Shown: piece after piece, positions 1 to 64,000 of the stretch | Position numbering within the stretch: position 1 is the stretch's first letter | How the letters are laid out: the number at the start of each line of letters is the position of its first letter | Sequence record: MW394390.1 | DNA length: 64,000 nt | Strand: one strand, 5' to 3' | Source of the DNA: Klebsiella phage vB_KpM_FBKp34 | Program-made: the position numbers and the translations under genes | Notes under the pieces: generated by a model | Seen by the model: the letters and a program-made list of their open reading frames with translations, nothing else | What the model was told of the DNA's origin: nothing | The model's database searches: none

Positions 1-386
1 GCAGTTTGCAATTCTTCTTCACTTAGTTCTTCAAAATCCTGATCTTGTAATCTGTCAACATAATCTTGAATAGTTTTAGACACAGATTCATACTGCTCTT
101 GAGCTTTATTAAGATTTGCTTTATTCTTTATTTTCTTTTCTGCTTCAATCTGTTCAGTGCTTTGAGTCCATTTTAAACTATCTTTGTTGAAGGAGTAATA
201 TGGACTGGGTTTTGCTGTATCAGATAGAGTTATGTCATTACCTTCAATCATTGCAAAAAAGCCTTGATTAATTTTATCTAAAGTGTCTAACCATACAATC
301 TCATCAATAGTGATGACATCTGTAGGCAGCGATACATACTCTAAAGTTTCATCATAAAAAGCTTGAGTTTTTTCACTAAATAACAT
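1..386 (-). CDS. partial CDS (N-terminal ~128 aa, continues past window start); hypothetical tail-fiber-associated protein
   Basis: ATG at 386 on minus strand preceded by GGGAGA RBS (revcomp of 388-400); open frame runs to position 1; lies downstream of the tail fiber gene in the late operon. Confidence 0.4.
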   Translation of the reverse strand, partial: MLFSEKTQAFYDETLEYVSLPTDVITIDEIVWLDTLDKINQGFFAMIEGNDITLSDTAKPSPYYSFNKDSLKWTQSTEQIEAEKKIKNKANLNKAQEQYESVSKTIQDYVDRLQDQDFEELSEEELQT

Positions 387-387
387 A

Positions 388-1416
388 TTATCTCCCTATT
401 GCAATCCAATAACATGGCTGTGCAATGCTAAAATCTTGTCCAGAGTTACTATCACCCCATAAAGAAAAGCCTGTTGTTGTGCCATTTACACAAGCTAGGA
501 CTGTAATATTTCCTGTAGAGGTATTCATCTGATTCAGCTTAGGATTAGCATTAATAGAATATACAGCATTAGGGAAAGTAATAGGAAATGTCACACCTAC
601 ACTAGTTTGAGCTGAACCTGATGTTGTAGGCAGTGTTACAGAACCCCATTGAATAATAGTGCCAGTATTTACATCTTTCCAGTAACCATTAGTTGCAAAT
701 GATGCGGTACTCTTAGAATCAATATAACTTCTTAATGTACCATCTAAATTACTTATTTGTCCATCAACATAATCTTTTCTTGTGAGATCTGCATTATCTG
801 TACCTTGTGTACTTCTTGATCGAGGAGAAGTTAATTCTACCCTACCTGCATATAGAACAATTTCAGATGTTTTTGCAGTTGGTGTTCCTTTATAGATAGT
901 AATAACATCGCCTGTTCTATCCCACGCAAAAGAACCTCTTTGAGTATTACTAGCTGCTTGATCATAAATTCTATAATCAAAGTTTTGCCCTGCTGGGGCA
1001 TATCCATAAAAGTTTTGTAGTGCTCCAAATCCACCACCACTATCTCTTTTTACAAGAGTATTTGGAGTAGGGTCAGAAGTTGCTGCATTTAAGGTTGCAG
1101 AGGATAGAGTCACAGAAGTAACTGCATCACCATTCCAAGTAGCAGTTCCTGAAATATCCCCTTCAAAGGTTAATTGTGTACCATCTTTAGGTAAATACAC
1201 ATCAGGAAGTCCTGCAATAACTTCATCGTTTAAATATCTAATCCATTGACCAAGATTATTTAGTTCCCAGTTGAATTCTTCTGCACTAGGGATTTGACCT
1301 TTATCCCAGCCAATAGTTAAAAGGCTATTCTTAGGTCTAACCTTATTCGTTTGTCCTGTAGAAGGCAGTGTAGTGTCTTCTGTAGCCCAATCAGGATAGT
1401 ATGTAGGTTGTGCCAT
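388..1416 (-). CDS. tail fiber / receptor-binding protein
   Basis: 342 aa, Ser/Thr/Gly/Asn-rich beta-type composition at the distal end of the baseplate module; RBS-like AAGGAG upstream of ATG. Confidence 0.5.
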   Translation of the reverse strand: MAQPTYYPDWATEDTTLPSTGQTNKVRPKNSLLTIGWDKGQIPSAEEFNWELNNLGQWIRYLNDEVIAGLPDVYLPKDGTQLTFEGDISGTATWNGDAVTSVTLSSATLNAATSDPTPNTLVKRDSGGGFGALQNFYGYAPAGQNFDYRIYDQAASNTQRGSFAWDRTGDVITIYKGTPTAKTSEIVLYAGRVELTSPRSRSTQGTDNADLTRKDYVDGQISNLDGTLRSYIDSKSTASFATNGYWKDVNTGTIIQWGSVTLPTTSGSAQTSVGVTFPITFPNAVYSINANPKLNQMNTSTGNITVLACVNGTTTGFSLWGDSNSGQDFSIAQPCYWIAIGR

Positions 1417-1428
1417 TATATCTCCTTT

Positions 1429-2052
1429 TTAAGGTGTGGCGGTTAATAGTGAAGGTAAATGCCCACCATATGAATTCTCATCAAATACAGAACCAAATCC
1501 TTGGAAAACATCCGATGGTGTTTCATCATAGACTGATCCAAAACCAAAAGGTGTCCCTGATTTCAATAGAAGTCTGTAACTACTAAGAATTGGGAAAATC
1601 TCTGTTAATTCCTCTTCTGCTTTTTCTGCATTTAAACATCCTTCATAAAATGCAATATCAAAAGATTTTTGACTACCAATATAAATATTTATACTTTGTT
1701 CATCTACTCCGGTAAACCTAACTAAAAGATCTATAATCTCTGGCATAGTTCCAGAAGTTTTAGTTCTATAAGATCTTATTTTTAGTACGTTTCTGTAATC
1801 ATCATCAGAAGACCCATTTCTAGGAACCCCTAATTCCTCTCCGATATTATCAAGAACAATCCCTGTTCCTGTATCTATCGTTCTATTTTTACCCAAAAAG
1901 ATAACTTCGTCATCTATTTGCTTTTTCATACTAGCAATAACTTGCAAAAGCTTGACAAGATTATCAGATCCTTTAAACTGTTCTAAAAGTAAATCAAAGG
2001 TATCTTTTACATAATCAGGATTATATTGGATATGGTCAACACTGTTAGCCAT
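1429..2052 (-). CDS. hypothetical baseplate/tail fiber-associated protein
   Basis: 207 aa ORF tightly packed between baseplate J-like and tail fiber genes. Confidence 0.4.
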   Translation of the reverse strand: MANSVDHIQYNPDYVKDTFDLLLEQFKGSDNLVKLLQVIASMKKQIDDEVIFLGKNRTIDTGTGIVLDNIGEELGVPRNGSSDDDYRNVLKIRSYRTKTSGTMPEIIDLLVRFTGVDEQSINIYIGSQKSFDIAFYEGCLNAEKAEEELTEIFPILSSYRLLLKSGTPFGFGSVYDETPSDVFQGFGSVFDENSYGGHLPSLLTATP

Positions 2053-2061
2053 GTGACCTCC

Positions 2062-3546
2062 TTAAATCACTTGTTCAAACGAAACATTTTCTGTAGAGAT
2101 GGCTGCAATTTCAGAAAACGCTGGAGTAATGTCTGAAGTAGAGAAACTTGAATCAGGATCAGATGCTTTTTTAGTTTGAACTTCTAAATAACTTAATCTT
2201 CCAAAAGTAATAGAACTAAAAACAACACTTTGTAATTGAACATTAAATATAGTTGTCCCAATCTCAAAAGATGAAGCCAGATTAACAAAGTTATTTTGGA
2301 TAACTGTTTGTTCTTCTGCTGTCAATGGAGAATCATCTACTGTTCTGTATCTTACTCTAATACTATATTCAGTTTCACTAGCAGGAGTATATTTTATAAC
2401 TTCAATACCACCATCTGGAAGCGCTTGATTATAACTGACTGTACCTGATGTCAGAGTATTAATAGGTTTTTTATTATATAATGTAGTTGCAATTTCTTGA
2501 GGATCACCACCTAGCACTACTGTATTAAATGTAAATGCTGGGGCTTCTGGTGTATCATTAATAGTTGGATTATCATAGATTCTAACTTTCTCAACACCGT
2601 CTAAATCAGAAATAGCTTTATAAATTGCTGGTCTTGTTGCAGCATTTGATTCATCAATAACATCGTTAAATCTTGCTCTATACTCTGCATCTGTTTCAAC
2701 ATCACGACCCGGATAAAACTCAGTAAAGTTACCTACAGCAAGTTGACCTGTGATTGAAGGTGTTATACTAACAATTCCACCAGGAAAAACATCATAAACC
2801 CCAGTCTCAGTTGCTGTTACAGGAATAAGACTCCACTTAGTTCCTACGTTAACTGTTGCATAGAATTTAACAGAAGAATTTAAACCAACAGGATTGGTTA
2901 AATCTGTACTATTAAATCCTACATATAAAGTATTATTCTGAACAAAAACTTTACTGGTCTCAGATGATGCAACGTTAGAAGATATAAAAGTTGCCAGATC
3001 TGTCATCAATGTTGAAGAGTTTGTTGCAAAAGTCGCAGTATTTAAGGCTCCACTAACTACATTTGTAATATAGAATGTAATGGATGTCCCAGCGGCAGTC
3101 AATTGCGATTTAGTAACCGTGTAAGCAGCAATACGATCACGTAATGCTGTTTCTATAGATACCTGGTATGTTTGACCACTAGATGATCTAAAAGATGTTG
3201 ACAGCGGAATACTTGTCGTCCATAATGCAGTATTATTTGTCTTAATGAAGGCATAACCATTCCCGGCTGCACTTGTCTTTCTAAATATACTACGTCTTGA
3301 GAGGATTTCATCCAGATAAATACCTTCTGCACCATTCAAAGTTTGGCTATTATAAACAGCTTGCAATCCTTGCCAAGTATAGATATCCTGAAATGCAAAG
3401 ATACTCAGAAACTGTCCTATAACAGAAGAGTCTCCTATGTTTACATCACTCCCAAATGTTGCCCTTGCGTTTTCATAATATGCAGATCTCCAGTCATCAT
3501 AAGAAGGCATTATGAAACCGAAATCCTTTAATCCAAAGTCACTCAT
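2062..3546 (-). CDS. baseplate J-like protein (P2 gpJ / T4 gp6-like wedge)
   Basis: 494 aa; position immediately after the gp25/W-like and spike genes, as in Mu/P2 baseplate gene order; N-terminal region resembles the Baseplate_J family. Confidence 0.55.
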   Translation of the reverse strand: MSDFGLKDFGFIMPSYDDWRSAYYENARATFGSDVNIGDSSVIGQFLSIFAFQDIYTWQGLQAVYNSQTLNGAEGIYLDEILSRRSIFRKTSAAGNGYAFIKTNNTALWTTSIPLSTSFRSSSGQTYQVSIETALRDRIAAYTVTKSQLTAAGTSITFYITNVVSGALNTATFATNSSTLMTDLATFISSNVASSETSKVFVQNNTLYVGFNSTDLTNPVGLNSSVKFYATVNVGTKWSLIPVTATETGVYDVFPGGIVSITPSITGQLAVGNFTEFYPGRDVETDAEYRARFNDVIDESNAATRPAIYKAISDLDGVEKVRIYDNPTINDTPEAPAFTFNTVVLGGDPQEIATTLYNKKPINTLTSGTVSYNQALPDGGIEVIKYTPASETEYSIRVRYRTVDDSPLTAEEQTVIQNNFVNLASSFEIGTTIFNVQLQSVVFSSITFGRLSYLEVQTKKASDPDSSFSTSDITPAFSEIAAISTENVSFEQVI

Positions 3547-3820
3547 TATTTACGTCCTTACCTTTAGGTCTAGGCTCTTGATCGTCTTCAGTTTGATTAA
3601 AATCTCCGTAACGATACTTCATTAATTTACTTGCAAGATTAGGAGTAACTACGATACATGCATAAATCCATGCATACCATTCAGGCAATCCTATGAAAAA
3701 GCCAAAGTAAATAAATACTGCGGTCATACATAGAAAACCAACATTACTCCAAAACCTTGTATGTGAATATTGCCCACCAGGTCTAAAGGCAAATAAAAAA
3801 GATTTTAAAAAATTTATCAT
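3539..3820 (-). CDS. small membrane protein (2 predicted TM helices, charged C-terminus)
   Basis: ATG at 3820 preceded by GAGGTG RBS; hydrophobic segments FLKSFLFAF and FLCMTAVFIYFGFFIGL, acidic/basic tail; embedded in baseplate cluster. Confidence 0.4.
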   Translation of the reverse strand: MINFLKSFLFAFRPGGQYSHTRFWSNVGFLCMTAVFIYFGFFIGLPEWYAWIYACIVVTPNLASKLMKYRYGDFNQTEDDQEPRPKGKDVNNE

Positions 3821-3833
3821 TTGCACCTCTAAA

Positions 3834-4358
3834 CTATCCCCAGTTATTCCACCAAGTTGCATAAGTGTTTATAGGTAGACCATTAAAATTAATAAACTCG
3901 TATAGTTTATTCACATAAGTTATTTGATCACCTAATCCACAATCAATATGAGGGTTATCATCACCAAAATCTGGGTATTCCCATTCAGCCTGTGGAGAAA
4001 TTTCTGCATCAACAAAAATAACACCGTCGTCTGTTACTACAGCAACTTTTAGATCATAAATTCTTAATTGTCTATCCCATGTAGATGAGAAGGAATCAAT
4101 AGAGTTAACTCCTTCTTCTTGTCTAATTTCATTAAGAAAAATTGTATCTACATCTTTTTTATTACGGGCTTTACCTATAATCTCTTGTTGATAGGGTATC
4201 CCATAATCTTGGTTTATAAACCACTCAGTTTCAAAAGTATTAAGTCTTATTTTCAATCTTTGACCTAACTCTTCGTCTTTCTTAGATGTAAAAGTTAAAT
4301 CTTGATCCACAAAAATAAGATCATTTGTATCCTTATCAAGTTTAAAATCAAAACTCAT
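3834..4358 (-). CDS. baseplate wedge protein (gp25 / gpW / Mu gp46-like)
   Basis: 174 aa immediately downstream of the spike gene; size and position typical of the gp25/W family. Confidence 0.45.
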   Translation of the reverse strand: MSFDFKLDKDTNDLIFVDQDLTFTSKKDEELGQRLKIRLNTFETEWFINQDYGIPYQQEIIGKARNKKDVDTIFLNEIRQEEGVNSIDSFSSTWDRQLRIYDLKVAVVTDDGVIFVDAEISPQAEWEYPDFGDDNPHIDCGLGDQITYVNKLYEFINFNGLPINTYATWWNNWG

Positions 4359-4360
4359 AA

Positions 4361-5014
4361 TTAACTCCCAAGTGGATTAGTACTGCTTCCACCACTCTCA
4401 ACACCACCATGGGTATGTTTATCAACAACAGAACCATCTACAAGTGTTAATTGTCCAGTAGGAGATATTTTTAAACCATTTAAGTTAATAGTTCCATCCG
4501 AACCCATTTCAATTTTCCCCCCAGAATTTTCAATAATAATTGTTCCATCTGGATATAAGGTAAATTTAGATTGATCATTAGCAATGACCAAATTTTCACT
4601 ATCTATTTCTGTTGAACTATTTCCAGCAGATAAACATGGTATAATCGCAATAGGATATAAACCTAAATAAGTTCTCTGTGCAGGTTCACTTAAATTGTCA
4701 CCATTATTTCCAGAAAGGAAGTTAGATGGGTCTCTTTCAGAGAAGACCACTAACACTGTATCACCAGGTTTAATAGGGAAAGTAATTTTTGCTTTACCAC
4801 CATTACCAGATTGTACTACAATAGGAATATCTAACAATTCTGGATAGGGTATTGTTTTACTTGTACCTATGGCAGTTTTCACAAGTGGTTGTGCAGATCC
4901 TTTCCCTGAGCCATAGTTAATAGAAGTTAATCTCGCCGGAACTGCTGTATGGACATCTGCCAGTTTGCTTGTGATCAGATCTCCTAATGTTGTTGTAAAT
5001 CTATCTGGATTCAC
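4361..5014 (-). CDS. baseplate spike / assembly protein V (Mu gp45-like)
   Basis: 217 aa with C-terminal VDKHTHGGVESGGSSTNPL motif typical of the Mu gp45 / P2 gpV spike family. Confidence 0.6.
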   Translation of the reverse strand: MNPDRFTTTLGDLITSKLADVHTAVPARLTSINYGSGKGSAQPLVKTAIGTSKTIPYPELLDIPIVVQSGNGGKAKITFPIKPGDTVLVVFSERDPSNFLSGNNGDNLSEPAQRTYLGLYPIAIIPCLSAGNSSTEIDSENLVIANDQSKFTLYPDGTIIIENSGGKIEMGSDGTINLNGLKISPTGQLTLVDGSVVDKHTHGGVESGGSSTNPLGS

Positions 5015-5980
5015 TTAAGCCCCCTGTTTTGATATAGTAGCATCTATTGGAACTGCTTCTACACGGGTTGTCCACTCAGACTCTTCATAACTTCCTTTAT
5101 GAGTAACTTTTGTGACTCTAAATGCACCGTCATAGCCCCTGGCCTTGACATAAATTGTAGAATCAGGAATAATAGCACCATCAAGTTGACACTCCAAAGA
5201 TATACCGTTTGCAGGTGTTTTATTCTTTTTAGATTTTTTCTCACTCTGACTTAATGGCTCTGGTCCCTGTTTGAGTCCCGTCTCATCTGACAAATACGCA
5301 GATTGCTGAGTTAATCTTTTATTATTAGGTAACACATAAATAGAGCCGTCTTGAATTGAATAAGAGTGGTTAATCCCACTGGCAAGATTTCCTAATTGAT
5401 TAGATGTTCCACCTACAAAAGAAACAGGCGTTGTAGTTGTAGGCACAGAAGAGTCTATTTCAATTCTACCTACAGGAGTTCCTAAATCTTTTGCTAGGTC
5501 ATTAAAGATTTGATCATATGTTGTCCCAGCAGGGTACGTCCTTGACGTTAGTGCCTCTTTTACATTCACAGCACCATCTGCACATTTAAGTGTAGTTTGT
5601 CTTGTTTCTCTTTCCCATTTATCAATTATTTTTGCAACAGTGCCTTTAAATACAGTTTTAACTTCTCCAACCCAGCCAGCTTCTAAAATTAGAACCAAAT
5701 AGTTTTCAATATTAGTTTTAATATAATTTACAAGGTTATCATCTAAGTTAAATATTGTTATCTCAGTACTATTAGGTTCTTTATTATTATCTTTCTTTAT
5801 TGTAAAGGAAATTTGATGAGTTGTCAACTCATAAGCATTTGTTCTTCCTTTAGAATCCTGAATATTTTTATCCAAATCAACAGGCACTGTGAAGGAAGAA
5901 TTTGTGGATAAATTTTGTGATAAAGGTACACCAGTACCAAATCTTAACCTGTACTGATGAAGAAATCTATAATTTTCCAT
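5015..5980 (-). CDS. baseplate hub / tail protein (Mu gpP / P2 gpD-like)
   Basis: 321 aa between tape-measure-proximal genes and spike; order matches Mu-type baseplate modules. Confidence 0.4.
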   Translation of the reverse strand: MENYRFLHQYRLRFGTGVPLSQNLSTNSSFTVPVDLDKNIQDSKGRTNAYELTTHQISFTIKKDNNKEPNSTEITIFNLDDNLVNYIKTNIENYLVLILEAGWVGEVKTVFKGTVAKIIDKWERETRQTTLKCADGAVNVKEALTSRTYPAGTTYDQIFNDLAKDLGTPVGRIEIDSSVPTTTTPVSFVGGTSNQLGNLASGINHSYSIQDGSIYVLPNNKRLTQQSAYLSDETGLKQGPEPLSQSEKKSKKNKTPANGISLECQLDGAIIPDSTIYVKARGYDGAFRVTKVTHKGSYEESEWTTRVEAVPIDATISKQGA

Positions 5981-5989
5981 TTAAGTTCC

Positions 5990-6331
5990 TCATAATGTTA
6001 CAGTTTCTGTTGAATCAAAGTAAACTAATCTATATCTCTTATCAATACCAAAATTATCGTAATCTACTCTTCCCCATATAGCTACTAGGTCTATGGCATA
6101 AAGAGATCCGTTAGGCACACCATCCATATATTTATATGGCCTTAATAAATCAAATCCATTAGTTATTTTAAATGAAGCAGAAGGATCTTCACCTGTAATA
6201 CCTATATATGCTTGCCAAGATTCATCTCTATCAATCCATTTCAATCTTAGATCGTAAGTGTTACCTTCTAGCACAACAGTATAAGTGACATCAACATCTT
6301 CTCCACTTTTTAGATACCAAACTGACATCAC
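5990..6331 (-). CDS. hypothetical tail protein
   Basis: 113 aa ORF in tail module. Confidence 0.4.
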   Translation of the reverse strand: MMSVWYLKSGEDVDVTYTVVLEGNTYDLRLKWIDRDESWQAYIGITGEDPSASFKITNGFDLLRPYKYMDGVPNGSLYAIDLVAIWGRVDYDNFGIDKRYRLVYFDSTETVTL

Positions 6332-6339
6332 ACCTCCAG

Positions 6340-7041
6340 CTAATTATTTGCTTCATTTCTTTTTATTGCTGCATCTCTTTCAGTTTTATATTTATCCTGT
6401 GCTGCAACAGCCGCTTCAGATTTTGCAGAACCACCACTATTAGTATTAGATGCCACACTCTTCTTAGTGCTTTTTGAAACATTTAAAGTGACCTGTTTAG
6501 CAAAAGCTAAACGAGTTTGTTCTATAGCTATTTTAAAATTAATAGCTTCTTGTGCTTCTTGATCAAATTCTATACCAGTAATAATACAATTATCTATCTT
6601 TTGAAACTCACTGTATAAGGTGAATAATGTTTTATTTTTAAAGAATTCTTCAAGATAGTCAACAGCAGCTTTAGTCCTTTGTGTACCCGTTCCATAAGTA
6701 CTAAAATATTCTCCATCATGAGTTTCAAATGGAGTATTTGAAATAACACCCTCTAAGGTAAATTTATTATTTCTTATGGTAATGTGATCAGTAATATCTG
6801 AACCTTGAGACACAGGATACTTTGTTAAATCACCTTCCCACTTAGTATTGAACTTTGTTGTAACATCCAGTGCAATTATTTTTTGTTGATCACTTTGTGT
6901 TTTATCTCCTTGCTCATCAGTTTTTATATTACCACCTTCCTTGGCAGTAAACAGTCGAGAGGCAAGAAATAAATATGTTACAGTATTTCCCTCCTGAGAA
7001 GTACTCCCAGAGGTATTTGACACTGTAGATTTAGTTGCCAT
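6340..7041 (-). CDS. hypothetical tail-associated protein (possibly DNA-circulation / tail-tip complex)
   Basis: 233 aa, directly downstream of the tape measure gene. Confidence 0.35.
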   Translation of the reverse strand: MATKSTVSNTSGSTSQEGNTVTYLFLASRLFTAKEGGNIKTDEQGDKTQSDQQKIIALDVTTKFNTKWEGDLTKYPVSQGSDITDHITIRNNKFTLEGVISNTPFETHDGEYFSTYGTGTQRTKAAVDYLEEFFKNKTLFTLYSEFQKIDNCIITGIEFDQEAQEAINFKIAIEQTRLAFAKQVTLNVSKSTKKSVASNTNSGGSAKSEAAVAAQDKYKTERDAAIKRNEANN

Positions 7042-7045
7042 TTTA

Positions 7046-8989
7046 CTATTCCCCTAAAATACTTTGGTTAATTTGGAAGTTCTGATCATCAAATGCCCAC
7101 TCAATTCTTTGGTCAGCACGTGCATCAATCAGGTTGCCAAATTCTTCAGAAGGTTCTACTTGAACTACTACAGGCGCTGGTGTAATATTTAAATTATACT
7201 GTGGAAGATTAAATGGATTGTTACCGCCAAAATTATTTTGATTAGCATACATAGCACTAGGTGCATTAGAACCACTTGAGAACCAGTTATCCCAAAGGTA
7301 TGTTAACTGATCAGATAGACTCATGGAAGTAGGATCAATGACAGCCAAAGGTAAATCACTTTGAGTGATACCTAAAGAAGCCTGGAAGTTCTTTCTCCAA
7401 TCTAAGAGGCTGTTAATAGCCCCACCAAGTTTAATAAATGAACCAGTTAAATCACCTGTGACTTTACCTAAAGCTTGAATAACAGGAACGAAACCTGACA
7501 ATTCTTTTGAAAGATTGTTGCTATTTATACCTGCATCTTTCAAGCCTTGAACAAACGCAGCACCAAATTGACCTTCCATAAAATCTGCTGTTTTACTAAA
7601 GGTTGCAGACATATCAGAAAGATCTTTCAAATTATCTCGTTGAACTTTGGTATAAAGCAAACCTGCGTCTGTTAGTTCATTAAGAGTTGCGACAACATTT
7701 TCACCATCTCTACCAACAGATTTAGCAATATAAGAGAAGTCATTTATTGCTTCTGCTAACGCAGTAAATTCAGAATCTGTAAGTTTTGCACTTTTACGTA
7801 AACCTTCAAGTAAGACTGCCAGTTCAACTGGGCCTTTTACGCTTCTTAGTGTTGCCAGTGCACCTTCACGGCTAAAACCACCACGTTCAGTCATGATCTT
7901 TAACCAGTCAGCCATTTCACCACCACCACTAAAAGACCAATCCCCAGTTTTCTTATTTTGTTTCCATTCACCAAGGCTTAACTGACCAATTTTATCCTGC
8001 ACGTCTTTAGAAATATCAGAAATTTTCTCGAAAGATAGATCGAATCCTGTTGATCTTAGGGCTGCAAGTTGCAAAGCTTGGGTTTCTTCAGGCATGATAC
8101 CCATAGAACTAACACGACTTAACCCTCTAGATTGCAATACGGCGCTCTGGAGAGCCATGACAGCACGAGAGTAGCCCATGTAACCTAATGCACCTGCACC
8201 TATTAATCCAGCCCCTGCAATAGCACCACCGAAGCCTAGACCACCTGATCCACCTTTTCTTAAGTCACCAATCCTCTCTCTGAGAGTCATATGCTCTTTT
8301 GAAAGATCTCTTGTGCTTCTTAAAAGTTGTCTTGTGCTTTCTCTGTATTGGTCTAGTTCTATTTTACCAGAACGGTATCTCCTGTTTAAATTTTCCAGTT
8401 CTCTTGAGAATTGTCTAGCTTCTTTAGCACCAAGATTTAATCTACTCACTTCAAAAGCTAATTGATTACTTCTTAAGCCAGATTTACTATCTCGTTTTTC
8501 TTGATTTCTTCTTGCAAGCAAAGCTTCTCTTGCGATCCTTTCACGAATTTTATCTACGTTTTTTTGCTGATCAAGCATATCCCTAGTATATCTTGCCATT
8601 TCAGCATTTTGTCTTTTTACCCTTTCGTTATCTTCTGCAAAAGCTTTTTTAAAAACGTTAGCACTATCTCTTGCAGATTTCCCAGGTGTCTTATTTACAC
8701 CAAGTATTTTATTATATGAGTTTTGAACATTTTTTGCCGCTTGTTTACTTCTAAGCTTTGCAACATCTTCCATAGCTTTTATATGAGCATCCATAACTTG
8801 GGTTGCTGTTTTTTTAGCATTTCTTACGGTTGCTCTCGCAGCTACAGGAGATGCTATGGCATTAGAAGCAGTTTTAGAAAACTCTTGTTGAAGCTTTTTC
8901 ATGTCATTTCTGACAGCTTTCAAACTCTTGGTGTCTGTTTTATAGACAATCCTGTTGACAAGTGTTGCGGCTTCTACCTTAGTAGCCAT
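7046..8989 (-). CDS. tail tape measure protein
   Basis: 647 aa, long coiled-coil Arg/Lys/Glu-rich N-half, Gly-rich hydrophobic segment GGSGGLGFGGAIAGAGLIGAGALGYMGY; located after the chaperone pair. Confidence 0.75.
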   Translation of the reverse strand: MATKVEAATLVNRIVYKTDTKSLKAVRNDMKKLQQEFSKTASNAIASPVAARATVRNAKKTATQVMDAHIKAMEDVAKLRSKQAAKNVQNSYNKILGVNKTPGKSARDSANVFKKAFAEDNERVKRQNAEMARYTRDMLDQQKNVDKIRERIAREALLARRNQEKRDSKSGLRSNQLAFEVSRLNLGAKEARQFSRELENLNRRYRSGKIELDQYRESTRQLLRSTRDLSKEHMTLRERIGDLRKGGSGGLGFGGAIAGAGLIGAGALGYMGYSRAVMALQSAVLQSRGLSRVSSMGIMPEETQALQLAALRSTGFDLSFEKISDISKDVQDKIGQLSLGEWKQNKKTGDWSFSGGGEMADWLKIMTERGGFSREGALATLRSVKGPVELAVLLEGLRKSAKLTDSEFTALAEAINDFSYIAKSVGRDGENVVATLNELTDAGLLYTKVQRDNLKDLSDMSATFSKTADFMEGQFGAAFVQGLKDAGINSNNLSKELSGFVPVIQALGKVTGDLTGSFIKLGGAINSLLDWRKNFQASLGITQSDLPLAVIDPTSMSLSDQLTYLWDNWFSSGSNAPSAMYANQNNFGGNNPFNLPQYNLNITPAPVVVQVEPSEEFGNLIDARADQRIEWAFDDQNFQINQSILGE

Positions 8990-9000
8990 AATAACTCCTG

Positions 9001-9222
9001 TTATATTTTAGGTTTATTTTTCTCAGAAAGTCTTTTAACCTCAATATCTCTATATTCAAGATCTCTTATATACTCTTTAAGTGCAATTGCTTCATGAAGT
9101 TGTAAGAAATAGTCAATACCATATTGATCTAAAGAGTATCTCGTTTCTGATGTCTCTGATACTACTTTAAAAAACATATAATCATACCAAGTTAAAGACG
9201 AACTTTTCCTAGCAACATCCAT
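9001..9222 (-). CDS. tail assembly chaperone, distal ORF (candidate frameshift extension)
   Basis: 73 aa ORF in a different frame, immediately downstream of the 164 aa chaperone-like ORF and upstream of the tape measure gene (G/GT-like arrangement). Confidence 0.35.
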   Translation of the reverse strand: MDVARKSSSLTWYDYMFFKVVSETSETRYSLDQYGIDYFLQLHEAIALKEYIRDLEYRDIEVKRLSEKNKPKI

Positions 9223-9242
9223 AGCTCTTTTGATGCTAGGGT

Positions 9243-9734
9243 TTACTCGGCTTTGCTCAGACCCACCACTGGAATGATCGAGCGAATAAGTTTTCCGAAA
9301 CCTGTCTTGAAAAAAGGGGAGTAGTTTATCTCAACAACTTTAGCCATTAGTTGTAAAATAACCTCGTTTTTACCCATGAAAAGAGTATCGAAGTTTTCAA
9401 GAACACTTGTATTCTCATAATAAACTTCATCTAACAACAGAGCAATGAATTGAAGAAGATCATCTTCATCCATTGTATTAAATAGCTGTAACAGAGCAGC
9501 AGGAAGGGCTTCAGAAAAGCTAGCTTCTCCTGGCTTTGTATCGACCATCATAGAAACAGGTACAGCAAAATACTTACCGATTTTAGAAATTCTTGAAAAA
9601 GTTTTAGTTGGACTCCAGTGGATAATCCTGAAATTCATTTTTTCACCGCTAATACACTCAGCAGTAAACGTTGTCTCTGGTGCAGCTAATCTTTTCATTG
9701 TAGATTGCTGTTGCATACCTTGAATACTTTGCAT
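9243..9734 (-). CDS. tail assembly chaperone (gpG/E-like)
   Basis: Start re-assigned to ATG at 9734 (GGAGAT RBS, MQSIQG...); sits between tube and tape measure genes. Confidence 0.4.
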   Translation of the reverse strand: MQSIQGMQQQSTMKRLAAPETTFTAECISGEKMNFRIIHWSPTKTFSRISKIGKYFAVPVSMMVDTKPGEASFSEALPAALLQLFNTMDEDDLLQFIALLLDEVYYENTSVLENFDTLFMGKNEVILQLMAKVVEINYSPFFKTGFGKLIRSIIPVVGLSKAE

Positions 9735-9740
9735 ATTATC

Positions 9741-9775
9741 TCCATAAAAATAAAGCACGACATTGTGCCGTGCTT
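9741..9775 (-). terminator. rho-independent terminator after the tail tube gene
   Basis: Minus-strand RNA forms AGCACG...CGUGCU hairpin followed by UUAUUUUUAU. Confidence 0.5.
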
Positions 9776-9810
9776 TTATTATAACATAAATATTTTTATT
9801 TTAAAACAAC

Positions 9811-10290
9811 TTAAACAGTAATACCTTGGATAGAGTTCAGAGAAATTGCAGTAGTTCCTCTTACAAGACTACAATCTTTAAGTCCAATCACCCAATCTAC
9901 AGAAGTAACTTCTGAACCGATTGTATTTTCACCTTGACTTTGAATCCAGCCAATTGTATTAATAATAAAACCACGGGGGTCTTCCATATACACAGGGAAA
10001 GCAACTTCTCTTGTTAAATACATCTGCTCATGATACGCTGTAATAACATCATTAGCACTAGACGTTGCTTGCAGTGATAGAGTAAGAGTTCCTAGTTTAT
10101 TTCTTTGCAGTGCAAGAGATACGTCACCATCTGTCCCTGAATAAGGAACAATGATATCACTGGTCTTAGTAATAGTGATTTTAGTATCTGTAGCAAAACC
10201 ATAAGGTGCCCAACCACCCAGAAGTAACGTAACTTCTGAAGGATCGTAGGCCATTAGACCTGTTAGCATTTGATCCATTATATTCTCCAA
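9811..10290 (-). CDS. tail tube protein
   Basis: 159 aa immediately after the sheath gene, followed by a terminator; typical contractile-tail tube size. Confidence 0.55.
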   Translation of the reverse strand: MENIMDQMLTGLMAYDPSEVTLLLGGWAPYGFATDTKITITKTSDIIVPYSGTDGDVSLALQRNKLGTLTLSLQATSSANDVITAYHEQMYLTREVAFPVYMEDPRGFIINTIGWIQSQGENTIGSEVTSVDWVIGLKDCSLVRGTTAISLNSIQGITV

Positions 10291-10320
10291 TAATATGGGG
10301 AGCTTTACTCCCCTTTATAA

Positions 10321-11688
10321 TTAACGGTCAACCAGAACGTTTACCTGAACTTTGATGTAGTGAATGAAACCAGCATAAACATATTCAACCACAACACCAT
10401 TCAGAACACGTTGTGCAATGTCATTCGTAGGAATATCTGCTCTATTAGGAACATAGACAGTAGGTCTTAAATCTTCTCTCATACCTGTTTCAGTAGAGAC
10501 GTTGATTTCATTCGCAATAGATCCATTTAAAATACCCTGATTAAGAGGATTATCCCAAATAGCTTGACGAACTTGACCCAGACCTACAGAAGTAAATCTT
10601 ACTCCAGATAACAGATCAGAACGACGTTTAAGCAGTGCAAACAGGCTTTCAGCTACACGAGCTTTAACCCACAATGCATGGTGAATTGTATCACAGAAGT
10701 TACCATCGACCATTCTACCATCACGATAGAAGTTCTGTCCATATTCACGACGATAGATGTTACCATTCTGAGCTACGATATTTGTTTCTTGTGTAGTTGT
10801 TAGTTTCTGTACTGCAAGACCAATTAGGGTTTTACCATGTAGGGTAGTAGTACCAGGATCAGCAGCAGCAATAGCACCTACAACAGCAGCTTCTGGGAAT
10901 GTAGTGTCTGCATCAGTACGCCACATTGCAAAACCAGTATTACGATAACCTGAGAGCATCAGTTCTTGAAGAATGTTGCCATCTTCTGCGTTGACTACAG
11001 CGGTATCTTGTGAACTTGTCCAATAAATCTTATCATGCTCTTGGGCATAGCCTGCAAGATTCATAACATCTGCTGGTACATGACTATCAGAAACCATCCA
11101 GAACCAAGTATTATTCACGTCTGCAACAGCAGTAATATCTTCCAGAATATCTGAACTTACATTACGTACCTGAACTAAATTAGTCCCTACAGATACATCT
11201 AATGCTTCACCTTCTACAGGGGTAAGTACCAGACTGTTTCCAGTTACAGATGCTGTTACTCTGGTATTCCATGTAGTATCTGCACTAATTAAAGTTTGCA
11301 GTCCAGTTGCAATTTCTGTTACTGTTGGTGAAGAAGTCGCCACAAACTGGAATGCTTTAGATACTGAGCCATGTTTTAAAGTAACTGTGTAAATAGCATT
11401 TGCTACAGCAGTTGGAGTGATAGTATAATTTTCTAGTTGTCTACGTCCGATGACGATCTGATCTGGAGCACCAACACCCTGGAACATTAAAGATGCCATT
11501 TGGTATGTTGGGGAGTCACTAGCAAAACCTGCTTGAAGCATTGCATCAGTTGAAGTATAAACATCAACAGTATTTTCAGTGACATTGTGTGCTGCCAGGA
11601 TCAGTGCAATATCGAATACAGCAGTTTCAATTACTGCTGAACCGAAGACTAGTGTTACGTCAATAACTTTATCAATTAAAGTTGCCAT
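10321..11688 (-). CDS. tail sheath protein
   Basis: 455 aa, precedes the tube gene; GGGGAG...CUCCCC hairpin between sheath and tube. Confidence 0.55.
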   Translation of the reverse strand: MATLIDKVIDVTLVFGSAVIETAVFDIALILAAHNVTENTVDVYTSTDAMLQAGFASDSPTYQMASLMFQGVGAPDQIVIGRRQLENYTITPTAVANAIYTVTLKHGSVSKAFQFVATSSPTVTEIATGLQTLISADTTWNTRVTASVTGNSLVLTPVEGEALDVSVGTNLVQVRNVSSDILEDITAVADVNNTWFWMVSDSHVPADVMNLAGYAQEHDKIYWTSSQDTAVVNAEDGNILQELMLSGYRNTGFAMWRTDADTTFPEAAVVGAIAAADPGTTTLHGKTLIGLAVQKLTTTQETNIVAQNGNIYRREYGQNFYRDGRMVDGNFCDTIHHALWVKARVAESLFALLKRRSDLLSGVRFTSVGLGQVRQAIWDNPLNQGILNGSIANEINVSTETGMREDLRPTVYVPNRADIPTNDIAQRVLNGVVVEYVYAGFIHYIKVQVNVLVDR

Positions 11689-11705
11689 TACAATAGATCC
11701 CCTTT

Positions 11706-12281
11706 TTAAGTTGTAAGGAAAGTGACATTTATGCCTTGAATAACGGGGTTAACATCTCCCTCGTATTTATTTGTATATATTGACCCTGTTATAGTTTCAA
11801 CTAAATTAGGGGCATTAGTATCAAGTGAAGAGATTCTTGCATTGAATGTTACAAGCATTCTTGCTCTTTTTTCTGTTTCAATTCCATCAAAGACAGTGTT
11901 AGCAGGTGTGGCATTAGAAACATCTAATAAACCAATCCCTTTAGAGTAAAGATGTTGATATCTTAATTCTTGAAAACCTCTAAAAGCTTGTATTAGTAGT
12001 GCAAGTGTTGCCATAGGTCTTCCAAATCTTGCTACTAATTCTACAGTAAAGGTTAAATCTGTTTTAGCTATATATCTACCATCTTCATTGATTTCATTAG
12101 TATTACCCCATCCATTTGAGTCGTCATATGATAAAATATGGACACCCACAGATGGTACTGTTTCATCAGGCCATGGTTGATCTATCAGAAATAAACTTAA
12201 ACCAGTTACTTCTTGAATGAAGGCTCCTATGTTCTCAAGCAGATAGTCTTCGACTAATTCCATTTTATCTGCATTAACCAT
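11706..12281 (-). CDS. hypothetical neck / tail completion protein
   Basis: Start re-assigned to ATG at 12281 with GGAGGAA RBS; ATGGTTAA overlap with the stop of the upstream ORF. Confidence 0.4.
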   Translation of the reverse strand: MVNADKMELVEDYLLENIGAFIQEVTGLSLFLIDQPWPDETVPSVGVHILSYDDSNGWGNTNEINEDGRYIAKTDLTFTVELVARFGRPMATLALLIQAFRGFQELRYQHLYSKGIGLLDVSNATPANTVFDGIETEKRARMLVTFNARISSLDTNAPNLVETITGSIYTNKYEGDVNPVIQGINVTFLTT

Positions 12282-12693
12282 AGTTTCCTCCAGTTGTATT
12301 TGAAGAGTCCATTGAGTTATTAATTTCTTCTCGAACTGCTGCACAATGGTAGTGTGATAGATAAGATGTTCTGGTCCAATCTTTGAAATTATATATAGAG
12401 AACCACTCCCCATTAATTTGTATTTGATCAGCTAATTGGTTAGTATTCTGTTCTAAACCTTTCATTTCTGTTTTACACCAGAACTGATAAACAGCTTTTG
12501 ATCTATAACCTTCTGGTAGAGCTTGAAGAGTTCTTCCATCTATTGGTTGCAAACTACAATCTTCGATGGTAAAATCTGTGTAATTAACTGTAGCGTAGGA
12601 ATTTTTAAAGACGCTTTGGGTTGATTTAACATATTCTCTATGTCTTCCTTGATAATTTTTTAATTCTATGAGTGTTAATTGTTCTAATAACAC
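12274..12693 (-). CDS. hypothetical head-tail joining protein
   Basis: 139 aa ORF, translationally coupled to the next gene. Confidence 0.4.
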   Translation of the reverse strand: MLLEQLTLIELKNYQGRHREYVKSTQSVFKNSYATVNYTDFTIEDCSLQPIDGRTLQALPEGYRSKAVYQFWCKTEMKGLEQNTNQLADQIQINGEWFSIYNFKDWTRTSYLSHYHCAAVREEINNSMDSSNTTGGNYG

Positions 12694-12738
12694 AAAACCT
12701 CCTCTACACTTAATTTTAGCACGAAAATAGTATAATAA

Positions 12739-13224
12739 TCAAGACTTCTCATTAATCTTATATTCTGCGCTATTAAGTAATTCAGAAGTTTCTACAAGAA
12801 TTGTGGAACTTCCTTTTTTCGCAACAGTCGATGGTGCTAATGGAGTAAATCTTTGAGACATAATACTTCTTTGTATTGTTCTTACACCAGTCACACCTAC
12901 TGGCTTGAATGAAGAATTAGCATCTTTCCTTTTGAAGAGATAATCTATCATTCCCTTTCTCATTGCAGAAATATCTTTATCATTTAATAGTTTTACACTA
13001 TAAAAAACAAAAGGTCTTGCTGGAATATTTCTTTTAACACTACCATATTCTTGAATAAGGGCTAAAGAACCAATAGGTAAACCAGAAGCATCATGCGTTT
13101 TGTCATCATAATAACCGTACTCTACAGATACTTGATCTAACCTATAAGTTCTTTCTTCAAGTTGGTCAAAAAAAGATGTATCCCATTTACTGTCAATTTT
13201 CAAAGACATTATCTTCTTCTCCAA
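12739..13224 (-). CDS. hypothetical head-tail connector protein
   Basis: 161 aa ORF in neck region. Confidence 0.4.
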   Translation of the reverse strand: MEKKIMSLKIDSKWDTSFFDQLEERTYRLDQVSVEYGYYDDKTHDASGLPIGSLALIQEYGSVKRNIPARPFVFYSVKLLNDKDISAMRKGMIDYLFKRKDANSSFKPVGVTGVRTIQRSIMSQRFTPLAPSTVAKKGSSTILVETSELLNSAEYKINEKS

Positions 13225-13715
13225 GGATTATATGGATCTACAAAAGTCCCTCTTGGTCTCCTGTTATCTACTCCAAAACCCCACAGACCATTAACACTAT
13301 TAGGATCACATTTAACCCTATCGACCTCGCATCTTTCAACACCACCGATAATTACACCTTTAGCGATTGGTCTTGTTGTTCCAGGTATCCATAAATCTCC
13401 ATTCAGATATCCATCCAGTATTTTCTGCCATTTAGAAACATAATCAGCAGTATAACCAACTTCAACTTCAACCTGTCCAACCTTTTCCCTTCGTGTAGAA
13501 CCAGCAGTTCCACCACTACCATTTGGATCTGTATAAATAAGATAATATAAACAATCTATGGTGGCATTATAAAGAACAACAGGTTCTTGTCTTGGATCAG
13601 GGTATATTGCAGTCCATTTATCAATATTTGCTGCAATAATTTCATCTGGCAATTCTTGTTCTGTCGGATAAAAGCAATATGACCTAACTTTAAGAATTTG
13701 TTCTGGAGTAGCCAT
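13209..13715 (-). CDS. hypothetical head-tail connector / head completion protein
   Basis: 168 aa ORF overlapping the next gene start. Confidence 0.4.
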   Translation of the reverse strand: MATPEQILKVRSYCFYPTEQELPDEIIAANIDKWTAIYPDPRQEPVVLYNATIDCLYYLIYTDPNGSGGTAGSTRREKVGQVEVEVGYTADYVSKWQKILDGYLNGDLWIPGTTRPIAKGVIIGGVERCEVDRVKCDPNSVNGLWGFGVDNRRPRGTFVDPYNPWRRR

Positions 13716-13717
13716 AA

Positions 13718-14128
13718 TTACCCCTCAGTTTTAAGGAGATTAATGATTTCTTCTTTTTTCAGGGTTGGTTTTACTTCAAGACCTTTTTCAAGAGCCATGG
13801 CAAGCAGTTCAGCTTTAGTTTTTTCTTCAAGAGTACTTTTAGCTAATTCTTTTTCTACTTGATCAAGATAGCCATCTTCAAAGGTTACAAGATATCCGAA
13901 ATTAGCTTCAATGCAACCAGACGGAATAAGCTTAACACCAAATGTTTCTTTGATTAGCTCACAAAGGTGTGTAAAATTACATCCACCGATAATGCCTTTA
14001 GATTTACTAAACATTGCATAATTAGGGGTTTGCTTATTTAATTCAACGTCACTGTTAATTTTATTTAAAAAGATTAAAAACTCACTAAAGTTCCAAAAAC
14101 TTTTCTGATTTTCTTTTGTTACAAACAT
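13718..14128 (-). CDS. hypothetical protein with C-terminal HeH/Rho-N-like helix-hairpin motif
   Basis: 136 aa; GGAGGAACCGATG RBS; C-terminal ELLAMALEKGLEVKPTLKKEEIINLL resembles the Rho_N/HeH fold. Confidence 0.4.
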   Translation of the reverse strand: MFVTKENQKSFWNFSEFLIFLNKINSDVELNKQTPNYAMFSKSKGIIGGCNFTHLCELIKETFGVKLIPSGCIEANFGYLVTFEDGYLDQVEKELAKSTLEEKTKAELLAMALEKGLEVKPTLKKEEIINLLKTEG

Positions 14129-14140
14129 CGGTTCCTCCGA

Positions 14141-14174
14141 TATAAATAAAGGGAGATAGCTCTCACTATCTCCC
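14141..14174 (-). terminator. rho-independent terminator after the major capsid gene
   Basis: Perfect 9-bp stem GGGAGAUAG/CUAUCUCCC with 6-nt loop, followed on minus RNA by UUUAUUUAUA. Confidence 0.6.
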
Positions 14175-14194
14175 TTTAGATAAGGACGCTATAC

Positions 14195-15193
14195 TTAGGA
14201 CATTGTGCTACGTACAACCAGTTCAGGACGAGTGTTCACAGCCAGCAGAGAGAACTCTGTTTCAATGTGAGCAGTACGATGATCCTGAATCATGTACATA
14301 TAGAAGTCTTGAGCAACTTCGTTGGCATCAGAAATAGCATCAGCAGGAGCATAGAACGCCTGGAACATATTCGGAATACCACGTGGGAAGAAGTAAGCTT
14401 CATTAGTCGGGATAGTTCCATACGGATCTTCTACATAAAGAACACCGTTGAAGAACCAAGAACGAGCATCAGAGTTACCACCAATACGATCACGCAGAGG
14501 AGACTGACCAGCAATACCATTATAAGCTGCACGAGTAAACGAGTTGCTTACAAGAGCCTGGAAATACTGACGACCACACAGTGCAACAATATCAGTAACA
14601 GCAGTACCAGTACCTTTGTTGTCGATAATGAAACCACGAATTTCACTTTCAATAGTGTCAGTAGGGTTAACAGTAGTAGAACTGAAAGCTACATCAACAA
14701 CTTCCTGGGTTACACCCCAAGTCTGGTAGTAGTCATAGTGCTCGTTAGCGTTTGCAGCAGTAACACCTGCATAGCTACGACCCATAACAGCTTCAGTAAA
14801 GATACGCTCTTTAGTGACAGACTCTGCATTACGAATCTGATTCAGCTTACGAGTAACAGCTTGCTGTACTGTAGCAGGAGTATCTTCACCAAGATCCAGA
14901 AGATTTGTAAAGTTCTGTACATCTACAGCTTTAATGTTAGCATCAACTGGGAAGAATGGTACAATGAAGGCCACTTCTGAAGGTTGATTACCAGTGATCC
15001 AGTTACGTTCACCTTGACGTTGACGAGCTTCAATCAGAACTTGTTCATCAACAATACGCTGTGCACGTACAGTGGTAGAACGGTCATAATTGATGTCGAA
15101 CAGATCAAGAGATTCAACAACACCCGGAGTACGAGTGGTAATCTCAATCAGTGGAGACAGATCATAAAACTGGTTAGTTAAAAAATTAGGCAT
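14195..15193 (-). CDS. major capsid protein
   Basis: 332 aa downstream of decoration/scaffold genes, followed by a strong terminator; size and position typical of an HK97-fold capsid protein. Confidence 0.6.
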   Translation of the reverse strand: MPNFLTNQFYDLSPLIEITTRTPGVVESLDLFDINYDRSTTVRAQRIVDEQVLIEARQRQGERNWITGNQPSEVAFIVPFFPVDANIKAVDVQNFTNLLDLGEDTPATVQQAVTRKLNQIRNAESVTKERIFTEAVMGRSYAGVTAANANEHYDYYQTWGVTQEVVDVAFSSTTVNPTDTIESEIRGFIIDNKGTGTAVTDIVALCGRQYFQALVSNSFTRAAYNGIAGQSPLRDRIGGNSDARSWFFNGVLYVEDPYGTIPTNEAYFFPRGIPNMFQAFYAPADAISDANEVAQDFYMYMIQDHRTAHIETEFSLLAVNTRPELVVRSTMS

Positions 15194-15210
15194 TTAGATA
15201 TTCTCCTTTA

Positions 15211-15612
15211 TTAAGTAGTAGGCAGAAGGACTTTATCAGTCAGTTTCAGACCTTTCGCTTCCAGTGCGATTACACCTGCGTCATCAATGGCAGAACCATC
15301 AGAGTAGACAACACGGTAACGATTCAGAGTTGCATCTTGTTTAGCAACAACAGCACGGAATGAAGTACCTACTGGGATAGCATCTAGACCAAATGGCTGG
15401 TCAGCCCATACGAATACGGTGTCTGCATCAGCAGCGGCAGCAGCTTCTGTCAGGTCATCGGCAATAACGGAACCAAACTGAAGAGTCGCAGTCATTGTCA
15501 GGCTAACCTCACGGAAAGCGTGACCAATGTCACTACCCATTACATAACCCAGAACTAGATCTGAGTAGTAAGGCATACGGCGGTCAGTTGGCACATAAGC
15601 TTGTTTTGGCAT
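15211..15612 (-). CDS. head decoration-like protein
   Basis: 133 aa Ala/Asp/Val-rich ORF between scaffold and capsid genes (lambda gpD-like position). Confidence 0.4.
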   Translation of the reverse strand: MPKQAYVPTDRRMPYYSDLVLGYVMGSDIGHAFREVSLTMTATLQFGSVIADDLTEAAAAADADTVFVWADQPFGLDAIPVGTSFRAVVAKQDATLNRYRVVYSDGSAIDDAGVIALEAKGLKLTDKVLLPTT

Positions 15613-15627
15613 TGTTTACCTTCCTTA

Positions 15628-16968
15628 TTATTTAGATTGTTTTGCTTTAAGAACAGCAGCAATAGCTTTAACTTTTTCTACACCATCTTTCGGGGCTTCA
15701 GCCTTGCGGTCAGAACCTTTTTCGGAGGCAAATTCAGCTTTTACTTTTTCGATTTCTTCATGTGCTTTATTCAGCATTTCAATAAAGATTACAGAATTTT
15801 CAGTATCAGCCATCAGAGCTTTAACTACTTCTTCTACTTTATCTTCTTCTACGAAACCGAAACCTTTGACCACATCTTCGTATGCAGTTTTAATACGTTT
15901 CTGTTCTGCTTTTTCTACTGCTTCAAGTCTTTCGTTAGCTTGTTTCAGAGATTTAGCCAGTTCTTCTTTTTCTGCATCTTTCTCTTTGGTTGCATCTGCA
16001 ATAAGAGATTTCAGCATTTCTTGTGCTTCAGCACTTTTTAATAGTTCATTCAGATCCACAATATTGGCTCCTTGTTTTTTAGTGATTTTTCCAGAGGAAT
16101 TCCCCTCTGATTTATCTTTATCCTCTGATTCAATCACAGAGTTTTTATTTTCCAGAGATTTAATAATGTCTGGGACATCATTATCCGGGAAGAATTTTTT
16201 ATATGCTTTACGAACTTTAGCTTTAACAGAAGCAAGATCTTCTTCAGGAATTTCAACTTTATTTCCTCTGAAACCTTTACCAAGAGCAGCTACAGCCGCT
16301 GATGTATGTCTTGCATCGTCAATTCTAAGTTTCCAGGTGGAAGGTTTTTCTTTATCTGGTGTATAAGCATAATCAGAAGCTGTAAGCGTTGAACTACCAA
16401 CTTTCTTAGTAGCAGCTTTAATAACTTCTACGGTAGCTGGTTGACTTAGGGATTTAGCTAACATATCATAAACATCTTGTTCCATAGAATCCATTAGGTC
16501 TTCAGAAACAAGGATATCATTTCCGATAACAACATAGTCCTGAATAGGAACTACTGGATTAGCTACATCACCAACTTCAACATTTGTACCATCTGAGGTA
16601 TAATCTACTGAATAAGTGCCTGAGTCTGTTGTAAATATTGCAACTGAATCATTCCAGTCAGAGACCCAAACATAATCATATTTATCTACAAACTCTTTTT
16701 CTCTGATTTTTTGATTTAGCATGTTTCTAAGGTCATTAGCATACATTGCTTTTTCAAGGTCTGTAGTATCTTCACCAAGTTCTTTCAACTTAATGATTAA
16801 ATCTTTATTAATTTCTGTGTTGTCTGCTTTGAAAAGAAGTGGTTTATTATAGCCAGAAGCTGCACCACCTTGGAAGTCAAATGTGAGTGCAATATGTGCA
16901 CCAAGACTATCCTCTGATTCTTCAAAGTCAAAACTAACATCTTCTAAATAAGTGTTAAGTTCTGGCAT
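15628..16968 (-). CDS. capsid scaffolding protein
   Basis: 446 aa, highly charged Glu/Lys-rich helical C-terminal half, between protease-like and capsid genes. Confidence 0.5.
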   Translation of the reverse strand: MPELNTYLEDVSFDFEESEDSLGAHIALTFDFQGGAASGYNKPLLFKADNTEINKDLIIKLKELGEDTTDLEKAMYANDLRNMLNQKIREKEFVDKYDYVWVSDWNDSVAIFTTDSGTYSVDYTSDGTNVEVGDVANPVVPIQDYVVIGNDILVSEDLMDSMEQDVYDMLAKSLSQPATVEVIKAATKKVGSSTLTASDYAYTPDKEKPSTWKLRIDDARHTSAAVAALGKGFRGNKVEIPEEDLASVKAKVRKAYKKFFPDNDVPDIIKSLENKNSVIESEDKDKSEGNSSGKITKKQGANIVDLNELLKSAEAQEMLKSLIADATKEKDAEKEELAKSLKQANERLEAVEKAEQKRIKTAYEDVVKGFGFVEEDKVEEVVKALMADTENSVIFIEMLNKAHEEIEKVKAEFASEKGSDRKAEAPKDGVEKVKAIAAVLKAKQSK

Positions 16969-17456
16969 TATTTCTCCACTTTCTTACGTCTACCTTGAGC
17001 ACCAATAGAGATACCCTTAAAGACGCCATCTTTTCTTTTCTGAAAAAGTTCTGGATCATGGAACTTCAACTTCACTAATGGTAAACCTTCTTTAACTTCT
17101 TCTTCACCAATAACACAATCGCATTCATTTACCCAGGCTTTAACTGGAGAGAATTTATCTGTGTTAATTGCATGACCAAAGTTACCTTTAATCTTATCTA
17201 TATTGGCATTGAAGTTATCTACCATTTTACGAATTTCAACTTCTGTCATTCCCTCGCCATGTGCATCTGCTTCTAACGGAGCACAATAAAGAACTTCAAT
17301 ACTCTCCATTTTCTCATCTTCAAATTTCTTAATGACTGGGAGATTTACATTAGAAGGCTTTTCCGTGGAATGTTTTAATTCATCTTCAGAAGTCGTGTCG
17401 AGAAATTTTTTAAATAGCTCAACAAGAGATTCTTTGTTAAACAAAGGTTCCTCCAA
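16968..17456 (-). CDS. putative prohead protease / XkdF-like head maturation protein
   Basis: 162 aa immediately downstream of portal and upstream of scaffold; conserved His/Gly residues (HGEGMT, FGHAI); weak assignment. Confidence 0.35.
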   Translation of the reverse strand: MEEPLFNKESLVELFKKFLDTTSEDELKHSTEKPSNVNLPVIKKFEDEKMESIEVLYCAPLEADAHGEGMTEVEIRKMVDNFNANIDKIKGNFGHAINTDKFSPVKAWVNECDCVIGEEEVKEGLPLVKLKFHDPELFQKRKDGVFKGISIGAQGRRKKVEK

Positions 17457-17482
17457 AAAGTTAGTTACCTTCTCTAATACTT

Positions 17483-17511
17483 ATTTTATAGTATTATTTT
17501 TATAATGTCAA
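17483..17511 (-). promoter_or_regulatory. sigma70-like promoter (minus strand) for the head genes
   Basis: Revcomp reads TTGACA-17 nt-TAAAAT in the portal/protease intergenic region. Confidence 0.5.
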
Positions 17512-17591
17512 CACTATTAGATTAGAAAAGTATATTTTATTTAATAATTTAAAACTTATTTGTGGTAAAATAACCATCCTTGGTTAAAATT

Positions 17592-19172
17592 TTAAGCAGC
17601 ATTCTCATTATTCATAGTTGAGGTATCTGTTGAAGAAACAGAAGTTGAAGTGCCATTTAATCCACCTGCGGCAATTCCATCTCCAGATCTACTTGTTGAT
17701 GCTGGAACATTATTTGCAATAAATTCGGCAGCTTTCTCTGGATCAGAAACTATGTCATCAGGAATTCTATATTTAAAACCGCACATCTCTAGCATTTCAT
17801 TCATTGTCTCAGCATTGAGAGGAATTGCTCCTACAGCTACTACACGTTGAATCATTTTAGAATTGCCTTCAATGTCAGGATCACCAACATCACCAGGTTC
17901 AAATACAGGCATTTCTTCATCAGTAAGATACATGCCATTTAAAGCTAGGAGTTGTGGAATGAGGTCTTTATTAAGAACTTCAGAAATCCCTTTGACATCA
18001 TGTTCAATAAATTGAGAATGAAGAGTTTGTTTATTATCGCTTAAAGAATATGAACCAGTTTCACTGTTACCCATAATAAGAAAACCAGCACCAAAACTGT
18101 CATATATTTCTTTTTTCCTTTGCTGTTTTAATTCTGTAGTATCAAATTGCTTACCTGAACCATCGATACCAAGGAATTTGATTTCATATTGTGGTGTTGT
18201 GCTTTGATCATGAAGATCCGATGGGATAATCATGTAAGCCTGTTCACCTGCATGAAGGTTAGCGAGGTTAGCTTTTAGAGTCTCAATGCTCATCGCTTCA
18301 TCACTATTAGGATCAACAGCAGCACGATTAAGGATGTCTGTTGGCACTTTTAATACCGGAGTACCACCTAAGTCTTTACCCACACCTACGACTTCATATT
18401 CAGAGATAAGTGTTTTTTCTTTCCATGTAATATAAATAGACGAAAGAGGTGAGACACCTGTAGGATTAGAATCCGTAATTTGCTCACCAAACAACAGAAA
18501 CTTATTTCTAGGAATATAAATCTCACCAACCAGACTTACATCAGTATCTGTTGTGAAAGTGCTTTTGTTTGGGATCACTTGATAAACACCAAGAACGTCT
18601 CTACCATCATCAGAATATCTAAATGGTTTATTTCTTCTAAGTGTTGATTGTGGCCTTGATGCTAATTTTTTGATTTTATAATTTCCAGCATACTCACCAG
18701 AAGTTACTTTAGTAAAAACTTTTTCCAGAACAGAAAAACCATATACTTTATAGGTTAACGCTTCTCTTGCAACCTGTCGTAGTGTTTGTGAATCCATGTT
18801 CTTTAAACACCATTCTACAAACTTTGCAGCTTTCTCAGATTTGCGATTACCTTTTTTATATTTTACCTCAAACTCATCAAAAGCCCTTTCTACAAAAAGA
18901 TAGTTTGCAGTTAAAGCCGTAGCAACGTCTGCATCATTTGCCATGAGACTGTATGTATCAAGACAACGAGGCCACGAAATCTCATAAGGTCTTATCCAGT
19001 TTGCATACACGTTGATTGTATTAAGTGCTGTTGTACCAATCTCACCTAATTTTAATCTTGATGTAGTTTGATCTGTGTTTCCTGCCTTATTAACTTCTTT
19101 TGTAGTCTGAGGAGATTTAATCTTGTCCCAGTAATCAGATTTTTTAGTATATTTTCTTTTAACTGTTGACAT
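17592..19172 (-). CDS. portal protein
   Basis: 526 aa directly downstream of the large terminase; size and order typical of a portal. Confidence 0.65.
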   Translation of the reverse strand: MSTVKRKYTKKSDYWDKIKSPQTTKEVNKAGNTDQTTSRLKLGEIGTTALNTINVYANWIRPYEISWPRCLDTYSLMANDADVATALTANYLFVERAFDEFEVKYKKGNRKSEKAAKFVEWCLKNMDSQTLRQVAREALTYKVYGFSVLEKVFTKVTSGEYAGNYKIKKLASRPQSTLRRNKPFRYSDDGRDVLGVYQVIPNKSTFTTDTDVSLVGEIYIPRNKFLLFGEQITDSNPTGVSPLSSIYITWKEKTLISEYEVVGVGKDLGGTPVLKVPTDILNRAAVDPNSDEAMSIETLKANLANLHAGEQAYMIIPSDLHDQSTTPQYEIKFLGIDGSGKQFDTTELKQQRKKEIYDSFGAGFLIMGNSETGSYSLSDNKQTLHSQFIEHDVKGISEVLNKDLIPQLLALNGMYLTDEEMPVFEPGDVGDPDIEGNSKMIQRVVAVGAIPLNAETMNEMLEMCGFKYRIPDDIVSDPEKAAEFIANNVPASTSRSGDGIAAGGLNGTSTSVSSTDTSTMNNENAA

Positions 19173-19309
19173 TTACCTCTCCAAATAATAAAGTTACTAA
19201 AAGTAAAAATAATTATTTACCAACTTTTATTAGTAAACAATTAATATCATATTATCAGATATTACAAGGTTTTGTCAATTCTTATTAAAAGTAAAATCAT
19301 AAAGTCGCA

Positions 19310-20854
19310 TCAATGTCTAGTGTTTAAACCAGATCTTTTAGTCAACGTTGGTGCTGATACTCTCGGAATAGCTGCTGCTACAAAACTTCTTTCTTTACAC
19401 AAAGCATTGTATGCAGAAGCCGCAGCATCTGCCCAGTCATCTTTCCTTTCACTTGTAGACCTTTCACCATTAAATGCTTCTAGTTCCTTATAGAAAGCCT
19501 CTAAGGTGGCTTTATTTGTAAAACTATCTTCTACAATACAAACTAGACCATTTTGACATGCACTTGAAAATGGCATAAATCTTGTAAGCTTAGATTTATT
19601 ATTAGGCATAGGATCTGGTTTTACTTTAAAACCTAAAATATTTAATTTCTTGGCGCTTTCTTGATATTCTACTTGTCCTGCTGCACCTGGATCTTTTGGT
19701 AGAATTACTGTAACATGTTCACCATCGATCTCTGTTTGATTTTTTATTAACAGGTCTCTAGAGCCAGCCCTTTTCCTGAATTTACCAGCTATCATTGTCT
19801 TTTCATCTAATGTTTCTGGATCAAAATCACCAAAAATATAAAAAATACCATCTGCACTTTTACCCATTTTAACTGAGGCTGTAAAGTCAGGGTGTCTGTT
19901 CTGGTCTGAAGGTTCAGAAGATGCTTTATCCCACGCTCTAACAAGTTTTAAAGGTGGTACTTCACTTCTAGTCACCTTTGTTAACCACTCTCTTTGAAAG
20001 TTGTTGGACCCTTCAGCACGGGCAAACCAGCAGCCATCTAACAGCCTTGCACGGTTAACTTTGCTTTGTGCTTTTAATGCAGATAAATATTTAGGGTTAG
20101 CTTTAATAAGTTCTGGATTATCAAAAATTGTTCCTCCAATGAAAGCAAAAGTCATTGGTGGTACATACTTTGTTTCTCCAGTTGTAGGATCTTCAACATA
20201 ACAAAGTTCTGGATAATCTTTAGCTAATTCTTCTTCTGTATCTGCAAATACTGGTGCATCGTTCACAATAACGAAATATCTTACAACACCACATCTATCT
20301 TCTCTTGGATAACCTTTTTCATCAAGATACCATAAAACCCAATTCATTACCCAAGAATCAGGATCAGGGTTTGTAGAGGCCATACAGAAAGAGTCAGTCT
20401 CTGATGCTGAACGGAGACGACCTAAAAGATATAAGAATTGGGTTTGAGTAAAGTGTGTTAATTCGTCAAAAGCCACCATTGAATATTGAAGACCCTGATG
20501 GTTCCCCTCTGCGTCATTTTCATTTTCTAGGTGTGTAAATTTAAGTGTCCCACCGCTTGTGTTGTTAAATATGATTTCCATATCTTTTTCACGAATCTTA
20601 GGTCTTAGTGGGGAGTATAGTTTTTTAGCCTCAGTAAATAAACCACCTGCCGCTTTTAATGGTGGAGATGTTCTACGGAAAAGTACTCCTTCAAAATCTT
20701 TATCATTTGCAGCATACTTTAACGCTTTTAAGAGAATCAATCTTGACTTACCAGATCCTGCTGCACCACCATAGATAAGAACATCCACTTTCTTATCTAA
20801 CGCCATTTTTTGCTTACCTTCTTGGGCTTTAAATGTGATTACATTTCTTGCCAA
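19310..20854 (-). CDS. terL: terminase large subunit
   Basis: 514 aa with Walker A YGGAAGSGKS near the N-terminus and a C-terminal nuclease-like region. Confidence 0.85.
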   Translation of the reverse strand: MARNVITFKAQEGKQKMALDKKVDVLIYGGAAGSGKSRLILLKALKYAANDKDFEGVLFRRTSPPLKAAGGLFTEAKKLYSPLRPKIREKDMEIIFNNTSGGTLKFTHLENENDAEGNHQGLQYSMVAFDELTHFTQTQFLYLLGRLRSASETDSFCMASTNPDPDSWVMNWVLWYLDEKGYPREDRCGVVRYFVIVNDAPVFADTEEELAKDYPELCYVEDPTTGETKYVPPMTFAFIGGTIFDNPELIKANPKYLSALKAQSKVNRARLLDGCWFARAEGSNNFQREWLTKVTRSEVPPLKLVRAWDKASSEPSDQNRHPDFTASVKMGKSADGIFYIFGDFDPETLDEKTMIAGKFRKRAGSRDLLIKNQTEIDGEHVTVILPKDPGAAGQVEYQESAKKLNILGFKVKPDPMPNNKSKLTRFMPFSSACQNGLVCIVEDSFTNKATLEAFYKELEAFNGERSTSERKDDWADAAASAYNALCKERSFVAAAIPRVSAPTLTKRSGLNTRH

Positions 20855-20975
20855 TTTTCCTCCAAATATAATAACTTCCTAATGTTATCATAACCCAATG
20901 TTAAAATTTAGTCAAATTTACATAAAAGAAAACCCGCACAAGGCGGGTTATATTTTTAAATTAATTCTGTACTAT

Positions 20976-21275
20976 TCATTTCTTTTTACCTTTCTTCTGT
21001 TCAACTACAGGTTTCTCTACTTTCTTACCAACCTTCTCTCGTGCAGTTTTCCCAGTACGAATACGGTGACTAACCACCACATCAACACCACCCTCTACAG
21101 TGGTAACAGACTCCCACTGTTTACGATCTTCGTTATAAACCATTTTAGTTACTGAACGACCACCAAGATTAATCTGTTTTGGTTTAGATTCAGTTTGTGT
21201 AGACTTGCTTTCAAACTGAAAAGGGTGAATAATTGCATCAATTGCAGAAACTTTCTTATTAGTATTTTTAGTCAT
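20976..21275 (-). CDS. small basic protein (possible terminase small subunit / DNA-binding protein)
   Basis: Start re-assigned to ATG at 21275 with GAGGAGAAAG RBS (the longer ORF would run toward the tRNA); Lys-rich C-terminus; sits immediately upstream of terL. Confidence 0.3.
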   Translation of the reverse strand: MTKNTNKKVSAIDAIIHPFQFESKSTQTESKPKQINLGGRSVTKMVYNEDRKQWESVTTVEGGVDVVVSHRIRTGKTAREKVGKKVEKPVVEQKKGKKK

Positions 21276-21379
21276 AACTTTCTCCTCGTCATTTAAAATA
21301 GAATTATGCTTGCCCCTTTCGGTGAAGAGGTCTACTCCAGTCTTTGAGTCTTTACAGTACATCACTCTGCTTTGATGTT

Positions 21380-21457
21380 TGGTAGACCGCCTGGGACTCG
21401 AACCCAGAACCTTCCGATTAAAAGTCGGATGCTACTAACCAATTGAGCTAGCGATCT
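21380..21457 (-). tRNA. tRNA-Lys (anticodon TTT)
   Basis: Minus-strand cloverleaf: acceptor AGATCGC/GCGGTCT, anticodon loop CTTTTAA, T-arm CTGGG-TTCGAGT-CCCAG, encoded CCA. Confidence 0.8.
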
Positions 21458-21464
21458 ATATTAA

Positions 21465-21581
21465 TTAAAAACCCCAATTTTCTTCAGATTTGATAAGATC
21501 TGGTCTCTCATCATCGTGATACCACTCATCACTAAAGATTCCTTCACCATAACCAATAAAACCATCAAATTGATCTTTCAT
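21465..21581 (-). CDS. small ORF (38 aa) between tRNAs
   Basis: AAGGAGA RBS 7 nt upstream of ATG; MKDQFDGFIGYGEGIFSDEWYHDDERPDLIKSEENWGF. Confidence 0.3.
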   Translation of the reverse strand: MKDQFDGFIGYGEGIFSDEWYHDDERPDLIKSEENWGF

Positions 21582-21603
21582 ATTTTTATTCTCCTTAAAA
21601 ATT

Positions 21604-21679
<76 letters not shown>

Positions 21680-21694
21680 TTAATCTGGAGTTGA

Positions 21695-21874
21695 CTATAA
21701 TACTTCTTCTAAATCTACGTCAACATCTTTTTTAAACTTTCTTTTCCCTTTCAAGGAAATATTGCCACAAAGTTTGCATCTTTGTCCTGGACTGATCATG
21801 TTGCAATCACAAGAGCAATAATGATATGATTTTTTAGACTTCTTAGCTTTTATTCTATTACTATGTCTAATCAT
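21695..21874 (-). CDS. small zinc-ribbon protein (59 aa)
   Basis: ATG with AAAGG RBS; two CxxC pairs (CSCDC...CKLCG); lies between tRNA-Arg and tRNA-Gly. Confidence 0.35.
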   Translation of the reverse strand: MIRHSNRIKAKKSKKSYHYCSCDCNMISPGQRCKLCGNISLKGKRKFKKDVDVDLEEVL

Positions 21875-21890
21875 AATAAACCTTTAAATT

Positions 21891-21966
21891 TGGAGCAACC
21901 GACGCGATTCGAACGCGCGACATCTGACTTGGAAGGACAGCGCTCTACCAACTGAGCTACGATTGC
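21891..21966 (-). tRNA. tRNA-Gly (anticodon TCC)
   Basis: Acceptor GCAATCG/CGGTTGC, D-arm GCTCAGTTGGTAGAGC, anticodon loop CTTCCAA, T-arm GCGCG-TTCGAAT-CGCGT, CCA. Confidence 0.75.
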
Positions 21967-22270
21967 ATATTCACTAATGTATGATCTTAAGTCCTGAATA
22001 TCGCCATATTCCCTACACAAGTACCAAGTGTTTGCGAAACACTCCGCTTGTACCATTCCGTAATAATCAGTTCTCGCGATAACTAATCTACAGAATCACA
22101 CCCCACAGGTGCAGCAAGGTTTTAAGTGTCTAAGACCATACATTAGTGTTTTGGATGGCAGGTACTGATCTCCTGCATTCTTTGAAGTGGCGGCAATTTC
22201 CACTTCTTGAGGTAAGCGCTGCCTAGCACCTGCGTATCAGTCTACGCATTCATCCAAAATTTTTATAATT

Positions 22271-22348
22271 TGGTGTGACTGATGGGGTATGATCCCATAT
22301 CATCTCATTCACAGTGAGAAACGTTAGCCAATTACGCTCACAGTCACC
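22271..22348 (-). tRNA. tRNA-His-like (anticodon GTG) with non-canonical T-loop
   Basis: Extra 5' G, acceptor GTGACTG/CAGTCAC, anticodon arm TCTCA-CTGTGAA-TGAGA; T-arm ATGGG-ATCATAC-CCCAT (A54/T58 instead of T54/A58). Confidence 0.5.
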
Positions 22349-22366
22349 ATTGATTCTAAATATTAT

Positions 22367-22430
22367 ATGAATAACTTGGGTCTGTTTGGGACTTGAACCC
22401 AATATCAACGTCTTGATAGTCTCCATACAC
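22367..22430 (-). pseudogene. truncated tRNA-like element (acceptor and T-arm only)
   Basis: Perfect acceptor GGTCTGT/ACAGACC plus TTGGG-TTCAAGT-CCCAA T-arm and CCA, but only about 26 nt where D and anticodon arms should be. Confidence 0.35.
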
Positions 22431-22440
22431 AGACCATTAT

Positions 22441-22510
22441 TTGGCACCAGAAGGAGGAATCGAACGCTCCTAATCAGGTCATGACTCCTGACTATCTCAA
22501 ACCAAATACT
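22441..22510 (-). pseudogene. degenerate tRNA-like element (anticodon-like loop AGTCATG)
   Basis: TTCGATT T-loop signature and terminal CCA; anticodon-like arm TCAGG-AGTCATG-CCTGA; no clean acceptor pairing except with ACCAGGA about 70 nt further 5'. Confidence 0.25.
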
Positions 22511-22587
22511 GTTGTGTTGGCTATTGTATAACGGCGAGCGCTCACCCTTATACAGACCTTCACTAGTATCGAGATCCTGGTATTGTT

Positions 22588-22679
22588 TGGTGCGGGTAGT
22601 GGGAGTCGAACCCACAGGAGGGTTTACCCCTCCGAGGGATTTTAAGTCCCTTGCGTACTGCCAATACCGCCATACCCGC
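22588..22679 (-). tRNA. tRNA-Leu (anticodon TAA), type II
   Basis: Acceptor GCGGGTA/TACCCGC, anticodon arm AGGGA-CTTAAAA-TCCCT, long variable arm, T-arm GGGTTCGACTCCC, CCA. Confidence 0.75.
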
Positions 22680-22690
22680 ATTAAATCTGA

Positions 22691-22765
22691 TGACCCCCGG
22701 AGGATTCGAACCTACCTGCCTCTCGATTATGAGTCGATTGCTCATACCTAATGAGCTTGAGGGCC
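22691..22765 (-). tRNA. tRNA with anticodon CAT (Met or Ile2)
   Basis: Acceptor GGCCCTC/GGGGGTC (two G-T pairs), D-arm GCTC..GAGC, anticodon loop CTCATAA, TTCGAAT T-loop; no encoded CCA. Confidence 0.55.
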
Positions 22766-22834
22766 ATTTCTTGTATCTCTTTGATGTACTTACTGTATCA
22801 AATCTTCTAGCATCTTGTCAACAACAAATTTTAA

Positions 22835-23149
22835 CTATTTCTGTTTTCTTAACTCTTCAAGTAACTTCTTAGTGTAACCTTGGAGTGCTTTCAGATTATC
22901 ACGATCTTCCTGCCAAAGTCCATTGTTTTTTGAAGTTATCAGTTTTAATGCTTCTGTGTTGCTTGGACCATTTTTTAACTGTTCTTCAGTTGGTTTATAT
23001 GGCGTCTTAGGATCTCTCATCCAATCTGGATCAGGATCTTGAATTTCTATCTTACTGGTGACAGTACACTCATTCGGGTAAACTGTCTTGGTAGAGTTGC
23101 ATCCACTTACCATCAAGGCAACGCAGATTGCCAGAATCACTTTTTTCAT
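22835..23149 (-). CDS. o-spanin (Rz1-like outer-membrane lipoprotein)
   Basis: Signal peptide with lipobox LMVSGC; Pro-rich mature part; gene overlaps the 3' end of the upstream i-spanin gene in another frame; start at Met8 of the listed ORF. Confidence 0.5.
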   Translation of the reverse strand: MKKVILAICVALMVSGCNSTKTVYPNECTVTSKIEIQDPDPDWMRDPKTPYKPTEEQLKNGPSNTEALKLITSKNNGLWQEDRDNLKALQGYTKKLLEELRKQK

Positions 23150-23492
23150 AGTTAGTAATCTCATCATCAACTTTATCTTTTTTATCTTTTCTTTTCTTTT
23201 TAAGATCAGAATTCTCTTTCTTCAACAAAGTAATTTCCTGATTAAGTTCTTGCCTTTCTTTGTCTTTAACTTTCAATCTTTCTTCATACTGGACTTTAAG
23301 ATCATTTTGTTCTTTTTTATAAATAGAAACTTGATGCTCAACACCATTTTGATATCCAGTGTTGTAATAATGATTTGTTAACAGAGAATAACCTACTTTA
23401 AGAAATATTGCAAGTACAACTGTTAAAATAAAATATCTTAAAGTTTTATTATTCCATAATGATTTAAGAATTGTTAGGATCGAAGTTACCAT
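23070..23492 (-). CDS. i-spanin (Rz-like inner-membrane spanin)
   Basis: N-terminal TM helix FILTVVLAIFLKVGYSLL followed by a long charged coiled-coil; embedded overlapping lipoprotein gene. Confidence 0.55.
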   Translation of the reverse strand: MVTSILTILKSLWNNKTLRYFILTVVLAIFLKVGYSLLTNHYYNTGYQNGVEHQVSIYKKEQNDLKVQYEERLKVKDKERQELNQEITLLKKENSDLKKKRKDKKDKVDDEITNYEKSDSGNLRCLDGKWMQLYQDSLPE

Positions 23493-23649
23493 TTAATTCC
23501 TCATACTGTTCTACTGCAATATTAACACGATCTTCATAGAGTTGGTCTAATTCCCACTCTATAGATGTTTTACGACTGTAGTCATTCTTTTGATCTTTAT
23601 GATATCCGCCAAAATTATGATCATGTTTTGCTACAAAATTATTTTTCAT
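23464..23649 (-). CDS. hypothetical small protein
   Basis: 61 aa ORF upstream of the spanin pair, same strand. Confidence 0.3.
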   Translation of the reverse strand: MKNNFVAKHDHNFGGYHKDQKNDYSRKTSIEWELDQLYEDRVNIAVEQYEELNGNFDPNNS

Positions 23650-23924
23650 ATTAAACCTATGCTAAAATATAATTATTTAAACAACTAAAGGGACATTTTG
23701 AAAAAGTCTTATTTATCTAAATCACACTCTAAAACTTTTAGTGTCACACATATTATTTTTGTTTCTAGATATAGAGAAATATATTCAATCTTAAGAAAGA
23801 CCTGATTAACACTTAGCTCACTAATCCCACACCTAAAGTGAGTGGGCTTATCGTTCGCAATTTGGTAATAGATTGAATAGTCTGTATCGTTCAATCGTTA
23901 GTTATGACGCTATATGCATATCAT

Positions 23925-25330
23925 CAGGCTATTTGACATCCTCCCCATCCTAAAGGATGGGGATTCCTAATTCATCGAGGTTTCTAATGAAACCTCTCCA
24001 AAGGCTTAAATTTCCGTGTGTCCCACGGTATTTATTTCTATATAACTATAATATATTAAATTCTTTTATGCAGCAAGAGCTTTACAATTAAAAATTTCTA
24101 AACCTCTTTTATGAATATTTAAAGCAGCATTAATGTCTCGGTCATGGTCTGTTTTACAAGAAGGACACACCCAATGACGAACATTAAGTTTCAATTCCTC
24201 AAGAACATGACCACAACATGAACAAGTTTTAGACGAGGGATAGAATTGTTCTATCTTCACAATGCTACGTCCAAACCAGGATGCTTTATACTCAAGTTGC
24301 CTTACAAACTCACCCCAAGATGCATCAGCAATATGTTTTGCCAATTTTCTATTTTTAATCATATTTTTAACTTTCAAAGTTTCAGTAGAAATTATTTGGT
24401 AAGTTTTTACTAAATTAGATGTTGCTTTATGCAATGCATCACGGCGAGAATCACTAACTTTAGCATGTGTTTTAGCAACTTTCAAACGCATTTTATTATA
24501 ATTGCTTCCACCTTTTTTCATCCGACTAAGTTTTCTCTGCAAACGTGCGAGACGTTTAGCATATTTCTTTGTAAACTTGCCATTTTTACCTTTAAGTCCA
24601 TCTGCTGTAATATAAAGGTCTTTTAAACCAAGATCAATGCCTGTTGTCTTACTCGATATTGGCAGTTCTTCAATTTCAGTTTCACACAAACAAGACACAA
24701 AATATCTACCAGATGCATCTTTACTGATAGTAATTGACGAAGGGTGACTTGGTAATTCACCATAACTCCATTTAACATCCAGCGAGACTTTCATTGATTT
24801 GGCAATGAAAAGTTGACCATTAATGTATTTAAAAGCATTCTTCGTGAGATTAAATGAGTAACTATTATCATAACGGCTTTTGAACTTAGGAAATCTAGCT
24901 CTTCCAGAGAAAAAGTTGCTATAAGCTTTTTCTTGGTTTCTCAGTTCTTGTTGCAGTGCTACCACTGAAACTTCGTTAAGCCACTCATATTCTTTTTTAA
25001 CTTTAGTTAACTCTCTCGATGCTTCGGCAAAGTTAATCTTATTTTTATCTTTTTCATAAGCCTCTTTTCTCCAAGCTAATATATGGTTATAGATAAAACG
25101 ACAAGAACCAAATGTCTTAGCAAGAAGGATTTTTTGTTCTTGTGTTGGATAAAAACGCATTTTATAAGCTTTTAAAATAATCTTTTTCATTTGATCCCTT
25201 TCTAACTATCGTTCTCAGTTTGGTCAGAATTCACAAAGTGATCTAAATCATATTTAATAAATCATAAAATTGACATCCTCCTCACCCTAAAGATTGTGGA
25301 GTTTCTCCTTCATAGAACCTTATAATCAAG
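23925..25330 (-). mobile_element. IS200/IS605-family insertion element (TnpB only, no TnpA)
   Basis: tnpB flanked by related subterminal hairpins (RE: CCCCATCC-TAAA-GGATGGGG and GAGGTTTC-TAAT-GAAACCTC; LE: GACATCCTCCTCACCCTAAAGATTGTGGAG, GGTGA-TGTCC-TCACC); both ends share TTGACATCCTCC...CCTAAAG; boundaries approximate. Confidence 0.6.
24066..25190 (-). CDS. tnpB: TnpB (OrfB) RNA-guided nuclease-like transposon protein
   Basis: 374 aa; C-terminal zinc finger CSCCGH...CPSCK and RuvC-III-like [12 protein letters not shown] motif. Confidence 0.8.
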
Positions 25331-25622
25331 ACTCTCCAGAGACTTAAAATCGGTGATGTCCTCACCTACTGAAAATCATAATATACTACTTAAATCTAAA
25401 GTTCAAGCTTTTTACTTTTTCGTTTAATTGTCAAAAACGTTATCAATAGCTCTGTTGATACTCCCAGCCATAAATAACTGGGATTCTTCCTTCAATGGCT
25501 TTCTAACGATTACCTCCAGAAGCATAACTTCGGCGTTAACCACACCTAGAAGATTACTTGTCTTTCGACTTGTTTCTCTCAACAAGAGACACTTTACAGA
25601 GTCCCTTAGTAAAAGTCAACGT

Positions 25623-25997
25623 CTATTTAAAATTTGTTTCACACAGTAATGTGCAATGTCGAGAATCACCAACAATGAAAGCATATGCTGTTAGTGCTTC
25701 TGTATTAGCATACATTATCTCTTCGCATGGTGCAAACATCACTTTATTTCCTGAAATTTCACTGCCAATTGTATCTTTAATTGTTTTTGCTACAAGACTT
25801 AAAATTTTTAATACTTGATCCAAGTCTCCAGATTGAATTTTATCTACTATATCCTTAGTTAAGTGACCAACATCTATCGGGTAAAATTTAATACCATCTT
25901 CATGTTTTTGCAAAAATTTATAGCTTATTCCATCTTCTTCTAAGAGGTCTCTGACCATTTTATCCAACATACCAGATAAGTCAACTAAAATATTCAT
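25623..25997 (-). CDS. hypothetical protein
   Basis: 124 aa ORF. Confidence 0.4.
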   Translation of the reverse strand: MNILVDLSGMLDKMVRDLLEEDGISYKFLQKHEDGIKFYPIDVGHLTKDIVDKIQSGDLDQVLKILSLVAKTIKDTIGSEISGNKVMFAPCEEIMYANTEALTAYAFIVGDSRHCTLLCETNFK

Positions 25998-26082
25998 ATG
26001 TTTCTCCTGTAGATATTAAACGTTAACCTTATAGACTCAAGGTTAACAAAACAGACTTAGTTTGTCAACATCTTGCTTAGAT

Positions 26083-26778
26083 TTAAGAATCTTGGATTAT
26101 CAATACCCCATTTTTCTTCAATTCTCTAAACTTTTCAACTTGAATGCAAGCTTCTTGAAAATTTTTACTCAGGTGAGTAGGTACGAAAATTGCCTTTCCT
26201 GTTGGATTTAAATAAAATTTAAAAAATCTCTTTTCACACTCTATCAGATTTCCTTCATTTTTCAAGTAAATTTTGAAATTTTTATTACCCTTTTTGTAAG
26301 TTTTAAGCTTTGGAAAAACCTCATACAGTTTACTTATCTCGTCTTCCTCACAAACTGCAATAATTTTATCTGCTTTTATATTGTTTTCCTTCAATTTATA
26401 CAGAGTATTATGAAGTACTGGGAAAACTTCACAAGGAATATTAAGACTATTTAATCTAGCTTGATTTATAAATCCATCTTTATCAAAGGTAACATGAAAA
26501 ATGTACTGTTCATAGGATGTTACAGTAAACATCAAACTGGTGTTTAGATTCTTACTATCTGCTATTGATTTTTCTAATAGATCTAATGGGATGTTAAGTT
26601 GTATGGCACTATTTTTTATGGCCTTTAAATTTGCAATTTTAACTGTCAAAAATTCAGAATCTATTTCTTCCTGTAGATCATAAAAAATCTTATTGATTTT
26701 GTCTAAGATTGTAGATGGGTCTTGTATGTTTTTTGTTATACAATTTAAAATATTTTTTAATTTTTCAAAGGTATTCAT
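26083..26778 (-). CDS. hypothetical protein
   Basis: Start re-assigned to ATG at 26778 with AGGAGA RBS (MNTFEKL...). Confidence 0.4.
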   Translation of the reverse strand: MNTFEKLKNILNCITKNIQDPSTILDKINKIFYDLQEEIDSEFLTVKIANLKAIKNSAIQLNIPLDLLEKSIADSKNLNTSLMFTVTSYEQYIFHVTFDKDGFINQARLNSLNIPCEVFPVLHNTLYKLKENNIKADKIIAVCEEDEISKLYEVFPKLKTYKKGNKNFKIYLKNEGNLIECEKRFFKFYLNPTGKAIFVPTHLSKNFQEACIQVEKFRELKKNGVLIIQDS

Positions 26779-26896
26779 GTAGTCTCCTGTATAAATATAC
26801 ATGTTTAATGTTGAGATATGACTATACCAAAAGTCATAATGTGTGTCAATAAAAATATAAAAGAAAACCCCAGCATTTCTGCCAGGGTTTATCATG

Positions 26897-27220
26897 TCAT
26901 TCAATTTTAAAGATTGGTCCTGTATCTTCCTCTTCTTCAACCTTAGTTTCCTCTACACCAGATGGCAGTTCATCATCTTCTTGCTCCATTTCTGCAAGGA
27001 CGCTTTCTACTGCCTCTTTGATTGTTTTTGCAGATGAAATTTTATTGGTAACAGAAGCTTTTTCATCATCCAGTACTGCTACAAGATAATTAACTGCTTT
27101 CATATAATTCTCAGCTAACTTCTCTTGACCCTCAAGGATGCTTGTTTGAAGTTCATAAAGAAGTCTATCCTGTCTTGCTGGACGACCACGACCACGTTTC
27201 ATAATTTTTGGTTTAGCCAT
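26897..27220 (-). CDS. small acidic protein with N-terminal AT-hook-like motif
   Basis: KRGRGRPAR near the N-terminus, Glu-rich tail. Confidence 0.4.
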   Translation of the reverse strand: MAKPKIMKRGRGRPARQDRLLYELQTSILEGQEKLAENYMKAVNYLVAVLDDEKASVTNKISSAKTIKEAVESVLAEMEQEDDELPSGVEETKVEEEEDTGPIFKIE

Positions 27221-27257
27221 AATCCTACCTACTTATCTTAGACACTTACAGTGACTT

Positions 27258-27296
27258 ACATAAAAATAAAGCGGCATAGAATTAATCTAGCCGCTT
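27258..27296 (-). terminator. rho-independent terminator downstream of the second tRNA block
   Basis: Minus RNA AAGCGGC-14 nt-GCCGCUU followed by UAUUUUUAUG. Confidence 0.55.
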
Positions 27297-27407
27297 ATAC
27301 AAATGCACTTTAAGATATCACCCTCAGAGGAGAGTTGAGAGTTTATCGGCTTCTTTAACAAAAAGCTGTGCTTATACAGCTAAGGCGCTGCTTGTGCTCA
27401 TTTAAAT

Positions 27408-27484
27408 TGGCAAACCCACTAGGACTCGAACCTAGACTGTACGGTTTTGGAGACCGACATGCTGTCCAGTAACATTCTGGGAAT
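27408..27484 (-). tRNA. tRNA-Trp (anticodon CCA), acceptor with two mismatches
   Basis: D-arm ATGT..GCAT, anticodon arm TCGGT-CTCCAAA-ACCGT, T-arm CTAGG-TTCGAGT-CCTAG, CCA; acceptor ATTCCCA/TGGGTTT pairs only 5 of 7. Confidence 0.5.
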
Positions 27485-27489
27485 ATTGT

Positions 27490-27565
27490 TGGTGGAACCC
27501 GATAGAATCGAACTATCTCCTAATGCTCTTCAGGCATCCGCGCGAACCATCTACGCCAGAGTTCC
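27490..27565 (-). tRNA. tRNA-Phe (anticodon GAA)
   Basis: Acceptor GGAACTC/GGGTTCC, anticodon arm GATGC-CTGAAGA-GCATT, T-arm GATAG-TTCGATT-CTATC, CCA. Confidence 0.8.
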
Positions 27566-27570
27566 TTTAT

Positions 27571-27645
27571 TGGCGGGCATACTTGGACTCGAACCAAGAT
27601 CAAACGGTTAACAGCCGTCCGTACTAACCTTTGTACTATACACCC
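27571..27645 (-). tRNA. tRNA-Asn (anticodon GTT)
   Basis: Acceptor GGGTGTA/TATGCCC, D-arm GTAC..GTAC, anticodon arm GACGG-CTGTTAA-CCGTT, T-arm CTTGG-TTCGAGT-CCAAG, CCA. Confidence 0.8.
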
Positions 27646-27840
27646 TTAAGTTTTACCATAATAGACAGAGATAGTTTTACCATTCTGATTCATTACGTAT
27701 GCTACCTCATCTTCTTTAAGAAAGATATTTTGATCTAGTCCAGAAATAGCAATACTCTTTTGTTTCGGGTTGAATCCGACACTATTGCCATCATGAATCT
27801 CTTCCCCACCTTCTGTCGAAATAACTTTTACTGTTAACAT
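27646..27840 (-). CDS. small hypothetical protein (64 aa) within tRNA cluster
   Basis: CAGGAGAAGCAAATG RBS; stop abuts the 5' end of tRNA-Asn. Confidence 0.4.
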   Translation of the reverse strand: MLTVKVISTEGGEEIHDGNSVGFNPKQKSIAISGLDQNIFLKEDEVAYVMNQNGKTISVYYGKT

Positions 27841-27887
27841 TTGCTTCTCCTGTGGTTTGTCATCTCTGACTTTTAGTTATAAAAATT

Positions 27888-27964
27888 GGTCTCCCCTACA
27901 GGATTCGAACCTGTGACCCGATGCATCCAAAGCACCCACGCTGACCAGACTGCGCTAAGGAGAG
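27888..27964 (-). tRNA. tRNA-Pro (anticodon TGG)
   Basis: Acceptor CTCTCCT/AGGGGAG, anticodon arm GGTGC-TTTGGAT-GCATC, T-arm ACAGG-TTCGAAT-CCTGT, CCA. Confidence 0.75.
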
Positions 27965-27970
27965 ATAATT

Positions 27971-28045
27971 TGGAGGGTAGTAGTGGAATCTAACCACTCT
28001 AATACTGTTTTGCAGACAGATACATGAACACTCTGACAACTACCC
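27971..28045 (-). tRNA. tRNA-Cys (anticodon GCA), weak D-stem
   Basis: Perfect acceptor GGGTAGT/ACTACCC, anticodon loop CTGCAAA, T-arm AGTGG-TTAGATT-CCACT, CCA; D-stem poorly paired. Confidence 0.55.
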
Positions 28046-28051
28046 TTTAAT

Positions 28052-28128
28052 TGGTTGCGGCTATGGGTATTGCACCCATCTTACTCTAGTTTATGAGACT
28101 AGAAAGAACTCTCTGCCTCCCAACCGCA
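28052..28128 (-). tRNA. tRNA-like with anticodon CAT (Met/Ile2), degenerate D-arm and unusual T-loop
   Basis: Acceptor TGCGGTT/AGCCGCA, perfect anticodon arm CTAGT-CTCATAA-ACTAG, T-arm ATGGG-TGCAATA-CCCAT, CCA. Confidence 0.4.
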
Positions 28129-28147
28129 ATAACTTAATACTTAATTA

Positions 28148-28215
28148 TGGCGGGAACTTCATGCACTCCACCATGCGTTGGAAGCCAAGGAGTGTTCTCA
28201 TGTAAGTATTCCCAT
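28148..28215 (-). pseudogene. short tRNA-like remnant (68 nt)
   Basis: Ends in CCA and has partial acceptor pairing TGGGAAT/GTTCCCG but no recognisable D or T arms. Confidence 0.2.
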
Positions 28216-28219
28216 GATT

Positions 28220-28295
28220 TGGTGCTACGGACTGGACTTGAACCAGTGACAACTCGATTATCGGTCGAGCATTCTACCAACTGAATTACCGAAGC
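28220..28295 (-). tRNA. tRNA-Ile (anticodon GAT)
   Basis: D-arm ATTC-AGTTGGTA-GAAT, anticodon arm CTCGA-CCGATAA-TCGAG, T-arm ACTGG-TTCAAGT-CCAGT, CCA; one T-T mismatch in acceptor. Confidence 0.7.
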
Positions 28296-28301
28296 ATTGT
28301 T

Positions 28302-28387
28302 TGGCGGAAGATGCAAGGGTTGAACTTGCACACCCTTTCGGATGGCGGTTTAGCAAACCGCTGTGGCTACCATTTCACCAATCTTCC
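28302..28387 (-). tRNA. tRNA-Ser (anticodon GCT), type II
   Basis: Acceptor GGAAGAT/ATCTTCC, anticodon arm GCGGT-TTGCTAA-ACCGC, variable arm with CCGAAAGGG, T-arm GCAAG-TTCAACC-CTTGC, CCA. Confidence 0.8.
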
Positions 28388-28467
28388 TAAATTTAAAGGC
28401 ATTTAAGCCAGTTAATGTTTCCCTGGATTTATAGACACTGGTTCATTAACATCACACTCGTCTTATC

Positions 28468-28553
28468 TGGCGGTAGATTGAAGAGTCGAACTCCTGCCCT
28501 TTCGGACCCCTCCGGGTTCAAACCGGATTGCCAACCACTTAGCGGAACCTACC
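28468..28553 (-). tRNA. tRNA-Ser (anticodon TGA), type II
   Basis: Acceptor GGTAGGT/ATCTACC, anticodon arm TCCGG-TTTGAAC-CCGGA, long variable arm GGGGTCCGAAAGGGCAGG, TTCGACT T-loop, CCA. Confidence 0.75.
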
Positions 28554-28559
28554 TTTATT

Positions 28560-28637
28560 TGGTACATCTAGAGAGATTCGAACTCATCACTGACTGGAAC
28601 CTAAATCCAGTGCCTCTACCAATTGGGCTATAGATGC
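28560..28637 (-). tRNA. tRNA-like with anticodon TAG (Leu-like) but short variable arm and weak T-stem
   Basis: Acceptor GCATCTA/TAGATGT, 3-bp D-stem with 11-nt loop, anticodon arm CTGGA-TTTAGGT-TCCAG, TTCGAAT loop with only 3 bp T-stem, CCA. Confidence 0.4.
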
Positions 28638-28647
28638 ATTTATTATT

Positions 28648-28725
28648 TGGCGTTCTGTATGGTATTCGAACCCATAGAAATCCACCTTGAAAGGGTGGTG
28701 ACTTTACCTGTTTGTCCAACAGAAC
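28648..28725 (-). tRNA. tRNA-Glu (anticodon TTC)
   Basis: Perfect acceptor GTTCTGT/ACAGAAC, anticodon arm CCACC-CTTTCAA-GGTGG, T-arm ATGGG-TTCGAAT-ACCAT, CCA. Confidence 0.75.
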
Positions 28726-28733
28726 ACAATTTT

Positions 28734-28847
28734 TGGCGGTGAATTCAGGAATCGAACCTGAGCCTACTCCATGACAAGGGAGATTGAATGCTGTAAAACT
28801 TCTCTAAGAAGTTATTTTTAGTTATTCTACCACTAAACTAATTCACC
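28734..28847 (-). tRNA. 114-nt tRNA-Leu-like (anticodon TAG) with about 38 nt of extra sequence
   Basis: Perfect acceptor GGTGAAT/ATTCACC, D-arm GTTT-AGTGGTA-GAAT, canonical anticodon arm AACTT-CTTAGAG-AAGTT, extra hairpin CTCC-CTTGTCAT-GGAG containing a TTTACAGCA repeat motif, perfect T-arm TCAGG-TTCGATT-CCTGA, CCA. Confidence 0.5.
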
Positions 28848-28853
28848 TAAACT

Positions 28854-28930
28854 TGGCGCGTCCGACGGGTTACGATCCCGCATTCTCTCCCGTGACAGGG
28901 GAGTACCATTACCTAGCCAGCCCCAGACGC
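28854..28930 (-). tRNA. tRNA-Asp (anticodon GTC) with non-canonical T-loop
   Basis: Acceptor GCGTCTG/CGGACGC, anticodon arm CTCCC-CTGTCAC-GGGAG, T-arm GCGGG-ATCGTAA-CCCGT (A54/T58), CCA. Confidence 0.65.
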
Positions 28931-28940
28931 TTAATTTGGT

Positions 28941-28990
28941 GTGGGAAGATGGAGTCGAACCAGCGAAGACGTATGTCGGGAGTTTTACTA
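28941..28990 (-). pseudogene. orphan tRNA 3' fragment (T-arm, acceptor 3' strand, CCA)
   Basis: GCTGG-TTCGACT-CCATC T-arm then TTCCCAC-A-CCA; no complementary 5' acceptor strand or D-arm within 150 nt upstream. Confidence 0.35.
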
Positions 28991-29029
28991 TTCTCCAGTG
29001 TATTTGCTGTATAACTACATCGGCTAATT

Positions 29030-29170
29030 TAATTATCAGAAGCTATCTTTTCTATACTTTCGCTCTACCAGGCTGAGCTATTCCCCGTCAGTTGTTCGGG
29101 GAAGCAGGATTTGAACCTACGACCAAAAGTTCCCATTAGATTTTATTTGCTGTAAAGCTTCTTTGATAAA
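29030..29170 (-). ncRNA. candidate Y-RNA-like ncRNA containing a circularly permuted tRNA-like module
   Basis: On the minus strand a tRNA 3' half (ACTTT-TGGTC-GTAGG-TTCAAAT-CCTGC-TTCCCCG-A) precedes, across an 8-nt linker, a 5' half (CGGGGAA-TA-GCTC-AGCCTGGTA-GAGC-G-AAAGT). The halves pair perfectly (7/7 acceptor, 5/5 anticodon-stem). Flanks can pair as AGAAGCT/AGCTTCT and ATCT/AGAT. Lies directly downstream of the Ro60-like gene on the same strand. Confidence 0.4.
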
Positions 29171-29359
29171 ATTGTCGGCAGAAGAATTTATTTTCTATGC
29201 ATGAAATTTTAAAATTGCTGTATTTCTTCTTGCCAAGATTTATTTATAAAAGATTCAGAAGATATTCTTTTCGCTACATTTCAAGTGTAATGTTGTTTTA
29301 TATTTGCTGTAAATCTTCAAGAACCTTTTATAGATAAATCTTTGTTTCTAAACTATGTA

Positions 29360-29395
29360 TTTACTTTAGCATAGGGGCTAACACCTTGTCAACCC
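29360..29395 (-). promoter_or_regulatory. sigma70-like promoter with extended -10 (minus strand) upstream of the tRNA/ncRNA block
   Basis: Minus strand reads TTGACA-15 nt-TGCTAAAGT. Confidence 0.4.
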
Positions 29396-29409
29396 CTATT
29401 TTTAATTAT

Positions 29410-30849
29410 TTAGAAATCATAACGTGGTACGTTAACTAACTTCTGCATAACTTTAACAGGTTCTAACTCACCTGTCAAGAGTCCTTTCATAATCGCTGGT
29501 GAAAATCCTGAAACCAATGCTGTACCTTTCTGACCTACTTGAACTGGCACGTTGCCTCTCTGATGGGCTGCAAGATTCCAGAAAACAAGCTGAGGCATGG
29601 TATATCCAGACTGACTGTACATGAGAGCAATAGACTCAAAGTTTGTCATACCTGAAATAGCTTGGTTAAATTCCATATCAGAGAATACGATAACTTTACT
29701 AGGCATATCCCCTTGTGTCAAGTTGTGTTTCTTACCTAACTCAAGAATTCTTGCAAAAGCTTTCATAATATCAGTTGATCCATACTCAACATGTTCTTGT
29801 ACCTTAGCAAGTTTCTGTGCAAGAGTCAAGGAACTTCCTACATCAATAAAATAAGGATTTGTTGAATACACCATCATCTGATCTTTAAAGATGCCTTTAT
29901 TACGTTCAGCAATGTAAAGAGATAAAGCAATCCCTACATGAAGAGCATAAATATCACCAGAAACTTTTGCGTTATCAAAAGTCATTGAACCAGAAACATC
30001 AGATAAACAGATAATGTTTTCACTTGTACCTTCAGTATAATCTGGCAATGCTTTCCATTGGGCATTTGCTACTGACTTATCTCCGTGCATACAAGATTTT
30101 ACAATATCATACGGATAAACAGCACCTGCATTGATCTTAGCTTGTCCATCTTCTTTAATCAGGCTTTCACGATACTGTGCATAACGTTCACTGTCCACAC
30201 GATTAAATAGTGCCTGATAACGTGCTGCTGCAAGTGATGGCAGCTTGCTATAATCAATAGCACCGTATTCTTTGCGAGAAAGACTCTGTTCCACAGTATT
30301 AGACAAAGAGGACAAGAGTTTATTATATTCCTGATAACTCAGTTTCATAAATTTAGCAAGTACCTTTGCATTATTTTTATTTTTAACTGTGTTATTTCCA
30401 CGCATACGTGGCATCCATTTTGCGCATAGTCCTGCGTTAGTCTTATCTGTTAAACAGTCAGCGATAAACTGCAAGGCTTCTTTTTCAACTGGTGTTCCAA
30501 TAGCTTCAAGAACATCGTCCCAACGACCAAGTTCTGGAATCTTAACTAACAAACGTGTTGCGAGTTTTGGATTCTGGTCACAAATGTTTTTAAATGTTTT
30601 TCTAAAAATATTTCTTTCACCCATACCTCCGCGAATATCTCGGGAGTACAGAAGAATACGTACAGCAGTTTCAGCATCTTCACTAAGAGCTTGCCAGAAA
30701 AGATCATCAGAAACAACATTCGGATTCTTACGTAAAGTACCAATCTGGAAAAACAAATCCACATTTTTATTCAGTGAAGATTCATGAGTAACTGCACCAT
30801 TAAGTGTCAGTTGGGACTTAGTACGGGATGCATCAAACAGCTTAGACAT
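29410..30849 (-). CDS. putative Ro60/TROVE-like RNA-binding protein with C-terminal von Willebrand A domain (DUF2828-type)
   Basis: 479 aa; C-terminal vWA with MIDAS LSDVSGSM; N-terminal ~270 aa helical domain of Ro/TROVE-like character (domain call by memory, not verified). Confidence 0.45.
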   Translation of the reverse strand: MSKLFDASRTKSQLTLNGAVTHESSLNKNVDLFFQIGTLRKNPNVVSDDLFWQALSEDAETAVRILLYSRDIRGGMGERNIFRKTFKNICDQNPKLATRLLVKIPELGRWDDVLEAIGTPVEKEALQFIADCLTDKTNAGLCAKWMPRMRGNNTVKNKNNAKVLAKFMKLSYQEYNKLLSSLSNTVEQSLSRKEYGAIDYSKLPSLAAARYQALFNRVDSERYAQYRESLIKEDGQAKINAGAVYPYDIVKSCMHGDKSVANAQWKALPDYTEGTSENIICLSDVSGSMTFDNAKVSGDIYALHVGIALSLYIAERNKGIFKDQMMVYSTNPYFIDVGSSLTLAQKLAKVQEHVEYGSTDIMKAFARILELGKKHNLTQGDMPSKVIVFSDMEFNQAISGMTNFESIALMYSQSGYTMPQLVFWNLAAHQRGNVPVQVGQKGTALVSGFSPAIMKGLLTGELEPVKVMQKLVNVPRYDF

Positions 30850-30931
30850 AATTAACTCCTTTGTTTATTAACTCGTTCGAAATGAACTATAGCAAAAGTT
30901 ACAAACAGAAGTCAAGTATGTTTTTAAAATT

Positions 30932-31174
30932 TTAATCAAAATCTTCAGATTTTATTCCATTTCCAGAAAAATCTAGTTCGCTTAAGTATTGATGTTCATA
31001 TTCTCGATCTGAGTTTGAGTTATCAAAAGAGTATGAAGCACACCTGGAGCAGTATGGTGATTCATTTATACCATTTTTGACATTGTAGGAATTGTGGTTA
31101 AGAGGGGCATCACAGGCTTTACATCTAAAATAAAAATTATAGGTTGGTTTATTATTGTTATTGGGTTTATCCAT
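30932..31174 (-). CDS. small zinc-ribbon protein
   Basis: 80 aa, CKAC...CSRC cysteine pairs. Confidence 0.4.
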   Translation of the reverse strand: MDKPNNNNKPTYNFYFRCKACDAPLNHNSYNVKNGINESPYCSRCASYSFDNSNSDREYEHQYLSELDFSGNGIKSEDFD

Positions 31175-31247
31175 AAAATCTCACAAAAGTTATAGTTAAT
31201 AGTTTGGTAATATTACTATACACCAGAGTGAGATTTTATGTCAAATC

Positions 31248-32102
31248 TTAGAAATTATCTATAACAGTTTCACCAGCTTCTAACCAAACTATCTTAAAAA
31301 TTATACGGTTAGCATTACCTGATGTGTTAATTAAATTTACTTGAAAATTAGATCCTTTAGGGAAAATTTGATATCCTTGGTCTCTTGAGCTAGATGCTGA
31401 AGTCCTTTGTGACGGATTACTTCCGCTTGCTGGGATAAAAGATGGTATATCATATAAAGAACCTATTCCTGTAGGGTTCCCAGATAAAACATGAATACTC
31501 ATTGTTGAATTTGAACCAAATCCTTGGTTACTTTTCACAGGGGTAATTAAAGAAGCATTAGTTTTTCCTGTACTACCTACATAAGTTCTTGCTTCAAACC
31601 CTGTATAAAAAGGTGTAAAATTGGTAGACACAATAGCGCACTCTTTGTCTGAAGGGACTATAAAATCAATCCATATGTTACCACCATTTGCAATGGTAAG
31701 ATCCACTATTGCACTGTACAACCTACCATCGATAGATGCTGCCTCTATTTGGGTTATTGTTTGTGTAAGTATTCTTGGTTCAATCAACCTTAAAAGTTTT
31801 CTAGAAGATGACCTCACATCTGAAGCCAAAACTTTATGTGCTGCTAATCTTCCCAAACCATAGGTTGAATCAGCTATAACAAAAACACCCTCCATTTGAG
31901 AGGGAACATAAAATTCTTCTTTTGAAGAAATTATATTAACTGTTGATTTATCAATATTTGTTACAGAACTCCCAAAATAAATCCTTATTGGAACTTCAGA
32001 GATATTTTCAAGAAGATAAGAAAATTTAGAATCAAAACCAGATACAGTATAAAGATTAGTCCAAGTATCATTAGAAATATTTGGAGTGAGAACTCTATTC
32101 AT
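31248..32102 (-). CDS. hypothetical protein (beta-rich, Ser/Thr/Asn-rich)
   Basis: 284 aa ORF. Confidence 0.45.
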   Translation of the reverse strand: MNRVLTPNISNDTWTNLYTVSGFDSKFSYLLENISEVPIRIYFGSSVTNIDKSTVNIISSKEEFYVPSQMEGVFVIADSTYGLGRLAAHKVLASDVRSSSRKLLRLIEPRILTQTITQIEAASIDGRLYSAIVDLTIANGGNIWIDFIVPSDKECAIVSTNFTPFYTGFEARTYVGSTGKTNASLITPVKSNQGFGSNSTMSIHVLSGNPTGIGSLYDIPSFIPASGSNPSQRTSASSSRDQGYQIFPKGSNFQVNLINTSGNANRIIFKIVWLEAGETVIDNF

Positions 32103-32191
32103 TTTATTTTCCTTATGTTTTATTTATATTTTAACATAAAGATTAAATATTTACCAGATAAATAAAAGCCCCAATTAAGGGGCTTAATTTT

Positions 32192-33877
32192 TTAAAGTTG
32201 TGACGCTGCTCGTTCACGAATCGTTGTCAGGTCTTCATCGACAATCAGCTTGCCGTTGTAGAACACACGACGCAACTCGTTATCGTCAGACTGTACATCT
32301 TCAAGCTGACAATTGTCAACCAGTTTCAGTTCGCCATTCTCATCACGAACAACCTTCAGGAAACCTTTTGCAGATTTCTTACCGAGGTCAGTCTTCGGTT
32401 CTTTGACAACCATGATCTGCTGACCATCAATCACAGCGCCAGTTGCCTTAACAGCCATACCCAGTGAATCGCGGGTTGTGTACTGCGTGGTGAAAGAACC
32501 GACGCCGTAAACAATGTTGCTGGATGCAAAACCTTTTTCTTTCAAACGTTCAAAGATGTCTTTTGCACGAGCAACAGTGATGGAGTCACCGTAAATCAGA
32601 CCAACATGACTATCAAGAACTTTGTAACCTTTAGTGTTAAATTCACCACCGAAGATTTCCCACAGACACTGGATTGCACCTTTAACTTCATGCTCTTCAA
32701 GACCTGAAGGTTGGAAGTCGAAGTAGGCATTATTCTCATCGTCAACAAGAATCCGGTAGTATTTACCTTCAATCTTGGCAACTTCTGAATTTGAATCTTC
32801 CTGTAGTGCTGAGTGTGCATCAGACCAGTCATCAAACTCACCGAGGCTACGATAGCCAGCAATGATATGCTCTGGAATACCAGAATCAGGACGGAATACT
32901 ACACGACCATCACGGGCCATGATGTCCTGTTTCAGGATCGCTGCTGCTTTGGTGATAATCGCCCAAAAGTCATAACTGTCTGCCACGTAGGAAACAAAAC
33001 CTTTAGGGAAAATTTCCGTAATGTAACGACGCAGGAACTCAACCTCAGCCAAGAAACGCGCTTCATCCAGAGTCAATTCAGGGTGTTCACCTTGTAAACG
33101 ACCAACGATGAAACCGATGTTCGTTGTTGCAACAGAGTGTTCAGATGCAGGAATAGAACCAGCAACGAACTTGCCTTTCATGTTGTAATAACGATTTGCA
33201 TACAGAATTGCTGGGATAGTATCAGTACCCATTGAGTTGATCAGTTGACCAAACTCACTCTGTGCTGCGTCGTGCGTCCCAGATTCACCACGATATGCGA
33301 AACAGTGGTTCTGGAAAGGCACATGCAAGTTGTTATCGCAAGTCTCAGCAGCCCATTTTTCAGACAGCTTGCGATACTGCCAGAACGTAGTTGCAGTCGT
33401 AATAGTTTTCCAAGTTTCTGCGGAGATCACACTTTCCAGGAAGTTAGGCAACCAGTAAAAATCAGGATGCGTGTTCTGAATGGTGAACAGCGGAACCTGT
33501 ACCGGAGACAGAGTACCTTCAGGAATCGAACGGATTTCCAGTGGCAGATAACCAAGGTCATGCAGCTTTTCAAATCCCCAAGTTTCAACCATGTTAGGAC
33601 CAATACTCAGATCACAAATTTCTTTGTACTGTTCAATAGCTTCTTCTTTACTTTTCTTGAAGAAGTTTTCGTTAAACATGTCGATAAGGAACCACTTAAT
33701 GAATCCCTGAAGACCTGCCATCATAACACGCTGGTCGTTATCAGCGAAGTGAATGAAGTGCTTCGCATTTCGTGGTGTCATGTTGTCCTGAACAATCTCA
33801 GAGCGTTTATCGTACATAGAAATGTGGCTTGGCTTATACCAATCCGCAAACATGATAGGGTTTTCTTTATACAGCAT
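32192..33877 (-). CDS. nadV: nicotinamide phosphoribosyltransferase (Nampt / NadV-like)
   Basis: 561 aa; NAPRTase-family motifs (GTDTIPA, DSYD, GLIYGDSIT, VYGVGSFT); co-localised with prs, nadR-like and pnuC. Confidence 0.7.
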   Translation of the reverse strand: MLYKENPIMFADWYKPSHISMYDKRSEIVQDNMTPRNAKHFIHFADNDQRVMMAGLQGFIKWFLIDMFNENFFKKSKEEAIEQYKEICDLSIGPNMVETWGFEKLHDLGYLPLEIRSIPEGTLSPVQVPLFTIQNTHPDFYWLPNFLESVISAETWKTITTATTFWQYRKLSEKWAAETCDNNLHVPFQNHCFAYRGESGTHDAAQSEFGQLINSMGTDTIPAILYANRYYNMKGKFVAGSIPASEHSVATTNIGFIVGRLQGEHPELTLDEARFLAEVEFLRRYITEIFPKGFVSYVADSYDFWAIITKAAAILKQDIMARDGRVVFRPDSGIPEHIIAGYRSLGEFDDWSDAHSALQEDSNSEVAKIEGKYYRILVDDENNAYFDFQPSGLEEHEVKGAIQCLWEIFGGEFNTKGYKVLDSHVGLIYGDSITVARAKDIFERLKEKGFASSNIVYGVGSFTTQYTTRDSLGMAVKATGAVIDGQQIMVVKEPKTDLGKKSAKGFLKVVRDENGELKLVDNCQLEDVQSDDNELRRVFYNGKLIVDEDLTTIRERAASQL

Positions 33878-34466
33878 CTTTTGTGTCTCCTTTGTGGTTT
33901 ATTCTATAAAATATGCAATTTCTATGAGAGTGTCTTTTACCTTTTACAACAGCACTAACTAAGCGATAGTCAAAGCCATAATCTCTCATCTCTTCATTGC
34001 CATTCATAATAGCAACTATTTCATTTGTGTCAAGAGTTATTGCAAATATTGTGAAAGATAATCTTGTTGCCCTCCTCCCACTTGGCATATCCTTCAACCC
34101 ATTGGCAAGTGCGTGAATTTGGTTAGTTTTGTTATCAACCCACTCAAGGTTTTCAACATTATTGTTTTGCTTGTTACCATCCTTGTGGTTGACTTGAGGA
34201 AGTCTTGTAGGATTAGGTATAAATGCTTCTGCAACTACACGATGAACCTTGAGACTGACTTTCTTGCCACTTTTATCCTTCGTCCTAAGACGTAAATAAC
34301 CACAATTATCTTCTTGAAATTTTAAAATCTTGCCTTTTACTTTACATAAGGTTCCTGTATCAGACCGTGCATAAACACGGTCAACAGAATAGATATTACC
34401 TTCGTTATCTACTTCAAGATATCCTTCAAAATCCTGAACGGATTTCTTTGAGAATTCCATGTTCAT
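33867..34466 (-). CDS. HNH homing endonuclease (NUMOD4-type N-terminus plus HNH_3)
   Basis: Start re-assigned to ATG at 34466 (GGGAGA RBS); HNH motif NHKDGNKQNNNVENLEW; 5' end overlaps the 3' end of prs. Confidence 0.6.
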   Translation of the reverse strand: MNMEFSKKSVQDFEGYLEVDNEGNIYSVDRVYARSDTGTLCKVKGKILKFQEDNCGYLRLRTKDKSGKKVSLKVHRVVAEAFIPNPTRLPQVNHKDGNKQNNNVENLEWVDNKTNQIHALANGLKDMPSGRRATRLSFTIFAITLDTNEIVAIMNGNEEMRDYGFDYRLVSAVVKGKRHSHRNCIFYRINHKGDTKDAV

Positions 34467-35271
34467 TTCTCCCTGAAATATTTTCCATCCATGGATGGTA
34501 AGTGTAAACCTCATCAACAAACCCTTCGAGGATATCTATCCCTTTTGAGAAGATACCATGTGTAACGTATAAAATTACACGTTTTGCACCTTTTTGTTTA
34601 AGAACCTCCCCTAATTTAAGAAAGGTGAACGCACCATCGGCGATGTCATCTACGATGACACATTCTTTACCAGCCACATCCCCAAAAACCTCTGTCCCGA
34701 AAATTTCTCCTGTCGTTACATCACGAACCTTACCAGCCTCCACCAGTGGAAGGCGCATACGATCTGCAACCTTTTGTGCTTTCTTCCTTGCACCAGCATC
34801 TGGTGCTACAATAATAACGTCTCCACCATAAAGGTGGTCATGGAATTCTGAAATCAGTATATCTTGACCACGAACATGAACATTGTTTAGTAATGCTGTT
34901 GAAACATCACTATGTGGATCATCTACCACAACTTTATCAAAACCAAGCGAGTTTACAATGTTTGCAAATACCTTAATGGCAAGAGCTTCACCAGGCTGCA
35001 TCACACGATCCTGCCGAGCATAGGGGATGTAAGGCAGATTTAGAGTAAACTCTGCATGAACATCAAGATTCTCAAGCCGAGAAACTGCATCCACGAGTAA
35101 AGCCAATACCATAATATCCGCAGAATTTTTAATCTTTGCTGTAATGTCAACAAAACCAATACTACCTTTCGGAGCATGGTTCAAGTCAATCTTCACTTGC
35201 TCCTCACCACCTTTGAACGTAAAGTGGTCTACAGGAACAATAAGTTTGTTCAGTCTAAGTTCAAGACTCAT
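34426..35271 (-). CDS. prs: ribose-phosphate pyrophosphokinase (PRPP synthetase)
   Basis: 281 aa; PRPP-binding loop VIVDDIADGAFT and Prs-type N-terminal domain. Confidence 0.7.
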   Translation of the reverse strand: MSLELRLNKLIVPVDHFTFKGGEEQVKIDLNHAPKGSIGFVDITAKIKNSADIMVLALLVDAVSRLENLDVHAEFTLNLPYIPYARQDRVMQPGEALAIKVFANIVNSLGFDKVVVDDPHSDVSTALLNNVHVRGQDILISEFHDHLYGGDVIIVAPDAGARKKAQKVADRMRLPLVEAGKVRDVTTGEIFGTEVFGDVAGKECVIVDDIADGAFTFLKLGEVLKQKGAKRVILYVTHGIFSKGIDILEGFVDEVYTYHPWMENISGRNEHGILKEIRSGF

Positions 35272-35651
35272 TTTAAATCTCCTCTATTAACTACTATGTA
35301 ATGTCTTGGTTTTGCATGACCTGATTGGTCTACAAAACCACTCTTGATTCTTTGTATATAACCATACTCTTCCATCCTTTTCAAGAACTCTGTTACTTTT
35401 GTTCTTGATTTTTCCCCAAATCCAAGTAATTCACACAATGTTTGTTGGGAAGGATAGAACACTTTAGTCAAATCTGCAAGCTTGTCTTTCTTCTTAGCCA
35501 AGTGACAAAAGTAGTCATATCTCCACCATAATCTTATCAATCTTTGTAAATCACCACCAGACAACCTCTTATCGAAAACCCAGTAGACAGGGATAGAGAC
35601 AAAAGAGTTCTCTTTTATTATAATCTCATTGTCATCTAACCTTATTTTCAT
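35268..35651 (-). CDS. putative winged-helix DNA-binding regulator
   Basis: 127 aa; HTH-like segment QQTLCELLGFGEKSRTKVTEFLKRMEEYGYIQR; first gene leftward from the divergent regulatory region. Confidence 0.35.
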   Translation of the reverse strand: MKIRLDDNEIIIKENSFVSIPVYWVFDKRLSGGDLQRLIRLWWRYDYFCHLAKKKDKLADLTKVFYPSQQTLCELLGFGEKSRTKVTEFLKRMEEYGYIQRIKSGFVDQSGHAKPRHYIVVNRGDLK

Positions 35652-35699
35652 CCAAGTTGCTCCTGCCTGTATCTCACTCTATAAGTTTTACCACTTCAC

Positions 35700-35990
35700 A
35701 GTTTCAGTGTCAACACCTAATTGTCCCTAAAAAGAGACATTCCTAATTGTCCCTAAAAAGGCACACAATACTAACTTATGATCTAGTTTATAGACTAACT
35801 TATGATTATATATTATTAATTATAAATAATTAATATGATTTAGATCACATGTAAATTTATACAGTTGTTTTGTGATCTAAATTTATGTTTTATCATCTTT
35901 TGATCACATAGTAAAGTTAAAAAATAATCTTGACTTTAGTCTAATAGATAGTTAGTATCTATACATAAATTAATAATTATGAGGTACTTA
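35700..35990. promoter_or_regulatory. divergent regulatory region with direct and inverted repeats
   Basis: Two direct copies of CCTAATTGTCCCTAAAAAG; 12-bp inverted repeats ATTTAGATCACA / TGTGATCTAAAT about 30 nt apart; repeated AACTTATGAT. Confidence 0.45.
35930..35958 (+). promoter_or_regulatory. sigma70-like promoter for the rightward operon
   Basis: TTGACT-17 nt-TAGTAT, then GAGGT RBS before the ATG at 35990. Confidence 0.5.
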
Positions 35991-36286
35991 TGTCAGATTT
36001 TACTACAATCATGTCAGTGGTAGATAAACCGAACAAGCGTATGCGTAAAGAGAAACCTACCACTGAAGAAGTCTTGTTCTTAGATCAGGTAAGAAGTGTA
36101 AGACTCTCTGTAATCCATGGTCAACCTGTTGTAGTGGTAACGGAAACAGAAAGAAGTTTTGAAGATGTCTTCAAACAGTACACCAGTGTGATGAAACTTT
36201 ATGACAAAAGAGGCTTGATCACACTGAAGAGTCTTGATAAAGTTACAGCTTCAGATTTAGATAAAAATATTGTGGAGATCCATTAA
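35990..36286 (+). CDS. hypothetical protein
   Basis: 98 aa, first ORF of rightward operon, GAGGT RBS. Confidence 0.45.
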   Translation: MSDFTTIMSVVDKPNKRMRKEKPTTEEVLFLDQVRSVRLSVIHGQPVVVVTETERSFEDVFKQYTSVMKLYDKRGLITLKSLDKVTASDLDKNIVEIH

Positions 36287-37332
36287 TGACTATTGGTTTG
36301 ATTTTTGGGAAGTTTGCACCTTTACACTTAGGACACATCAACATGGTGATCAAAGCTTCTGCTTTGGTTGACACATTGCATGTGGTCTTAAGTTATGATC
36401 AAAAATTCAATGATACATTAGAACCTAGTGTTAGTGAACCTTTAACCAAAGCCAACAGACATTTAGCTTTGATTGAAACCTTTAAAGATTTTAATAACAT
36501 CATCGTCAGTGTCATTGATGAAAGTGCGGTTCCTGGTTATCCAGAAGGTGAAGTAATGTTCACTAATATGCTGAAGAAAAAGACTAGAACTCTACACTTC
36601 GATAAAGTATTTACAAGTGAACCTAGTTATGATAAGTATCTTAAAGATAATTTTCCAGACTCTGAGCACATCGTTGTAGATGCTAACCGTGATGAAGTAA
36701 ATATCAGTGCAACAATGATCAGAAATAATCCCTATAAGTATTGGGATTTTATTGCTCCAGCCATGAGAAAACACTATGTGAAAAAAGTTTGTATCATTGG
36801 TGTAGAGTCTACTGGCAAATCAACACTAGTTAAAAAGCTCTCTAAAGCTCTACAGACGCTTTTTGTAGAAGAGGTAGGTCGAACTATCTGTGAGCAAGAA
36901 TATGGCCTCACAGAGGCTTACATGAAGCCTGAAGACTATGTATACGTTGCTATGAAGCATAAGATGAAAGAAAAGGAACTTTTGCCATATGCAAACAAGA
37001 TTTTGTTGAGTGATACAAATGCAGTTGTGACAGACTTTTCTATGAATACATTTAACAACTTGGAGCACTACTCCCCACTGTTGTCAGAGATCTGTTTTGC
37101 TGAGAAATATGATCTTGTCTTGTACTTACGTAATGACATCCCTTGGGTAGATGACCCTTTACGTAAAAAATCAACACAAGATGACAGAGAAAAATCACAA
37201 AAGGTTCTTGACAATTTTGTATACAACGTTTATAAAGTTTATGAGAAGTGTCCAGTTATCCAAATTGGTGGGACTTACGAAAACCGCTTCAATGAAGCAA
37301 TGAAAGAAATTAAAAAACTTCTAGCAAGTTAA
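36286..37332 (+). CDS. nadR: bifunctional NMN adenylyltransferase / ribosylnicotinamide kinase (NadR-like, NatV-like)
   Basis: N-terminal nucleotidyltransferase motif FGKFAPLHLGH; C-terminal Walker A GVESTGKST of the RNK domain. Confidence 0.8.
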   Translation: MTIGLIFGKFAPLHLGHINMVIKASALVDTLHVVLSYDQKFNDTLEPSVSEPLTKANRHLALIETFKDFNNIIVSVIDESAVPGYPEGEVMFTNMLKKKTRTLHFDKVFTSEPSYDKYLKDNFPDSEHIVVDANRDEVNISATMIRNNPYKYWDFIAPAMRKHYVKKVCIIGVESTGKSTLVKKLSKALQTLFVEEVGRTICEQEYGLTEAYMKPEDYVYVAMKHKMKEKELLPYANKILLSDTNAVVTDFSMNTFNNLEHYSPLLSEICFAEKYDLVLYLRNDIPWVDDPLRKKSTQDDREKSQKVLDNFVYNVYKVYEKCPVIQIGGTYENRFNEAMKEIKKLLAS

Positions 37333-37346
37333 AAACAGGAGTCTTT

Positions 37347-37532
37347 ATGAAAATAGGTGATATGGTACGTTGTACTCACAGTGCAGATAATGATTTTACT
37401 GTAGGTAAGCTTTACATTATTGATGCTTTTGATGGAGATGGTGATCCTATTCTAGTTGATAACGATGGATATATAGGTAACATTGGAGTGATTATGAATG
37501 GCTATCTTTACCAGTTTGAGGAGGTAAAATGA
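37347..37532 (+). CDS. hypothetical protein
   Basis: 61 aa ORF. Confidence 0.35.
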   Translation: MKIGDMVRCTHSADNDFTVGKLYIIDAFDGDGDPILVDNDGYIGNIGVIMNGYLYQFEEVK

Positions 37533-38227
37533 ATATTTATCTTAAAACAACTTTGACTGATTTTTATGGTTGGTCTAAGTTAGAATATCTTTGGCTTTTT
37601 GTTTGTTCCGTAACTATTGCAGCAACATCAGTTATTATGGGTGCAACTCTCGTTGAATTTGTTTCATCTGTTACAGGGATCATTGGTGCGATCCTTGTTG
37701 CTAAAGGGAAACTCTCAAGTTACTACTGGGGATTTGTTGCAACAGCATTGTATGCATATATCTCATTCACATACAAAATGTATGGTGAAACAATTATGTA
37801 TACTGTATTGTTTACACCTTTACAGTTGATTGGTGGTATTCTTTGGTCTCAAAAGTTAAAGCTTTCTGAAGATGGACAGAAGGCGGATGTTGTTAAGAAA
37901 TGGTTAACAACTCAACAACGTCTCATTGTTACTGTTGGTACACTAATCGTTATTGCAGCCTATGCTTATGGTGTTTCCTTGTTGAAGGGATATTCTCCTG
38001 GTTTAGATTCTGCGACAGCAATTCTCTCTGTGCTAGCTACAGTGTTAATGGTACTACGTTACTCTGAACAATGGTATGTTTGGGTAATTGTTAACATTGT
38101 TGCCGTTGTTCTTTGGATTCAGGCTACAATGCATCATGAGGGTGGAGGAGCAGTCGTGTTAGTAATGTGGGTTGCTTACCTCTTAAACTCAGTGTATGGT
38201 GTATATCAGTGGCGTAAAATTGCTTAA
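37529..38227 (+). CDS. pnuC: nicotinamide riboside transporter PnuC
   Basis: 232 aa, multiple TM helices, Trp-rich PnuC-like signature segments; follows nadR-like gene. Confidence 0.65.
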   Translation: MNIYLKTTLTDFYGWSKLEYLWLFVCSVTIAATSVIMGATLVEFVSSVTGIIGAILVAKGKLSSYYWGFVATALYAYISFTYKMYGETIMYTVLFTPLQLIGGILWSQKLKLSEDGQKADVVKKWLTTQQRLIVTVGTLIVIAAYAYGVSLLKGYSPGLDSATAILSVLATVLMVLRYSEQWYVWVIVNIVAVVLWIQATMHHEGGGAVVLVMWVAYLLNSVYGVYQWRKIA

Positions 38228-38256
38228 TAGATCCTTTTTGAGTTGTAGGAGATCAA

Positions 38257-38574
38257 ATGAACAAAGAACAAATCTTGGCAGAATTGGCTTACAATGAAGA
38301 ATACAAAAAACTTATTGGTGATCAATTGGATGTAATTTTCTCTGCCATAGACCGATATTCAGAGATGTCAAAAGAAGATATAGAAATTTTAGACATCTCA
38401 ACAAGTAGAGAATTTCTTTTCAATGATCATTCGGTATCTTATATTTATTGTAAATTTGATAAAAATCTTAAGGATTATGTAAATGCTATCCAGATGAAAT
38501 TGATTTGCTGGCAAATGGCTAATCATACTGGTAAAGATTATCCAATGGTTGTTTGTAAAGTATTGGAGGAGTGA
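38257..38574 (+). CDS. hypothetical protein
   Basis: 105 aa ORF. Confidence 0.4.
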   Translation: MNKEQILAELAYNEEYKKLIGDQLDVIFSAIDRYSEMSKEDIEILDISTSREFLFNDHSVSYIYCKFDKNLKDYVNAIQMKLICWQMANHTGKDYPMVVCKVLEE

Positions 38575-38855
38575 TGAAAGAGTATGAAGATGGTTTGCCA
38601 TTTGATCAGATGGATCTAGAGATAGTTTCATGCATACTACAAGATATCTTTAAGGAACTTGTGGAAGTTAAAGATATTTTGATTGATTTGAAAAGTAAAC
38701 TTCCAGAAGAGCAAGAAAAACAGTTAGATACCATTATTGAATATGTTAGCATTGCAGGTGGCTCTATAGACAAAGCACATTTAGATACAAATGATGTTAA
38801 CTTTATGAAATTCGGAGGCAAAGATTTCAAATGGGAACCACTGGAAAAACAATAA
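38571..38855 (+). CDS. hypothetical protein
   Basis: 94 aa ORF overlapping neighbours by 4 nt. Confidence 0.4.
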   Translation: MMKEYEDGLPFDQMDLEIVSCILQDIFKELVEVKDILIDLKSKLPEEQEKQLDTIIEYVSIAGGSIDKAHLDTNDVNFMKFGGKDFKWEPLEKQ

Positions 38856-39145
38856 AGAAAGAGAAATTTGATACTTCTGCTTTCGTGTTTGAGACTGATC
38901 TATCTGCTCTTGAAGAAAAGCTTCTGGCCTGTTATGCTGAGTTAGAGGATCTTCTTGAGTACCAACAACCTGATTCTGAACAAAGAAAAAGGATTGAGGA
39001 ACTCAAGTATTGGCTTGGTTGGTATGAGTTAAATTTACCAGAGGCTAAAAGGAGAAATTTAAAATTTATCTTAACTTGTGCAATAGAAAATAGAGTTTTA
39101 GGATTATATGAAAAGAAAAAAAGTTTTCGGAGTAGGAGTAAATGA
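38831..39145 (+). CDS. hypothetical protein
   Basis: 104 aa ORF. Confidence 0.4.
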   Translation: MGTTGKTIKKEKFDTSAFVFETDLSALEEKLLACYAELEDLLEYQQPDSEQRKRIEELKYWLGWYELNLPEAKRRNLKFILTCAIENRVLGLYEKKKSFRSRSK

Positions 39146-39743
39146 CTCAAAGATTCCTGTTAGTTGGTGGGAGGATAGAGGAGAAAAAAGAGTTAGAATT
39201 TTATGCCCTTATTATGTAAAATGGACAGACATGTTGAGACGATGTTATAGTGAAAAACAAAATCTTATGTCTCCTTGGTATGACTCTAAAGTTCATAATG
39301 AATGGCATATTTTTAGCAACTTCAAATCTTGGATGGAAAAACAAGATTGGGAAGGAAAACACCTAGATAAAGATATACTTGGAGATAAAAGTTTATATAG
39401 CAAAGATACTTGTGTATTTGTTCCATATTATGTAAATAATGTTTTTCAAAATCACCAAGATTGTTCTTACTGTACATACCATAAACGTGACAATAAATAT
39501 CAAAGTTCAATAAATTGGGATGGAAGAGTTAAACATATTGGTTATTTTGACAGTAAAGTAGAGGCACAATATGAATATTTTAAAGTTAAAATATTATACA
39601 TATCTGGTAAAATTAAAAGGTATTTTTCAGAAAACTATGATTCTAGGGTTATGTTGAAATTAATAATGTTATACAATAACTTAGTTGAAACATTTCAAGC
39701 TTTAAAAGTAAAATTAATAGAGTTAAAAGGAGATTTAAAATGA
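39108..39743 (+). CDS. putative homing-endonuclease-like DNA-binding protein (AP2/HNH-associated fold)
   Basis: 211 aa with W..M..RCY...Y..V.V...W..F..F..WM pattern seen in phage HNH/AP2 endonucleases. Confidence 0.3.
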
Positions 39744-40093
39744 ATTTTGAATTACCAGATATTTGTTTTAAAGTTGCAGACTGGTTGGATGGTCGTAAAA
39801 TTCAACGACGAATTGTATGTGCAGCTAATAGATTTGAATTGAAAACTGGCGGAACTATCATTATTCCTGGTACTCGTCATTATTCTCGTGACATGGCAAA
39901 TGTCTTGGATTTAATTTGTGATAAGCTGGTAACAGATCATGTTAGCGGTGATAATCAAGGGTTTGTTGATCAATGGGGTGAATATTTTACTCGTGAGGAA
40001 GCTTTGATTATTGCAACTCATGCTGGACAGATTAACACTGTACGCACCAAAGGTTATCCTCGTGATGTATTATTTAGTGAGGATTTATATTAA
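39740..40093 (+). CDS. hypothetical protein
   Basis: 117 aa ORF. Confidence 0.4.
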
Positions 40094-40584
40094 TGAGAGA
40101 TATTCTTAAAGAACTTAATGTTAATCATTTAAGTCATCAACTTGAAGATAATTGGCTAGATTTCTATGCTAGTACTTATGTGCAATGTCGTAAAAACTTT
40201 AGCGAAGCTTTACATCATGTCCAAGAACTCTTTAATGTAAAAGAGGATGAAATTTTAGCAAAATCATACTCAATTCGTGCTTATGATTACACTAATCCAG
40301 AGTTTATGCTAAAATTTTGGGAAGATGTTAATCAATTTATTAAAGAAAATACCTCAGAAGATTGGAATTTTTCATATATTACTGTTGAAGATACTGAAAA
40401 ATTCATAGACCAATATGATGATTTTGGTGAAGATTTTAAACAGATTAGTTTATATGCTTATGTTAAAAGCTTTGATCAATTTACATCACAAGAACAACAG
40501 GATGCAATTGATACAATGAGATATTGTGAAATTAAACTTAAAGAAGCAAAAGAAAATTTAGATCAATATAAAAGAGGTATTTAA
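40093..40584 (+). CDS. hypothetical protein
   Basis: 163 aa acidic ORF. Confidence 0.4.
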   Translation: MRDILKELNVNHLSHQLEDNWLDFYASTYVQCRKNFSEALHHVQELFNVKEDEILAKSYSIRAYDYTNPEFMLKFWEDVNQFIKENTSEDWNFSYITVEDTEKFIDQYDDFGEDFKQISLYAYVKSFDQFTSQEQQDAIDTMRYCEIKLKEAKENLDQYKRGI

Positions 40585-40585
40585 T

Positions 40586-41143
40586 ATGTATGTGACTTCA
40601 GACCTGCATTTTATGCATAGGAGGGTTTCTGAATTTTGTCCTGCTTATAGAAAATGGAATTATCTTCATGATATGACAGAAGGACTTATTTTAGCTTGGA
40701 ATGAAAAAGCTAAAACACCAGGGACAAAAATGTATCATCTCGGCGATTTCTGCTTTGGGACACCAGAAGAAACAGATCTCATAGCTTCCCGTCTGAATGG
40801 TGATATTACATTTATTGTTGGCAACCATGATTACTCAAAACACCGAGAAGTGCTTGAGAAGTATGGTGAAGTGAAGTATTACGATGAAGTTAAATATGGT
40901 AAGAAATTCTTTGTCCTTTGTCACTATCCTATTGCATCTTGGAATAAACAAGGAAGAGGTTCAATTATGCTTCATGGGCATAGTCATGGAAGTTTTCCTG
41001 ATGAAATGTATGGAAAGATGTTAGATGTCGGTTGGGATGCACAAGGGAAGATCTTGCATTTTGATGAAATCATTGCTAAGATGGAGCGTCGTGAAGTAAA
41101 AGTAATTGACCACCACAAAAATTTTGGTTTAGATAATGAATAA
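40586..41143 (+). CDS. calcineurin-like metallophosphoesterase (candidate RNA/DNA end 3'-phosphatase)
   Basis: Motifs DLHF, GDF, GNHD, HGHSH. Confidence 0.7.
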   Translation: MYVTSDLHFMHRRVSEFCPAYRKWNYLHDMTEGLILAWNEKAKTPGTKMYHLGDFCFGTPEETDLIASRLNGDITFIVGNHDYSKHREVLEKYGEVKYYDEVKYGKKFFVLCHYPIASWNKQGRGSIMLHGHSHGSFPDEMYGKMLDVGWDAQGKILHFDEIIAKMERREVKVIDHHKNFGLDNE

Positions 41144-41333
41144 AGACATTGATCTTATTGAGAATGTAATATTTCTTCTGAGTGAACTTGAAGATTATGT
41201 TGACAACCTAGATATGAGCGAATATGATGACTTCAATGAGATGAAGGAAGCACAAAAAGAAGTTCTTAAACTTTTGAAGAATCTTACACGAAGGAGAGAA
41301 AATGAAGTTCAACGTAGACGACTTAGTTGCTAA
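41136..41333 (+). CDS. hypothetical protein
   Basis: 65 aa ORF. Confidence 0.35.
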   Translation: MNKDIDLIENVIFLLSELEDYVDNLDMSEYDDFNEMKEAQKEVLKLLKNLTRRRENEVQRRRLSC

Positions 41334-42222
41334 AAATCTGGTGACTAAAAAGACTTACACCGAAGGCCCGTTCGCTGGTCTTTCTGTGCTCAAATATAAG
41401 AACAATGTGTTCTGGGACAACCTGTGGCATACAGACTCACGTCTGCTTGAGTGTCGTGGTATGGTTGTTGATGCAGAAGACAACGTTATTATCTGGCCTT
41501 TTACGAAGATTTTTAACCGTTTCGAGAATGGAACAGACTTACCACTCGATCAGCAGGTTGTTTGCATTCGTAAAGTCAACGGATTTATGGCAACTGCTGC
41601 GGTACGTGGTGAAAAACTTCTTGTATCAACGACAGGAACCTTGGATTCTGAGTTCTCTGATCTGGCACGGAAATATCTTGAAAAGATGAAATTAGATCTT
41701 GTTGCATTTCCAGAGGACTATACTTTCATCTTTGAAATTTGTGACAGTAGCGACCCTCACATTGTTGAGGAGGAAGAGGGTGCATATTTGATTGGTATGC
41801 GAGACTTAGCCTTAAATGGGACAATGCTTGAAGAATATCGTCTTGATCGCATAGCTGAAGTGATCGGAGCAAAGCGTCCTGAATGGCATAATATGTTCTT
41901 CAGTGATGTGATCAAGTACTCCAAGGCTGTAACTCACGAAGGTTTTGTTATCCGTAATGTCGGAACAGATAACGAAAACAGCGAACTGCTTCTTAAAATA
42001 AAGTCACCACATTACTTGACGAAGAAGTTCCTGATGCGAGGTGGACAGAACAAGTGGGACATGATCTGGGACAATCCAAAAGAAGCTAAAAAGCGTATTG
42101 ATGAAGAATATTATAACCTTATTGATTATTTACGCTGGGCCTTTGAAAAAGAGGAATGGGCAGTTAAAGATGCTCAATATCGTCGTAAATGGATCGAGGC
42201 TTATTTTGAGGAGAAATGCTAA
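41302..42222 (+). CDS. putative ATP-dependent RNA ligase (Rnl-like nucleotidyltransferase)
   Basis: Motif I KVNG, motif III FIFEI, motif IV EGFVIR, motif V LKIKS. Confidence 0.5.
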   Translation: MKFNVDDLVAKNLVTKKTYTEGPFAGLSVLKYKNNVFWDNLWHTDSRLLECRGMVVDAEDNVIIWPFTKIFNRFENGTDLPLDQQVVCIRKVNGFMATAAVRGEKLLVSTTGTLDSEFSDLARKYLEKMKLDLVAFPEDYTFIFEICDSSDPHIVEEEEGAYLIGMRDLALNGTMLEEYRLDRIAEVIGAKRPEWHNMFFSDVIKYSKAVTHEGFVIRNVGTDNENSELLLKIKSPHYLTKKFLMRGGQNKWDMIWDNPKEAKKRIDEEYYNLIDYLRWAFEKEEWAVKDAQYRRKWIEAYFEEKC

Positions 42223-42566
42223 TGATCGTATGGCTTGATGACTTAAGAGATCCAAAAGACTACGGTTATCCTGATGCATTGTGGTTTAAGACCTCTCAGA
42301 AGTTTATGGATTTTCTTGATAATCGGTCAAAGTTCTATCGTTATGTCACAGAGTGGCATTTCGATAATGACCTCGGAGAAGATTCAGAAATGGAGGGCTA
42401 TGACTGCCTGTTAGCCTTGGAAGAGAAGCTTGTGTATGGGAAACTTCCTGTGCATGATGCTAAACTCTATGTCCACACATCTAACCCTTCTGCGGCAAAA
42501 AAGTTCATGCTTGCAAAAGAGAGCTTCTTGAAGTATCGTATCACGATCTTAAGAAACAATTACTGA
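42216..42566 (+). CDS. hypothetical protein
   Basis: 116 aa ORF. Confidence 0.4.
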   Translation: MLMIVWLDDLRDPKDYGYPDALWFKTSQKFMDFLDNRSKFYRYVTEWHFDNDLGEDSEMEGYDCLLALEEKLVYGKLPVHDAKLYVHTSNPSAAKKFMLAKESFLKYRITILRNNY

Positions 42567-42575
42567 GGAGAAGAG

Positions 42576-43001
42576 ATGGAAAAGACTCTGATTATCTTGC
42601 GTGGTGTGTCTGGTGCTGGTAAGTCTACAGTAGCAGAAATGTTATCAGATGGCGTATGGCCTATCTGTGAAGCAGATAAATTTCACTACACGGAAGAGGG
42701 TGTTTACGACTGGAAACCTGAAAATATCCAGGCAGCGCATAAATGGTGTCAAAATCAAGTAAGAGGTTACATGGAAGACAGCTTCCATGGTTTAGGTAAC
42801 TGGGTAAAAATAATTGTATCTAACACTACAACTACTGAAAAAGAACTTAAACCATATATTGACTTAGCTGAAGAGTATGGGTATAAAGTTGTTAGTTTGG
42901 TTGTTGAAAATAGACATGGAAATGATTCTATTCATAACGTCCCACAGGAAATCCGTGATACTCAAGAGAGACGTCTTAGAAACTCATTAAAATTACAGTA
43001 G
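42576..43001 (+). CDS. P-loop kinase (polynucleotide 5'-kinase-like)
   Basis: Walker A ILRGVSGAGKST at the N-terminus; 141 aa, size of T4 Pnk kinase domain. Confidence 0.4.
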   Translation: MEKTLIILRGVSGAGKSTVAEMLSDGVWPICEADKFHYTEEGVYDWKPENIQAAHKWCQNQVRGYMEDSFHGLGNWVKIIVSNTTTTEKELKPYIDLAEEYGYKVVSLVVENRHGNDSIHNVPQEIRDTQERRLRNSLKLQ

Positions 43002-43009
43002 GATAAATT

Positions 43010-43222
43010 ATGAAACATATTTTAATAGTACTATTATTCTTATCTTATTCAGTTTTTGCAAATGAGAATAAGAAGGATGTATTTTTGTTTACACCTAAAA
43101 CTGATGAGATCTTCGAAGTCAAAACTAATGATGGAAAACAATTGTGGTGTTATGTCTCCGATAAATTAATAACGAGATTAACTATAAAGTGCTTTGATAA
43201 AAATTTTGATAAGGAGAAATAA
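43010..43222 (+). CDS. small secreted protein
   Basis: Signal peptide MKHILIVLLFLSYSVFA. Confidence 0.4.
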   Translation: MKHILIVLLFLSYSVFANENKKDVFLFTPKTDEIFEVKTNDGKQLWCYVSDKLITRLTIKCFDKNFDKEK

Positions 43223-43998
43223 TGAGACGTCTTATAGTAATAAGTGGGGCGGGCTTCTCTGCGGAGAGCGGTGTACGTACATTCCGCACAGATACTGAAT
43301 CTGGGAAAGCTTTATGGGATGAATATGACCTTGAGGAGGTTTGTAACATACACGCCTTCCGTGGTAACTTCTACCATAAAACACACATGTTTTATAACAA
43401 GCGTCGTGCAGAGTTACCAACGGTACACCCGAATGCTGCACATCTTCGTGTTGCTGAATGGTACAAACGTTATCCTGGACAAGTTATCAACATGACGACT
43501 AACGTCGATGATTTGTTGGAACGTGCAGGTGTACCGAAAGAAGATACTCTGTACATTCATGGATACCTGAAAGAAATTCGTTATCAGATGCATGAGGATT
43601 CTGAAGAAGAATTGGTGGATATTGGTTATGCACAAATTGATCCTGATGATTATTATTGGTGCAAACCAAACGTAGTATTTTTTGGGGAGAATGCTCCGGC
43701 CTATGCTGCTATGTATGACACCTTGGAGTCATTGACAAATCAGGATCTTGTAATTGTTGTAGGCTGTTCAAATACAGTTATTAACTTCAACTGGGAACTT
43801 TTCCCTGCTTCAAGGATTGGTACTAAGGTTGTTGTAGTCAATCCAAATGTTCGGTATGATGAGCAGTTGATGTACGAAGATGCTGGTGTTATAGTTTATC
43901 GGACTGGAGCAGTGGATGCCTTTAGTAACTTAGATCTGATTAAAATGGTTGAAGACCATCTCGAAGGTAAAACTGGGCTTCAAAAATTAGGAAAATGA
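43222..43998 (+). CDS. Sir2-family NAD-dependent deacylase/ADP-ribosyltransferase-like protein
   Basis: GAGFSAESGVRTFR NAD-binding motif and Sir2 fold pattern. Confidence 0.65.
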   Translation: MRRLIVISGAGFSAESGVRTFRTDTESGKALWDEYDLEEVCNIHAFRGNFYHKTHMFYNKRRAELPTVHPNAAHLRVAEWYKRYPGQVINMTTNVDDLLERAGVPKEDTLYIHGYLKEIRYQMHEDSEEELVDIGYAQIDPDDYYWCKPNVVFFGENAPAYAAMYDTLESLTNQDLVIVVGCSNTVINFNWELFPASRIGTKVVVVNPNVRYDEQLMYEDAGVIVYRTGAVDAFSNLDLIKMVEDHLEGKTGLQKLGK

Positions 43999-44002
43999 GA
44001 TA

Positions 44003-44188
44003 ATGAAGAAACTTTATATTGTAATTAAAGATTCACTGCTTGCTTCTTTTCAAGATGGAGATAAAATAGAAGTTGAATGGGATGAACAAGAAGAACCATT
44101 TCTTAGGAGTCTTCGTGATCCAGATGATATTGTTGAGTTTAATCATCTAATTTATCACCATGTTTTATTTGAAGTCATTAAGGAGTAG
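44003..44188 (+). CDS. hypothetical protein
   Basis: 61 aa ORF. Confidence 0.35.
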   Translation: MKKLYIVIKDSLLASFQDGDKIEVEWDEQEEPFLRSLRDPDDIVEFNHLIYHHVLFEVIKE

Positions 44189-44190
44189 AG

Positions 44191-44409
44191 ATGAATCTTT
44201 ATGTTAGCTTTGGTCAAAAATATAATCTCAGAAACAGTCTTATGAAATTTGAAGGCAAAAATGAGGATCAAATTCGAGACTATATGATGAAGGTTTATAA
44301 AAATAAATACGCCTTCATTTATGAAGAATCAGAAGCATTGCGACAAGTTGATGTTTATGGTTTAAATATTGTTCTTCCTGGAGAGGAACTTTATGAACGT
44401 GTTAACTAG
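44191..44409 (+). CDS. hypothetical protein
   Basis: 72 aa ORF. Confidence 0.35.
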   Translation: MNLYVSFGQKYNLRNSLMKFEGKNEDQIRDYMMKVYKNKYAFIYEESEALRQVDVYGLNIVLPGEELYERVN

Positions 44410-44417
44410 GAGAAAAT

Positions 44418-44636
44418 ATGCAAATTTACTTAAATGATAAAGTTAAGATTAAAGATGGTGTTTTTGATGAGCTAGGTAATCAAAATATTGACTTATCTGG
44501 TAGGATTGGATATGTTTCTAGAATTGGTTATCGGTCAGATGAATTCCCTTTTGCTGTTAGTCTTGTAAGTAAAGAGACTGGACAGATTGAAAAAGAATTA
44601 GTTTTTAATATTGACGAATTGGAGGTTATATCTTGA
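44418..44636 (+). CDS. hypothetical protein
   Basis: 72 aa ORF. Confidence 0.35.
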   Translation: MQIYLNDKVKIKDGVFDELGNQNIDLSGRIGYVSRIGYRSDEFPFAVSLVSKETGQIEKELVFNIDELEVIS

Positions 44637-45994
44637 CACTAACTGAAATTATTAATGAACTTGCTTCTACTTCTTCTAAAAATGAAAAAGAAGCTATCAT
44701 GATCAAAAACAAAGATAATAAAGATCTTAAGCGTCTTTTTGAAGTAACTTATTCTAAAGACTTAAACTTTTTTGTGCGTCAATTTAAAGTGGATCTAATT
44801 AATACCGAAGGTTTAATGGATATTAATGAAAGCATTGAAATGCTTGTTAATGAGGTTGCTTCAAGAAATTATACGGGTAATGATGCACGAAGCTATATGA
44901 CACAACTTGTGCAAACTTGTAAAGAACCAGAACTACTTTTAAAAGTAATCAACCGTGATCTTGAATGTGGAGTTCAACAAACAATTACAAATAAAGTATG
45001 GAAAGATATTATCACTGATCCGCCATATATGAGTTACAAACTCTTTAAGCCAGAGTTGATCAAGAAGTTAAAATTTCCAGCTTATTCTGATGTAAAACAG
45101 GACGGTCTGTATGCTGATGTTATTGTTCATAAAGACTTAATTATTTATCGGTCAAGGTCGGGTAAAGAACTTAATTTCCGTCTACCTGAAAGTGAAGAGC
45201 GTAAACTTAAAGAATTGGCAGAATATCCTGGTGAATCTTTTGTTCTTCATTCAGAAGCCCTTGTCATTGATCCATCTTATCCAAATGGAGTTCAACCTCG
45301 TGAAATAGGTAATGGATACTTGAATCAAGACCCAGAACTTATTGATTGTAATAAAGTTAAATTAGTAACTTGGGATATGGTCACTTATAAAGAATATCTA
45401 GCACGTAAAAGTGAAGAGACTTATGATATTCGTCGTGAAGAACTTAGATGCCTCACACAACATTTAAAATCAAATCATGTTGAAATGATTGAAGGTGTTG
45501 TGGTAAACTCTATCTCTGAAATTATTGATCATTTTATTGCTTGTCGTAAAAAAGGTCTTGAAGGTACTGTAGTTAAATCATTTACACTTCTTTGGGAAGA
45601 TAAGAAAGTTTCCCAAGGTATTAAGATTAAAAATGAGTTTGATGCAGAATTTGTTATTGTTGGCTACATTGAACATAAGAAAAAGCCTGGATGGATTGGA
45701 TCTCTCCTTGTTGAGAGTTCAGATGGTAAAATTAAATTCGGTGTTGGTTCTGGTTTAACTGACAAACTAAGAAAAGAACCTTTTGAGAATTTCAAATTAA
45801 AAATTCTTACTGTTAAAGGTAATGATATTGGTTGTTCTGAATCAAAAGATACTTGGTCTGTTTTCTTACCACGTTATGTTGAGCTTCGTAATGATAAAAC
45901 CAAAGCAAATACATTTGAAGAATGTATGGAAGCAAAAGATTCAATAATTGCAGTTCTGAAAGAGATTGCTGAAGACTTAGAGAATAAGGAGTAA
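44633..45994 (+). CDS. ATP-dependent DNA ligase
   Basis: Motif I SDVKQDGLYADV (KxDG) and downstream ligase/OB-fold pattern. Confidence 0.75.
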   Translation: MTLTEIINELASTSSKNEKEAIMIKNKDNKDLKRLFEVTYSKDLNFFVRQFKVDLINTEGLMDINESIEMLVNEVASRNYTGNDARSYMTQLVQTCKEPELLLKVINRDLECGVQQTITNKVWKDIITDPPYMSYKLFKPELIKKLKFPAYSDVKQDGLYADVIVHKDLIIYRSRSGKELNFRLPESEERKLKELAEYPGESFVLHSEALVIDPSYPNGVQPREIGNGYLNQDPELIDCNKVKLVTWDMVTYKEYLARKSEETYDIRREELRCLTQHLKSNHVEMIEGVVVNSISEIIDHFIACRKKGLEGTVVKSFTLLWEDKKVSQGIKIKNEFDAEFVIVGYIEHKKKPGWIGSLLVESSDGKIKFGVGSGLTDKLRKEPFENFKLKILTVKGNDIGCSESKDTWSVFLPRYVELRNDKTKANTFEECMEAKDSIIAVLKEIAEDLENKE

Positions 45995-45995
45995 A

Positions 45996-46655
45996 ATGAA
46001 CACTATTAATACATATCTTAAACCACTGGATTTTTCAAAATATTTTAAGCGTGTTGTTGAATGGAATGCTACTGCACGTGGTGGAAAGCATGACTTCTCA
46101 GATAAAACACTAAATAAACAAAAAGAGCTTGTTGCAGAAGAGATCAAAGAACTTAAGGAAGCAATAGATGCCTCAGACACTGTTGAAGTTCTTGATGCAC
46201 TTTGTGATATCTTTGTAGTTGCAAGCTATTATCATTTCCTACAAATGAATGGAGAACTAAAAGATTTAAGCCTGAAGATTTTAACTCCGTTATCTGGTAT
46301 TGATTATTACACCAGTATGATTTATGATTTTGAAACATTGGATAATGGGTTAATGGTAACATCCGATGTGTGTGCTCTACTGTATCAATTCAATGGTTTT
46401 GCAACAGCCGCATTGGAGGAAGTACTCTCTAGTAATGATAGTAAATTCCCTAAAGTTGAAAAATTCGGAAAACAAAAATCTAAACGAGAACTTGCTCTTA
46501 ATAATGAATGTGCTATGATTGAAACTCGATCAGAAGGACGGTACTCTGAAGTTAAATGGGAAATTCGAGGTGATCGAGTAGTATTTTTAGATGGAAATGG
46601 GAAAATAATGAAGCCATTTACATTCAAATCTCCTAATCTTAAACCTTTCTGTTGA
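45996..46655 (+). CDS. MazG-like nucleotide pyrophosphohydrolase
   Basis: EEIKELKEAIDASDTVEVLDALCDIFVV resembles the MazG EExxE/D helical motif. Confidence 0.4.
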   Translation: MNTINTYLKPLDFSKYFKRVVEWNATARGGKHDFSDKTLNKQKELVAEEIKELKEAIDASDTVEVLDALCDIFVVASYYHFLQMNGELKDLSLKILTPLSGIDYYTSMIYDFETLDNGLMVTSDVCALLYQFNGFATAALEEVLSSNDSKFPKVEKFGKQKSKRELALNNECAMIETRSEGRYSEVKWEIRGDRVVFLDGNGKIMKPFTFKSPNLKPFC

Positions 46656-46703
46656 GGTATTTATGTGGAATATGGGAGTTAATGTGACATCACTAATTGG
46701 TGC

Positions 46704-47036
46704 ATGTGTTATCTTTGGTATCGTTGTTGGATTCTTGTTTGGTGTAATCTTAGGGGCAATTGTATGGTAAACTCTTCTATTTTTGAAGTTATCCTTAAGA
46801 AGTGGATCAAGAGTATCAAAGAGGCGGGGTTTAACGACCCCACTAAAGAAGTTATTAAGGCTACAGTTGGTGGAAAACTTCTAGTCATCCAATTGTACAC
46901 AGAAGACCAATGGGAAAAGAAAACAAGTAAGACAGTTGCACAGCGAGCTTTGAAAAATATAGGATTAGATAAATTGCCAGATTACACAGTATGTGTGGAC
47001 GGTGTTATTTACTTAGTAGAGATTGTTAAAAGTTAA
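46704..47036 (+). CDS. hypothetical protein (true start possibly ATG at 46764)
   Basis: ORF preceded by an overlapping 35 aa hydrophobic ORF at 46662-46769. Confidence 0.3.
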   Translation: MCYLWYRCWILVWCNLRGNCMVNSSIFEVILKKWIKSIKEAGFNDPTKEVIKATVGGKLLVIQLYTEDQWEKKTSKTVAQRALKNIGLDKLPDYTVCVDGVIYLVEIVKS

Positions 47037-47048
47037 TGGGAGATTTTA

Positions 47049-47984
47049 ATGACTAATAAAGAAATTGTAAAAGCAATGAAAGGGTTTGTGGTATATGAAG
47101 TTAAAGGCGAAGTTGATCTAAGTGAAATTCTTAAAGCAGATAATTTTGAATACCGCAAGTATAAAATTGCGCAAGAAGATGAACTGTCTACTATTGGTTT
47201 TTTACCTACAGTTGAGCTTGAGTGTAATGACGATGGCGAAATTGTTCGGGAAGAGGAGTTTGTGTCAGAGTTTTCCGGTCTTCAGGTAGTATCTATTGGA
47301 TCATCTAAGCGTAAAGTACCCGGCAATGAAGTTAAAAAACTGGTAAACCAGAAAATTAAAGATTTTATTAAACAAGCTAAAGACAATGGTGAGGAAGAAG
47401 TTAAGGTTGATAAAGATACCAAAGAAATCTTTAAAGAAGAAGCTATCAAAGAACTTATGCCAAAATGCTTCGTAGATGAATACCAGACATTTGCATTCCA
47501 TGATAAAACTAATGGTCTGTTTTTTGTATTTAGTAATTCTTTCAAGAAGGCAGAACAAATTAATGGTCTTATCCGTTCTGTAATTGGGTCACTCCCCGTT
47601 GTTCCTCTTAGTGTAGAAAATGTTGACATTGGTAAGAAGTTCTCTGATTTTATTACTGTCCCACTAAATGATAAAATTACTCTGGAAGATTTTGCAGAGA
47701 TTGAAAATGATTCTGGAATTGTAACATTCAAAAAAGAATCTTTATATAGTGCAGAGATTGCAGGAGAAGTGCTGGAGCAATCATCAGATGCTTTTGTAAG
47801 CAAGATTGGCCTAAACTATGATGGTACATTATCTTTCGTAGTTTCTAATGACCTTGTGTTCTCTAATCTCAAGTTTGAAAGCTATCTTACTGTATCTGGA
47901 AATGATTTCAAATCTACTTTCTTGCTTGCAGCAAATGAGGTTAAAGATTCAACACTAGAATTGATTAAAGAGCTTAAAAAATAA
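47049..47984 (+). CDS. rdgC: recombination-associated protein RdgC
   Basis: GSLPVVPLSVEN matches the conserved RdgC segment; about 300 aa. Confidence 0.7.
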   Translation: MTNKEIVKAMKGFVVYEVKGEVDLSEILKADNFEYRKYKIAQEDELSTIGFLPTVELECNDDGEIVREEEFVSEFSGLQVVSIGSSKRKVPGNEVKKLVNQKIKDFIKQAKDNGEEEVKVDKDTKEIFKEEAIKELMPKCFVDEYQTFAFHDKTNGLFFVFSNSFKKAEQINGLIRSVIGSLPVVPLSVENVDIGKKFSDFITVPLNDKITLEDFAEIENDSGIVTFKKESLYSAEIAGEVLEQSSDAFVSKIGLNYDGTLSFVVSNDLVFSNLKFESYLTVSGNDFKSTFLLAANEVKDSTLELIKELKK

Positions 47985-48041
47985 TATTGACTTGGCAGGC
48001 AGAGATGTGATACTCTTTGCCTGTTCAACAAAGGGGATAAT

Positions 48042-48269
48042 ATGAAAAATCTATTTGTGGCAATCTTTATCATTTTAGTGGCTACTCTTGTTTTGTTGTT
48101 TTCTCAAAGTTCAAGAGCAACACAAATCACTCTAACTGATCCAGATGAGCAAATCACTTCAGACGGTAAGATGTGTGTTTATGAAAACTCACAAGTAACT
48201 AAGGTCATCTACGTAGGTGAACATTCTAAATGTCCTTATGCAAAAACTTTTACAGTAGAAGATGAGTAA
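48042..48269 (+). CDS. small membrane/secreted protein
   Basis: N-terminal hydrophobic helix LFVAIFIILVATLVLLF. Confidence 0.4.
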   Translation: MKNLFVAIFIILVATLVLLFSQSSRATQITLTDPDEQITSDGKMCVYENSQVTKVIYVGEHSKCPYAKTFTVEDE

Positions 48270-48343
48270 AATTAGGAGGTGTTATTAGCTTTAATACAAT
48301 AAAAATAGAAGACTTACCAAAGTATATTGATGAAAATACTAAA

Positions 48344-49381
48344 TTGGTAATAGACTACGATCAGGCAGCATTTCAATCTGCCGCGGCTCTTGAAAAACGT
48401 GAAATAAAAGCTATTCATAAAGCCTCTGGTCGTAGTATGACATTTAAAAATAGAACAGAGTTCTATGGTAAAAAGAAAAACTCATTGGAAGATAGTTGGC
48501 TTGGTGATCAAAACACTATGCGAGAAGCAAAAGGACAAAGACCTTTCTCCAAAGATGAATTTGACATTGAAGATGTTCAAATTGCCTCAGAAGTCTCGCA
48601 TACCCTTTATGAATGTAAACGTAGAATAGAAAACTATTGTAAGCATTTAGGTATTGAAGATTATTTTGGAGTAATCGGAAAAGGTGAAACATTCCGCCAT
48701 GAGTTACCCCTCCCACAAAAATATAAATCTAATCGAGATACTGCTCTTAGACCATTACTGTTAACAGAAGCTAAAGATTATTTGGTAGAATACCACGAAG
48801 GTAAGATTGTAACTGGTATTGAGGCCGATGATATGTTAACTCGTTATGGCTACAGAGGTTGGCTTGATTATAAAAAGACGGGGAAATTTTCCTACCTTGT
48901 AGGCACCATGGATAAAGACCAACGTGGAACACCTTGCCTATACTTTGACATTTTTGCTCAAAAAGGAAAGTTTAGAGATCCAGATCCTATTCTCATTGAC
49001 GATGGACTCGGTGAAATCTGGCTGCAAAAAGGAGAGGTTAAGGGTTATGGTGCAAAATGGCTGGCAGTTCAAATGTGTAAAGGTGATGAATCTGACCATG
49101 TGAGACCATATCAAGATTTTGGAATAGTTTATGGTGATACATCTTGTTATCACGATTTTCATGATGCAAAATCTGCTAAAGATCTATTTACAAGAGTTCT
49201 TAATAGATTCGTAGAATGGTTTCCTGATGGTGTAGAGTATGATGCATGGAATGGTCAACATATGAAACTTAACTCTTTAGAGTGGGCTAATATGATGTTT
49301 AAACTTGTCTACATGCACAGGATTAAAGATGATCCAACAACTTTCACAAAACTTCTTCAACACTACGGAGTTCTTAAATAG
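48344..49381 (+). CDS. 5'-3' exonuclease / flap endonuclease (RNase H-like, FEN family)
   Basis: Classic GIEADDM motif and FEN-like length. Confidence 0.65.
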   Translation: MVIDYDQAAFQSAAALEKREIKAIHKASGRSMTFKNRTEFYGKKKNSLEDSWLGDQNTMREAKGQRPFSKDEFDIEDVQIASEVSHTLYECKRRIENYCKHLGIEDYFGVIGKGETFRHELPLPQKYKSNRDTALRPLLLTEAKDYLVEYHEGKIVTGIEADDMLTRYGYRGWLDYKKTGKFSYLVGTMDKDQRGTPCLYFDIFAQKGKFRDPDPILIDDGLGEIWLQKGEVKGYGAKWLAVQMCKGDESDHVRPYQDFGIVYGDTSCYHDFHDAKSAKDLFTRVLNRFVEWFPDGVEYDAWNGQHMKLNSLEWANMMFKLVYMHRIKDDPTTFTKLLQHYGVLK

Positions 49382-49389
49382 GAGGTAGC

Positions 49390-50010
49390 ATATACACAAT
49401 AGGAATCGATCAATCATACTCCAACTTTGCTTATGTTATTTTTGACAATAATCAGCAAGTAATAGACAGAGGAGTTTTGCACACAGGAGATAATAATGAA
49501 TCTAATTCCAAAAAACAGTTCGGGAAGTATTATAATTCAACCCAAGAACAACTCCAATACCTCTACTCAGAATTCAAGCCAGTGGTATCTAAATATTCCC
49601 CTTGTCAGTTGGTATTTGAGGGCTTATCCTTCGGTTCTATCGGTAATAGAGTTTTTGATCTTGGCGGGCTATTTTATTTCATTACAACTTCACTAGTAAT
49701 GGAAGGTCTTGTTAACATTAAAGACATACATACCGTGACGCCTACATCTGCTAAAAAACTTGCGAGAGATCACCTAAGTGAAGATGATCAATACGAGAAA
49801 GATAAGTCAGGTAATGTTGTAATAGCTAAGAACAAAAAACCTAAATTGAAGAAAATGGATAAACCAGATATGCTTAAGGCTCTTAATAATACAGATGACA
49901 AGTGGATTGTTGATGGATATTCAGCAAGTTCAGTTAAAATTCAAACAGGTATTAAAGACCTTCCAGATGCATATTGGTTAGCAAGAACTTTCTTAAAGGA
50001 GGTTGTATAG
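49390..50010 (+). CDS. RuvC-like Holliday junction resolvase (start codon uncertain, probably non-ATG)
   Basis: In-frame extension upstream of the listed TTG adds YTIGIDQSYS (RuvC catalytic GIDxS-type motif) after a GGAGGT RBS; later VFEGLSFGS and DAYWLA. Confidence 0.45.
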   Translation: MYTIGIDQSYSNFAYVIFDNNQQVIDRGVLHTGDNNESNSKKQFGKYYNSTQEQLQYLYSEFKPVVSKYSPCQLVFEGLSFGSIGNRVFDLGGLFYFITTSLVMEGLVNIKDIHTVTPTSAKKLARDHLSEDDQYEKDKSGNVVIAKNKKPKLKKMDKPDMLKALNNTDDKWIVDGYSASSVKIQTGIKDLPDAYWLARTFLKEVV

Positions 50011-50558
50011 CAAGGAAAACATTTAAAAGGAAGAGTTCTACAAAATCTAAAACAAAGAAAATAGCAGTAGAACTCAATCCTTCTTTTTGGTTAAGAAATA
50101 CAGAAGAAGTTCGTAAATGGAGGGAAGAACATAAACCTGAATCTGGTCTATGTCCTATCCTTAAAATAAAACCTAGAATTTGGACTCTGGATCATGACCA
50201 TGCAACAGGTGAGGTGAGAGGGGTTATCTCTAGTTTAGGTAATCTTGCAGAAGGAAGATTCAACAGAGTATATGAAAAATATTTAGCAAATCATACTGAT
50301 CTTTCTTTCTCAGAAGTGATGAGGAATCTTGCAGATTATTTAGAAAGGGCTGAACATTTTGAAAATATGTTACATCACAGATTTGTAGAAGATCAGAGAA
50401 AATATCTTAATAGATGCACTAAAGCAACTATAGCTATTAAAGCTAAAGACTCATTCCAATTAATATTGGATGAAAATATAATGAGTAAAGAAGAAATGAT
50501 CTATGCTTATCTTGTTGAATTTGTAAAAGCTTATGAGGAAATGAATGGAAAAACTTAA
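49974..50558 (+). CDS. endonuclease VII-like (T4 gp49-type) junction-resolving nuclease
   Basis: CPILK...LDHDHATGEVRGV matches the Endonuclease_7 zinc/HNH-like motif. Confidence 0.55.
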   Translation: MVSKNFLKGGCIARKTFKRKSSTKSKTKKIAVELNPSFWLRNTEEVRKWREEHKPESGLCPILKIKPRIWTLDHDHATGEVRGVISSLGNLAEGRFNRVYEKYLANHTDLSFSEVMRNLADYLERAEHFENMLHHRFVEDQRKYLNRCTKATIAIKAKDSFQLILDENIMSKEEMIYAYLVEFVKAYEEMNGKT

Positions 50559-50748
50559 GTTCTATTATATTAATTGGAAAGGAGAGAAAAGTTTAAGAAC
50601 TGTACAAGATCCTAAATTCTGGTTCGGTGAAACACAGTACCATAAAGGTAAACAGTGGCTTATCAGAGCATATGATTTACAAAAACAAGACTTCAGAGAC
50701 TTTGCAGTAAAAGATATCCTAACATTCATCCAAGAGGAGAGTAAATGA
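50545..50748 (+). CDS. hypothetical protein
   Basis: 67 aa ORF. Confidence 0.35.
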   Translation: MEKLKFYYINWKGEKSLRTVQDPKFWFGETQYHKGKQWLIRAYDLQKQDFRDFAVKDILTFIQEESK

Positions 50749-51683
50749 GTAATCGCTTAACAGAAGAACAGAAACAGAGTATTATTGAATTAATTGAGAA
50801 TGGTCACAGCAGTCGTCAAGTAGCTAAACTCGTTATTGGTCGTGAATCGGCAAAAAGTACTGTAAATGATTTTATTAATCGGAATGCACCAGTTACAGAA
50901 GGTTCTTCTGATTACTGTAAATCTAAAGTTCTCTTTATTGATATTGAAACAGCACCTATTCTTGGGCATCTTTGGAGTCTTTGGCAGAATGGTATTGGTT
51001 TGAATCAGGTGGTTAGTGATTGGTATATCCTATCCTTCACAGCAAAATGGGCAGACAAAGATGAAATCATTTACTTTGATCAGAGCAGAGAAGATAATAT
51101 TGAAAATGATCGAGGGCTTCTTTCAGAGCTTTGGGAACTTCTTGATGAAGCAGATTTCGTTATAGGTCACAATATTAAGAAGTTTGATCTTAAGAAAATC
51201 AATGCTAGATTTATTCTTAATGGTTTCCAGCCGCCAAGTACTTATCGAATGATCGATACTTTAGACATTGCAAAACGTATTTTTGGCTTTACTTCTAATA
51301 AATTAGAATATCTGACCAGTAAACTCTGTACAAAATATAAGAAAAGTAAACATAAGAAGTTCCCAGGACATGAATTGTGGCAAGCATGTCTTAATAAAAA
51401 TCCAGAGGCATGGATTGAAATGAAAGAATATAATATTTTTGATGTTCTCTCAAATCAGGAACTTTATGAAGTCTTTATGCCTTGGGATAATAAACTCCCT
51501 AACTTTGATTTGTATATCGATGACCCTCTTGATATGTCTGATTGGGAGAAGAATGGTTATCATTATACTCAGCTAGGTAAATATCAGCGTTACCGTAATA
51601 AGAAGACTGGGCAGCAACGCCGTGGTCGTACTAATCTTCTGAGTAAAGAAAAGCGTCAAAGTATTTTGTCTAATATCATCTAA
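50745..51683 (+). CDS. HTH domain plus DnaQ-like 3'-5' exonuclease (DEDDh)
   Basis: N-terminal HTH; Exo I FIDIETAP, Exo II GHNIKKFD. Confidence 0.55.
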   Translation: MSNRLTEEQKQSIIELIENGHSSRQVAKLVIGRESAKSTVNDFINRNAPVTEGSSDYCKSKVLFIDIETAPILGHLWSLWQNGIGLNQVVSDWYILSFTAKWADKDEIIYFDQSREDNIENDRGLLSELWELLDEADFVIGHNIKKFDLKKINARFILNGFQPPSTYRMIDTLDIAKRIFGFTSNKLEYLTSKLCTKYKKSKHKKFPGHELWQACLNKNPEAWIEMKEYNIFDVLSNQELYEVFMPWDNKLPNFDLYIDDPLDMSDWEKNGYHYTQLGKYQRYRNKKTGQQRRGRTNLLSKEKRQSILSNII

Positions 51684-51720
51684 CTTAACTGGGGGCGAAA
51701 GCCCCTTATATGGAGAAATA

Positions 51721-52098
51721 ATGAGCAAATCAGCATTAAATTTTCAAGTGGGCGGTACTCACTATACAGAACTCGGAATGCAACCTCTTGAACTAGCTTA
51801 CTTGGTCAATGGAACGCCATGTTTTACAAAAGTTGCTAAATATTTAGTTAGGAAGAAAGGTACACATAAACAAGACTTGCAAAAAGCCCTAACATGTGTT
51901 CAAATTGAGGAAGAGTTAACTAACAAAGGTATTGGATTGCAGTATTTTGCTGTTTCTATTGATGAAGATTTTGTTGTCAGTATGATTGAAAAGTATACAG
52001 ATGTTATCACTTATCAGATGGTATTAAAAGATATGTATTTTGGCGAATATGATAAAGCTAAAAATATGTTACAAGGTCTGATTCTGGAGCAAGGTTAA
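51721..52098 (+). CDS. hypothetical protein (DUF3310-like GxHY motif)
   Basis: QVGGTHYT near the N-terminus. Confidence 0.3.
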   Translation: MSKSALNFQVGGTHYTELGMQPLELAYLVNGTPCFTKVAKYLVRKKGTHKQDLQKALTCVQIEEELTNKGIGLQYFAVSIDEDFVVSMIEKYTDVITYQMVLKDMYFGEYDKAKNMLQGLILEQG

Positions 52099-52184
52099 TG
52101 TGTTTCTCAGAGGGAGATCTGATTAATATTTATTCTAAAGGTACTTCCTCTCTTCTAGGGCAAATTAAAATAAAAGAAAAAACT

Positions 52185-52212
52185 TGCCCAAAGATGTTTA
52201 ATAGGTTAGTAT
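52185..52212 (+). promoter_or_regulatory. sigma70-like promoter
   Basis: TTGCCC-16 nt-TAGTAT; shares the AATAGGTTAGTAT core with the promoter at 35930. Confidence 0.4.
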
Positions 52213-52246
52213 TCTTTAAGTTTAACCTGTTACCATCACAGTTTAG

Positions 52247-52837
52247 TTGGAGGAAACAATGTTAACAATAGGTGTAGATATAGATTTGACAATAGTTCCT
52301 TCTGATGTATACTGGGAGGCATGGCTAAAAAGACATTTTGAACAAATATCTGAAATACCAAAAGAGAATGCAGACTATAATTTAGGTAGATATTTTAAAG
52401 AATCTAAAAATGGATTAAAACATATGGATTTCTGGGATAACCCTCATCTTTATGATGAAATGGAACTTCTTCCTGGTTGCTATAATGCACTTAAGGCATT
52501 AAAAGCGTCTGGTCATAATTTACTCTTTATCAGTCATACAAGATCAGGGCATTTTAGTTCTAAATTTAGATTGTTAAGTAAATTGCCATTCTTAGAATTT
52601 GAATCAGGATCTAAAGATGGATTTATTGCTACTAAGGAGAAAGGTGTATTAAGTCCAGCACTTAACATCATGATTGATGATAGAAATAAATTTTTGAATC
52701 AGTTCTACGATGTTAAAACTGTTTTATTTGAAACAAGATATACACAAGATGAAACTCCAAAGGTTTATGACTTACAAACCTCTAACTGGAGTGAAATAGT
52801 TAACTATATAAATAAAATTAACGAGGAGACTAAATGA
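52247..52837 (+). CDS. HAD-superfamily 5'(3')-deoxyribonucleotidase-like
   Basis: HAD motif I GVDIDLT near the N-terminus. Confidence 0.45.
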   Translation: MEETMLTIGVDIDLTIVPSDVYWEAWLKRHFEQISEIPKENADYNLGRYFKESKNGLKHMDFWDNPHLYDEMELLPGCYNALKALKASGHNLLFISHTRSGHFSSKFRLLSKLPFLEFESGSKDGFIATKEKGVLSPALNIMIDDRNKFLNQFYDVKTVLFETRYTQDETPKVYDLQTSNWSEIVNYINKINEETK

Positions 52838-53157
52838 GAGACGATCAAATAGAAGCATTTAAACCAATTTGTGAAGGTATTGTAAATAAAATTTTATCTG
52901 CAATATTTGGAGAAATTGGGGTAACTTGCGTTGCTGATATACTTCCAAATCCTGAAGAGTTAATCGTTGGTATGATTAAAAGTATGTATGGAGAGGGTTT
53001 TACTGAACAAGATGTAGATGAAATTATTGCTTTTAACTTAAAATATAAAGATAAAGTGGACGCTGCCGCTGTAAGATCTGAAGAATTTATCAATAAATAC
53101 TTCACAGATAATCAAGATGTAATTGAGACAATGCTGGTTAAATTTCAAGGAGAGTAA
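52834..53157 (+). CDS. hypothetical protein
   Basis: 107 aa acidic ORF. Confidence 0.4.
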   Translation: MRDDQIEAFKPICEGIVNKILSAIFGEIGVTCVADILPNPEELIVGMIKSMYGEGFTEQDVDEIIAFNLKYKDKVDAAAVRSEEFINKYFTDNQDVIETMLVKFQGE

Positions 53158-54129
53158 ATGTTAGATCAAGTAAGTGCTAAGATTATTGCAGATAGTATCT
53201 CAAAAGATGGTCAGCGAATCACAACCTTCGAACTGGAATATCCTCGTATCATCCATAGTGAATTGATGACCCATCGTTTATTTAGCCGTAATGCAGCATC
53301 TAGTCGAGCTATCCCAGTGAAAACACTAATTGATATGGTAAGGAATGAACCAGCAATGCCTGTTAGATTTGGTGCTAACCAACCTGGCATGCAGGATAAA
53401 GGTGAAGAACATACAGCACTCGTACTCAATCATTTTTCTCCACGTAGGGCTTGGACAATTGCCGCTGAAGATGCAGCATTTTGGGCAGAAGCTTTTGCAG
53501 AAGCCGGGTATCATAAACAAACGGCGAACCGTTTACTTGAACCATTTCAACGTATGAAAACCGTATTGACCGCTACTGAGTTTGAAAACTTCTGGTGGTT
53601 GCGTGTAGACGCTGACGCTGATCCGACTATCGAAGCTCTTGCTATCGCGATGCACAAAGAGTATGAAGCATCTGAACCAGAATTACTTCAACCTGGTCAA
53701 TGGCATACACCTTACGTAGAACATTTTTACGAGAATATTGGTTTAGAGGGTGATGATGTTTGGGTGTTTTGTGGTTATTATGTGGAAGATGAGAACGGTG
53801 AGAAAGTTATCTTAGACGTGGAAGAAGCGAAAGCAATTTCATCCTCCTGTTGTGCTCAGGTGAGTTATCGTCGTCTAAACTCTACTAAAGATAAGGCTTT
53901 GGATATTTATGGACGTTTACTAACTGGTCGTAAGGTACATGCTTCTCCTTTCGAACATATTGCCACCCCCATGTTAGTAGTTGATTCTTCAACAGGTGAA
54001 GATGTATTTGCCACCATTAATAGATATGAAGGTTATACTCATGTAGACAAACATGGTAATTTCTGGAGTGCTAATTTCAAAGGATGGGTGCAATATAGAC
54101 AATTGTTAGATAATCATACCAAGTGGTAA
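53158..54129 (+). CDS. thyX: flavin-dependent thymidylate synthase ThyX
   Basis: ThyX RHR-x7-S motif (MTHRLFSRNAASSRAIP). Confidence 0.85.
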   Translation: MLDQVSAKIIADSISKDGQRITTFELEYPRIIHSELMTHRLFSRNAASSRAIPVKTLIDMVRNEPAMPVRFGANQPGMQDKGEEHTALVLNHFSPRRAWTIAAEDAAFWAEAFAEAGYHKQTANRLLEPFQRMKTVLTATEFENFWWLRVDADADPTIEALAIAMHKEYEASEPELLQPGQWHTPYVEHFYENIGLEGDDVWVFCGYYVEDENGEKVILDVEEAKAISSSCCAQVSYRRLNSTKDKALDIYGRLLTGRKVHASPFEHIATPMLVVDSSTGEDVFATINRYEGYTHVDKHGNFWSANFKGWVQYRQLLDNHTKW

Positions 54130-54200
54130 ATAAGTGTTGACTTTAGGTAGTGAGTTATAATAATATCAGGGACTGAAGAAGTCCCTATAAAGGAGAAAAA

Positions 54201-54671
54201 ATGAGTCGAAAAGATTTTAAAGAAACAACCTGGGGTGCAGTCACTGAGGAAACTATTAAAAATACTGAAACCTGGAAAGCATATGTAGACCACAATGGTA
54301 ATCCCACAGTAAAACGACAGAACCTTATTTCAGCTTGTCTTTATACGCTTGGATATGATATTGATAGTGAGTTTAAATATAAAGAGCAACGTTTTGTCAC
54401 AGTTAGATCTTCTGAAGATAACACCAAAGGAATTGAAACAAGTATTTTTACTTTTCCAGTAAAACGTGGACATAAATTAGAGCACAGTTTTAAGAATATC
54501 CCATTGTTAAACTTTGATGTAGGTCAAAATACTAAAAAAATCAATTTATCAGAGTTTGGTCTCGAATATTATCAAACAGCAAAAAATAAATCTAAGAAGA
54601 AGCGAACCCGTGATCAGTTTATTGATGAAATTCTAAATAAATCAAATTCTTACAATCTTGATATTGAGTAA
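54201..54671 (+). CDS. hypothetical protein
   Basis: 156 aa ORF. Confidence 0.4.
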   Translation: MSRKDFKETTWGAVTEETIKNTETWKAYVDHNGNPTVKRQNLISACLYTLGYDIDSEFKYKEQRFVTVRSSEDNTKGIETSIFTFPVKRGHKLEHSFKNIPLLNFDVGQNTKKINLSEFGLEYYQTAKNKSKKKRTRDQFIDEILNKSNSYNLDIE

Positions 54672-54936
54672 ATCTGGAGACTTTATGGTTTTGAAAGAAG
54701 ATAAAACTTGTGGTAAAATAACATCTCCAGATGAAATCGTAACTGAAATTGACTCTGAATCTTATAATTCACCAAAACGAAAATTAGCCAGGGAAAAAGC
54801 CCGTGAACGTGGTTTTGAAGATGAATATCATTTAGCTGGTTGGTTATGGTTTAATTCAGTTAGTAACTCTCAGTACAATGGATTTGATGTTGATGTCCTT
54901 CATATGACATCCTCTGGAGAAGGTTTCGATAATTAA
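54658..54936 (+). CDS. hypothetical protein
   Basis: 92 aa ORF. Confidence 0.35.
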   Translation: MILSKSGDFMVLKEDKTCGKITSPDEIVTEIDSESYNSPKRKLAREKARERGFEDEYHLAGWLWFNSVSNSQYNGFDVDVLHMTSSGEGFDN

Positions 54937-54955
54937 TATAATAAAGGAGAATACG

Positions 54956-57253
54956 TTGATTAACTCTGTAGTAAAGTCAAATGGTCGTACTGAAATTTTC
55001 TCTGCTGAAAAAATAAATCAAGTTATAGAATGGGCGTGTGAAGATCTTGATGTTTGTCCTTCAGATATTGCAATGAATGCTAAATTATCTATCTACGATG
55101 GTATTTCCACTAAAGACATTCATGAAACAATTATTAAAAGTGCAGCAGATTTAATTTCTGTTGAAGAACCAGATTACCAATACGTAGCTGCACGTCTTTT
55201 AATGTTTAAACTTCGAAAAGAAGCTTATGGAACATTTACCCCACCAAGTCTGTTTGATCATGTAACAGAGATGATTAATCTTGGATGGTATGATCAAGAA
55301 ATTATCACTGATTTTACAGAAGAAGAGTTTGCATATCTTGATTCAAAGATTAATCATGAACGAGATCTTGAATACGCATATGCTGCCTCTCGTGCATTCC
55401 AGGATAAATATTTGGTACAAGATAAAATCTCTGGTACTGTATTTGAGACACCTCAGATGGCCTTTATGTTAGTTGGCATGTGTCTACACTCAAAGGAGAC
55501 ATGCTCAAAAGAAGAGAGATTAAAACACATTGTAGACTTTTATGAGGCTACATCTAAAAATCTTATCTCTTTACCAACACCTATTATTGCAGGCGTTAGA
55601 ACACCAACAAGACAGTTTAGTAGTTGTGTTTTGATTGAGGCAGGAGATACAATTCACCAAATCTTTAATGCTAACACCGCACAAGGCTTCTATTCTGCAC
55701 AACGTGCTGGGATTGGTGTTAACTTAGGGATGATTCGTGGAGACGGTGCTCCTGTACGTGGTGGTAGCACAGTTCACTCTGGTCTTGTACCTATTATTCG
55801 AATGTTTCAAGAGTCTTTAGGCTGGGTTAGTCAAGGTGGACTCCGTAAAGGTAGCGCAAACTACTTCTACCCAATGTGGCACTGGGATTATGAGAATCTT
55901 GTTGTTCTTAAGAATAATCGGGGAACAGAAGAAACACGAGCACGTCATGTAGATTATACAGTGCAAGTGAATCGCTTGATGTATAAACGTTTGCAAGAAA
56001 ATGGACAAATTACATTCTTCCAGCCTAATGTGGCAAACGGTGAACTTTATAAGCTCTTCTTTGAGGATCAGGATAAGTTTGAAGAACTTTATGTTAAGCT
56101 GGAAAATGATCCTAATATTAAAAAGAAAAGTATGTCAGCTTTTGAAGCATGGAAAAATACTTTGTTAGAGAGATCGCAAACTGGTCGAATTTACATTATG
56201 AATGTGGATACTGTTAATGACACAGGACCATTTAATAAATATAAAGCACCTGTTAAGCAATCTAACCTATGTGTTGAAATTACACTTCCAACTGAGCCAA
56301 TGAATAATATTTATGAAGGTGATGGGCTGGTTTCAACATGCACCTTAGCCGCTTTCAACTTAGGTGCAGCCGATAAATATGAAGAGTTGTTACGACTTGC
56401 TCGAATTATAGTAAGGGCATTAGATAACCTGCTGGATTATCAAGACTACCCTGTAAAAGCTGCGGAAAAAGGTAAGGATTGGCGGAATCTTGGTGTTGGT
56501 GTGATCAACTATGCATATTTTCTTGCTAAAAATGGTTTACGCTATACTGACAGAAAGGCTAAGACACTTACCCATGAGTTGTTTGAAAAGATTCAGTTTG
56601 CATTACTAACAGCATCCCTTGAATTAGCTAAAGAACGCGGTGCTGCAAAAGAGTTTGACAAAACAACTTATTATGATGGAGTTTTGCCTGTAGATCGTTA
56701 TGTGAAAAAAGTTGACAACCTGCACGATGCTGAACTACAGTTAGATTGGGATTCACTTAGAGAGCAAATCAAAGTACATGGTCTTAGAAACTGCACTTTA
56801 AGCGCATTAATGCCTTCTGAATCCAGTTCTCAGGTAAGTAATGCAACGAATGGGATAGAGCCTCCACGTTCTGCATTGTCTTTCAAGTCCAGTAAAAGTG
56901 GTACGGTCAAACAGCTTGTTCCAGAGGTATCTAAGCTTAAGGATGTATACGAGTACAAATGGGATATGCATAGTTGCAGACCTTATTTAGAACTGGCTGC
57001 AATCATGCAGAAATTTGTAGACCAATCTATTTCTACAAATACACCTTATAAACCACATGATTTCAAAGAGAGTAAACTACCTCTGACTGTTATCATCAAA
57101 GATCTCGTTTTTGCTAAAGCACATGGCATTAAAACTCTTTATTACCATGAGACAGAAGATGGGAATATCCAAGAAGATAAACAGGAAGTAGCAAAACCTT
57201 TAGAGGACATTAAGCCACAAGAACCGGAACATTGTGATTCATGTGCAATTTAA
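54956..57253 (+). CDS. nrdA: ribonucleotide reductase class Ia alpha subunit NrdA
   Basis: N-terminal ATP-cone, catalytic-core motifs (NLCVEI, radical-site cysteines, C-terminal CDSCAI); TTG start after AAGGAGA. Confidence 0.9.
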   Translation: MINSVVKSNGRTEIFSAEKINQVIEWACEDLDVCPSDIAMNAKLSIYDGISTKDIHETIIKSAADLISVEEPDYQYVAARLLMFKLRKEAYGTFTPPSLFDHVTEMINLGWYDQEIITDFTEEEFAYLDSKINHERDLEYAYAASRAFQDKYLVQDKISGTVFETPQMAFMLVGMCLHSKETCSKEERLKHIVDFYEATSKNLISLPTPIIAGVRTPTRQFSSCVLIEAGDTIHQIFNANTAQGFYSAQRAGIGVNLGMIRGDGAPVRGGSTVHSGLVPIIRMFQESLGWVSQGGLRKGSANYFYPMWHWDYENLVVLKNNRGTEETRARHVDYTVQVNRLMYKRLQENGQITFFQPNVANGELYKLFFEDQDKFEELYVKLENDPNIKKKSMSAFEAWKNTLLERSQTGRIYIMNVDTVNDTGPFNKYKAPVKQSNLCVEITLPTEPMNNIYEGDGLVSTCTLAAFNLGAADKYEELLRLARIIVRALDNLLDYQDYPVKAAEKGKDWRNLGVGVINYAYFLAKNGLRYTDRKAKTLTHELFEKIQFALLTASLELAKERGAAKEFDKTTYYDGVLPVDRYVKKVDNLHDAELQLDWDSLREQIKVHGLRNCTLSALMPSESSSQVSNATNGIEPPRSALSFKSSKSGTVKQLVPEVSKLKDVYEYKWDMHSCRPYLELAAIMQKFVDQSISTNTPYKPHDFKESKLPLTVIIKDLVFAKAHGIKTLYYHETEDGNIQEDKQEVAKPLEDIKPQEPEHCDSCAI

Positions 57254-57270
57254 AATAAACGCCCACTTCG

Positions 57271-58395
57271 GTGGGCATTTACAAGGAGATAAAATTGAGT
57301 TTTACAGCATTTAATAAAAACAATTTTGATTTTATGAAACAACCAATGTTTTTTGGTGAATCTGTAAACGTAGCAAGATTTGATCAGCAACGTCATACTA
57401 AATTTGAGAAATTGACAAACAAACAATTGGGCTTTTTCTGGCGACCAGAAGAAATTAATGTTTCTAAGGATGCCTCAGATTTTAAAAGTCTGGAAGAACA
57501 TGAAAAACATATTTTCGTTTCAAACCTTCAGTATCAAACGCTTCTTGATAGTATCCAAGGTCGTGGTCCAAATGCAGTGTTTCTGCCAATTGTATCAGAC
57601 CCATCTTTAGAAAACTGGATTGAAACATGGACCTTTAGTGAAACAATTCATGCAAGAAGTTATACACATATCCTTAGAAATGCTTTTAGTAATCCCTCTG
57701 AGATTTTAGATAATATTGTTAAAACTCCAGAGATTATGGAAAGAGCTAAATCAGTATCAGAAGCATATGACACACTTTACAATTTAAACATTAAGCGAGA
57801 CTATGGAGAGAAAGTAGATCCATATGAACATGCAAAAGCCCTTTACATGTGTATGCATTCAGTAAATGCTCTTGAGGCTATTCGTTTTTATGTTAGTTTT
57901 GCTTGTTCTTTTGCTTTCGATCAATTAGGATTAATGACAGGGAACGCAGGTATAATCAAACTTATTGCCCGTGATGAAGCACTTCATTTATCTGGAACTC
58001 AATATATTATTAAACAATTCCAGAATGGTAATGAAGGCGATTTGATGGCACGTGTTGCAGAAGATTCCAAAGAAGAGTGTGAAGCATTGTTCCTTGATTG
58101 TGTTAATCAAGAAAAGAATTGGGCAGAATATCTTTTTAAAGATGGTTCTCTAATTGGTCTTAACTCTCAAATCCTTAAAGGGTATGTTGAATATATTTCT
58201 GAACAACGAGCACGAGCAGTAGGACTGCAACTACCATTTCAAACAACTAGGAATCCTATTAGTTGGATTAGCAGTTATCTTAATTCTAATATGGTTCAGG
58301 TTACTCCCCAAGAGAAAGAACTTGATTCATATTTAACGGGAAGTTTGGATACAAATGTTACACCGGACTTCTTATCTAAACTTAAAATTGATTAA
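57271..58395 (+). CDS. nrdB: ribonucleotide reductase beta subunit NrdB
   Basis: Di-iron ligand motifs (ExxH pairs), tyrosyl radical region; GTG start. Confidence 0.9.
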   Translation: MGIYKEIKLSFTAFNKNNFDFMKQPMFFGESVNVARFDQQRHTKFEKLTNKQLGFFWRPEEINVSKDASDFKSLEEHEKHIFVSNLQYQTLLDSIQGRGPNAVFLPIVSDPSLENWIETWTFSETIHARSYTHILRNAFSNPSEILDNIVKTPEIMERAKSVSEAYDTLYNLNIKRDYGEKVDPYEHAKALYMCMHSVNALEAIRFYVSFACSFAFDQLGLMTGNAGIIKLIARDEALHLSGTQYIIKQFQNGNEGDLMARVAEDSKEECEALFLDCVNQEKNWAEYLFKDGSLIGLNSQILKGYVEYISEQRARAVGLQLPFQTTRNPISWISSYLNSNMVQVTPQEKELDSYLTGSLDTNVTPDFLSKLKID

Positions 58396-58407
58396 CATGG
58401 AGAAACA

Positions 58408-58662
58408 ATGGGATATGTAATTTATGGCAAAGAGAATTGTAAGTTTTGCACGGCAGCGAAGAATCTTCTGGATGAAAAAGGTAAAACCTACACATACAAA
58501 CAACTTGGAGTTGATGTCACAAAAGAAGAACTTGTTGAGTACTGTCAACAATTTGGAGTAGTCCCAAGAACTGTACCGCAGATTTTTTGTTATAGTTTTG
58601 GTGAAATGGATTATATTGGTGGCTTTGAAGAACTGCAAAAAGCAATTAAATTCGATATTTGA
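58408..58662 (+). CDS. glutaredoxin (NrdH/Grx-like)
   Basis: CKFC active-site CxxC motif, 84 aa. Confidence 0.7.
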   Translation: MGYVIYGKENCKFCTAAKNLLDEKGKTYTYKQLGVDVTKEELVEYCQQFGVVPRTVPQIFCYSFGEMDYIGGFEELQKAIKFDI

Positions 58663-58670
58663 GGTGAATT

Positions 58671-58811
58671 ATGAAAGGTAAAACTCGTCGTAAAATGATG
58701 GCAATTGAAATGTCTAAAGAACTCCGCTCTAAAGTTAATAAAACTAAACCTAAGAAAGCAGGTAGTGCGGAACATAAATTATTCGAGCAATTAGACAAGG
58801 GTGAAGAATAA
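58671..58811 (+). CDS. small basic ORF (46 aa)
   Basis: GAGGTG RBS; MKGKTRRKMMAIEMSKELRSKVNKTKPKKAGSAEHKLFEQLDKGEE. Confidence 0.3.
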   Translation: MKGKTRRKMMAIEMSKELRSKVNKTKPKKAGSAEHKLFEQLDKGEE

Positions 58812-59212
58812 TGTCAAATTTTGATGAAATTTTAAAAGACCAGTTAACTATTTCTTACGAAGCGGTTAGGTCTGAATTAGAGAGATCACTAGAGGATTAC
58901 CTTGAGTTACAGAAGGCTTATAAAGATGCTTCAGATTTTACTGTAGAAGAGGCTAGAGATTATCTTGCAGAAGTTGAAATTACCATTGAGAACATTCAAC
59001 AAGGTATAGAGAAAGCAAAAGATCCTAAACTTCAGGATTGGTTCCTTACAGAAGGATTACGACTTATTAAGTCTGCAATTACAGAAGAAGATTATGAAAT
59101 TATGAAAAAGGGAATGGAAATATCTTATCGTCTAGAAGATTCCACTCATGACCATTTTATAGAACTGGCTAAACATCTAATCCATAACCAAGAAAAGAAA
59201 CTAGTACATTGA
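58811..59212 (+). CDS. hypothetical protein
   Basis: 133 aa acidic helical ORF. Confidence 0.4.
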   Translation: MSNFDEILKDQLTISYEAVRSELERSLEDYLELQKAYKDASDFTVEEARDYLAEVEITIENIQQGIEKAKDPKLQDWFLTEGLRLIKSAITEEDYEIMKKGMEISYRLEDSTHDHFIELAKHLIHNQEKKLVH

Positions 59213-59221
59213 GGTTAAAAT

Positions 59222-59716
59222 ATGAATCTAAGTGAAAAAGGTGAGAATCTATTAAAAAGCATAGAAGTATTGTCTACTCAACCTTATGATGATCAGAAAG
59301 GCATTAAATCTGCACCTATCAAATCTTGGGTAAAAGGTGCAACTATTGGATATGGCTACTTGATTTCAGAATCTGAATGGCCTAAGTATAAAAATGGTAT
59401 CACAGTTCAACAGGCGGATGCATTGTATGATGCTAAGATTAAACCTTATGTAGATGCTGTAAACTCAAGCATCAAAGTTAAAATTTCTCAAAATCAGTTT
59501 GATGCTTTAGTCATCTTGTGCTACAACATCGGTATTACCGGTTTTAAAGGCTCTTCTGTAGTTAAGATGATAAATGGGCAACCAACATCTTACAAGTCAT
59601 TAGAGGCAGCATGGAAGGCTTGGAATAAATCTCAGGGGAAAGTTAATCAGGGAGTAATCAATCGAAGAAATGCGGAGTGGAATATTTATACAAAAGGTGT
59701 CTATTCTAGATGGTAA
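59222..59716 (+). CDS. endolysin, GH24 (T4-type) lysozyme
   Basis: Catalytic region EGxxLxAYxDxxGxxTxGxG pattern (TIGYGYLI...), QNQFDALVILCYNIG. Confidence 0.8.
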   Translation: MNLSEKGENLLKSIEVLSTQPYDDQKGIKSAPIKSWVKGATIGYGYLISESEWPKYKNGITVQQADALYDAKIKPYVDAVNSSIKVKISQNQFDALVILCYNIGITGFKGSSVVKMINGQPTSYKSLEAAWKAWNKSQGKVNQGVINRRNAEWNIYTKGVYSRW

Positions 59717-59793
59717 CACTTGACTTCTGATTGAAGATTTGATATAAGTTAATTAGCCCACTGATTTGGTGGGCATAACAAAAGGAGAGTAGT

Positions 59794-60540
59794 ATGCCTA
59801 AGCAAAATCGTCGTGACCGTATTGATCGTAAAGCTGCAAAAGTTCACAGTGCATACCAGGAGAAGGCTGTTATCAATAATGACTGGAAACTAGATTGGTT
59901 CACACCAAGTGAAGCGCAAGAAGAGATTGTCTATGGCATGGATCGTCATGATTTAACTATTGTAGATGGTCCATCTGGGACAGGTAAAACTTCCACTGCT
60001 GTGTGGAAAGCTTTGATGGATTTAAAACAAGGGCATTATCGTAAAATTGTATTCATCAAAAACCCTACTGAAGCTGGTGATGACATGATTGGTTATCTGA
60101 AAGGAGAAGTGCAAGACAAGCTTGCTGTACATTTTTCAGAAATGAAGAGAATCTTTCTAAACTTTGTTTCTAAGGGGAAATTGGAAAGTGATGAAGGTAC
60201 ACGACTTGAATTCACCATTCCTAACTATTTGCTAGGTACAACTTTCGATGATTCAATCATTATTGTAGACGAAGGACAGACATTCTCACCTAATACTATG
60301 AAGCTAGTTTTAGAGCGGGCTGGAGAGGGTAGTCGGGTGGTAGTATGTGGTGACTCGCGGCAGAGATATTCTGTTAAGAAGCGTGATGATGGCTTCTCTG
60401 ATTTAATTTCTAAAGTAACAGTACAATCAGAAGACGGTTTTATTGAAAGTAATCATGAACTGATTCACTATGTTAAACTTACCACCGATGAGAACCAACG
60501 TAGTGAACTGTCTAAACTGATTACAGAACTTTATGCATGA
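59794..60540 (+). CDS. phoH: PhoH-like ATPase
   Basis: Walker A DGPSGTGKTSTA and PhoH-family length/organisation. Confidence 0.85.
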   Translation: MPKQNRRDRIDRKAAKVHSAYQEKAVINNDWKLDWFTPSEAQEEIVYGMDRHDLTIVDGPSGTGKTSTAVWKALMDLKQGHYRKIVFIKNPTEAGDDMIGYLKGEVQDKLAVHFSEMKRIFLNFVSKGKLESDEGTRLEFTIPNYLLGTTFDDSIIIVDEGQTFSPNTMKLVLERAGEGSRVVVCGDSRQRYSVKKRDDGFSDLISKVTVQSEDGFIESNHELIHYVKLTTDENQRSELSKLITELYA

Positions 60541-60546
60541 GGTTAA

Positions 60547-61008
60547 ATGACAATATTAGCTACCATAGATAAGGAGAAAGTTGATGAAGCTTACAGGTTT
60601 GGATTAGTTAAACCTAACGAGTATTCATATATTAGAGACAATATAATTATGCGAGAAATCTTCCTTAGAACTGAAGACCTCTTGGGAAAATTCAAATTTG
60701 GTAAAAATATTGTTTTTAATTTTTATAAACAACTTACAGATAAAACAAATATTTCAGACGCAATTTTAGATTTAGCTTACCAAGAATCAGAAGACCTTTT
60801 GATTGATATTGATGATATAAGACTTCTGGTTTTGTCTGATGTAGCTTATAAGAAAGCAACTTTAGTAAGAGACCTTGGTGATTTAAATAAATCAAGTCTT
60901 GTTACAGGTGGTATCGTAGCAGATAAAGACACAATACGTGCTTTGGAGTATCTCCTTAAATACAAAAAAGGTATGTGGGAACTCTTAAGTTATATCGAAG
61001 AGGAATAA
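60547..61008 (+). CDS. hypothetical protein
   Basis: 153 aa ORF. Confidence 0.4.
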   Translation: MTILATIDKEKVDEAYRFGLVKPNEYSYIRDNIIMREIFLRTEDLLGKFKFGKNIVFNFYKQLTDKTNISDAILDLAYQESEDLLIDIDDIRLLVLSDVAYKKATLVRDLGDLNKSSLVTGGIVADKDTIRALEYLLKYKKGMWELLSYIEEE

Positions 61009-61045
61009 TCAATAATGGCAAGGATGCCTAGAAGAGGAGAGTAAA

Positions 61046-61960
61046 ATGACTACAATTGCAACACGTAATGGCGTAATGGTTTCAGATGGGCAGGTTAGTT
61101 TTGGAGATCGTATTGATCAAACAAATTTAAAGAAAGTTAGGAAGATTAATGGTTGTTTAGTTGGTGGTGCAGGTAGACTCTCCAGTGTACTCCAATTCTT
61201 TAATTGGTTTGAAGAGTGGAGTAATGCTCAAGTAGTGCAAGGTGAATCACCACATGTTCAAGTTTTTATTCCTGAGAATATTGATGATGAAGATTTTACT
61301 GGCATCGTAGTTTTTACTGATGGAGTGATCTTCATGTATGAAGGCGGGAAGCGATGCTATGAAATTGTAGGGGCTGAGTATTATGCTATTGGCTCTGGTG
61401 CTGATTTTGCCTTATCTGCCATGGATGCAGGGGCTAGTGCAGAAGATGCTGTTAAGGTTGCAATCAAGCGAGATGTCTTTAGTGGTGGAGAATTGTTTAT
61501 TGAGCACTTGGATGAAGAACCTGAAGAGCTTACTAAAGAAAAAGCTGAAGGTATGAGTAAAGAAGAATTAGTTAGATATATCTTTGGGGAAGAAACAGTT
61601 AATGAAGATATTAAATCTGAAATCTTAGATGAAGTAGATGAGGATGATGAGATTATTGCTGAAACAGCCACGCTAGCACTTTTTAAAGATGGATTCCTTC
61701 AAGTATTCTCTGGCGATGGTGAAACTCTGAAAGGAGAATGCCTGAATATAAAAGTTGAGGGTGGCGCTAACCAATGTTTAGAAATTCTAAGTAAGAAGGA
61801 CATTTTGAATAACTTACAAGCATTTGGTATTTTTGCAAAAGAAAAATCACTTAAGTCAGAGCTTAAGACTAAACTTTACAATAAACTTGTCTCTATTTAT
61901 GAGGAAAATTTGAATGCTACAAAATTACCAGACCTTCTATCAGAAACTGATAATTCCTGA
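61046..61960 (+). CDS. HslV-like (ClpQ) Ntn-hydrolase protease domain with acidic C-terminal extension
   Basis: MTTIATRNGVMVSDGQVSFGDR...KKVRKINGCLVGGAG aligns with HslV N-terminus (Thr2 nucleophile), later AIGSGADFALSAMDAG matches HslV AIGSGGPYA; about 130 aa Glu/Asp-rich tail. Confidence 0.6.
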   Translation: MTTIATRNGVMVSDGQVSFGDRIDQTNLKKVRKINGCLVGGAGRLSSVLQFFNWFEEWSNAQVVQGESPHVQVFIPENIDDEDFTGIVVFTDGVIFMYEGGKRCYEIVGAEYYAIGSGADFALSAMDAGASAEDAVKVAIKRDVFSGGELFIEHLDEEPEELTKEKAEGMSKEELVRYIFGEETVNEDIKSEILDEVDEDDEIIAETATLALFKDGFLQVFSGDGETLKGECLNIKVEGGANQCLEILSKKDILNNLQAFGIFAKEKSLKSELKTKLYNKLVSIYEENLNATKLPDLLSETDNS

Positions 61961-62687
61961 TGAGAAAGATCTTTATATTGTCTCCGATGTACACGGTATG
62001 TATGCCCTCTATAAAGAGGGCTGTAAAAGACTTGGTATCAAAGATTCTGATGTTGTCATATCCCTTGGTGATTTAGGTGATCGTGGGAAAGAAAATCTAA
62101 AAATGTTTGTAGAGTTCACACAGAAAGAAAATCGATATATGGTTCTCGGGAATCATGAAAAGATGATGATGGATGCCCTGTCAGACCGAAACTGGTATCA
62201 TTGTTGGTATCAGAATGGTGGTCATAGCGTCTTAGATGAAGTAGGTGAATCTGGTATGGAAGTTTTGTGTAAATGGCTTAATCAGAAGCCTGTTGTACTT
62301 GAAGTTCATCACAGAGGTAAGAAACTAGGTTTTATTCATGGTGGAATTCCTTGTAAGTATCAGAGTGTAGGTTTCGAGTATGAAGACACCACTTGGGATG
62401 AAGCCTTGGATATGCTAAAAACTGATAAAGGTCGTGAATCTTTAATGTGGGATAGGAATACTTTAGAAGCTTATTTTTATCATCTGGCGGATCCAAGATC
62501 TTCTGGTGAAGTTAAACCTATTTTAGATATTGATTATGTTTTTCACGGGCATTCTTACGTAAAAGAACCTACATATGTTGCAAACAGAATTTATACTGAT
62601 ACAGGCTCTGTTTTTAATGGTAAACTATGTTTTACTTGGTTAGATGATAACAAACTTAAACATTATATTACAGGAGAAGATGAATAA
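61914..62687 (+). CDS. Ser/Thr protein phosphatase (lambda PPase-like metallophosphoesterase)
   Basis: DVHG, GDLGDRG, GNHE motifs. Confidence 0.7.
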   Translation: MLQNYQTFYQKLIIPDEKDLYIVSDVHGMYALYKEGCKRLGIKDSDVVISLGDLGDRGKENLKMFVEFTQKENRYMVLGNHEKMMMDALSDRNWYHCWYQNGGHSVLDEVGESGMEVLCKWLNQKPVVLEVHHRGKKLGFIHGGIPCKYQSVGFEYEDTTWDEALDMLKTDKGRESLMWDRNTLEAYFYHLADPRSSGEVKPILDIDYVFHGHSYVKEPTYVANRIYTDTGSVFNGKLCFTWLDDNKLKHYITGEDE

Positions 62688-62953
62688 TGATATATAAAGT
62701 AAAAATTACTCGGATTGTTGGTGATGTTTCAGTAACATATGAGATAGAGACGGAAGATAAAAGTTTTGCAGAATCTTTTATAGCGAAAGATAAAGAAGAA
62801 TCTCAAACTGAGAGTGAATCAAAATCCAAACTTGAAGACCTAGTTAAGGAATTGAAGACTAAAGATTCCTCTGATTGGAAACCTTGGCCTTTTGGTGGAA
62901 TTGAATGTTGGCTAAATCAACCTAAGTCTGAAACAAATGGATTTGGTAAATGA
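62687..62953 (+). CDS. hypothetical protein
   Basis: 88 aa ORF. Confidence 0.4.
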   Translation: MIYKVKITRIVGDVSVTYEIETEDKSFAESFIAKDKEESQTESESKSKLEDLVKELKTKDSSDWKPWPFGGIECWLNQPKSETNGFGK

Positions 62954-63516
62954 GAAATAAATATTTTACTTTGGTTGGGAGTAGGCATATTTCAGAAAAA
63001 GAGTATTTAACCTTGTTTGGCCTGGCTAAATACTTTGCTCAACATGGTTACATCCTTCGTTCTGGTAAAGCGGAGGGTGCTGATACAGCAGGTGAGCTTG
63101 GCTTTAGAGAAGGTACATACCTGAAACCTGAAATTTATATTCCTTGGAAAAATTTCAAAGGTGGAAGTGTTTTACTCGGAGATGAGATTGTTTTACCAAT
63201 GCCAAAAGAAACCTTAGAATATGTTAAAAAGATTCACCCAGCTTTTGAAAGATTATCTCAAGGCGCTCTTAAACTTCATCAAAGAAATATTCACCAAGTC
63301 TTAGGTTTAGACTTAAACACTCCCTCTGAAGTCTTAATTGCTTGTGCTGATTTCAAGTTTGATAGATACAATGTTGAGAGAGTGAAAGGTGGTACGGCAA
63401 CAGCATGGAATTTAGCAAAAGAGTTCAATATTCCATGTATTAATATTAGGAATAGAAGTAAAGAAGAGATTTTAACAGAGTTTAGAAAAATTTATGGAGA
63501 TGATTTTGGCAAATAA
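62950..63516 (+). CDS. DprA/SLOG-like Rossmann-fold protein
   Basis: FTLVGSRHIS...LRSGKAEGADTAG resembles the DprA/LOG nucleotide-binding motif. Confidence 0.3.
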   Translation: MRNKYFTLVGSRHISEKEYLTLFGLAKYFAQHGYILRSGKAEGADTAGELGFREGTYLKPEIYIPWKNFKGGSVLLGDEIVLPMPKETLEYVKKIHPAFERLSQGALKLHQRNIHQVLGLDLNTPSEVLIACADFKFDRYNVERVKGGTATAWNLAKEFNIPCINIRNRSKEEILTEFRKIYGDDFGK

Positions 63517-64000
63517 TTATGAAAAGCCTAGTAATGAGTATTACCCTACACCGGAATATACCGTTTTGGACCTCTTTGAGGTAATTCCTATTAGATCAGA
63601 TTGGACATACTTAGAGCCTTGCAGAGGAGAGGCAAATTCTTTCTATAAATATATGCCGGAAGGCTCTCAGTGGGCTGAACTGAGTGAAGGTGTTGACTAT
63701 CTTACAACACCTTTTCAACATGTAGATTGTATTATTACAAATCCTCCATTCAGTTTATCTATCCCTTTCCTAGAGAAAAGTTTTACGGAGGCAGATGTTA
63801 TTATTTATTTGCAAAGGGCAAATTTTCTTGGATCTAAGAAGAGGAAAGAATTTTGGAATAAAAATAAACCAGATGCATTAATCACCTTAACAAAAAGACC
63901 AAGATTCAAAGGTGGCAAAGGGGATATGACAGAGTATTGTTATTATGTTTGGGACAAGAAGAACAGATTAGGATTAGAAGACACTTTCTATTTTGTCTGA
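63494..64000 (+). CDS. DNA N6-adenine (or N4-cytosine) methyltransferase
   Basis: Motif IV IITNPPF; stop TGA at the window end. Confidence 0.6.
   Translation: MEMILANNYEKPSNEYYPTPEYTVLDLFEVIPIRSDWTYLEPCRGEANSFYKYMPEGSQWAELSEGVDYLTTPFQHVDCIITNPPFSLSIPFLEKSFTEADVIIYLQRANFLGSKKRKEFWNKNKPDALITLTKRPRFKGGKGDMTEYCYYVWDKKNRLGLEDTFYFV

Follow-up and report, generated by a model that had tools for sequence, protein, structure and literature searches.

Two phage NAD+ reconstitution systems, NARP1 and NARP3, have already been described (in 2024 and 2026, respectively). The experimental basis for NARP1, which pairs the proteins Adps and Namat, and for NARP2, which in phage KVP40 pairs the Nampt NadV with the Nmnat NatV, was provided by Osterman et al. 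(bioRxiv 10.1101/2024.02.11.579819), and structures of NARP1 proteins are available (PMC12774641, PMC13586617). NARP3 is known from phage TrudiRoth, where it is composed of the NadR-like protein Bas30_86 and the PnuC protein Bas30_87 (PMC13464706). Here we establish the gene content of a Klebsiella phage locus, the family membership of its products by sequence signatures, its synteny and the lineage-wide conservation of its layout, and use homology to validated members of these systems to infer enzyme activities and a role in counter-defense. Most likely, the locus consists of two separate, already described phage NAD+ reconstitution systems that lie back to back and share a single divergent control region. 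It contains no new kind of system, and its unusual point is the back-to-back placement on a repeat-rich divergent region.

Organization of the locus and its control region

We analyzed a 64,000-nt stretch of DNA from Klebsiella phage vB_KpM_FBKp34 (MW394390.1), which we refer to as the window. The ORF listing contains the four genes that an initial annotation had reported between positions 32192 and 38227, split, as it had noted, by a divergent region. This 338-bp intergenic sequence (35652-35989) separates a leftward operon (35651 to 32192) from a rightward operon (35990 to 38227). HMM searches upheld the family-level identities of that annotation, with matches to PF04095, CTP_transf_like, AAA_28 and PF04973 that were far beyond chance. 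Five additional ORFs were missing from the initial annotation, and these include genes for an HNH/NUMOD4 endonuclease, a 127-aa winged-helix protein, and proteins of 98 and 61 aa. A terminator-like GC-rich hairpin with a T run (32166..32185, minus strand; the 7-bp stem includes 5 GC pairs and can be read on either strand) lies 7 nt past the stop codon of the last leftward gene, and is likely the 3' end of the NARP1 operon discussed below.

The intergenic control region contains local repeats that have no other occurrence within the window: two copies of a 24-nt direct repeat (35716-35765), two copies of a 13-nt repeat (35770-35806) and three copies of TT[AT]GATCACA (35838-35909). We also identified a leftward -35 element TTGACA (35713-35708) with a -10 element TAAAAC (35690-35685), and a rightward TTGACT-17-TAGTAT (35930-35958). 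As sigma-70-like sites in the 31-39 kb interval were in no excess over shuffled sequences (27 vs. 26.2), we regard these elements as candidate promoters only. The arrangement of two tandem repeats abutting TTGACA is also present upstream of homologs of ORF127 in five other phages. ORF127 (35268..35651, minus strand), the first gene of the leftward operon, encodes the 127-aa winged-helix protein, overlaps the start of the following Adps-like gene by 4 nt, and is kept upstream of adps in Vequintavirinae-type loci. Its AF2 model (pLDDT 82) most resembles the N-terminal domains of RepA_N initiators and of DnaD (TM 0.52-0.57, E of about 4e-3).

Adps-like and Namat-like proteins of the leftward operon

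The Adps-like gene (34426..35271, minus strand) encodes a 281-aa protein with the family name Prs. Profile searches revealed a two-domain PRPS-like architecture (Pribosyltran_N, Pribosyltran and Pribosyl_synth) and a match to TIGR01251 (3.5e-45, 154 bits), with scores under every equivalog-level Prs cut-off (133 bits vs. 297, 113 vs. 438, and likewise for the others). In a comparison set of one canonical Prs sequence and PDB matches, this protein scored 164 bits against ICP1 Adps (42.6% identity), 144 bits against Bas63_0079, 97 bits against E. coli Prs, and only 94 bits against the best PDB Prs match. The criteria we used for Adps (PP loop, catalytic lysine and shortened C-terminus) were taken from PMC13586617. 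The PP loop of the 281-aa protein (D208-D209-I-A-D212-G-A-F-T-F) reads DDIADGAFTF, compared to DDICDGAASF in ICP1 Adps and DDMIDTGGTL in E. coli Prs, placing DGAFT in the ribose-5-phosphate loop where canonical Prs has DTGGT, and Ala at the position of ICP1 Cys215, where other Adps proteins have Cys. In the alignment, K181 is paired with the ICP1 catalytic lysine K185, and residues R86, H120, D158, D208, D209 and D212 are kept. The alignment stops before the C-terminal segment of Prs (E. coli Prs is 315 aa), with loss of the Prs C-terminal helices (α11-α12 region); a 15-aa C-terminal extension on the protein is a product of the HNH insertion described below. Given the failed equivalog cut-offs, the DGAFT loop and the missing C-terminal helices, we rejected a canonical Prs identity, and the protein is most likely of the Adps type, converting ADP-ribose (ADPR) to ADPR-PP. 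The initial proposal that a Prs in the cluster makes the module unusually complete is not supported, as the family name is misleading for a protein with these Adps features.

The Namat-like gene (32192..33877, minus strand) encodes a 561-aa protein with the family name Nampt/NAPRTase, which matched PF04095 (1e-26) and NF006629 (7e-144) in profile searches. Its NCBIfam label is "nicotinate", yet its solved-structure matches are all nicotinamide-type enzymes, the best being SpbetaL1 Namat (9W5X; 3.9e-124), compared to 4e-52 for Xcc Nampt and 1e-47 for human Nampt; the bit score was 418 to SpbetaL1 Namat vs. 165-180 to true Nampts. Using criteria for Namat (clamp motif and ligand contacts) from PMC12774641, we located the adenine-clamp (SCH) motif GSFTTQYTTRD at G460-D470, in place of which KVP40-type NadV, 29% identical to the 561-aa protein, has GGGLLQQLDRD and no clamp. 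NAD+-contact residues are identical at 17 of 20 positions, including the clamp residues F462 and Y466, the catalytic His247 and R329, and the catalytic core (F193, R196, D219, H247, R329, D331) is the counterpart of SpbetaL1 F189, R192, D215, the catalytic His, R306 and D308. Two insertions are held in common with the long-form Namat Bas63_0080. The SCL adenine-stacking position is occupied by K39-H40, compared to K-W in Bas63 and R40 in SpbetaL1; under the rule that the third SCL residue is R, K or Y, and that the residue following a K or Y stacks on adenine, adenine stacking by His40 is plausible. From the clamp motif, the 29% identity and the adjoining Adps-like gene, we rejected identity as a KVP40-type NadV or true Nampt, and predict that the protein is most likely of the Namat type, forming NAD+ from ADPR-PP and nicotinamide. 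Because Namat enzymes can, as a side reaction in vitro, still form NMN in a PRPP-dependent manner (PMC12774641), the 561-aa protein may still make a Nampt-like contribution.

Located between these two genes is an HNH_3 + NUMOD4 homing endonuclease gene (33867..34466, minus strand), the ORF of which is readable from 34520 with a likely start at 34466 or 34460. The insert (33896-34480), which is accompanied by a co-conversion tract, is missing from KP13-16, and the same insertion is present in L196. With this single intervening gene, adps and namat lie inside the spacing of 10 genes that Osterman et al. use as a criterion. In 79 of 80 IMG/VR relatives, a Namat gene is directly downstream on the same strand. 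Based on these signatures, the left half of the locus is most likely NARP1 (Adps and Namat), and not the PRPP and NMN synthesis by PRPP synthetase and Nampt that was initially annotated. In this system, Adps would use ATP to pyrophosphorylate ADPR, the product of SIR2, TIR and SEFIR NADases, and Namat would combine the resulting ADPR-PP with nicotinamide to yield NAD+ directly.

NadR-like and PnuC proteins of the rightward operon

The rightward operon begins with a 98-aa ORF (phrog_4868; 35990..36286, plus strand) that is 97-100% conserved among relatives and overlaps the start of the NadR-like gene by 1 nt. The NadR-like gene (36286..37332, plus strand) encodes a 348-aa predicted bifunctional ribosylnicotinamide kinase (RNK) and NMN adenylyltransferase (NMNAT) with CTP_transf_like (residues 6-147) and AAA_28 (residues 167-334) domains in profile searches, and it matches NadR models at 7e-71 and 9e-67. 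As NadR models align only from model position 65, which corresponds to residue 2 of the protein in the PRK08099 match, it does not have an HTH; we rejected an identity as the bacterial trifunctional NadR regulator because the N-terminal HTH DNA-binding domain is missing. The best solved structure is Bas30_86 (9X6F, 1.8e-61), of which 14 of the 17 functional residues in sites 1 and 2 are identical, including E229 and D276 (equivalent to E230 and D275). The differences are a conservative R167 to K change, D115 to S and D164 to H. The protein also carries the motifs GKFAPLHLGH and ISATMIR and a Walker A sequence, GVESTGKST. The NMNAT and RNK sites are intact, in agreement with the initial identification of this protein, and the initial annotation had itself named a nicotinate-only PRTase together with a NadR-like protein without a functional NMNAT site as grounds for abandoning it, where we find an intact NMNAT site and nicotinamide-type structural matches.

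Downstream, a 61-aa ORF (37347..37532, plus strand) occupies a spacer that is variable among relatives, and overlaps by 4 nt the start of pnuC, which lies 197 nt past the NadR-like stop codon. The predicted 232-aa nicotinamide riboside transporter PnuC (37529..38227, plus strand) matched PF04973 (1.7e-38) and TIGR01528 (9e-34, above cut-off), and could be aligned without gaps over 220 residues to N. mucosa PnuC (4QTN, 8e-41), in agreement with its initial identification. Within the nicotinamide riboside-binding triad of Bas30_87 (N45/Q94/N180), the counterparts Q99 and N189 are kept and the N45 position is G50; Gly is also found here in the AV124 and KVP40 PnuC proteins. In all 17 IMG/VR loci, PnuC follows the NadR-like gene. 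By its sequence signatures, the right half of the locus is most likely NARP3, comprising an HTH-less NadR-like enzyme and PnuC. PnuC would import nicotinamide riboside, which the NadR-like enzyme would phosphorylate to NMN and then adenylylate to NAD+.

Alternative readings and comparison with known systems

As judged from the signatures described above, the cluster most likely combines two known systems that are independent of each other, and is not the single complete Nampt-Prs-NMNAT pathway of the initial annotation. When an abortive-infection system depletes NAD+, the two modules together would maintain a supply for the phage from two independent substrate sources, and homology to validated members makes it most likely that the cluster counters NAD+-depleting defenses, as initially suggested. 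We consider it very improbable that the genes instead form one linear, NARP2-like salvage pathway, in which Prs provides PRPP, Nampt joins PRPP and nicotinamide into NMN, the NadR NMNAT converts NMN to NAD+, and PnuC and RNK serve as the entry for nicotinamide riboside. The family names and an NMNAT domain 1 kb away fit this pathway, and, if ADPR-PP is absent, Namat homologs can convert PRPP to NMN in vitro (PMC12774641; 10.1101/2024.02.11.579819). However, the Prs-like protein has Adps signatures and falls below equivalog-level Prs thresholds, the Nampt-like protein bears the clamp of Namat and is only distantly similar to KVP40-type NadV, and SpbetaL1 Adps formed no measurable product in a Prs-activity assay (10.1101/2024.02.11.579819). 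In addition, NadR-like or PnuC genes were found within 10 kb of adps in 0 of 80 sampled Adps loci, and Bas63 NARP1 was functional even though its host had neither nadR nor pncC.

A general boosting of metabolism, with NAD+ raised for needs of the phage regardless of host defense, could involve the SIR2-family protein gene of the same phage at 43222-43998, which belongs to the same rightward gene block. NadR and PnuC in jumbo phages have been described as NAD+ biosynthetic clusters (PMC11662467), and KVP40 NARP2 raised NAD+ even without a defense system (10.1101/2024.02.11.579819). We find this explanation unlikely, as NARP1 requires free ADPR, which in the Bas63 experiments accumulated only under an active NADase, and validated homologs of both modules have clear counter-defense phenotypes. 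Moreover, the DNA ligase in the window is of the ATP-dependent type, and therefore gives no sign of a need for NAD+. A further reading, which we hold only tentatively, is that the modules are co-regulated and exchange intermediates, such that the NadR-like NMNAT would re-adenylylate NMN from the Namat PRPP side reaction or from Metis-type cleavage (NAD+ to AMP and NMN), with NARP3 also covering aRES-type depletion. Products of aRES and Metis are unusable by NARP1 (10.64898/2026.01.28.702374). Within this small lineage, the window, KP13-16 and four assemblies of public sequencing runs (L192-L195) all have the two modules back to back around a single repeat-rich control region, an arrangement found in 0 of 177 related loci sampled outside it. 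Related phages, however, commonly carry both systems far apart in one genome, with the modules 40-55 kb from each other; therefore adjacency is not required, and it could be an accident of the cassette insertion site.

Within the two-system reading, it is possible, but far from assured, that NARP1 and NARP3 form a single NAD+ counter-defense island in this Klebsiella-phage lineage, co-expressed early from one divergent operator-rich region. Their activities would be complementary, with recycling of ADPR and nicotinamide acting against SIR2/TIR NADases, nicotinamide riboside import acting against aRES, which NARP1 cannot reverse, and re-adenylylation of NMN; ORF127 and the tandem repeats might be regulatory. 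More broadly, family names can mislead, as phage "Prs" and "Nampt" proteins are usually the ADPR-recycling NARP1 rather than enzymes of PRPP and NMN synthesis. In this Klebsiella phage, two mechanistically independent NAD+ reconstitution systems would be joined physically, a natural case that bears on the choice or engineering of therapeutic phages against hosts with NAD+-depleting defenses, and offers a convenient system for asking if stacked pathways widen the range of escapable defenses (SIR2/TIR, aRES, Metis).

The locus resembles NARP2 in that NAD+ would be rebuilt by a protein of the Nampt fold together with an NMNAT. The initial analogy to KVP40 is nevertheless not supported, as the Nampt-fold protein here has the clamp motif, only 29% identity to KVP40-type NadV and an Adps partner, and the NMNAT of the locus is of the NadR type, in contrast to the NMNAT-Nudix type of KVP40 NatV. 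The NARP1-AP system of Vibrio phage Gary (bioRxiv 10.64898/2026.01.28.702374) also has an extra gene between adps and namat, but that gene encodes the Macro-domain phosphatase Adpp rather than a homing endonuclease, and none of the ORFs that we scanned from 29.4 to 47 kb had a Macro domain (ADPR-1''-phosphate phosphatase Adpp) at E ≤ 0.01. Bacterial PnuC-NadR salvage (Salmonella, Haemophilus; PDB 1LW7, 4QTN) uses both protein families and the same chemistry, whereas the operon here is phage-encoded, presumably early, and specifies no N-terminal HTH repressor domain.

The proteins here are 37-43% identical to validated NARP1 members (Bas63_0079/0080, SpbetaL1, Fado, ICP1) and have in common with them a same-strand gene order with adps ahead of namat, the PP loop, catalytic lysine and shortened C-terminus of Adps, the clamp motif and catalytic core of Namat, and, with Bas63_0080, the long-form Namat with its two insertions. 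They differ by the internal HNH homing endonuclease, the Ala at ICP1 Cys215, the 15-aa Adps extension, the winged-helix ORF that overlaps the adps start from upstream, and the adjoining NARP3. As in TrudiRoth NARP3, an HTH-less NadR-like RNK and NMNAT enzyme precedes PnuC in one operon, with the 14 of 17 functional residues in common and BLASTP identities of 38% for the enzyme and 35% for the transporter. In contrast to TrudiRoth NARP3, the enzyme and transporter genes here have a 61-aa ORF between them, Gly occupies the Bas30_87 N45 equivalent, and the module is carried by a myovirus of the KP13-16 lineage rather than by a T5-like phage.

Gene content and layout of the locus

The four NAD+ genes named in the initial annotation are all present at the coordinates given there, and family searches returned very low E-values for each of their products. 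On the minus strand, 32192-33877 encodes a member of the NAPRTase/Nampt family (561 aa) and 34426-35271 a member of the PRPP synthetase family (281 aa). On the plus strand, 36286-37332 encodes a NadR-like protein (348 aa) that combines cytidylyltransferase-like and AAA_28 domains but has no HTH, and 37529-38227 encodes PnuC (232 aa). We found no second copies or paralogs of these genes elsewhere in the window. Four further ORFs had gone unrecorded: an HNH/NUMOD4 homing endonuclease ORF between the two left-hand genes; ORF127 (127 aa, 35268-35651, minus), which overlaps the start of the Prs-like gene by 4 nt; ORF98 (98 aa, 35990-36286, plus), which overlaps the start of the NadR-like gene by 1 nt; and ORF61 (61 aa, 37347-37532, plus), which separates the NadR-like gene from pnuC. 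The left and right halves diverge out of a 338-bp intergenic region (35652-35989) that is the switch point of strand and GC skew for the whole window. The closest relative of the window is Klebsiella phage KP13-16 (OP617741); identity between the two is 98% across 90% of the window's first 25 kb, and over the NAD+ gene region it is 95%.

Identity of the two gene pairs

Phage operons annotated as "Prs-Nampt" have been found to encode two other enzymes, Adps, which converts ADP-ribose and ATP to ADPR-PP, and Namat, which converts ADPR-PP and nicotinamide to NAD+; this NARP1 operon protects phages against the SIR2-HerA, type I Thoeris, DSR1/2 and SEFIR defenses (Osterman et al., bioRxiv 10.1101/2024.02.11.579819). 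Judged by the sequence features that structural papers assign to the Adps and Namat families (PMC13586617 and PMC12774641), the left half of the locus is NARP1, not Prs plus Nampt. The Prs-like protein aligns to the biochemically validated ICP1 Adps with 164 bits (42.6% identity), and it scores 144 bits against the validated Adps Bas63_0079 versus 97 bits against E. coli Prs, the one canonical Prs sequence in this comparison. Its PP loop reads DDIADGAFTF (ICP1, DDICDGAASF; E. coli Prs, DDMIDTGGTL), its K181 aligns to the essential Lys185 of ICP1 Adps, it is without the Prs C-terminal helices, and it passes only the broad TIGR01251 subfamily model, far under every equivalog-level Prs threshold. 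For the Nampt-like protein, the best solved-structure match was SpbetaL1 Namat (9W5X/9W5W; 3.9e-124, 418 bits), versus 180 bits for Xanthomonas Nampt and ~165 bits for human Nampt. NAD+-contacting residues are identical at 17 of 20 positions, among them His247 (catalytic), R329 and two aromatics that stack on adenine, F462 and Y466, and the two insertions that give this protein its 561-aa length also occur in Bas63_0080, a Namat validated in vivo. Synteny agrees with the NARP1 assignment, as a Namat-like gene is next on the same strand in 79 of 80 IMG/VR loci with Prs-like relatives (median gap ~130 bp).

These Adps and Namat signatures contradict the reading of the locus as a single Prs-Nampt-NMNAT pathway. 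The proposed likeness to the KVP40 NadV/NatV pathway, NARP2, was likewise ruled out: the selectivity-clamp motif is GSFTTQYTTRD in the Nampt-like protein and GGGLLQQLDRD in the NadV of a KVP40-species phage, and the two proteins share only 29% identity. The NadV reference was the homolog encoded by VH1_2019, a member of the same species as KVP40; KVP40.0259 (PF04095, 298 aa) turned out not to be NadV. NARP1-AP and RyDEP-extended NARP1 were also rejected, as no Macro or RyR domain was found in the neighborhood ORFs scanned. A single 547-position PHROG profile, phrog_12872, spans both left-hand proteins (positions 3-222 match the Adps-like and 254-539 the Namat-like protein), which implies that some phages encode Adps-Namat fusions.

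In the NARP3 reference phage, the HTH-less NadR-like Bas30_86 and the PnuC Bas30_87 take up nicotinamide riboside and turn it into NAD+, jointly neutralizing Sir2-HerA and DSR1 (PMC13464706). By sequence and structural matches, the right half of our locus is NARP3. The top solved-structure match of the NadR-like protein was Bas30_86 (9X6F, 1.8e-61); of 17 Bas30_86 residues that were functionally tested or contact a ligand, 14 are kept, including the equivalents of the essential E230 and D275, and the protein's motifs include GKFAPLHLGH and ISATMIR for NMNAT and GVESTGKST, the Walker A of the kinase. The alignment of PnuC with its Neisseria mucosa counterpart (4QTN, 8e-41) spans 220 residues gap-free, and the protein retains 2 of the 3 nicotinamide riboside-binding residues of Bas30_87, the third (N45) being Gly here and in other phage PnuCs. 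The exact NadR-like sequence was absent from the contig index, and an IMG/VR scan with this protein as single query confirmed no relatives; relatives were instead gathered by alignment queries, and in all 17 IMG/VR loci that contained one, PnuC followed the NadR-like gene by 0-2 kb.

Control region and variable surroundings

The intergenic region contains a pair of 24-nt direct repeats (35716-35765), a pair of 13-nt repeats and three copies of TT[AT]GATCACA, of which two make up a perfect 12-nt inverted repeat; these repeats occur nowhere else in the window. The 24-nt repeats directly abut the perfect -35 TTGACA of a candidate promoter for the leftward operon, and a candidate TTGACT-17-TAGTAT site lies upstream of the rightward operon. 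The same arrangement of two tandem repeats plus TTGACA, with other repeat sequences, lies upstream of ORF127 homologs in five other phages. As the count of sigma-70-like sites equals shuffle expectation and promoter-like sites overall are not enriched, both promoters are candidates only, backed by comparative conservation, and we infer a regulatory role for the region from comparison, not as proof. ORF127 is a predicted winged-helix protein (pLDDT 82) whose best fold matches, all weak, were to DnaD and to iteron-binding plasmid initiators of the RepA_N type, in both cases to the N-terminal domain (TM 0.52-0.57, E ~4e-3). Its gene lies beside tandem direct repeats where GC skew and coding strand both switch, and a replication origin or a promoter under autoregulation are two possible readings of this arrangement.

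The HNH insert (33896-34480) is missing from KP13-16. Identity to KP13-16 is 62-82% over ~700 bp of the adps 3' part (34460-35160) and ~80% over ~130 bp at the namat 5' end (33760-33895), returning to ~100% on both outer sides. These diverged flanks look like a homing co-conversion tract, which would make adps a mosaic (80% amino acid identity versus 96-100% for its neighbors). The same HNH gene and adps allele occur, at 98%, in contig L196. In this lineage the short adps-namat spacer is a hot spot for insertions. The HNH gene occupies it in the window (33877-34426) and in L196 (1668-2267). Among assemblies from public sequencing runs, the spacer has nothing inserted in L192 (9187-9249), contains a 50-aa ORF in L193 (4059-4211), as in KP13-16, and is filled in L195 (9187-9816) by a 209-aa ORF without a Pfam match. 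Gaps of at least 590 bp separate adps and namat in about a quarter of 79 IMG/VR NARP1 loci. Inside the HNH gene, ~130 nt upstream of namat, lies a near-consensus extended -10 promoter match (34006-34033, minus; TTGACA-16-TATTAT with upstream TG, 11/12), a consensus match only, from which namat could be driven independently of adps.

Further genes flank both arms. Just past the likely NARP1 terminator, a 284-aa ORF (31248-32102; no Pfam match, weak phrog_5335 match) is present in L192 and L196 and missing in KP13-16 and L195, a patchy presence that marks it as a variable accessory gene. A 479-aa DUF2828 and DUF7788 (vWA-like) protein (29410-30849; PHROG 850 label "RNA-binding protein") is kept beside the NARP1 arm in KP13-16, L192, L195 and L196. 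On the other side, a 211-aa ORF (39108-39743) is missing in KP13-16 and has 30-33% relatives at varied positions in other phages, including one between the NadR-like and PnuC genes of comparison locus L015; it is probably another mobile, homing-endonuclease-like gene. In L195, a 240-aa ORF with a weak AP2 match adjoins pnuC. Downstream and in the same direction, a metallophosphoesterase (40586-41143), a T4 Rnl1-type RNA ligase (41302-42222), a cREC_REC "cyclic-phosphate processing" domain protein (42216-42566) and an AAA_33 kinase (42576-43001) form a possible RNA-repair set (40586-43001); 17 tRNA genes lie in two clusters on the other arm (21380-28930, minus). A 258-aa SIR2-family protein (43222-43998; PF02146, 1e-23), an NAD+-consuming enzyme type, is encoded on the pnuC strand ~5 kb farther downstream, and its gene is also found in L192 and L195; Bas30 is likewise annotated with a Sir2-like protein.

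Proposed role and relation to known systems

We propose that both operons are probably transcribed early in infection from the divergent region. Adps and Namat would use ATP to remake NAD+ from the ADPR and nicotinamide that a SIR2, TIR or SEFIR NADase releases from it, and PnuC and the NadR-like enzyme would provide a separate supply from nicotinamide riboside outside the cell. There is a rationale for a second route: aRES yields ADPR-1''-phosphate and Metis yields AMP and NMN, neither usable by NARP1 (10.64898/2026.01.28.702374); no Macro-domain Adpp was found among the neighborhood ORFs scanned. More speculatively, the NadR-like NMNAT domain might also salvage NMN from Metis-type cleavage or from a PRPP side activity of Namat. 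A purely metabolic role, such as feeding the phage's own SIR2-family protein, may apply to NARP3; it fits NARP1 poorly, as NARP1 requires free ADPR. The counter-defense logic of the initial annotation stands, but its biochemistry and its choice of closest known system do not.

Genomes that encode both systems are common: related phage AV124 and at least 7 IMG/VR genomes have NARP1 and the NadR-PnuC pair 40-55 kb apart, and ICP1 isolates and Bacillus phage vB_BanS-Thrax1 also match both. Their adjacency is rare: in none of 17 IMG/VR loci or 80 metagenome loci did Adps or Namat lie within 8 kb of the NadR-like gene, and none of 80 Adps loci had a NadR-like or PnuC gene within 10 kb. The back-to-back layout is kept in the window's own lineage (KP13-16 and the four assemblies L192-L195), with ORF127 identity down to 75% among the latter. 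The window and AV124-type genomes share a backbone in which one side carries RNA ligase, phosphoesterase and small ORFs and the opposite side ORF127-Adps-Namat; the ORF98-NadR-ORF61-PnuC cassette adjoins the divergent control region. This cassette is itself mosaic, as PnuC is 67-74% identical to Vequintavirinae PnuC and the NadR-like enzyme is only ~40% identical. Compared with the window, L192, L193 and L195 are nearly invariant on the NARP3 side (ORF98 97-100%, NadR-like 95-97%, PnuC 90-98%) and far more diverged on the NARP1 side (ORF127 75-83%, Adps 75-76%, Namat 86-93%), a pattern that suggests recombination or faster evolution of the NARP1 arm. We found no report of NARP1-NARP3 co-location or linkage in the literature searched. 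Both modules are members of already known kinds, and the modest new point is their lineage-specific juxtaposition.

Follow-up and report, generated by a model that had tools for sequence, protein, structure and literature searches.

The repair of broken RNA in phage T4 is carried out by polynucleotide kinase (Pnk, or PseT) and RNA ligase 1 (Rnl1, or gp63), which together undo the PrrC cleavage of tRNA-Lys by healing the 3' end, phosphorylating the 5' end and sealing the break. The T4 repair genes are dispersed, and the HAD-type 3'-phosphatase is fused to the kinase. The same three activities are found in the bacterial Pnkp/Hen1 and Pnkp1-Rnl-Hen1 systems (Clostridium thermocellum, Capnocytophaga gingivalis), in which Pnkp is one trifunctional polypeptide; the C. 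thermocellum enzyme, CthPnkp, removes 2',3'-cyclic phosphates and 3'-phosphates with a phosphoesterase of the calcineurin superfamily. A third arrangement is the tRNA splicing pathway of fungi and plants, in which the Trl1 protein (ligase-kinase-CPDase, the CPDase being of the 2H type) is partnered by the 2'-phosphotransferase Tpt1/KptA. The closest described system, however, is a gene neighbourhood of Escherichia phage V5 and Proteus phage Mydo (V5/Mydo type 2), which contains a sirtuin, a T4-like ligase, a cREC protein, a kinase, MazG and sometimes a calcineurin-like phosphoesterase, and which was predicted to function in RNA repair by Iyer, Burroughs, Anantharaman and Aravind (Viruses 2022; PMC9503650, section 3.7.3). 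The neighbourhood was also read as RNA repair in PMC7824862 (section 3.4.9). The cassette analyzed below is therefore already described computationally in close relatives, as a prediction only, and no activity measurements or genetics for any of its members were found in the literature searched.

The gene string and its setting

The DNA analyzed, a window of 64,000 nucleotides from Klebsiella phage vB_KpM_FBKp34 (MW394390.1), comes from a Mydovirus/rV5-like phage (94% identity to phage KP13-16 across 3.5 kb). An initial annotation had proposed an RNA healing-and-sealing cassette of three genes at positions 40586-43001, bounds that run exactly from the start of the first ORF (phosphoesterase) to the stop of the third (kinase). 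The genes in and beyond this interval are as follows.

40586-41143, + strand: calcineurin-like metallophosphoesterase, 185 aa (Pfam Metallophos, phrog_547)
41136-41333, + strand: acidic small ORF, 65 aa (phrog_32298, E = 1.3e-32)
41302-42222, + strand: T4 Rnl1-family ATP-dependent RNA ligase, 306 aa (PF09511, phrog_562)
42222-42566, + strand: cREC (cyclic-phosphate-processing receiver) protein, 114 aa (PF20274, phrog_1479)
42576-43001, + strand: P-loop polynucleotide 5'-kinase-like protein, 141 aa (AAA_33, phrog_2071, phrog_505)
43010-43222, + strand: small ORF, 70 aa, with a hydrophobic signal-peptide-like N-terminus (ORF list)
43222-43998, + strand: sirtuin, 258 aa, of a CobB/Sirt5-like class without Zn-ribbon cysteines (PF02146, phrog_2162)
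45996-46655, + strand: MazG-like all-alpha NTP pyrophosphohydrolase, 219 aa (Pfam PRA-PH, E = 1.3e-5)

The three ORFs first annotated, their coordinates and all the motifs quoted for them agree with the ORF translations, and the family calls held as well, with Metallophos, RNA_lig_T4_1 and AAA_33 all scoring above the curated Pfam thresholds. Chance matches can be excluded, because the motif residues are invariant in homologues down to about 30-50% identity. The initial inventory was nevertheless incomplete: the three genes are real, but the cREC gene inside the interval was overlooked, as were the surrounding genes for the sirtuin, MazG and NAD+ reconstitution. The three genes are also not contiguous, in that the 65-aa ORF and the cREC gene intervene.

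The cassette lies in the metabolism/replication arm of the genome, beside the DNA ligase, RNR and ThyX genes, and the virion module is on the other strand. Directly upstream are NAD+ reconstitution genes (Adps-like, Namat-like (PRS/Nampt), NadR and PnuC). In contrast to the dispersed T4 genes, the repair genes are clustered here; the ORF map shows them tightly packed, with stop and start codons overlapping between neighbours, and they probably form a single early or middle transcription unit. The 65-aa ORF shares 8 nt with the end of the phosphoesterase gene and 32 nt with the beginning of the ligase gene, and its homologues (40-76% identity) occur in 6 of the first 84 ligase loci, of the Mydo/KB57 type (five) and the Erwinia type (two). 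Inside this ORF is a near-consensus sigma-70 promoter-like site (TTGACA-17-TATGAT, 41200-41228), from a scan that as a whole stood only about 2 sd above shuffles. The 70-aa ORF had no homologues in other ligase loci at the thresholds applied and is probably outside the cassette's chemistry.

The components and the phage group are those of V5/Mydo type 2, and the string is collinear with that of Mydo (phosphoesterase - small ORFs - ligase - cREC - kinase - small ORF - Sir2 - DNA ligase ... MazG). The phosphoesterase is nonetheless a different allele, only 37% identical to its Mydo counterpart, whereas the flanking genes are 73-97% identical. Among the neighbouring genes, no Hen1 methyltransferase gene was seen.

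The ligase, kinase and phosphoesterase

The ligase carries the motifs KVNG (residues 91-94), EGFVIR (213-218) and KIK (232-234) and matches RNA_lig_T4_1 (PF09511), the family of T4 Rnl1, with 43.4 bits (cut-off 28.3, E = 4.6e-11). Residues K91 (motif I, KxNG), E145 (III), E213-G214 (IV) and K232 and K234 (V) are invariant across homologues, as are R52, K69 and F71, which align to R54, K75 and F77 of T4 Rnl1. The initial annotation had called the protein an RNA-type ligase, and the profile and fold comparisons agree: T4 Rnl1 is the sole PDB match of the ligase profile (E = 1.5e-9), and the best Foldseek matches of the AF2 model (pLDDT 88.9) are T4 Rnl1, fungal Trl1-LIG and archaeal Rnl3, with DNA ligases entering the ranking only from rank 31 and at lower TM-scores. 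By these comparisons the protein groups with the T4 Rnl1/fungal Trl1 RNA ligases and not with DNA ligases. T4 Rnl1 is longer (374 aa) and has a larger C-domain, compared with a helical C-terminal region of about 70 residues here; the ligase domain of bacterial Pnkp is not among the PDB matches of the profile. The family is nearly exclusive to phages, with only five matches, all on MAG contigs, in a search of one genome from each of 185,579 species.

The match of the ligase to phrog_562 (E = 2e-61) introduces a different idea, because the label of that family reads 'RNA ligase and tail fiber protein attachment catalyst'. The protein might chiefly serve, like T4 gp63, to attach tail fibres, or else the trio might work on DNA ends beside the neighbouring DNA ligase during replication or repair; 2.4 kb downstream there is a gene for an ATP-dependent DNA ligase, and DNA is also a substrate of T4 Pnk. 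Both possibilities seem very improbable. The label derives from T4 gp63, the gene is located among metabolic and replication genes and away from the virion module, and a purely structural chaperone would not need the invariant catalytic residues. As for DNA ends, the fold and profile are those of RNA ligases, and the constant partners of the ligase are end-healing enzymes.

The kinase has the P-loop GVSGAGKST (residues 10-18) and matches AAA_33 (34.6 bits, cut-off 27, E = 2.9e-8), phrog_2071 (E = 1.5e-53) and phrog_505, 'polynucleotide kinase' (E = 5e-7). Its invariant residues (G13, G15, K16, D34, R113 and H114) include the P-loop, an Asp aligned to the CthPnkp general base and one lid Arg. 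As the initial annotation had suggested in likening it to T4 Pnk, RNA-repair polynucleotide kinases come first in both profile and fold. The top PDB profile matches are Pnkp1 (4xrp, 2e-5), the CthPnkp kinase domain (4gp6 and 4gp7, 9e-5) and T4 Pnk (0.006), of only moderate significance (E = 2e-5 to 2e-2), with thymidylate and deoxynucleoside kinases at E > 0.2; the AF2 model (pLDDT 85) is led by T4 Pnk and CthPnk (TM 0.66-0.71), T4 Pnk being the top fold match at 0.70-0.71. The protein thus belongs with the T4 Pnk, CthPnkp and Pnkp1 polynucleotide kinases and not with dNMP kinases. Since the ligase groups with RNA ligases and the kinase with Pnk, a pairing of a DNA ligase with a dNMP kinase does not describe this locus. 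The phosphate-acceptor site of the kinase differs from that of T4 Pnk, however, because His37 and an invariant Tyr38 replace the Arg at position D+3 (R38 in T4 Pnk).

The phosphoesterase carries DLHF (residues 6-9), GDF (53-55), GNHD (79-82) and HGHSH (130-134) and matches Metallophos (29.1 bits, cut-off 21.5, E = 1.6e-6) and phrog_547 (E = 4e-51). Every metal-binding motif is invariant among homologues; the residues invariant in 25 of them are D6, H8, H11, G53, D54, G79, N80, H81, H113, G131, H132, H134 and D151. Its profile gives one strong PDB match, 1xm7 (aq_1665), with E = 1e-22, and GpdQ and YfcE at about 0.01. A Pnkp/lambda-phosphatase type was rejected, in that the protein falls in the aq_1665 family and the phosphatase domain of Pnkp is absent from the profile matches. 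Here a binuclear metallophosphoesterase on its own polypeptide takes the place of the fused T4 phosphatase, and three proteins that of trifunctional Pnkp. From its context, we propose that the enzyme heals RNA 3' ends as a 2',3'-cyclic phosphodiesterase and 2'/3'-phosphomonoesterase. With 1331 phage records against 693, the family is roughly twice as common as the ligase, and it also occurs in Staphylococcus, Enterococcus and Listeria phages without this ligase.

Conservation of the trio and the adjacent NAD+ genes

A census of 89 ligase loci, with a neighbourhood of 7 kb, included 64 that were fully flanked (at least 3 kb on each side). The kinase is near the ligase in 58 of these 64 phage loci and the phosphoesterase within 7 kb in 56, so that the three-gene cassette first proposed holds as a functional linkage. 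Gene orders vary among Mydovirus, Vequintavirus, Pakpunavirus and Thalassavirus (phosphoesterase-ligase-kinase, kinase-ligase-phosphoesterase and ligase-kinase-phosphoesterase). Across 50,697 phage genomes the counts of ligase and kinase by genus are nearly equal (Escherichia 199/198, Pseudomonas 175/173, Klebsiella 35/35). Neighbourhood and phyletic co-occurrence strongly support the phosphoesterase, ligase and kinase as a conserved functional module. The trio forms the core with the broad distribution (about 88-91% of loci); lineage-specific additions to it are the sirtuin, cREC and MazG (about 14-17%). The emphasis of Iyer et al. (2022) was different, being centred on the sirtuin and treating the phosphoesterase as 'occasional', whereas this census places the phosphoesterase in the core.

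The RNA-repair model does not by itself explain the proximity of NAD+ genes. About half of the loci have NAD+-reconstitution genes within 7 kb, among them 25 with no sirtuin or cREC, and Nampt-like genes are that close in 31 of the 64 fully flanked loci. Accessory ADPR-processing phosphatases are recruited by NARP1 operons (bioRxiv 10.64898/2026.01.28.702374), cREC is predicted to be active on ADPR cyclic phosphate as well, and the weaker fold and profile matches of the kinase include AvrRxo1 and nicotinamide riboside kinase. Together with the genes immediately upstream, these data could indicate a counter-defence island, in which the phosphoesterase, cREC, kinase, sirtuin and MazG act mainly on small molecules derived from NAD+ or ADP-ribose, breaking down host immune signals or supplying phage NAD+ reconstitution, and the ligase has a separate function. 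We consider this quite unlikely. The kinase mostly adjoins the ligase directly (gap of at most 150 nt in 48 of 75 loci), follows it about 1:1 in phyletic spread and occurs in 36 loci without any nearby NAD-salvage gene. In both sequence and fold it is closest to polynucleotide kinases, and a NadR-type ribosylnicotinamide kinase domain is already encoded elsewhere (36286-37332).

The added enzymes and the proposed repair pathway

The cREC gene, between those for ligase and kinase, matches PF20274 (E = 1.4e-17) and phrog_1479 (E = 3e-36), and is found in 12 of the 89 loci, all Vequintavirinae-like. An alternative start exists at 42216, but the one at 42222 is favoured by a GAGGAG Shine-Dalgarno sequence and a TAATG overlap with the ligase stop. 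The receiver-like acidic residues of the protein (D8, D9 and D50) are invariant, as are H87 and N90, and it is predicted to be a cyclic-phosphate or ADPR>p phosphodiesterase. The sirtuin, whose start codon overlaps the stop codon of the ORF before it, matches PF02146 (E = 1.1e-23) and phrog_2162 (E = 1.6e-110), with E. coli CobB (1s5p, E = 2.4e-19) as top PDB match; it is linked to the ligase in 13 of the 89 loci. It keeps GAGxSxxSG, TxNxD and the catalytic His and appears to have lost the Zn-ribbon, as only one Cys is present in that stretch of the CobB alignment. In 15 of the 89 loci, MazG-like homologues follow the ligase 2-7 kb downstream. The MazG-like gene is a recurrent companion in the Vequintavirinae version and a component named in PMC9503650.

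The published proposal (PMC9503650, section 3.7.3) makes the sirtuin an NAD+-dependent remover of 2'-phosphate, analogous to KptA/Tpt1. As a main route, this would begin with cREC or the phosphoesterase turning the 2',3'-cyclic phosphate into a 2'-phosphate and 3'-OH, while the kinase phosphorylates the 5' end. Sealing would leave a junction 2'-phosphate, which the sirtuin would move to NAD+, and MazG, cREC and the phosphoesterase would clear the ADP-ribose cyclic phosphate. The gene order fits well, with cREC between ligase and kinase, the sirtuin next in the same packed string and NAD+ reconstitution genes directly upstream, and the sirtuin keeps its NAD+-binding motifs. The ligase model also fits Trl1-LIG (TM 0.59-0.66) about as well as T4 Rnl1 (0.59-0.62). 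On this comparison cREC takes the place of the 2H CPDase and the NAD+-using sirtuin that of Tpt1, the locus itself having neither a 2H domain nor KptA/Tpt1. Even so, such a main route seems unlikely. Most loci and lineages pair the ligase with kinase and phosphoesterase in the absence of both cREC and sirtuin, and because its orthologues mostly occur without them, the ligase is generally independent of these two proteins. Its sequence profile matches T4 Rnl1 and not Trl1, and a calcineurin-type phosphoesterase can take the phosphate off outright, as in CthPnkp. Action on RNA 2'-phosphates, moreover, has been demonstrated for no sirtuin.

The reading that we favour, and consider likely, is that of an RNA repair ('healing and sealing') module which the phage encodes in separate small genes. 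It most likely mends tRNAs and other RNAs that host defence nucleases have cut. Cleavage of a tRNA or other essential RNA by an anticodon nuclease or ribotoxin of the host would leave a 2',3'-cyclic phosphate and a 5'-OH. Judging from context, the metallophosphoesterase would open the cyclic phosphate and then remove the 3'-terminal phosphate, while the Pnk-like kinase, by family and fold, would phosphorylate the 5'-OH with NTP. The Rnl1-type ligase, whose catalytic motifs are intact, would then join the 3'-OH to the 5'-phosphate via Lys91-AMP. The three-gene core would thereby act in the manner of T4 Pnk plus Rnl1 or of bacterial Pnkp. In the Vequintavirinae version, to which this phage belongs, the core has gained cREC, the Zn-less sirtuin and the MazG-like enzyme, which most likely treat cyclic or 2'-phosphate ends or ADP-ribose by-products and consume NAD+ in doing so; the spent NAD+ could be replenished by the phage's own adjacent reconstitution genes. 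The initial annotation counted PARIS-type effectors among the relevant host nucleases. PARIS AriB and other effectors of the Toprim type are metal-dependent nucleases, and 2',3'-cyclic-phosphate ends requiring healing need not result.

Two further claims concerned small RNAs. A Ro/Y-RNA module is plausible, since the ORF at 29410-30849 (- strand) encodes a DUF2828+DUF7788 protein and adjoins a full-length YrlA match (29036-29143) that is below the gathering score (39.6 bits versus 69; E = 2e-6 in a 4.2-kb search). The count of about 20 tRNAs holds, with 17 reported by ARAGORN and two tRNA-like matches added by Rfam.

Gene string and closest relatives

The genes of the putative RNA-repair cassette are tightly packed, with successive stops and starts that overlap or lie no more than 10 nt apart. 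The initial annotation had described three candidate genes for RNA healing and sealing at 40586-43001, and this interval runs exactly from the first start to the kinase stop of the ORF list. All three genes and their motifs were recovered, together with two intervening ORFs (the 65-aa ORF and cREC) that had been overlooked.

Genes of the cassette string and beyond (ORF list; Pfam where stated)
40586-41143, + strand: phosphoesterase, 185 aa; motifs DLHF, GDF, GNHD, HGHSH
41136-41333, + strand: 65-aa ORF
41302-42222, + strand: ligase, 306 aa; motifs KVNG, EGFVIR, KIK
42216/42222-42566, + strand: cREC ORF, 116 or 114 aa depending on the start
42576-43001, + strand: kinase, 141 aa; P-loop GVSGAGKST
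43010-43222, + strand: 70-aa ORF
43222-43998, + strand: sirtuin (Sir2), 258 aa; Pfam SIR2, E = 1.1e-23
44633-45994: ATP-dependent DNA ligase; Pfam E = 2.7e-12
45996-46655, + strand: MazG-like protein; Pfam scan

The ligase stop and the cREC start are joined in a TAATG preceded by GAGGAG, and AGGAGA precedes the ligase start. PHROGs assignments are concordant with Pfam (phosphoesterase, RNA ligase, ATPase), the match to polynucleotide kinase being weaker. A promoter scan of this AT-rich DNA gave barely more sites than were found in shuffled sequences (67 versus 51.6 ± 7.8), and a terminator scan gave 5 versus 5.1, so the transcription unit is not defined by these scans. The single near-consensus promoter of note is at 41200-41228.

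When 40000-43500 was searched by Megablast, Klebsiella phage KP13-16 matched over the full length at 94.4% identity, and about 48 further myophages of 135-150 kb, from Klebsiella, Escherichia, Proteus, Raoultella, Enterobacter and Cronobacter, matched at 80-88%. The one whose match was inspected, Proteus phage Mydo, belongs to the Vequintavirinae (genus Mydovirus). In KP13-16, the closest GenBank relative, the cassette genes are all labelled 'hypothetical protein', and the value of the finding for the window itself is correct annotation.

Ligase, kinase and phosphoesterase

Single-sequence PDB searches were marginal or irrelevant for the ligase (nothing convincing), the kinase and cREC, and homologue-built profiles were therefore needed. 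NCBIfam gave nothing useful for the ligase or cREC, only matches far below threshold for the kinase, and only a far-sub-threshold PdeM match for the phosphoesterase.

The ligase matches PF09511 at 43.4 bits (gathering score 28.3, E = 4.6e-11) over model positions 1-226 of 227. Searched with a profile built from 21 homologues (50-88% identity), the PDB yielded T4 Rnl1 alone at E <= 1 (2c5u, 9do4; E = 1.5e-9), with no DNA ligase or capping enzyme among the matches at that threshold. Nucleotidyltransferase motifs I (KxxG), III, IV (EG) and V (KxK) are all present, and K91, G94, E145, E213, G214, K232 and K234 are invariant in the 21 homologues. The motif Lys nucleophile K91 aligns with T4 Rnl1 K99 and G94 with G102, E213/G214 of motif IV with E227/G228, and K232/K234 of motif V with K240/K242. 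Ahead of motif I, residues R52, K69 and F71, invariant or nearly so, align with T4 Rnl1 R54, K75 and F77, which reportedly proved to be among the essential residues of that enzyme in mutagenesis by the Shuman laboratory.

The AlphaFold model of the ligase (pLDDT 88.9) has its best Foldseek matches in the PDB to T4 Rnl1, fungal Trl1 ligase domains and archaeal Rnl3, followed by Rnl5 and Rnl2. RNA ligases fill ranks 1-30 with a single exception, an Aquifex protein whose entry names it a putative DNA ligase; characterised DNA ligases begin at rank 31 (TM 0.38), and none exceeds that value. By profile and predicted fold, the protein is a member of the T4 Rnl1 family (PF09511) and resembles RNA ligases more than it does DNA ligases or capping enzymes, as its RNA-ligase-type motifs had suggested at the outset. 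The all-helical C-terminal domain of T4 Rnl1 confers tRNA specificity. The C-terminal region of the model, a candidate equivalent, consists of six helices at 236-305, about 70 residues versus about 120 in T4 Rnl1, and the whole proteins measure 306 and 374 aa; the rmsd, taken globally, is about 7 Å. Cellular homologues of the ligase were confined to 5 MAG contigs, which are phage-like and have the phosphoesterase adjacent in each case; the ligase is almost absent from cellular genomes.

The kinase matches Pfam AAA_33 (E = 2.9e-8), and its Walker A motif GxxxxGK[ST] reads G10-V-S-G-A-G-K16-S17, with G13, G15 and K16 invariant. The best PDB match of a profile of 24 homologues was Pnkp1 of the Pnkp1-Rnl-Hen1 repair complex (4xrp, 2e-5), followed by the Clostridium thermocellum Pnkp (CthPnkp) kinase domain (4gp6, 4gp7, 4jst and 4mde; 9e-5 to 2e-4) and, lower in the list, T4 Pnk (1ly1, 6e-3). 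Thymidylate kinase (0.38) and deoxynucleoside kinase (0.25) gave poorer values. Neither of the two groupings that the initial annotation named as counting against it, the ligase with DNA ligases or capping enzymes and the kinase with dNMP kinases, was found. The model (pLDDT 85.3) likewise has T4 Pnk and CthPnk as top fold matches (TM 0.66-0.71), with lesser matches to PFKFB, gluconokinase and AvrRxo1 (TM 0.54-0.62). The kinase is accordingly placed by fold with polynucleotide kinases, like which it is predicted to work, although the margins over other kinases are moderate in both profile and model comparisons.

Invariant D34 and R113 of the kinase align with the catalytic Asp and a lid Arg of CthPnkp. 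In the Pnk family the general base is the Asp after strand 2 (T4 D35, Cth D38), and the Arg three residues further on (T4 R38, Cth R41) binds the 3'-phosphate of the acceptor. This Arg is absent from the kinase, where most homologues have His37 and a few Trp or Phe, followed by an invariant Tyr38. The acceptor site is therefore not a copy of that of T4 Pnk.

The phosphoesterase matches PF00149 (Metallophos) at 29.1 bits against a cut-off of 21.5 (E = 1.6e-6). All five metal-binding motifs of the superfamily (DxH, GD, GNH[DE], H and GHxH) are invariant in 25 homologues of 27-72% identity, as D6-x-H8, G53-D54, G79-N80-H81-D82, H113 and G131-H132-x-H134, and so are the family-specific H11, R22, W38, W119 and an LDVGxD motif. 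Its profile has a single strong PDB match, Aquifex aq_1665 (1xm7, E = 1e-22), a structural-genomics protein whose function is not known; GpdQ and YfcE come next at about 0.01, and no Pnkp or lambda-phosphatase domain is among the PDB matches. The protein looks like a competent binuclear phosphoesterase, with a putative substrate suggested by the neighbouring genes.

The phosphoesterase allele looks exchanged. Its identity to the Mydo/KB57-type allele is only 36-37%, against 73-97% for the ligase, cREC, kinase and Sir2 that flank it, and reaches 73% with the allele of a different Vequintavirinae group (loci L010 and L011). Megablast similarity to most relatives begins at about 41137, the phosphoesterase end.

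Conserved linkage and the healing-and-sealing reading

The window's proteins were used to map 80 ligase-bearing loci from IMG/VR and 5 from species-representative genomes. For the census, genes within 7 kb of the ligase were counted in the 64 loci where 3 kb or more was available on each side of it. The kinase was found in 58 of the 64 and the phosphoesterase in 56, compared with 31 for a Nampt-like gene, 27 for a PRS-like gene, 15 for MazG, 13 for Sir2 and 12 for cREC. Immediate adjacency to the ligase (gap of 150 nt or less) was seen for the kinase in 48 of 75 loci and for the phosphoesterase in 35 of 73. There is more than one gene order: in Vequintavirus 'inoa' the phosphoesterase and kinase are divergent and upstream of ligase-cREC-Sir2-MazG, Pakpunavirus PAK_P2 has phosphoesterase ... 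ligase-kinase-PRS-Nampt, and T5-like Vibrio phage Achelous has ligase-kinase ... phosphoesterase ... PRS-Nampt.

A collection of 50,697 phage genomes contains the ligase in 693 records and the kinase in 620, and the genus counts (ligase/kinase) run in parallel: Escherichia 199/198, Pseudomonas 175/173, Klebsiella 35/35, Acinetobacter 24/24, Salmonella 14/14 and Aeromonas 13/13. The surplus of ligase records consists of distant Streptomyces-phage ligases. The phosphoesterase family is wider (1331 records) and includes phages of Staphylococcus, Enterococcus and Listeria. The linkage of kinase and phosphoesterase to the ligase, together with the matching genus counts, argues that the trio is a real conserved functional unit and a widespread core.

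The best-supported reading of the cassette is healing and sealing in three steps, and the initial interpretation is in this respect upheld by family, fold and conserved linkage, with additions and caveats. The phosphoesterase would strip the 3'-terminal phosphate from a broken RNA, the kinase would phosphorylate the 5' end, and the Rnl1-type ligase would seal the two. We infer these steps from family, fold, intact active sites and conserved linkage; no experimental work on any cassette component was found in the literature. The putative substrate is tRNA, by analogy with T4 and in view of the heavy investment of this phage in tRNAs (17-19 genes in the window, close to the 20 or so first noted).

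The cassette would thus work like T4 Pnk plus Rnl1, and its ligase falls in the same Rnl1 family. Bacterial Pnkp, in contrast, is a trifunctional single polypeptide that joins kinase, lambda-phosphatase-like phosphoesterase and ligase domains and has a Hen1 methyltransferase encoded next to it, whereas the cassette has three separate ORFs, a phosphoesterase and a ligase that are both of different types, and neither Hen1 nor any other methyltransferase among the neighbours scanned. For these reasons the cassette, judged from its genes, is not a member of the bacterial Pnkp/Hen1 systems.

Defences that cleave tRNA, including PrrC, RloC, several retron and toxin-antitoxin effectors, and Cas13, are now regarded as a major arm of bacterial immunity. 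To our knowledge, the phage answers that have been studied, T4 Pnk/Rnl1 aside, are mostly decoy or variant tRNAs. Roughly 600-700 of the phage genomes sequenced so far carry a cassette of this family, and they include phages of Klebsiella, E. coli, Pseudomonas and Acinetobacter that are of the types considered for therapeutic use. Should the cassette function as proposed, it would be an enzymatic counter-defence of wide distribution with a potential influence on host range. Its split genes also make it a compact source of RNA ligase, kinase and phosphoesterase enzymes.

The same neighbourhood has been described in phages V5 and Mydo by Iyer et al. 2022 (PMC9503650 section 3.7.3), and cREC and RNA repair are discussed in support elsewhere (PMC7824862). 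Their type-2 sirtuin-centred neighbourhood consists of a sirtuin, a T4-like RNA ligase, cREC, a nucleotide kinase, MazG and an optional calcineurin-like phosphoesterase. All six components lie within 40586-46655 of the window on one strand, in an order collinear with that of Mydo, one of the two prototypes (PMC9503650). The cassette is therefore of a kind already known by computational prediction. What is new here is modest: the counts that show phosphoesterase, ligase and kinase to be a widespread core, the family placement of the phosphoesterase, and the altered acceptor-site residue of the kinase.

Accessory genes, NAD+ genes and other features of the window

The cREC protein matches PF20274 (cREC_REC, 'cyclic-phosphate processing receiver domain') at 64.5 bits versus 27 (E = 1.4e-17), and its receiver-like acidic residues D8, D9 and D50, like H87 and N90, are invariant. 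The sirtuin retains the NAD+-binding motifs and the catalytic His and appears to be without the Zn-ribbon cysteines. Iyer et al. 2022 (PMC9503650) proposed cREC as the enzyme that resolves cyclic phosphates and the sirtuin as a KptA/Tpt1-like enzyme that acts on 2'-phosphates with NAD+. Because most relatives of the ligase manage without these partners, cREC, Sir2 and MazG are treated here as an accessory branch and not as the main route, with a predicted role less certain than that of the trio. Their addition is peculiar to Vequintavirinae-like phages.

Two NAD+ pathways adjoin the repair cassette.

Genes at 32192-38227
32192-33877, - strand: Nampt-like; Pfam scan
33867-34520, - strand: HNH homing-endonuclease gene, between the Nampt-like and PRPP-synthetase-like genes
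34426-35271, - strand: PRPP-synthetase-like; Pfam scan
36286-37332, + strand: NadR-like NMN adenylyltransferase/kinase; Pfam scan
37529-38227, + strand: PnuC (NMN_transporter); Pfam E = 1.7e-38

By Pfam signature, the PRPP-synthetase-like and Nampt-like genes correspond to the NARP1 pair Adps/Namat, and NadR-like plus PnuC have been put forward as a candidate further route of NAD+ reconstitution. Of the 89 loci compared, about half have NARP1-like genes no more than 7 kb from the trio.

Taken at its fullest, the published proposal would make the Vequintavirinae cassette a hybrid, NAD+-consuming form of RNA repair. The cREC protein would open 2',3'-cyclic phosphates to 2'-phosphates, the Zn-less sirtuin would clear the junction 2'-phosphate by transferring it to NAD+, and the NAD+ would come from the neighbouring NARP1-like and NadR/PnuC genes. 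We regard this as improbable. If true, the sirtuin would be the first one shown to act on RNA, and bacterial viruses would have an analogue of the Trl1/Tpt1 tRNA splicing of eukaryotes. The Vequintavirinae form allows a direct test of two predictions, that cREC domains cleave cyclic phosphates and that a sirtuin can process RNA 2'-phosphates. Among the NARP1-linked loci, 25 have neither sirtuin nor cREC, and the published sirtuin-based rationale therefore does not account for the linkage. In a weaker form, the linkage between trio and NAD+ genes may reflect a real biochemical coupling and not mere co-location of counter-defences.

The frequent co-location with NARP1-like genes also encourages a metabolite-centred alternative, in which the cassette enzymes may serve NAD+ reconstitution or degrade ADPR-based signals. 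However, NARP1 has been shown to be extended by a Macro-domain phosphatase, which is not the cassette phosphoesterase. The idea that the latter is the 'phage phosphatase' rescuing NARP1 was rejected, as those phosphatases are Macro-domain Adpp enzymes. A ribosylnicotinamide kinase of NAD salvage was likewise rejected as the main reading of the kinase, because across loci the kinase goes with the ligase rather than with the NAD genes; in 36 loci it has no NAD-related gene nearby.

A Ro/Y-RNA module had also been proposed for this phage. It gains some support from a Ro-like protein gene at 29410-30849 (- strand; Pfam DUF2828, E = 2.4e-24, and DUF7788, E = 7.4e-43) that is followed, on the same strand, by a full-length match to the bacterial Y-RNA-like YrlA (RF02553) at 29036-29143 (-). 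The YrlA match is sub-threshold, at 39.6 bits under a gathering score of 69 (E = 2e-6 in a 4.2-kb search), and was seen in the local search only; no Y RNA reached the Rfam gathering threshold in the window. The main tRNA array directly follows the YrlA match.

Two Rfam tRNA matches deserve mention. One, of 111 nt at 28737-28847 (-; 47.7 bits), is flanked by tRNA-Glu and tRNA-Asp and is absent from the ARAGORN output. Its acceptor stem and D arm are normal, about 37 nt are inserted in its anticodon region, and its CCA end is encoded; it may be a tRNA with an intron, a regulatory RNA that resembles a tRNA, or a second Y-like RNA. The second Rfam-only match is at 27974-28045 (-). Between the two tRNA clusters of the phage, at 24066-25190 (-), is a TnpB/Cas12f-like IS605 OrfB gene with HTH_OrfB_IS605, OrfB_IS605 and Cas12f1-like TNB domains. 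Finally, a PhoH-like gene at 59794-60540 lies upstream of a gene at 61046-61960 (+) for a 304-aa protein, which has a weak N-terminal match to proteasome subunits (PF00227, E = 7.8e-6) over residues 10-60 only.
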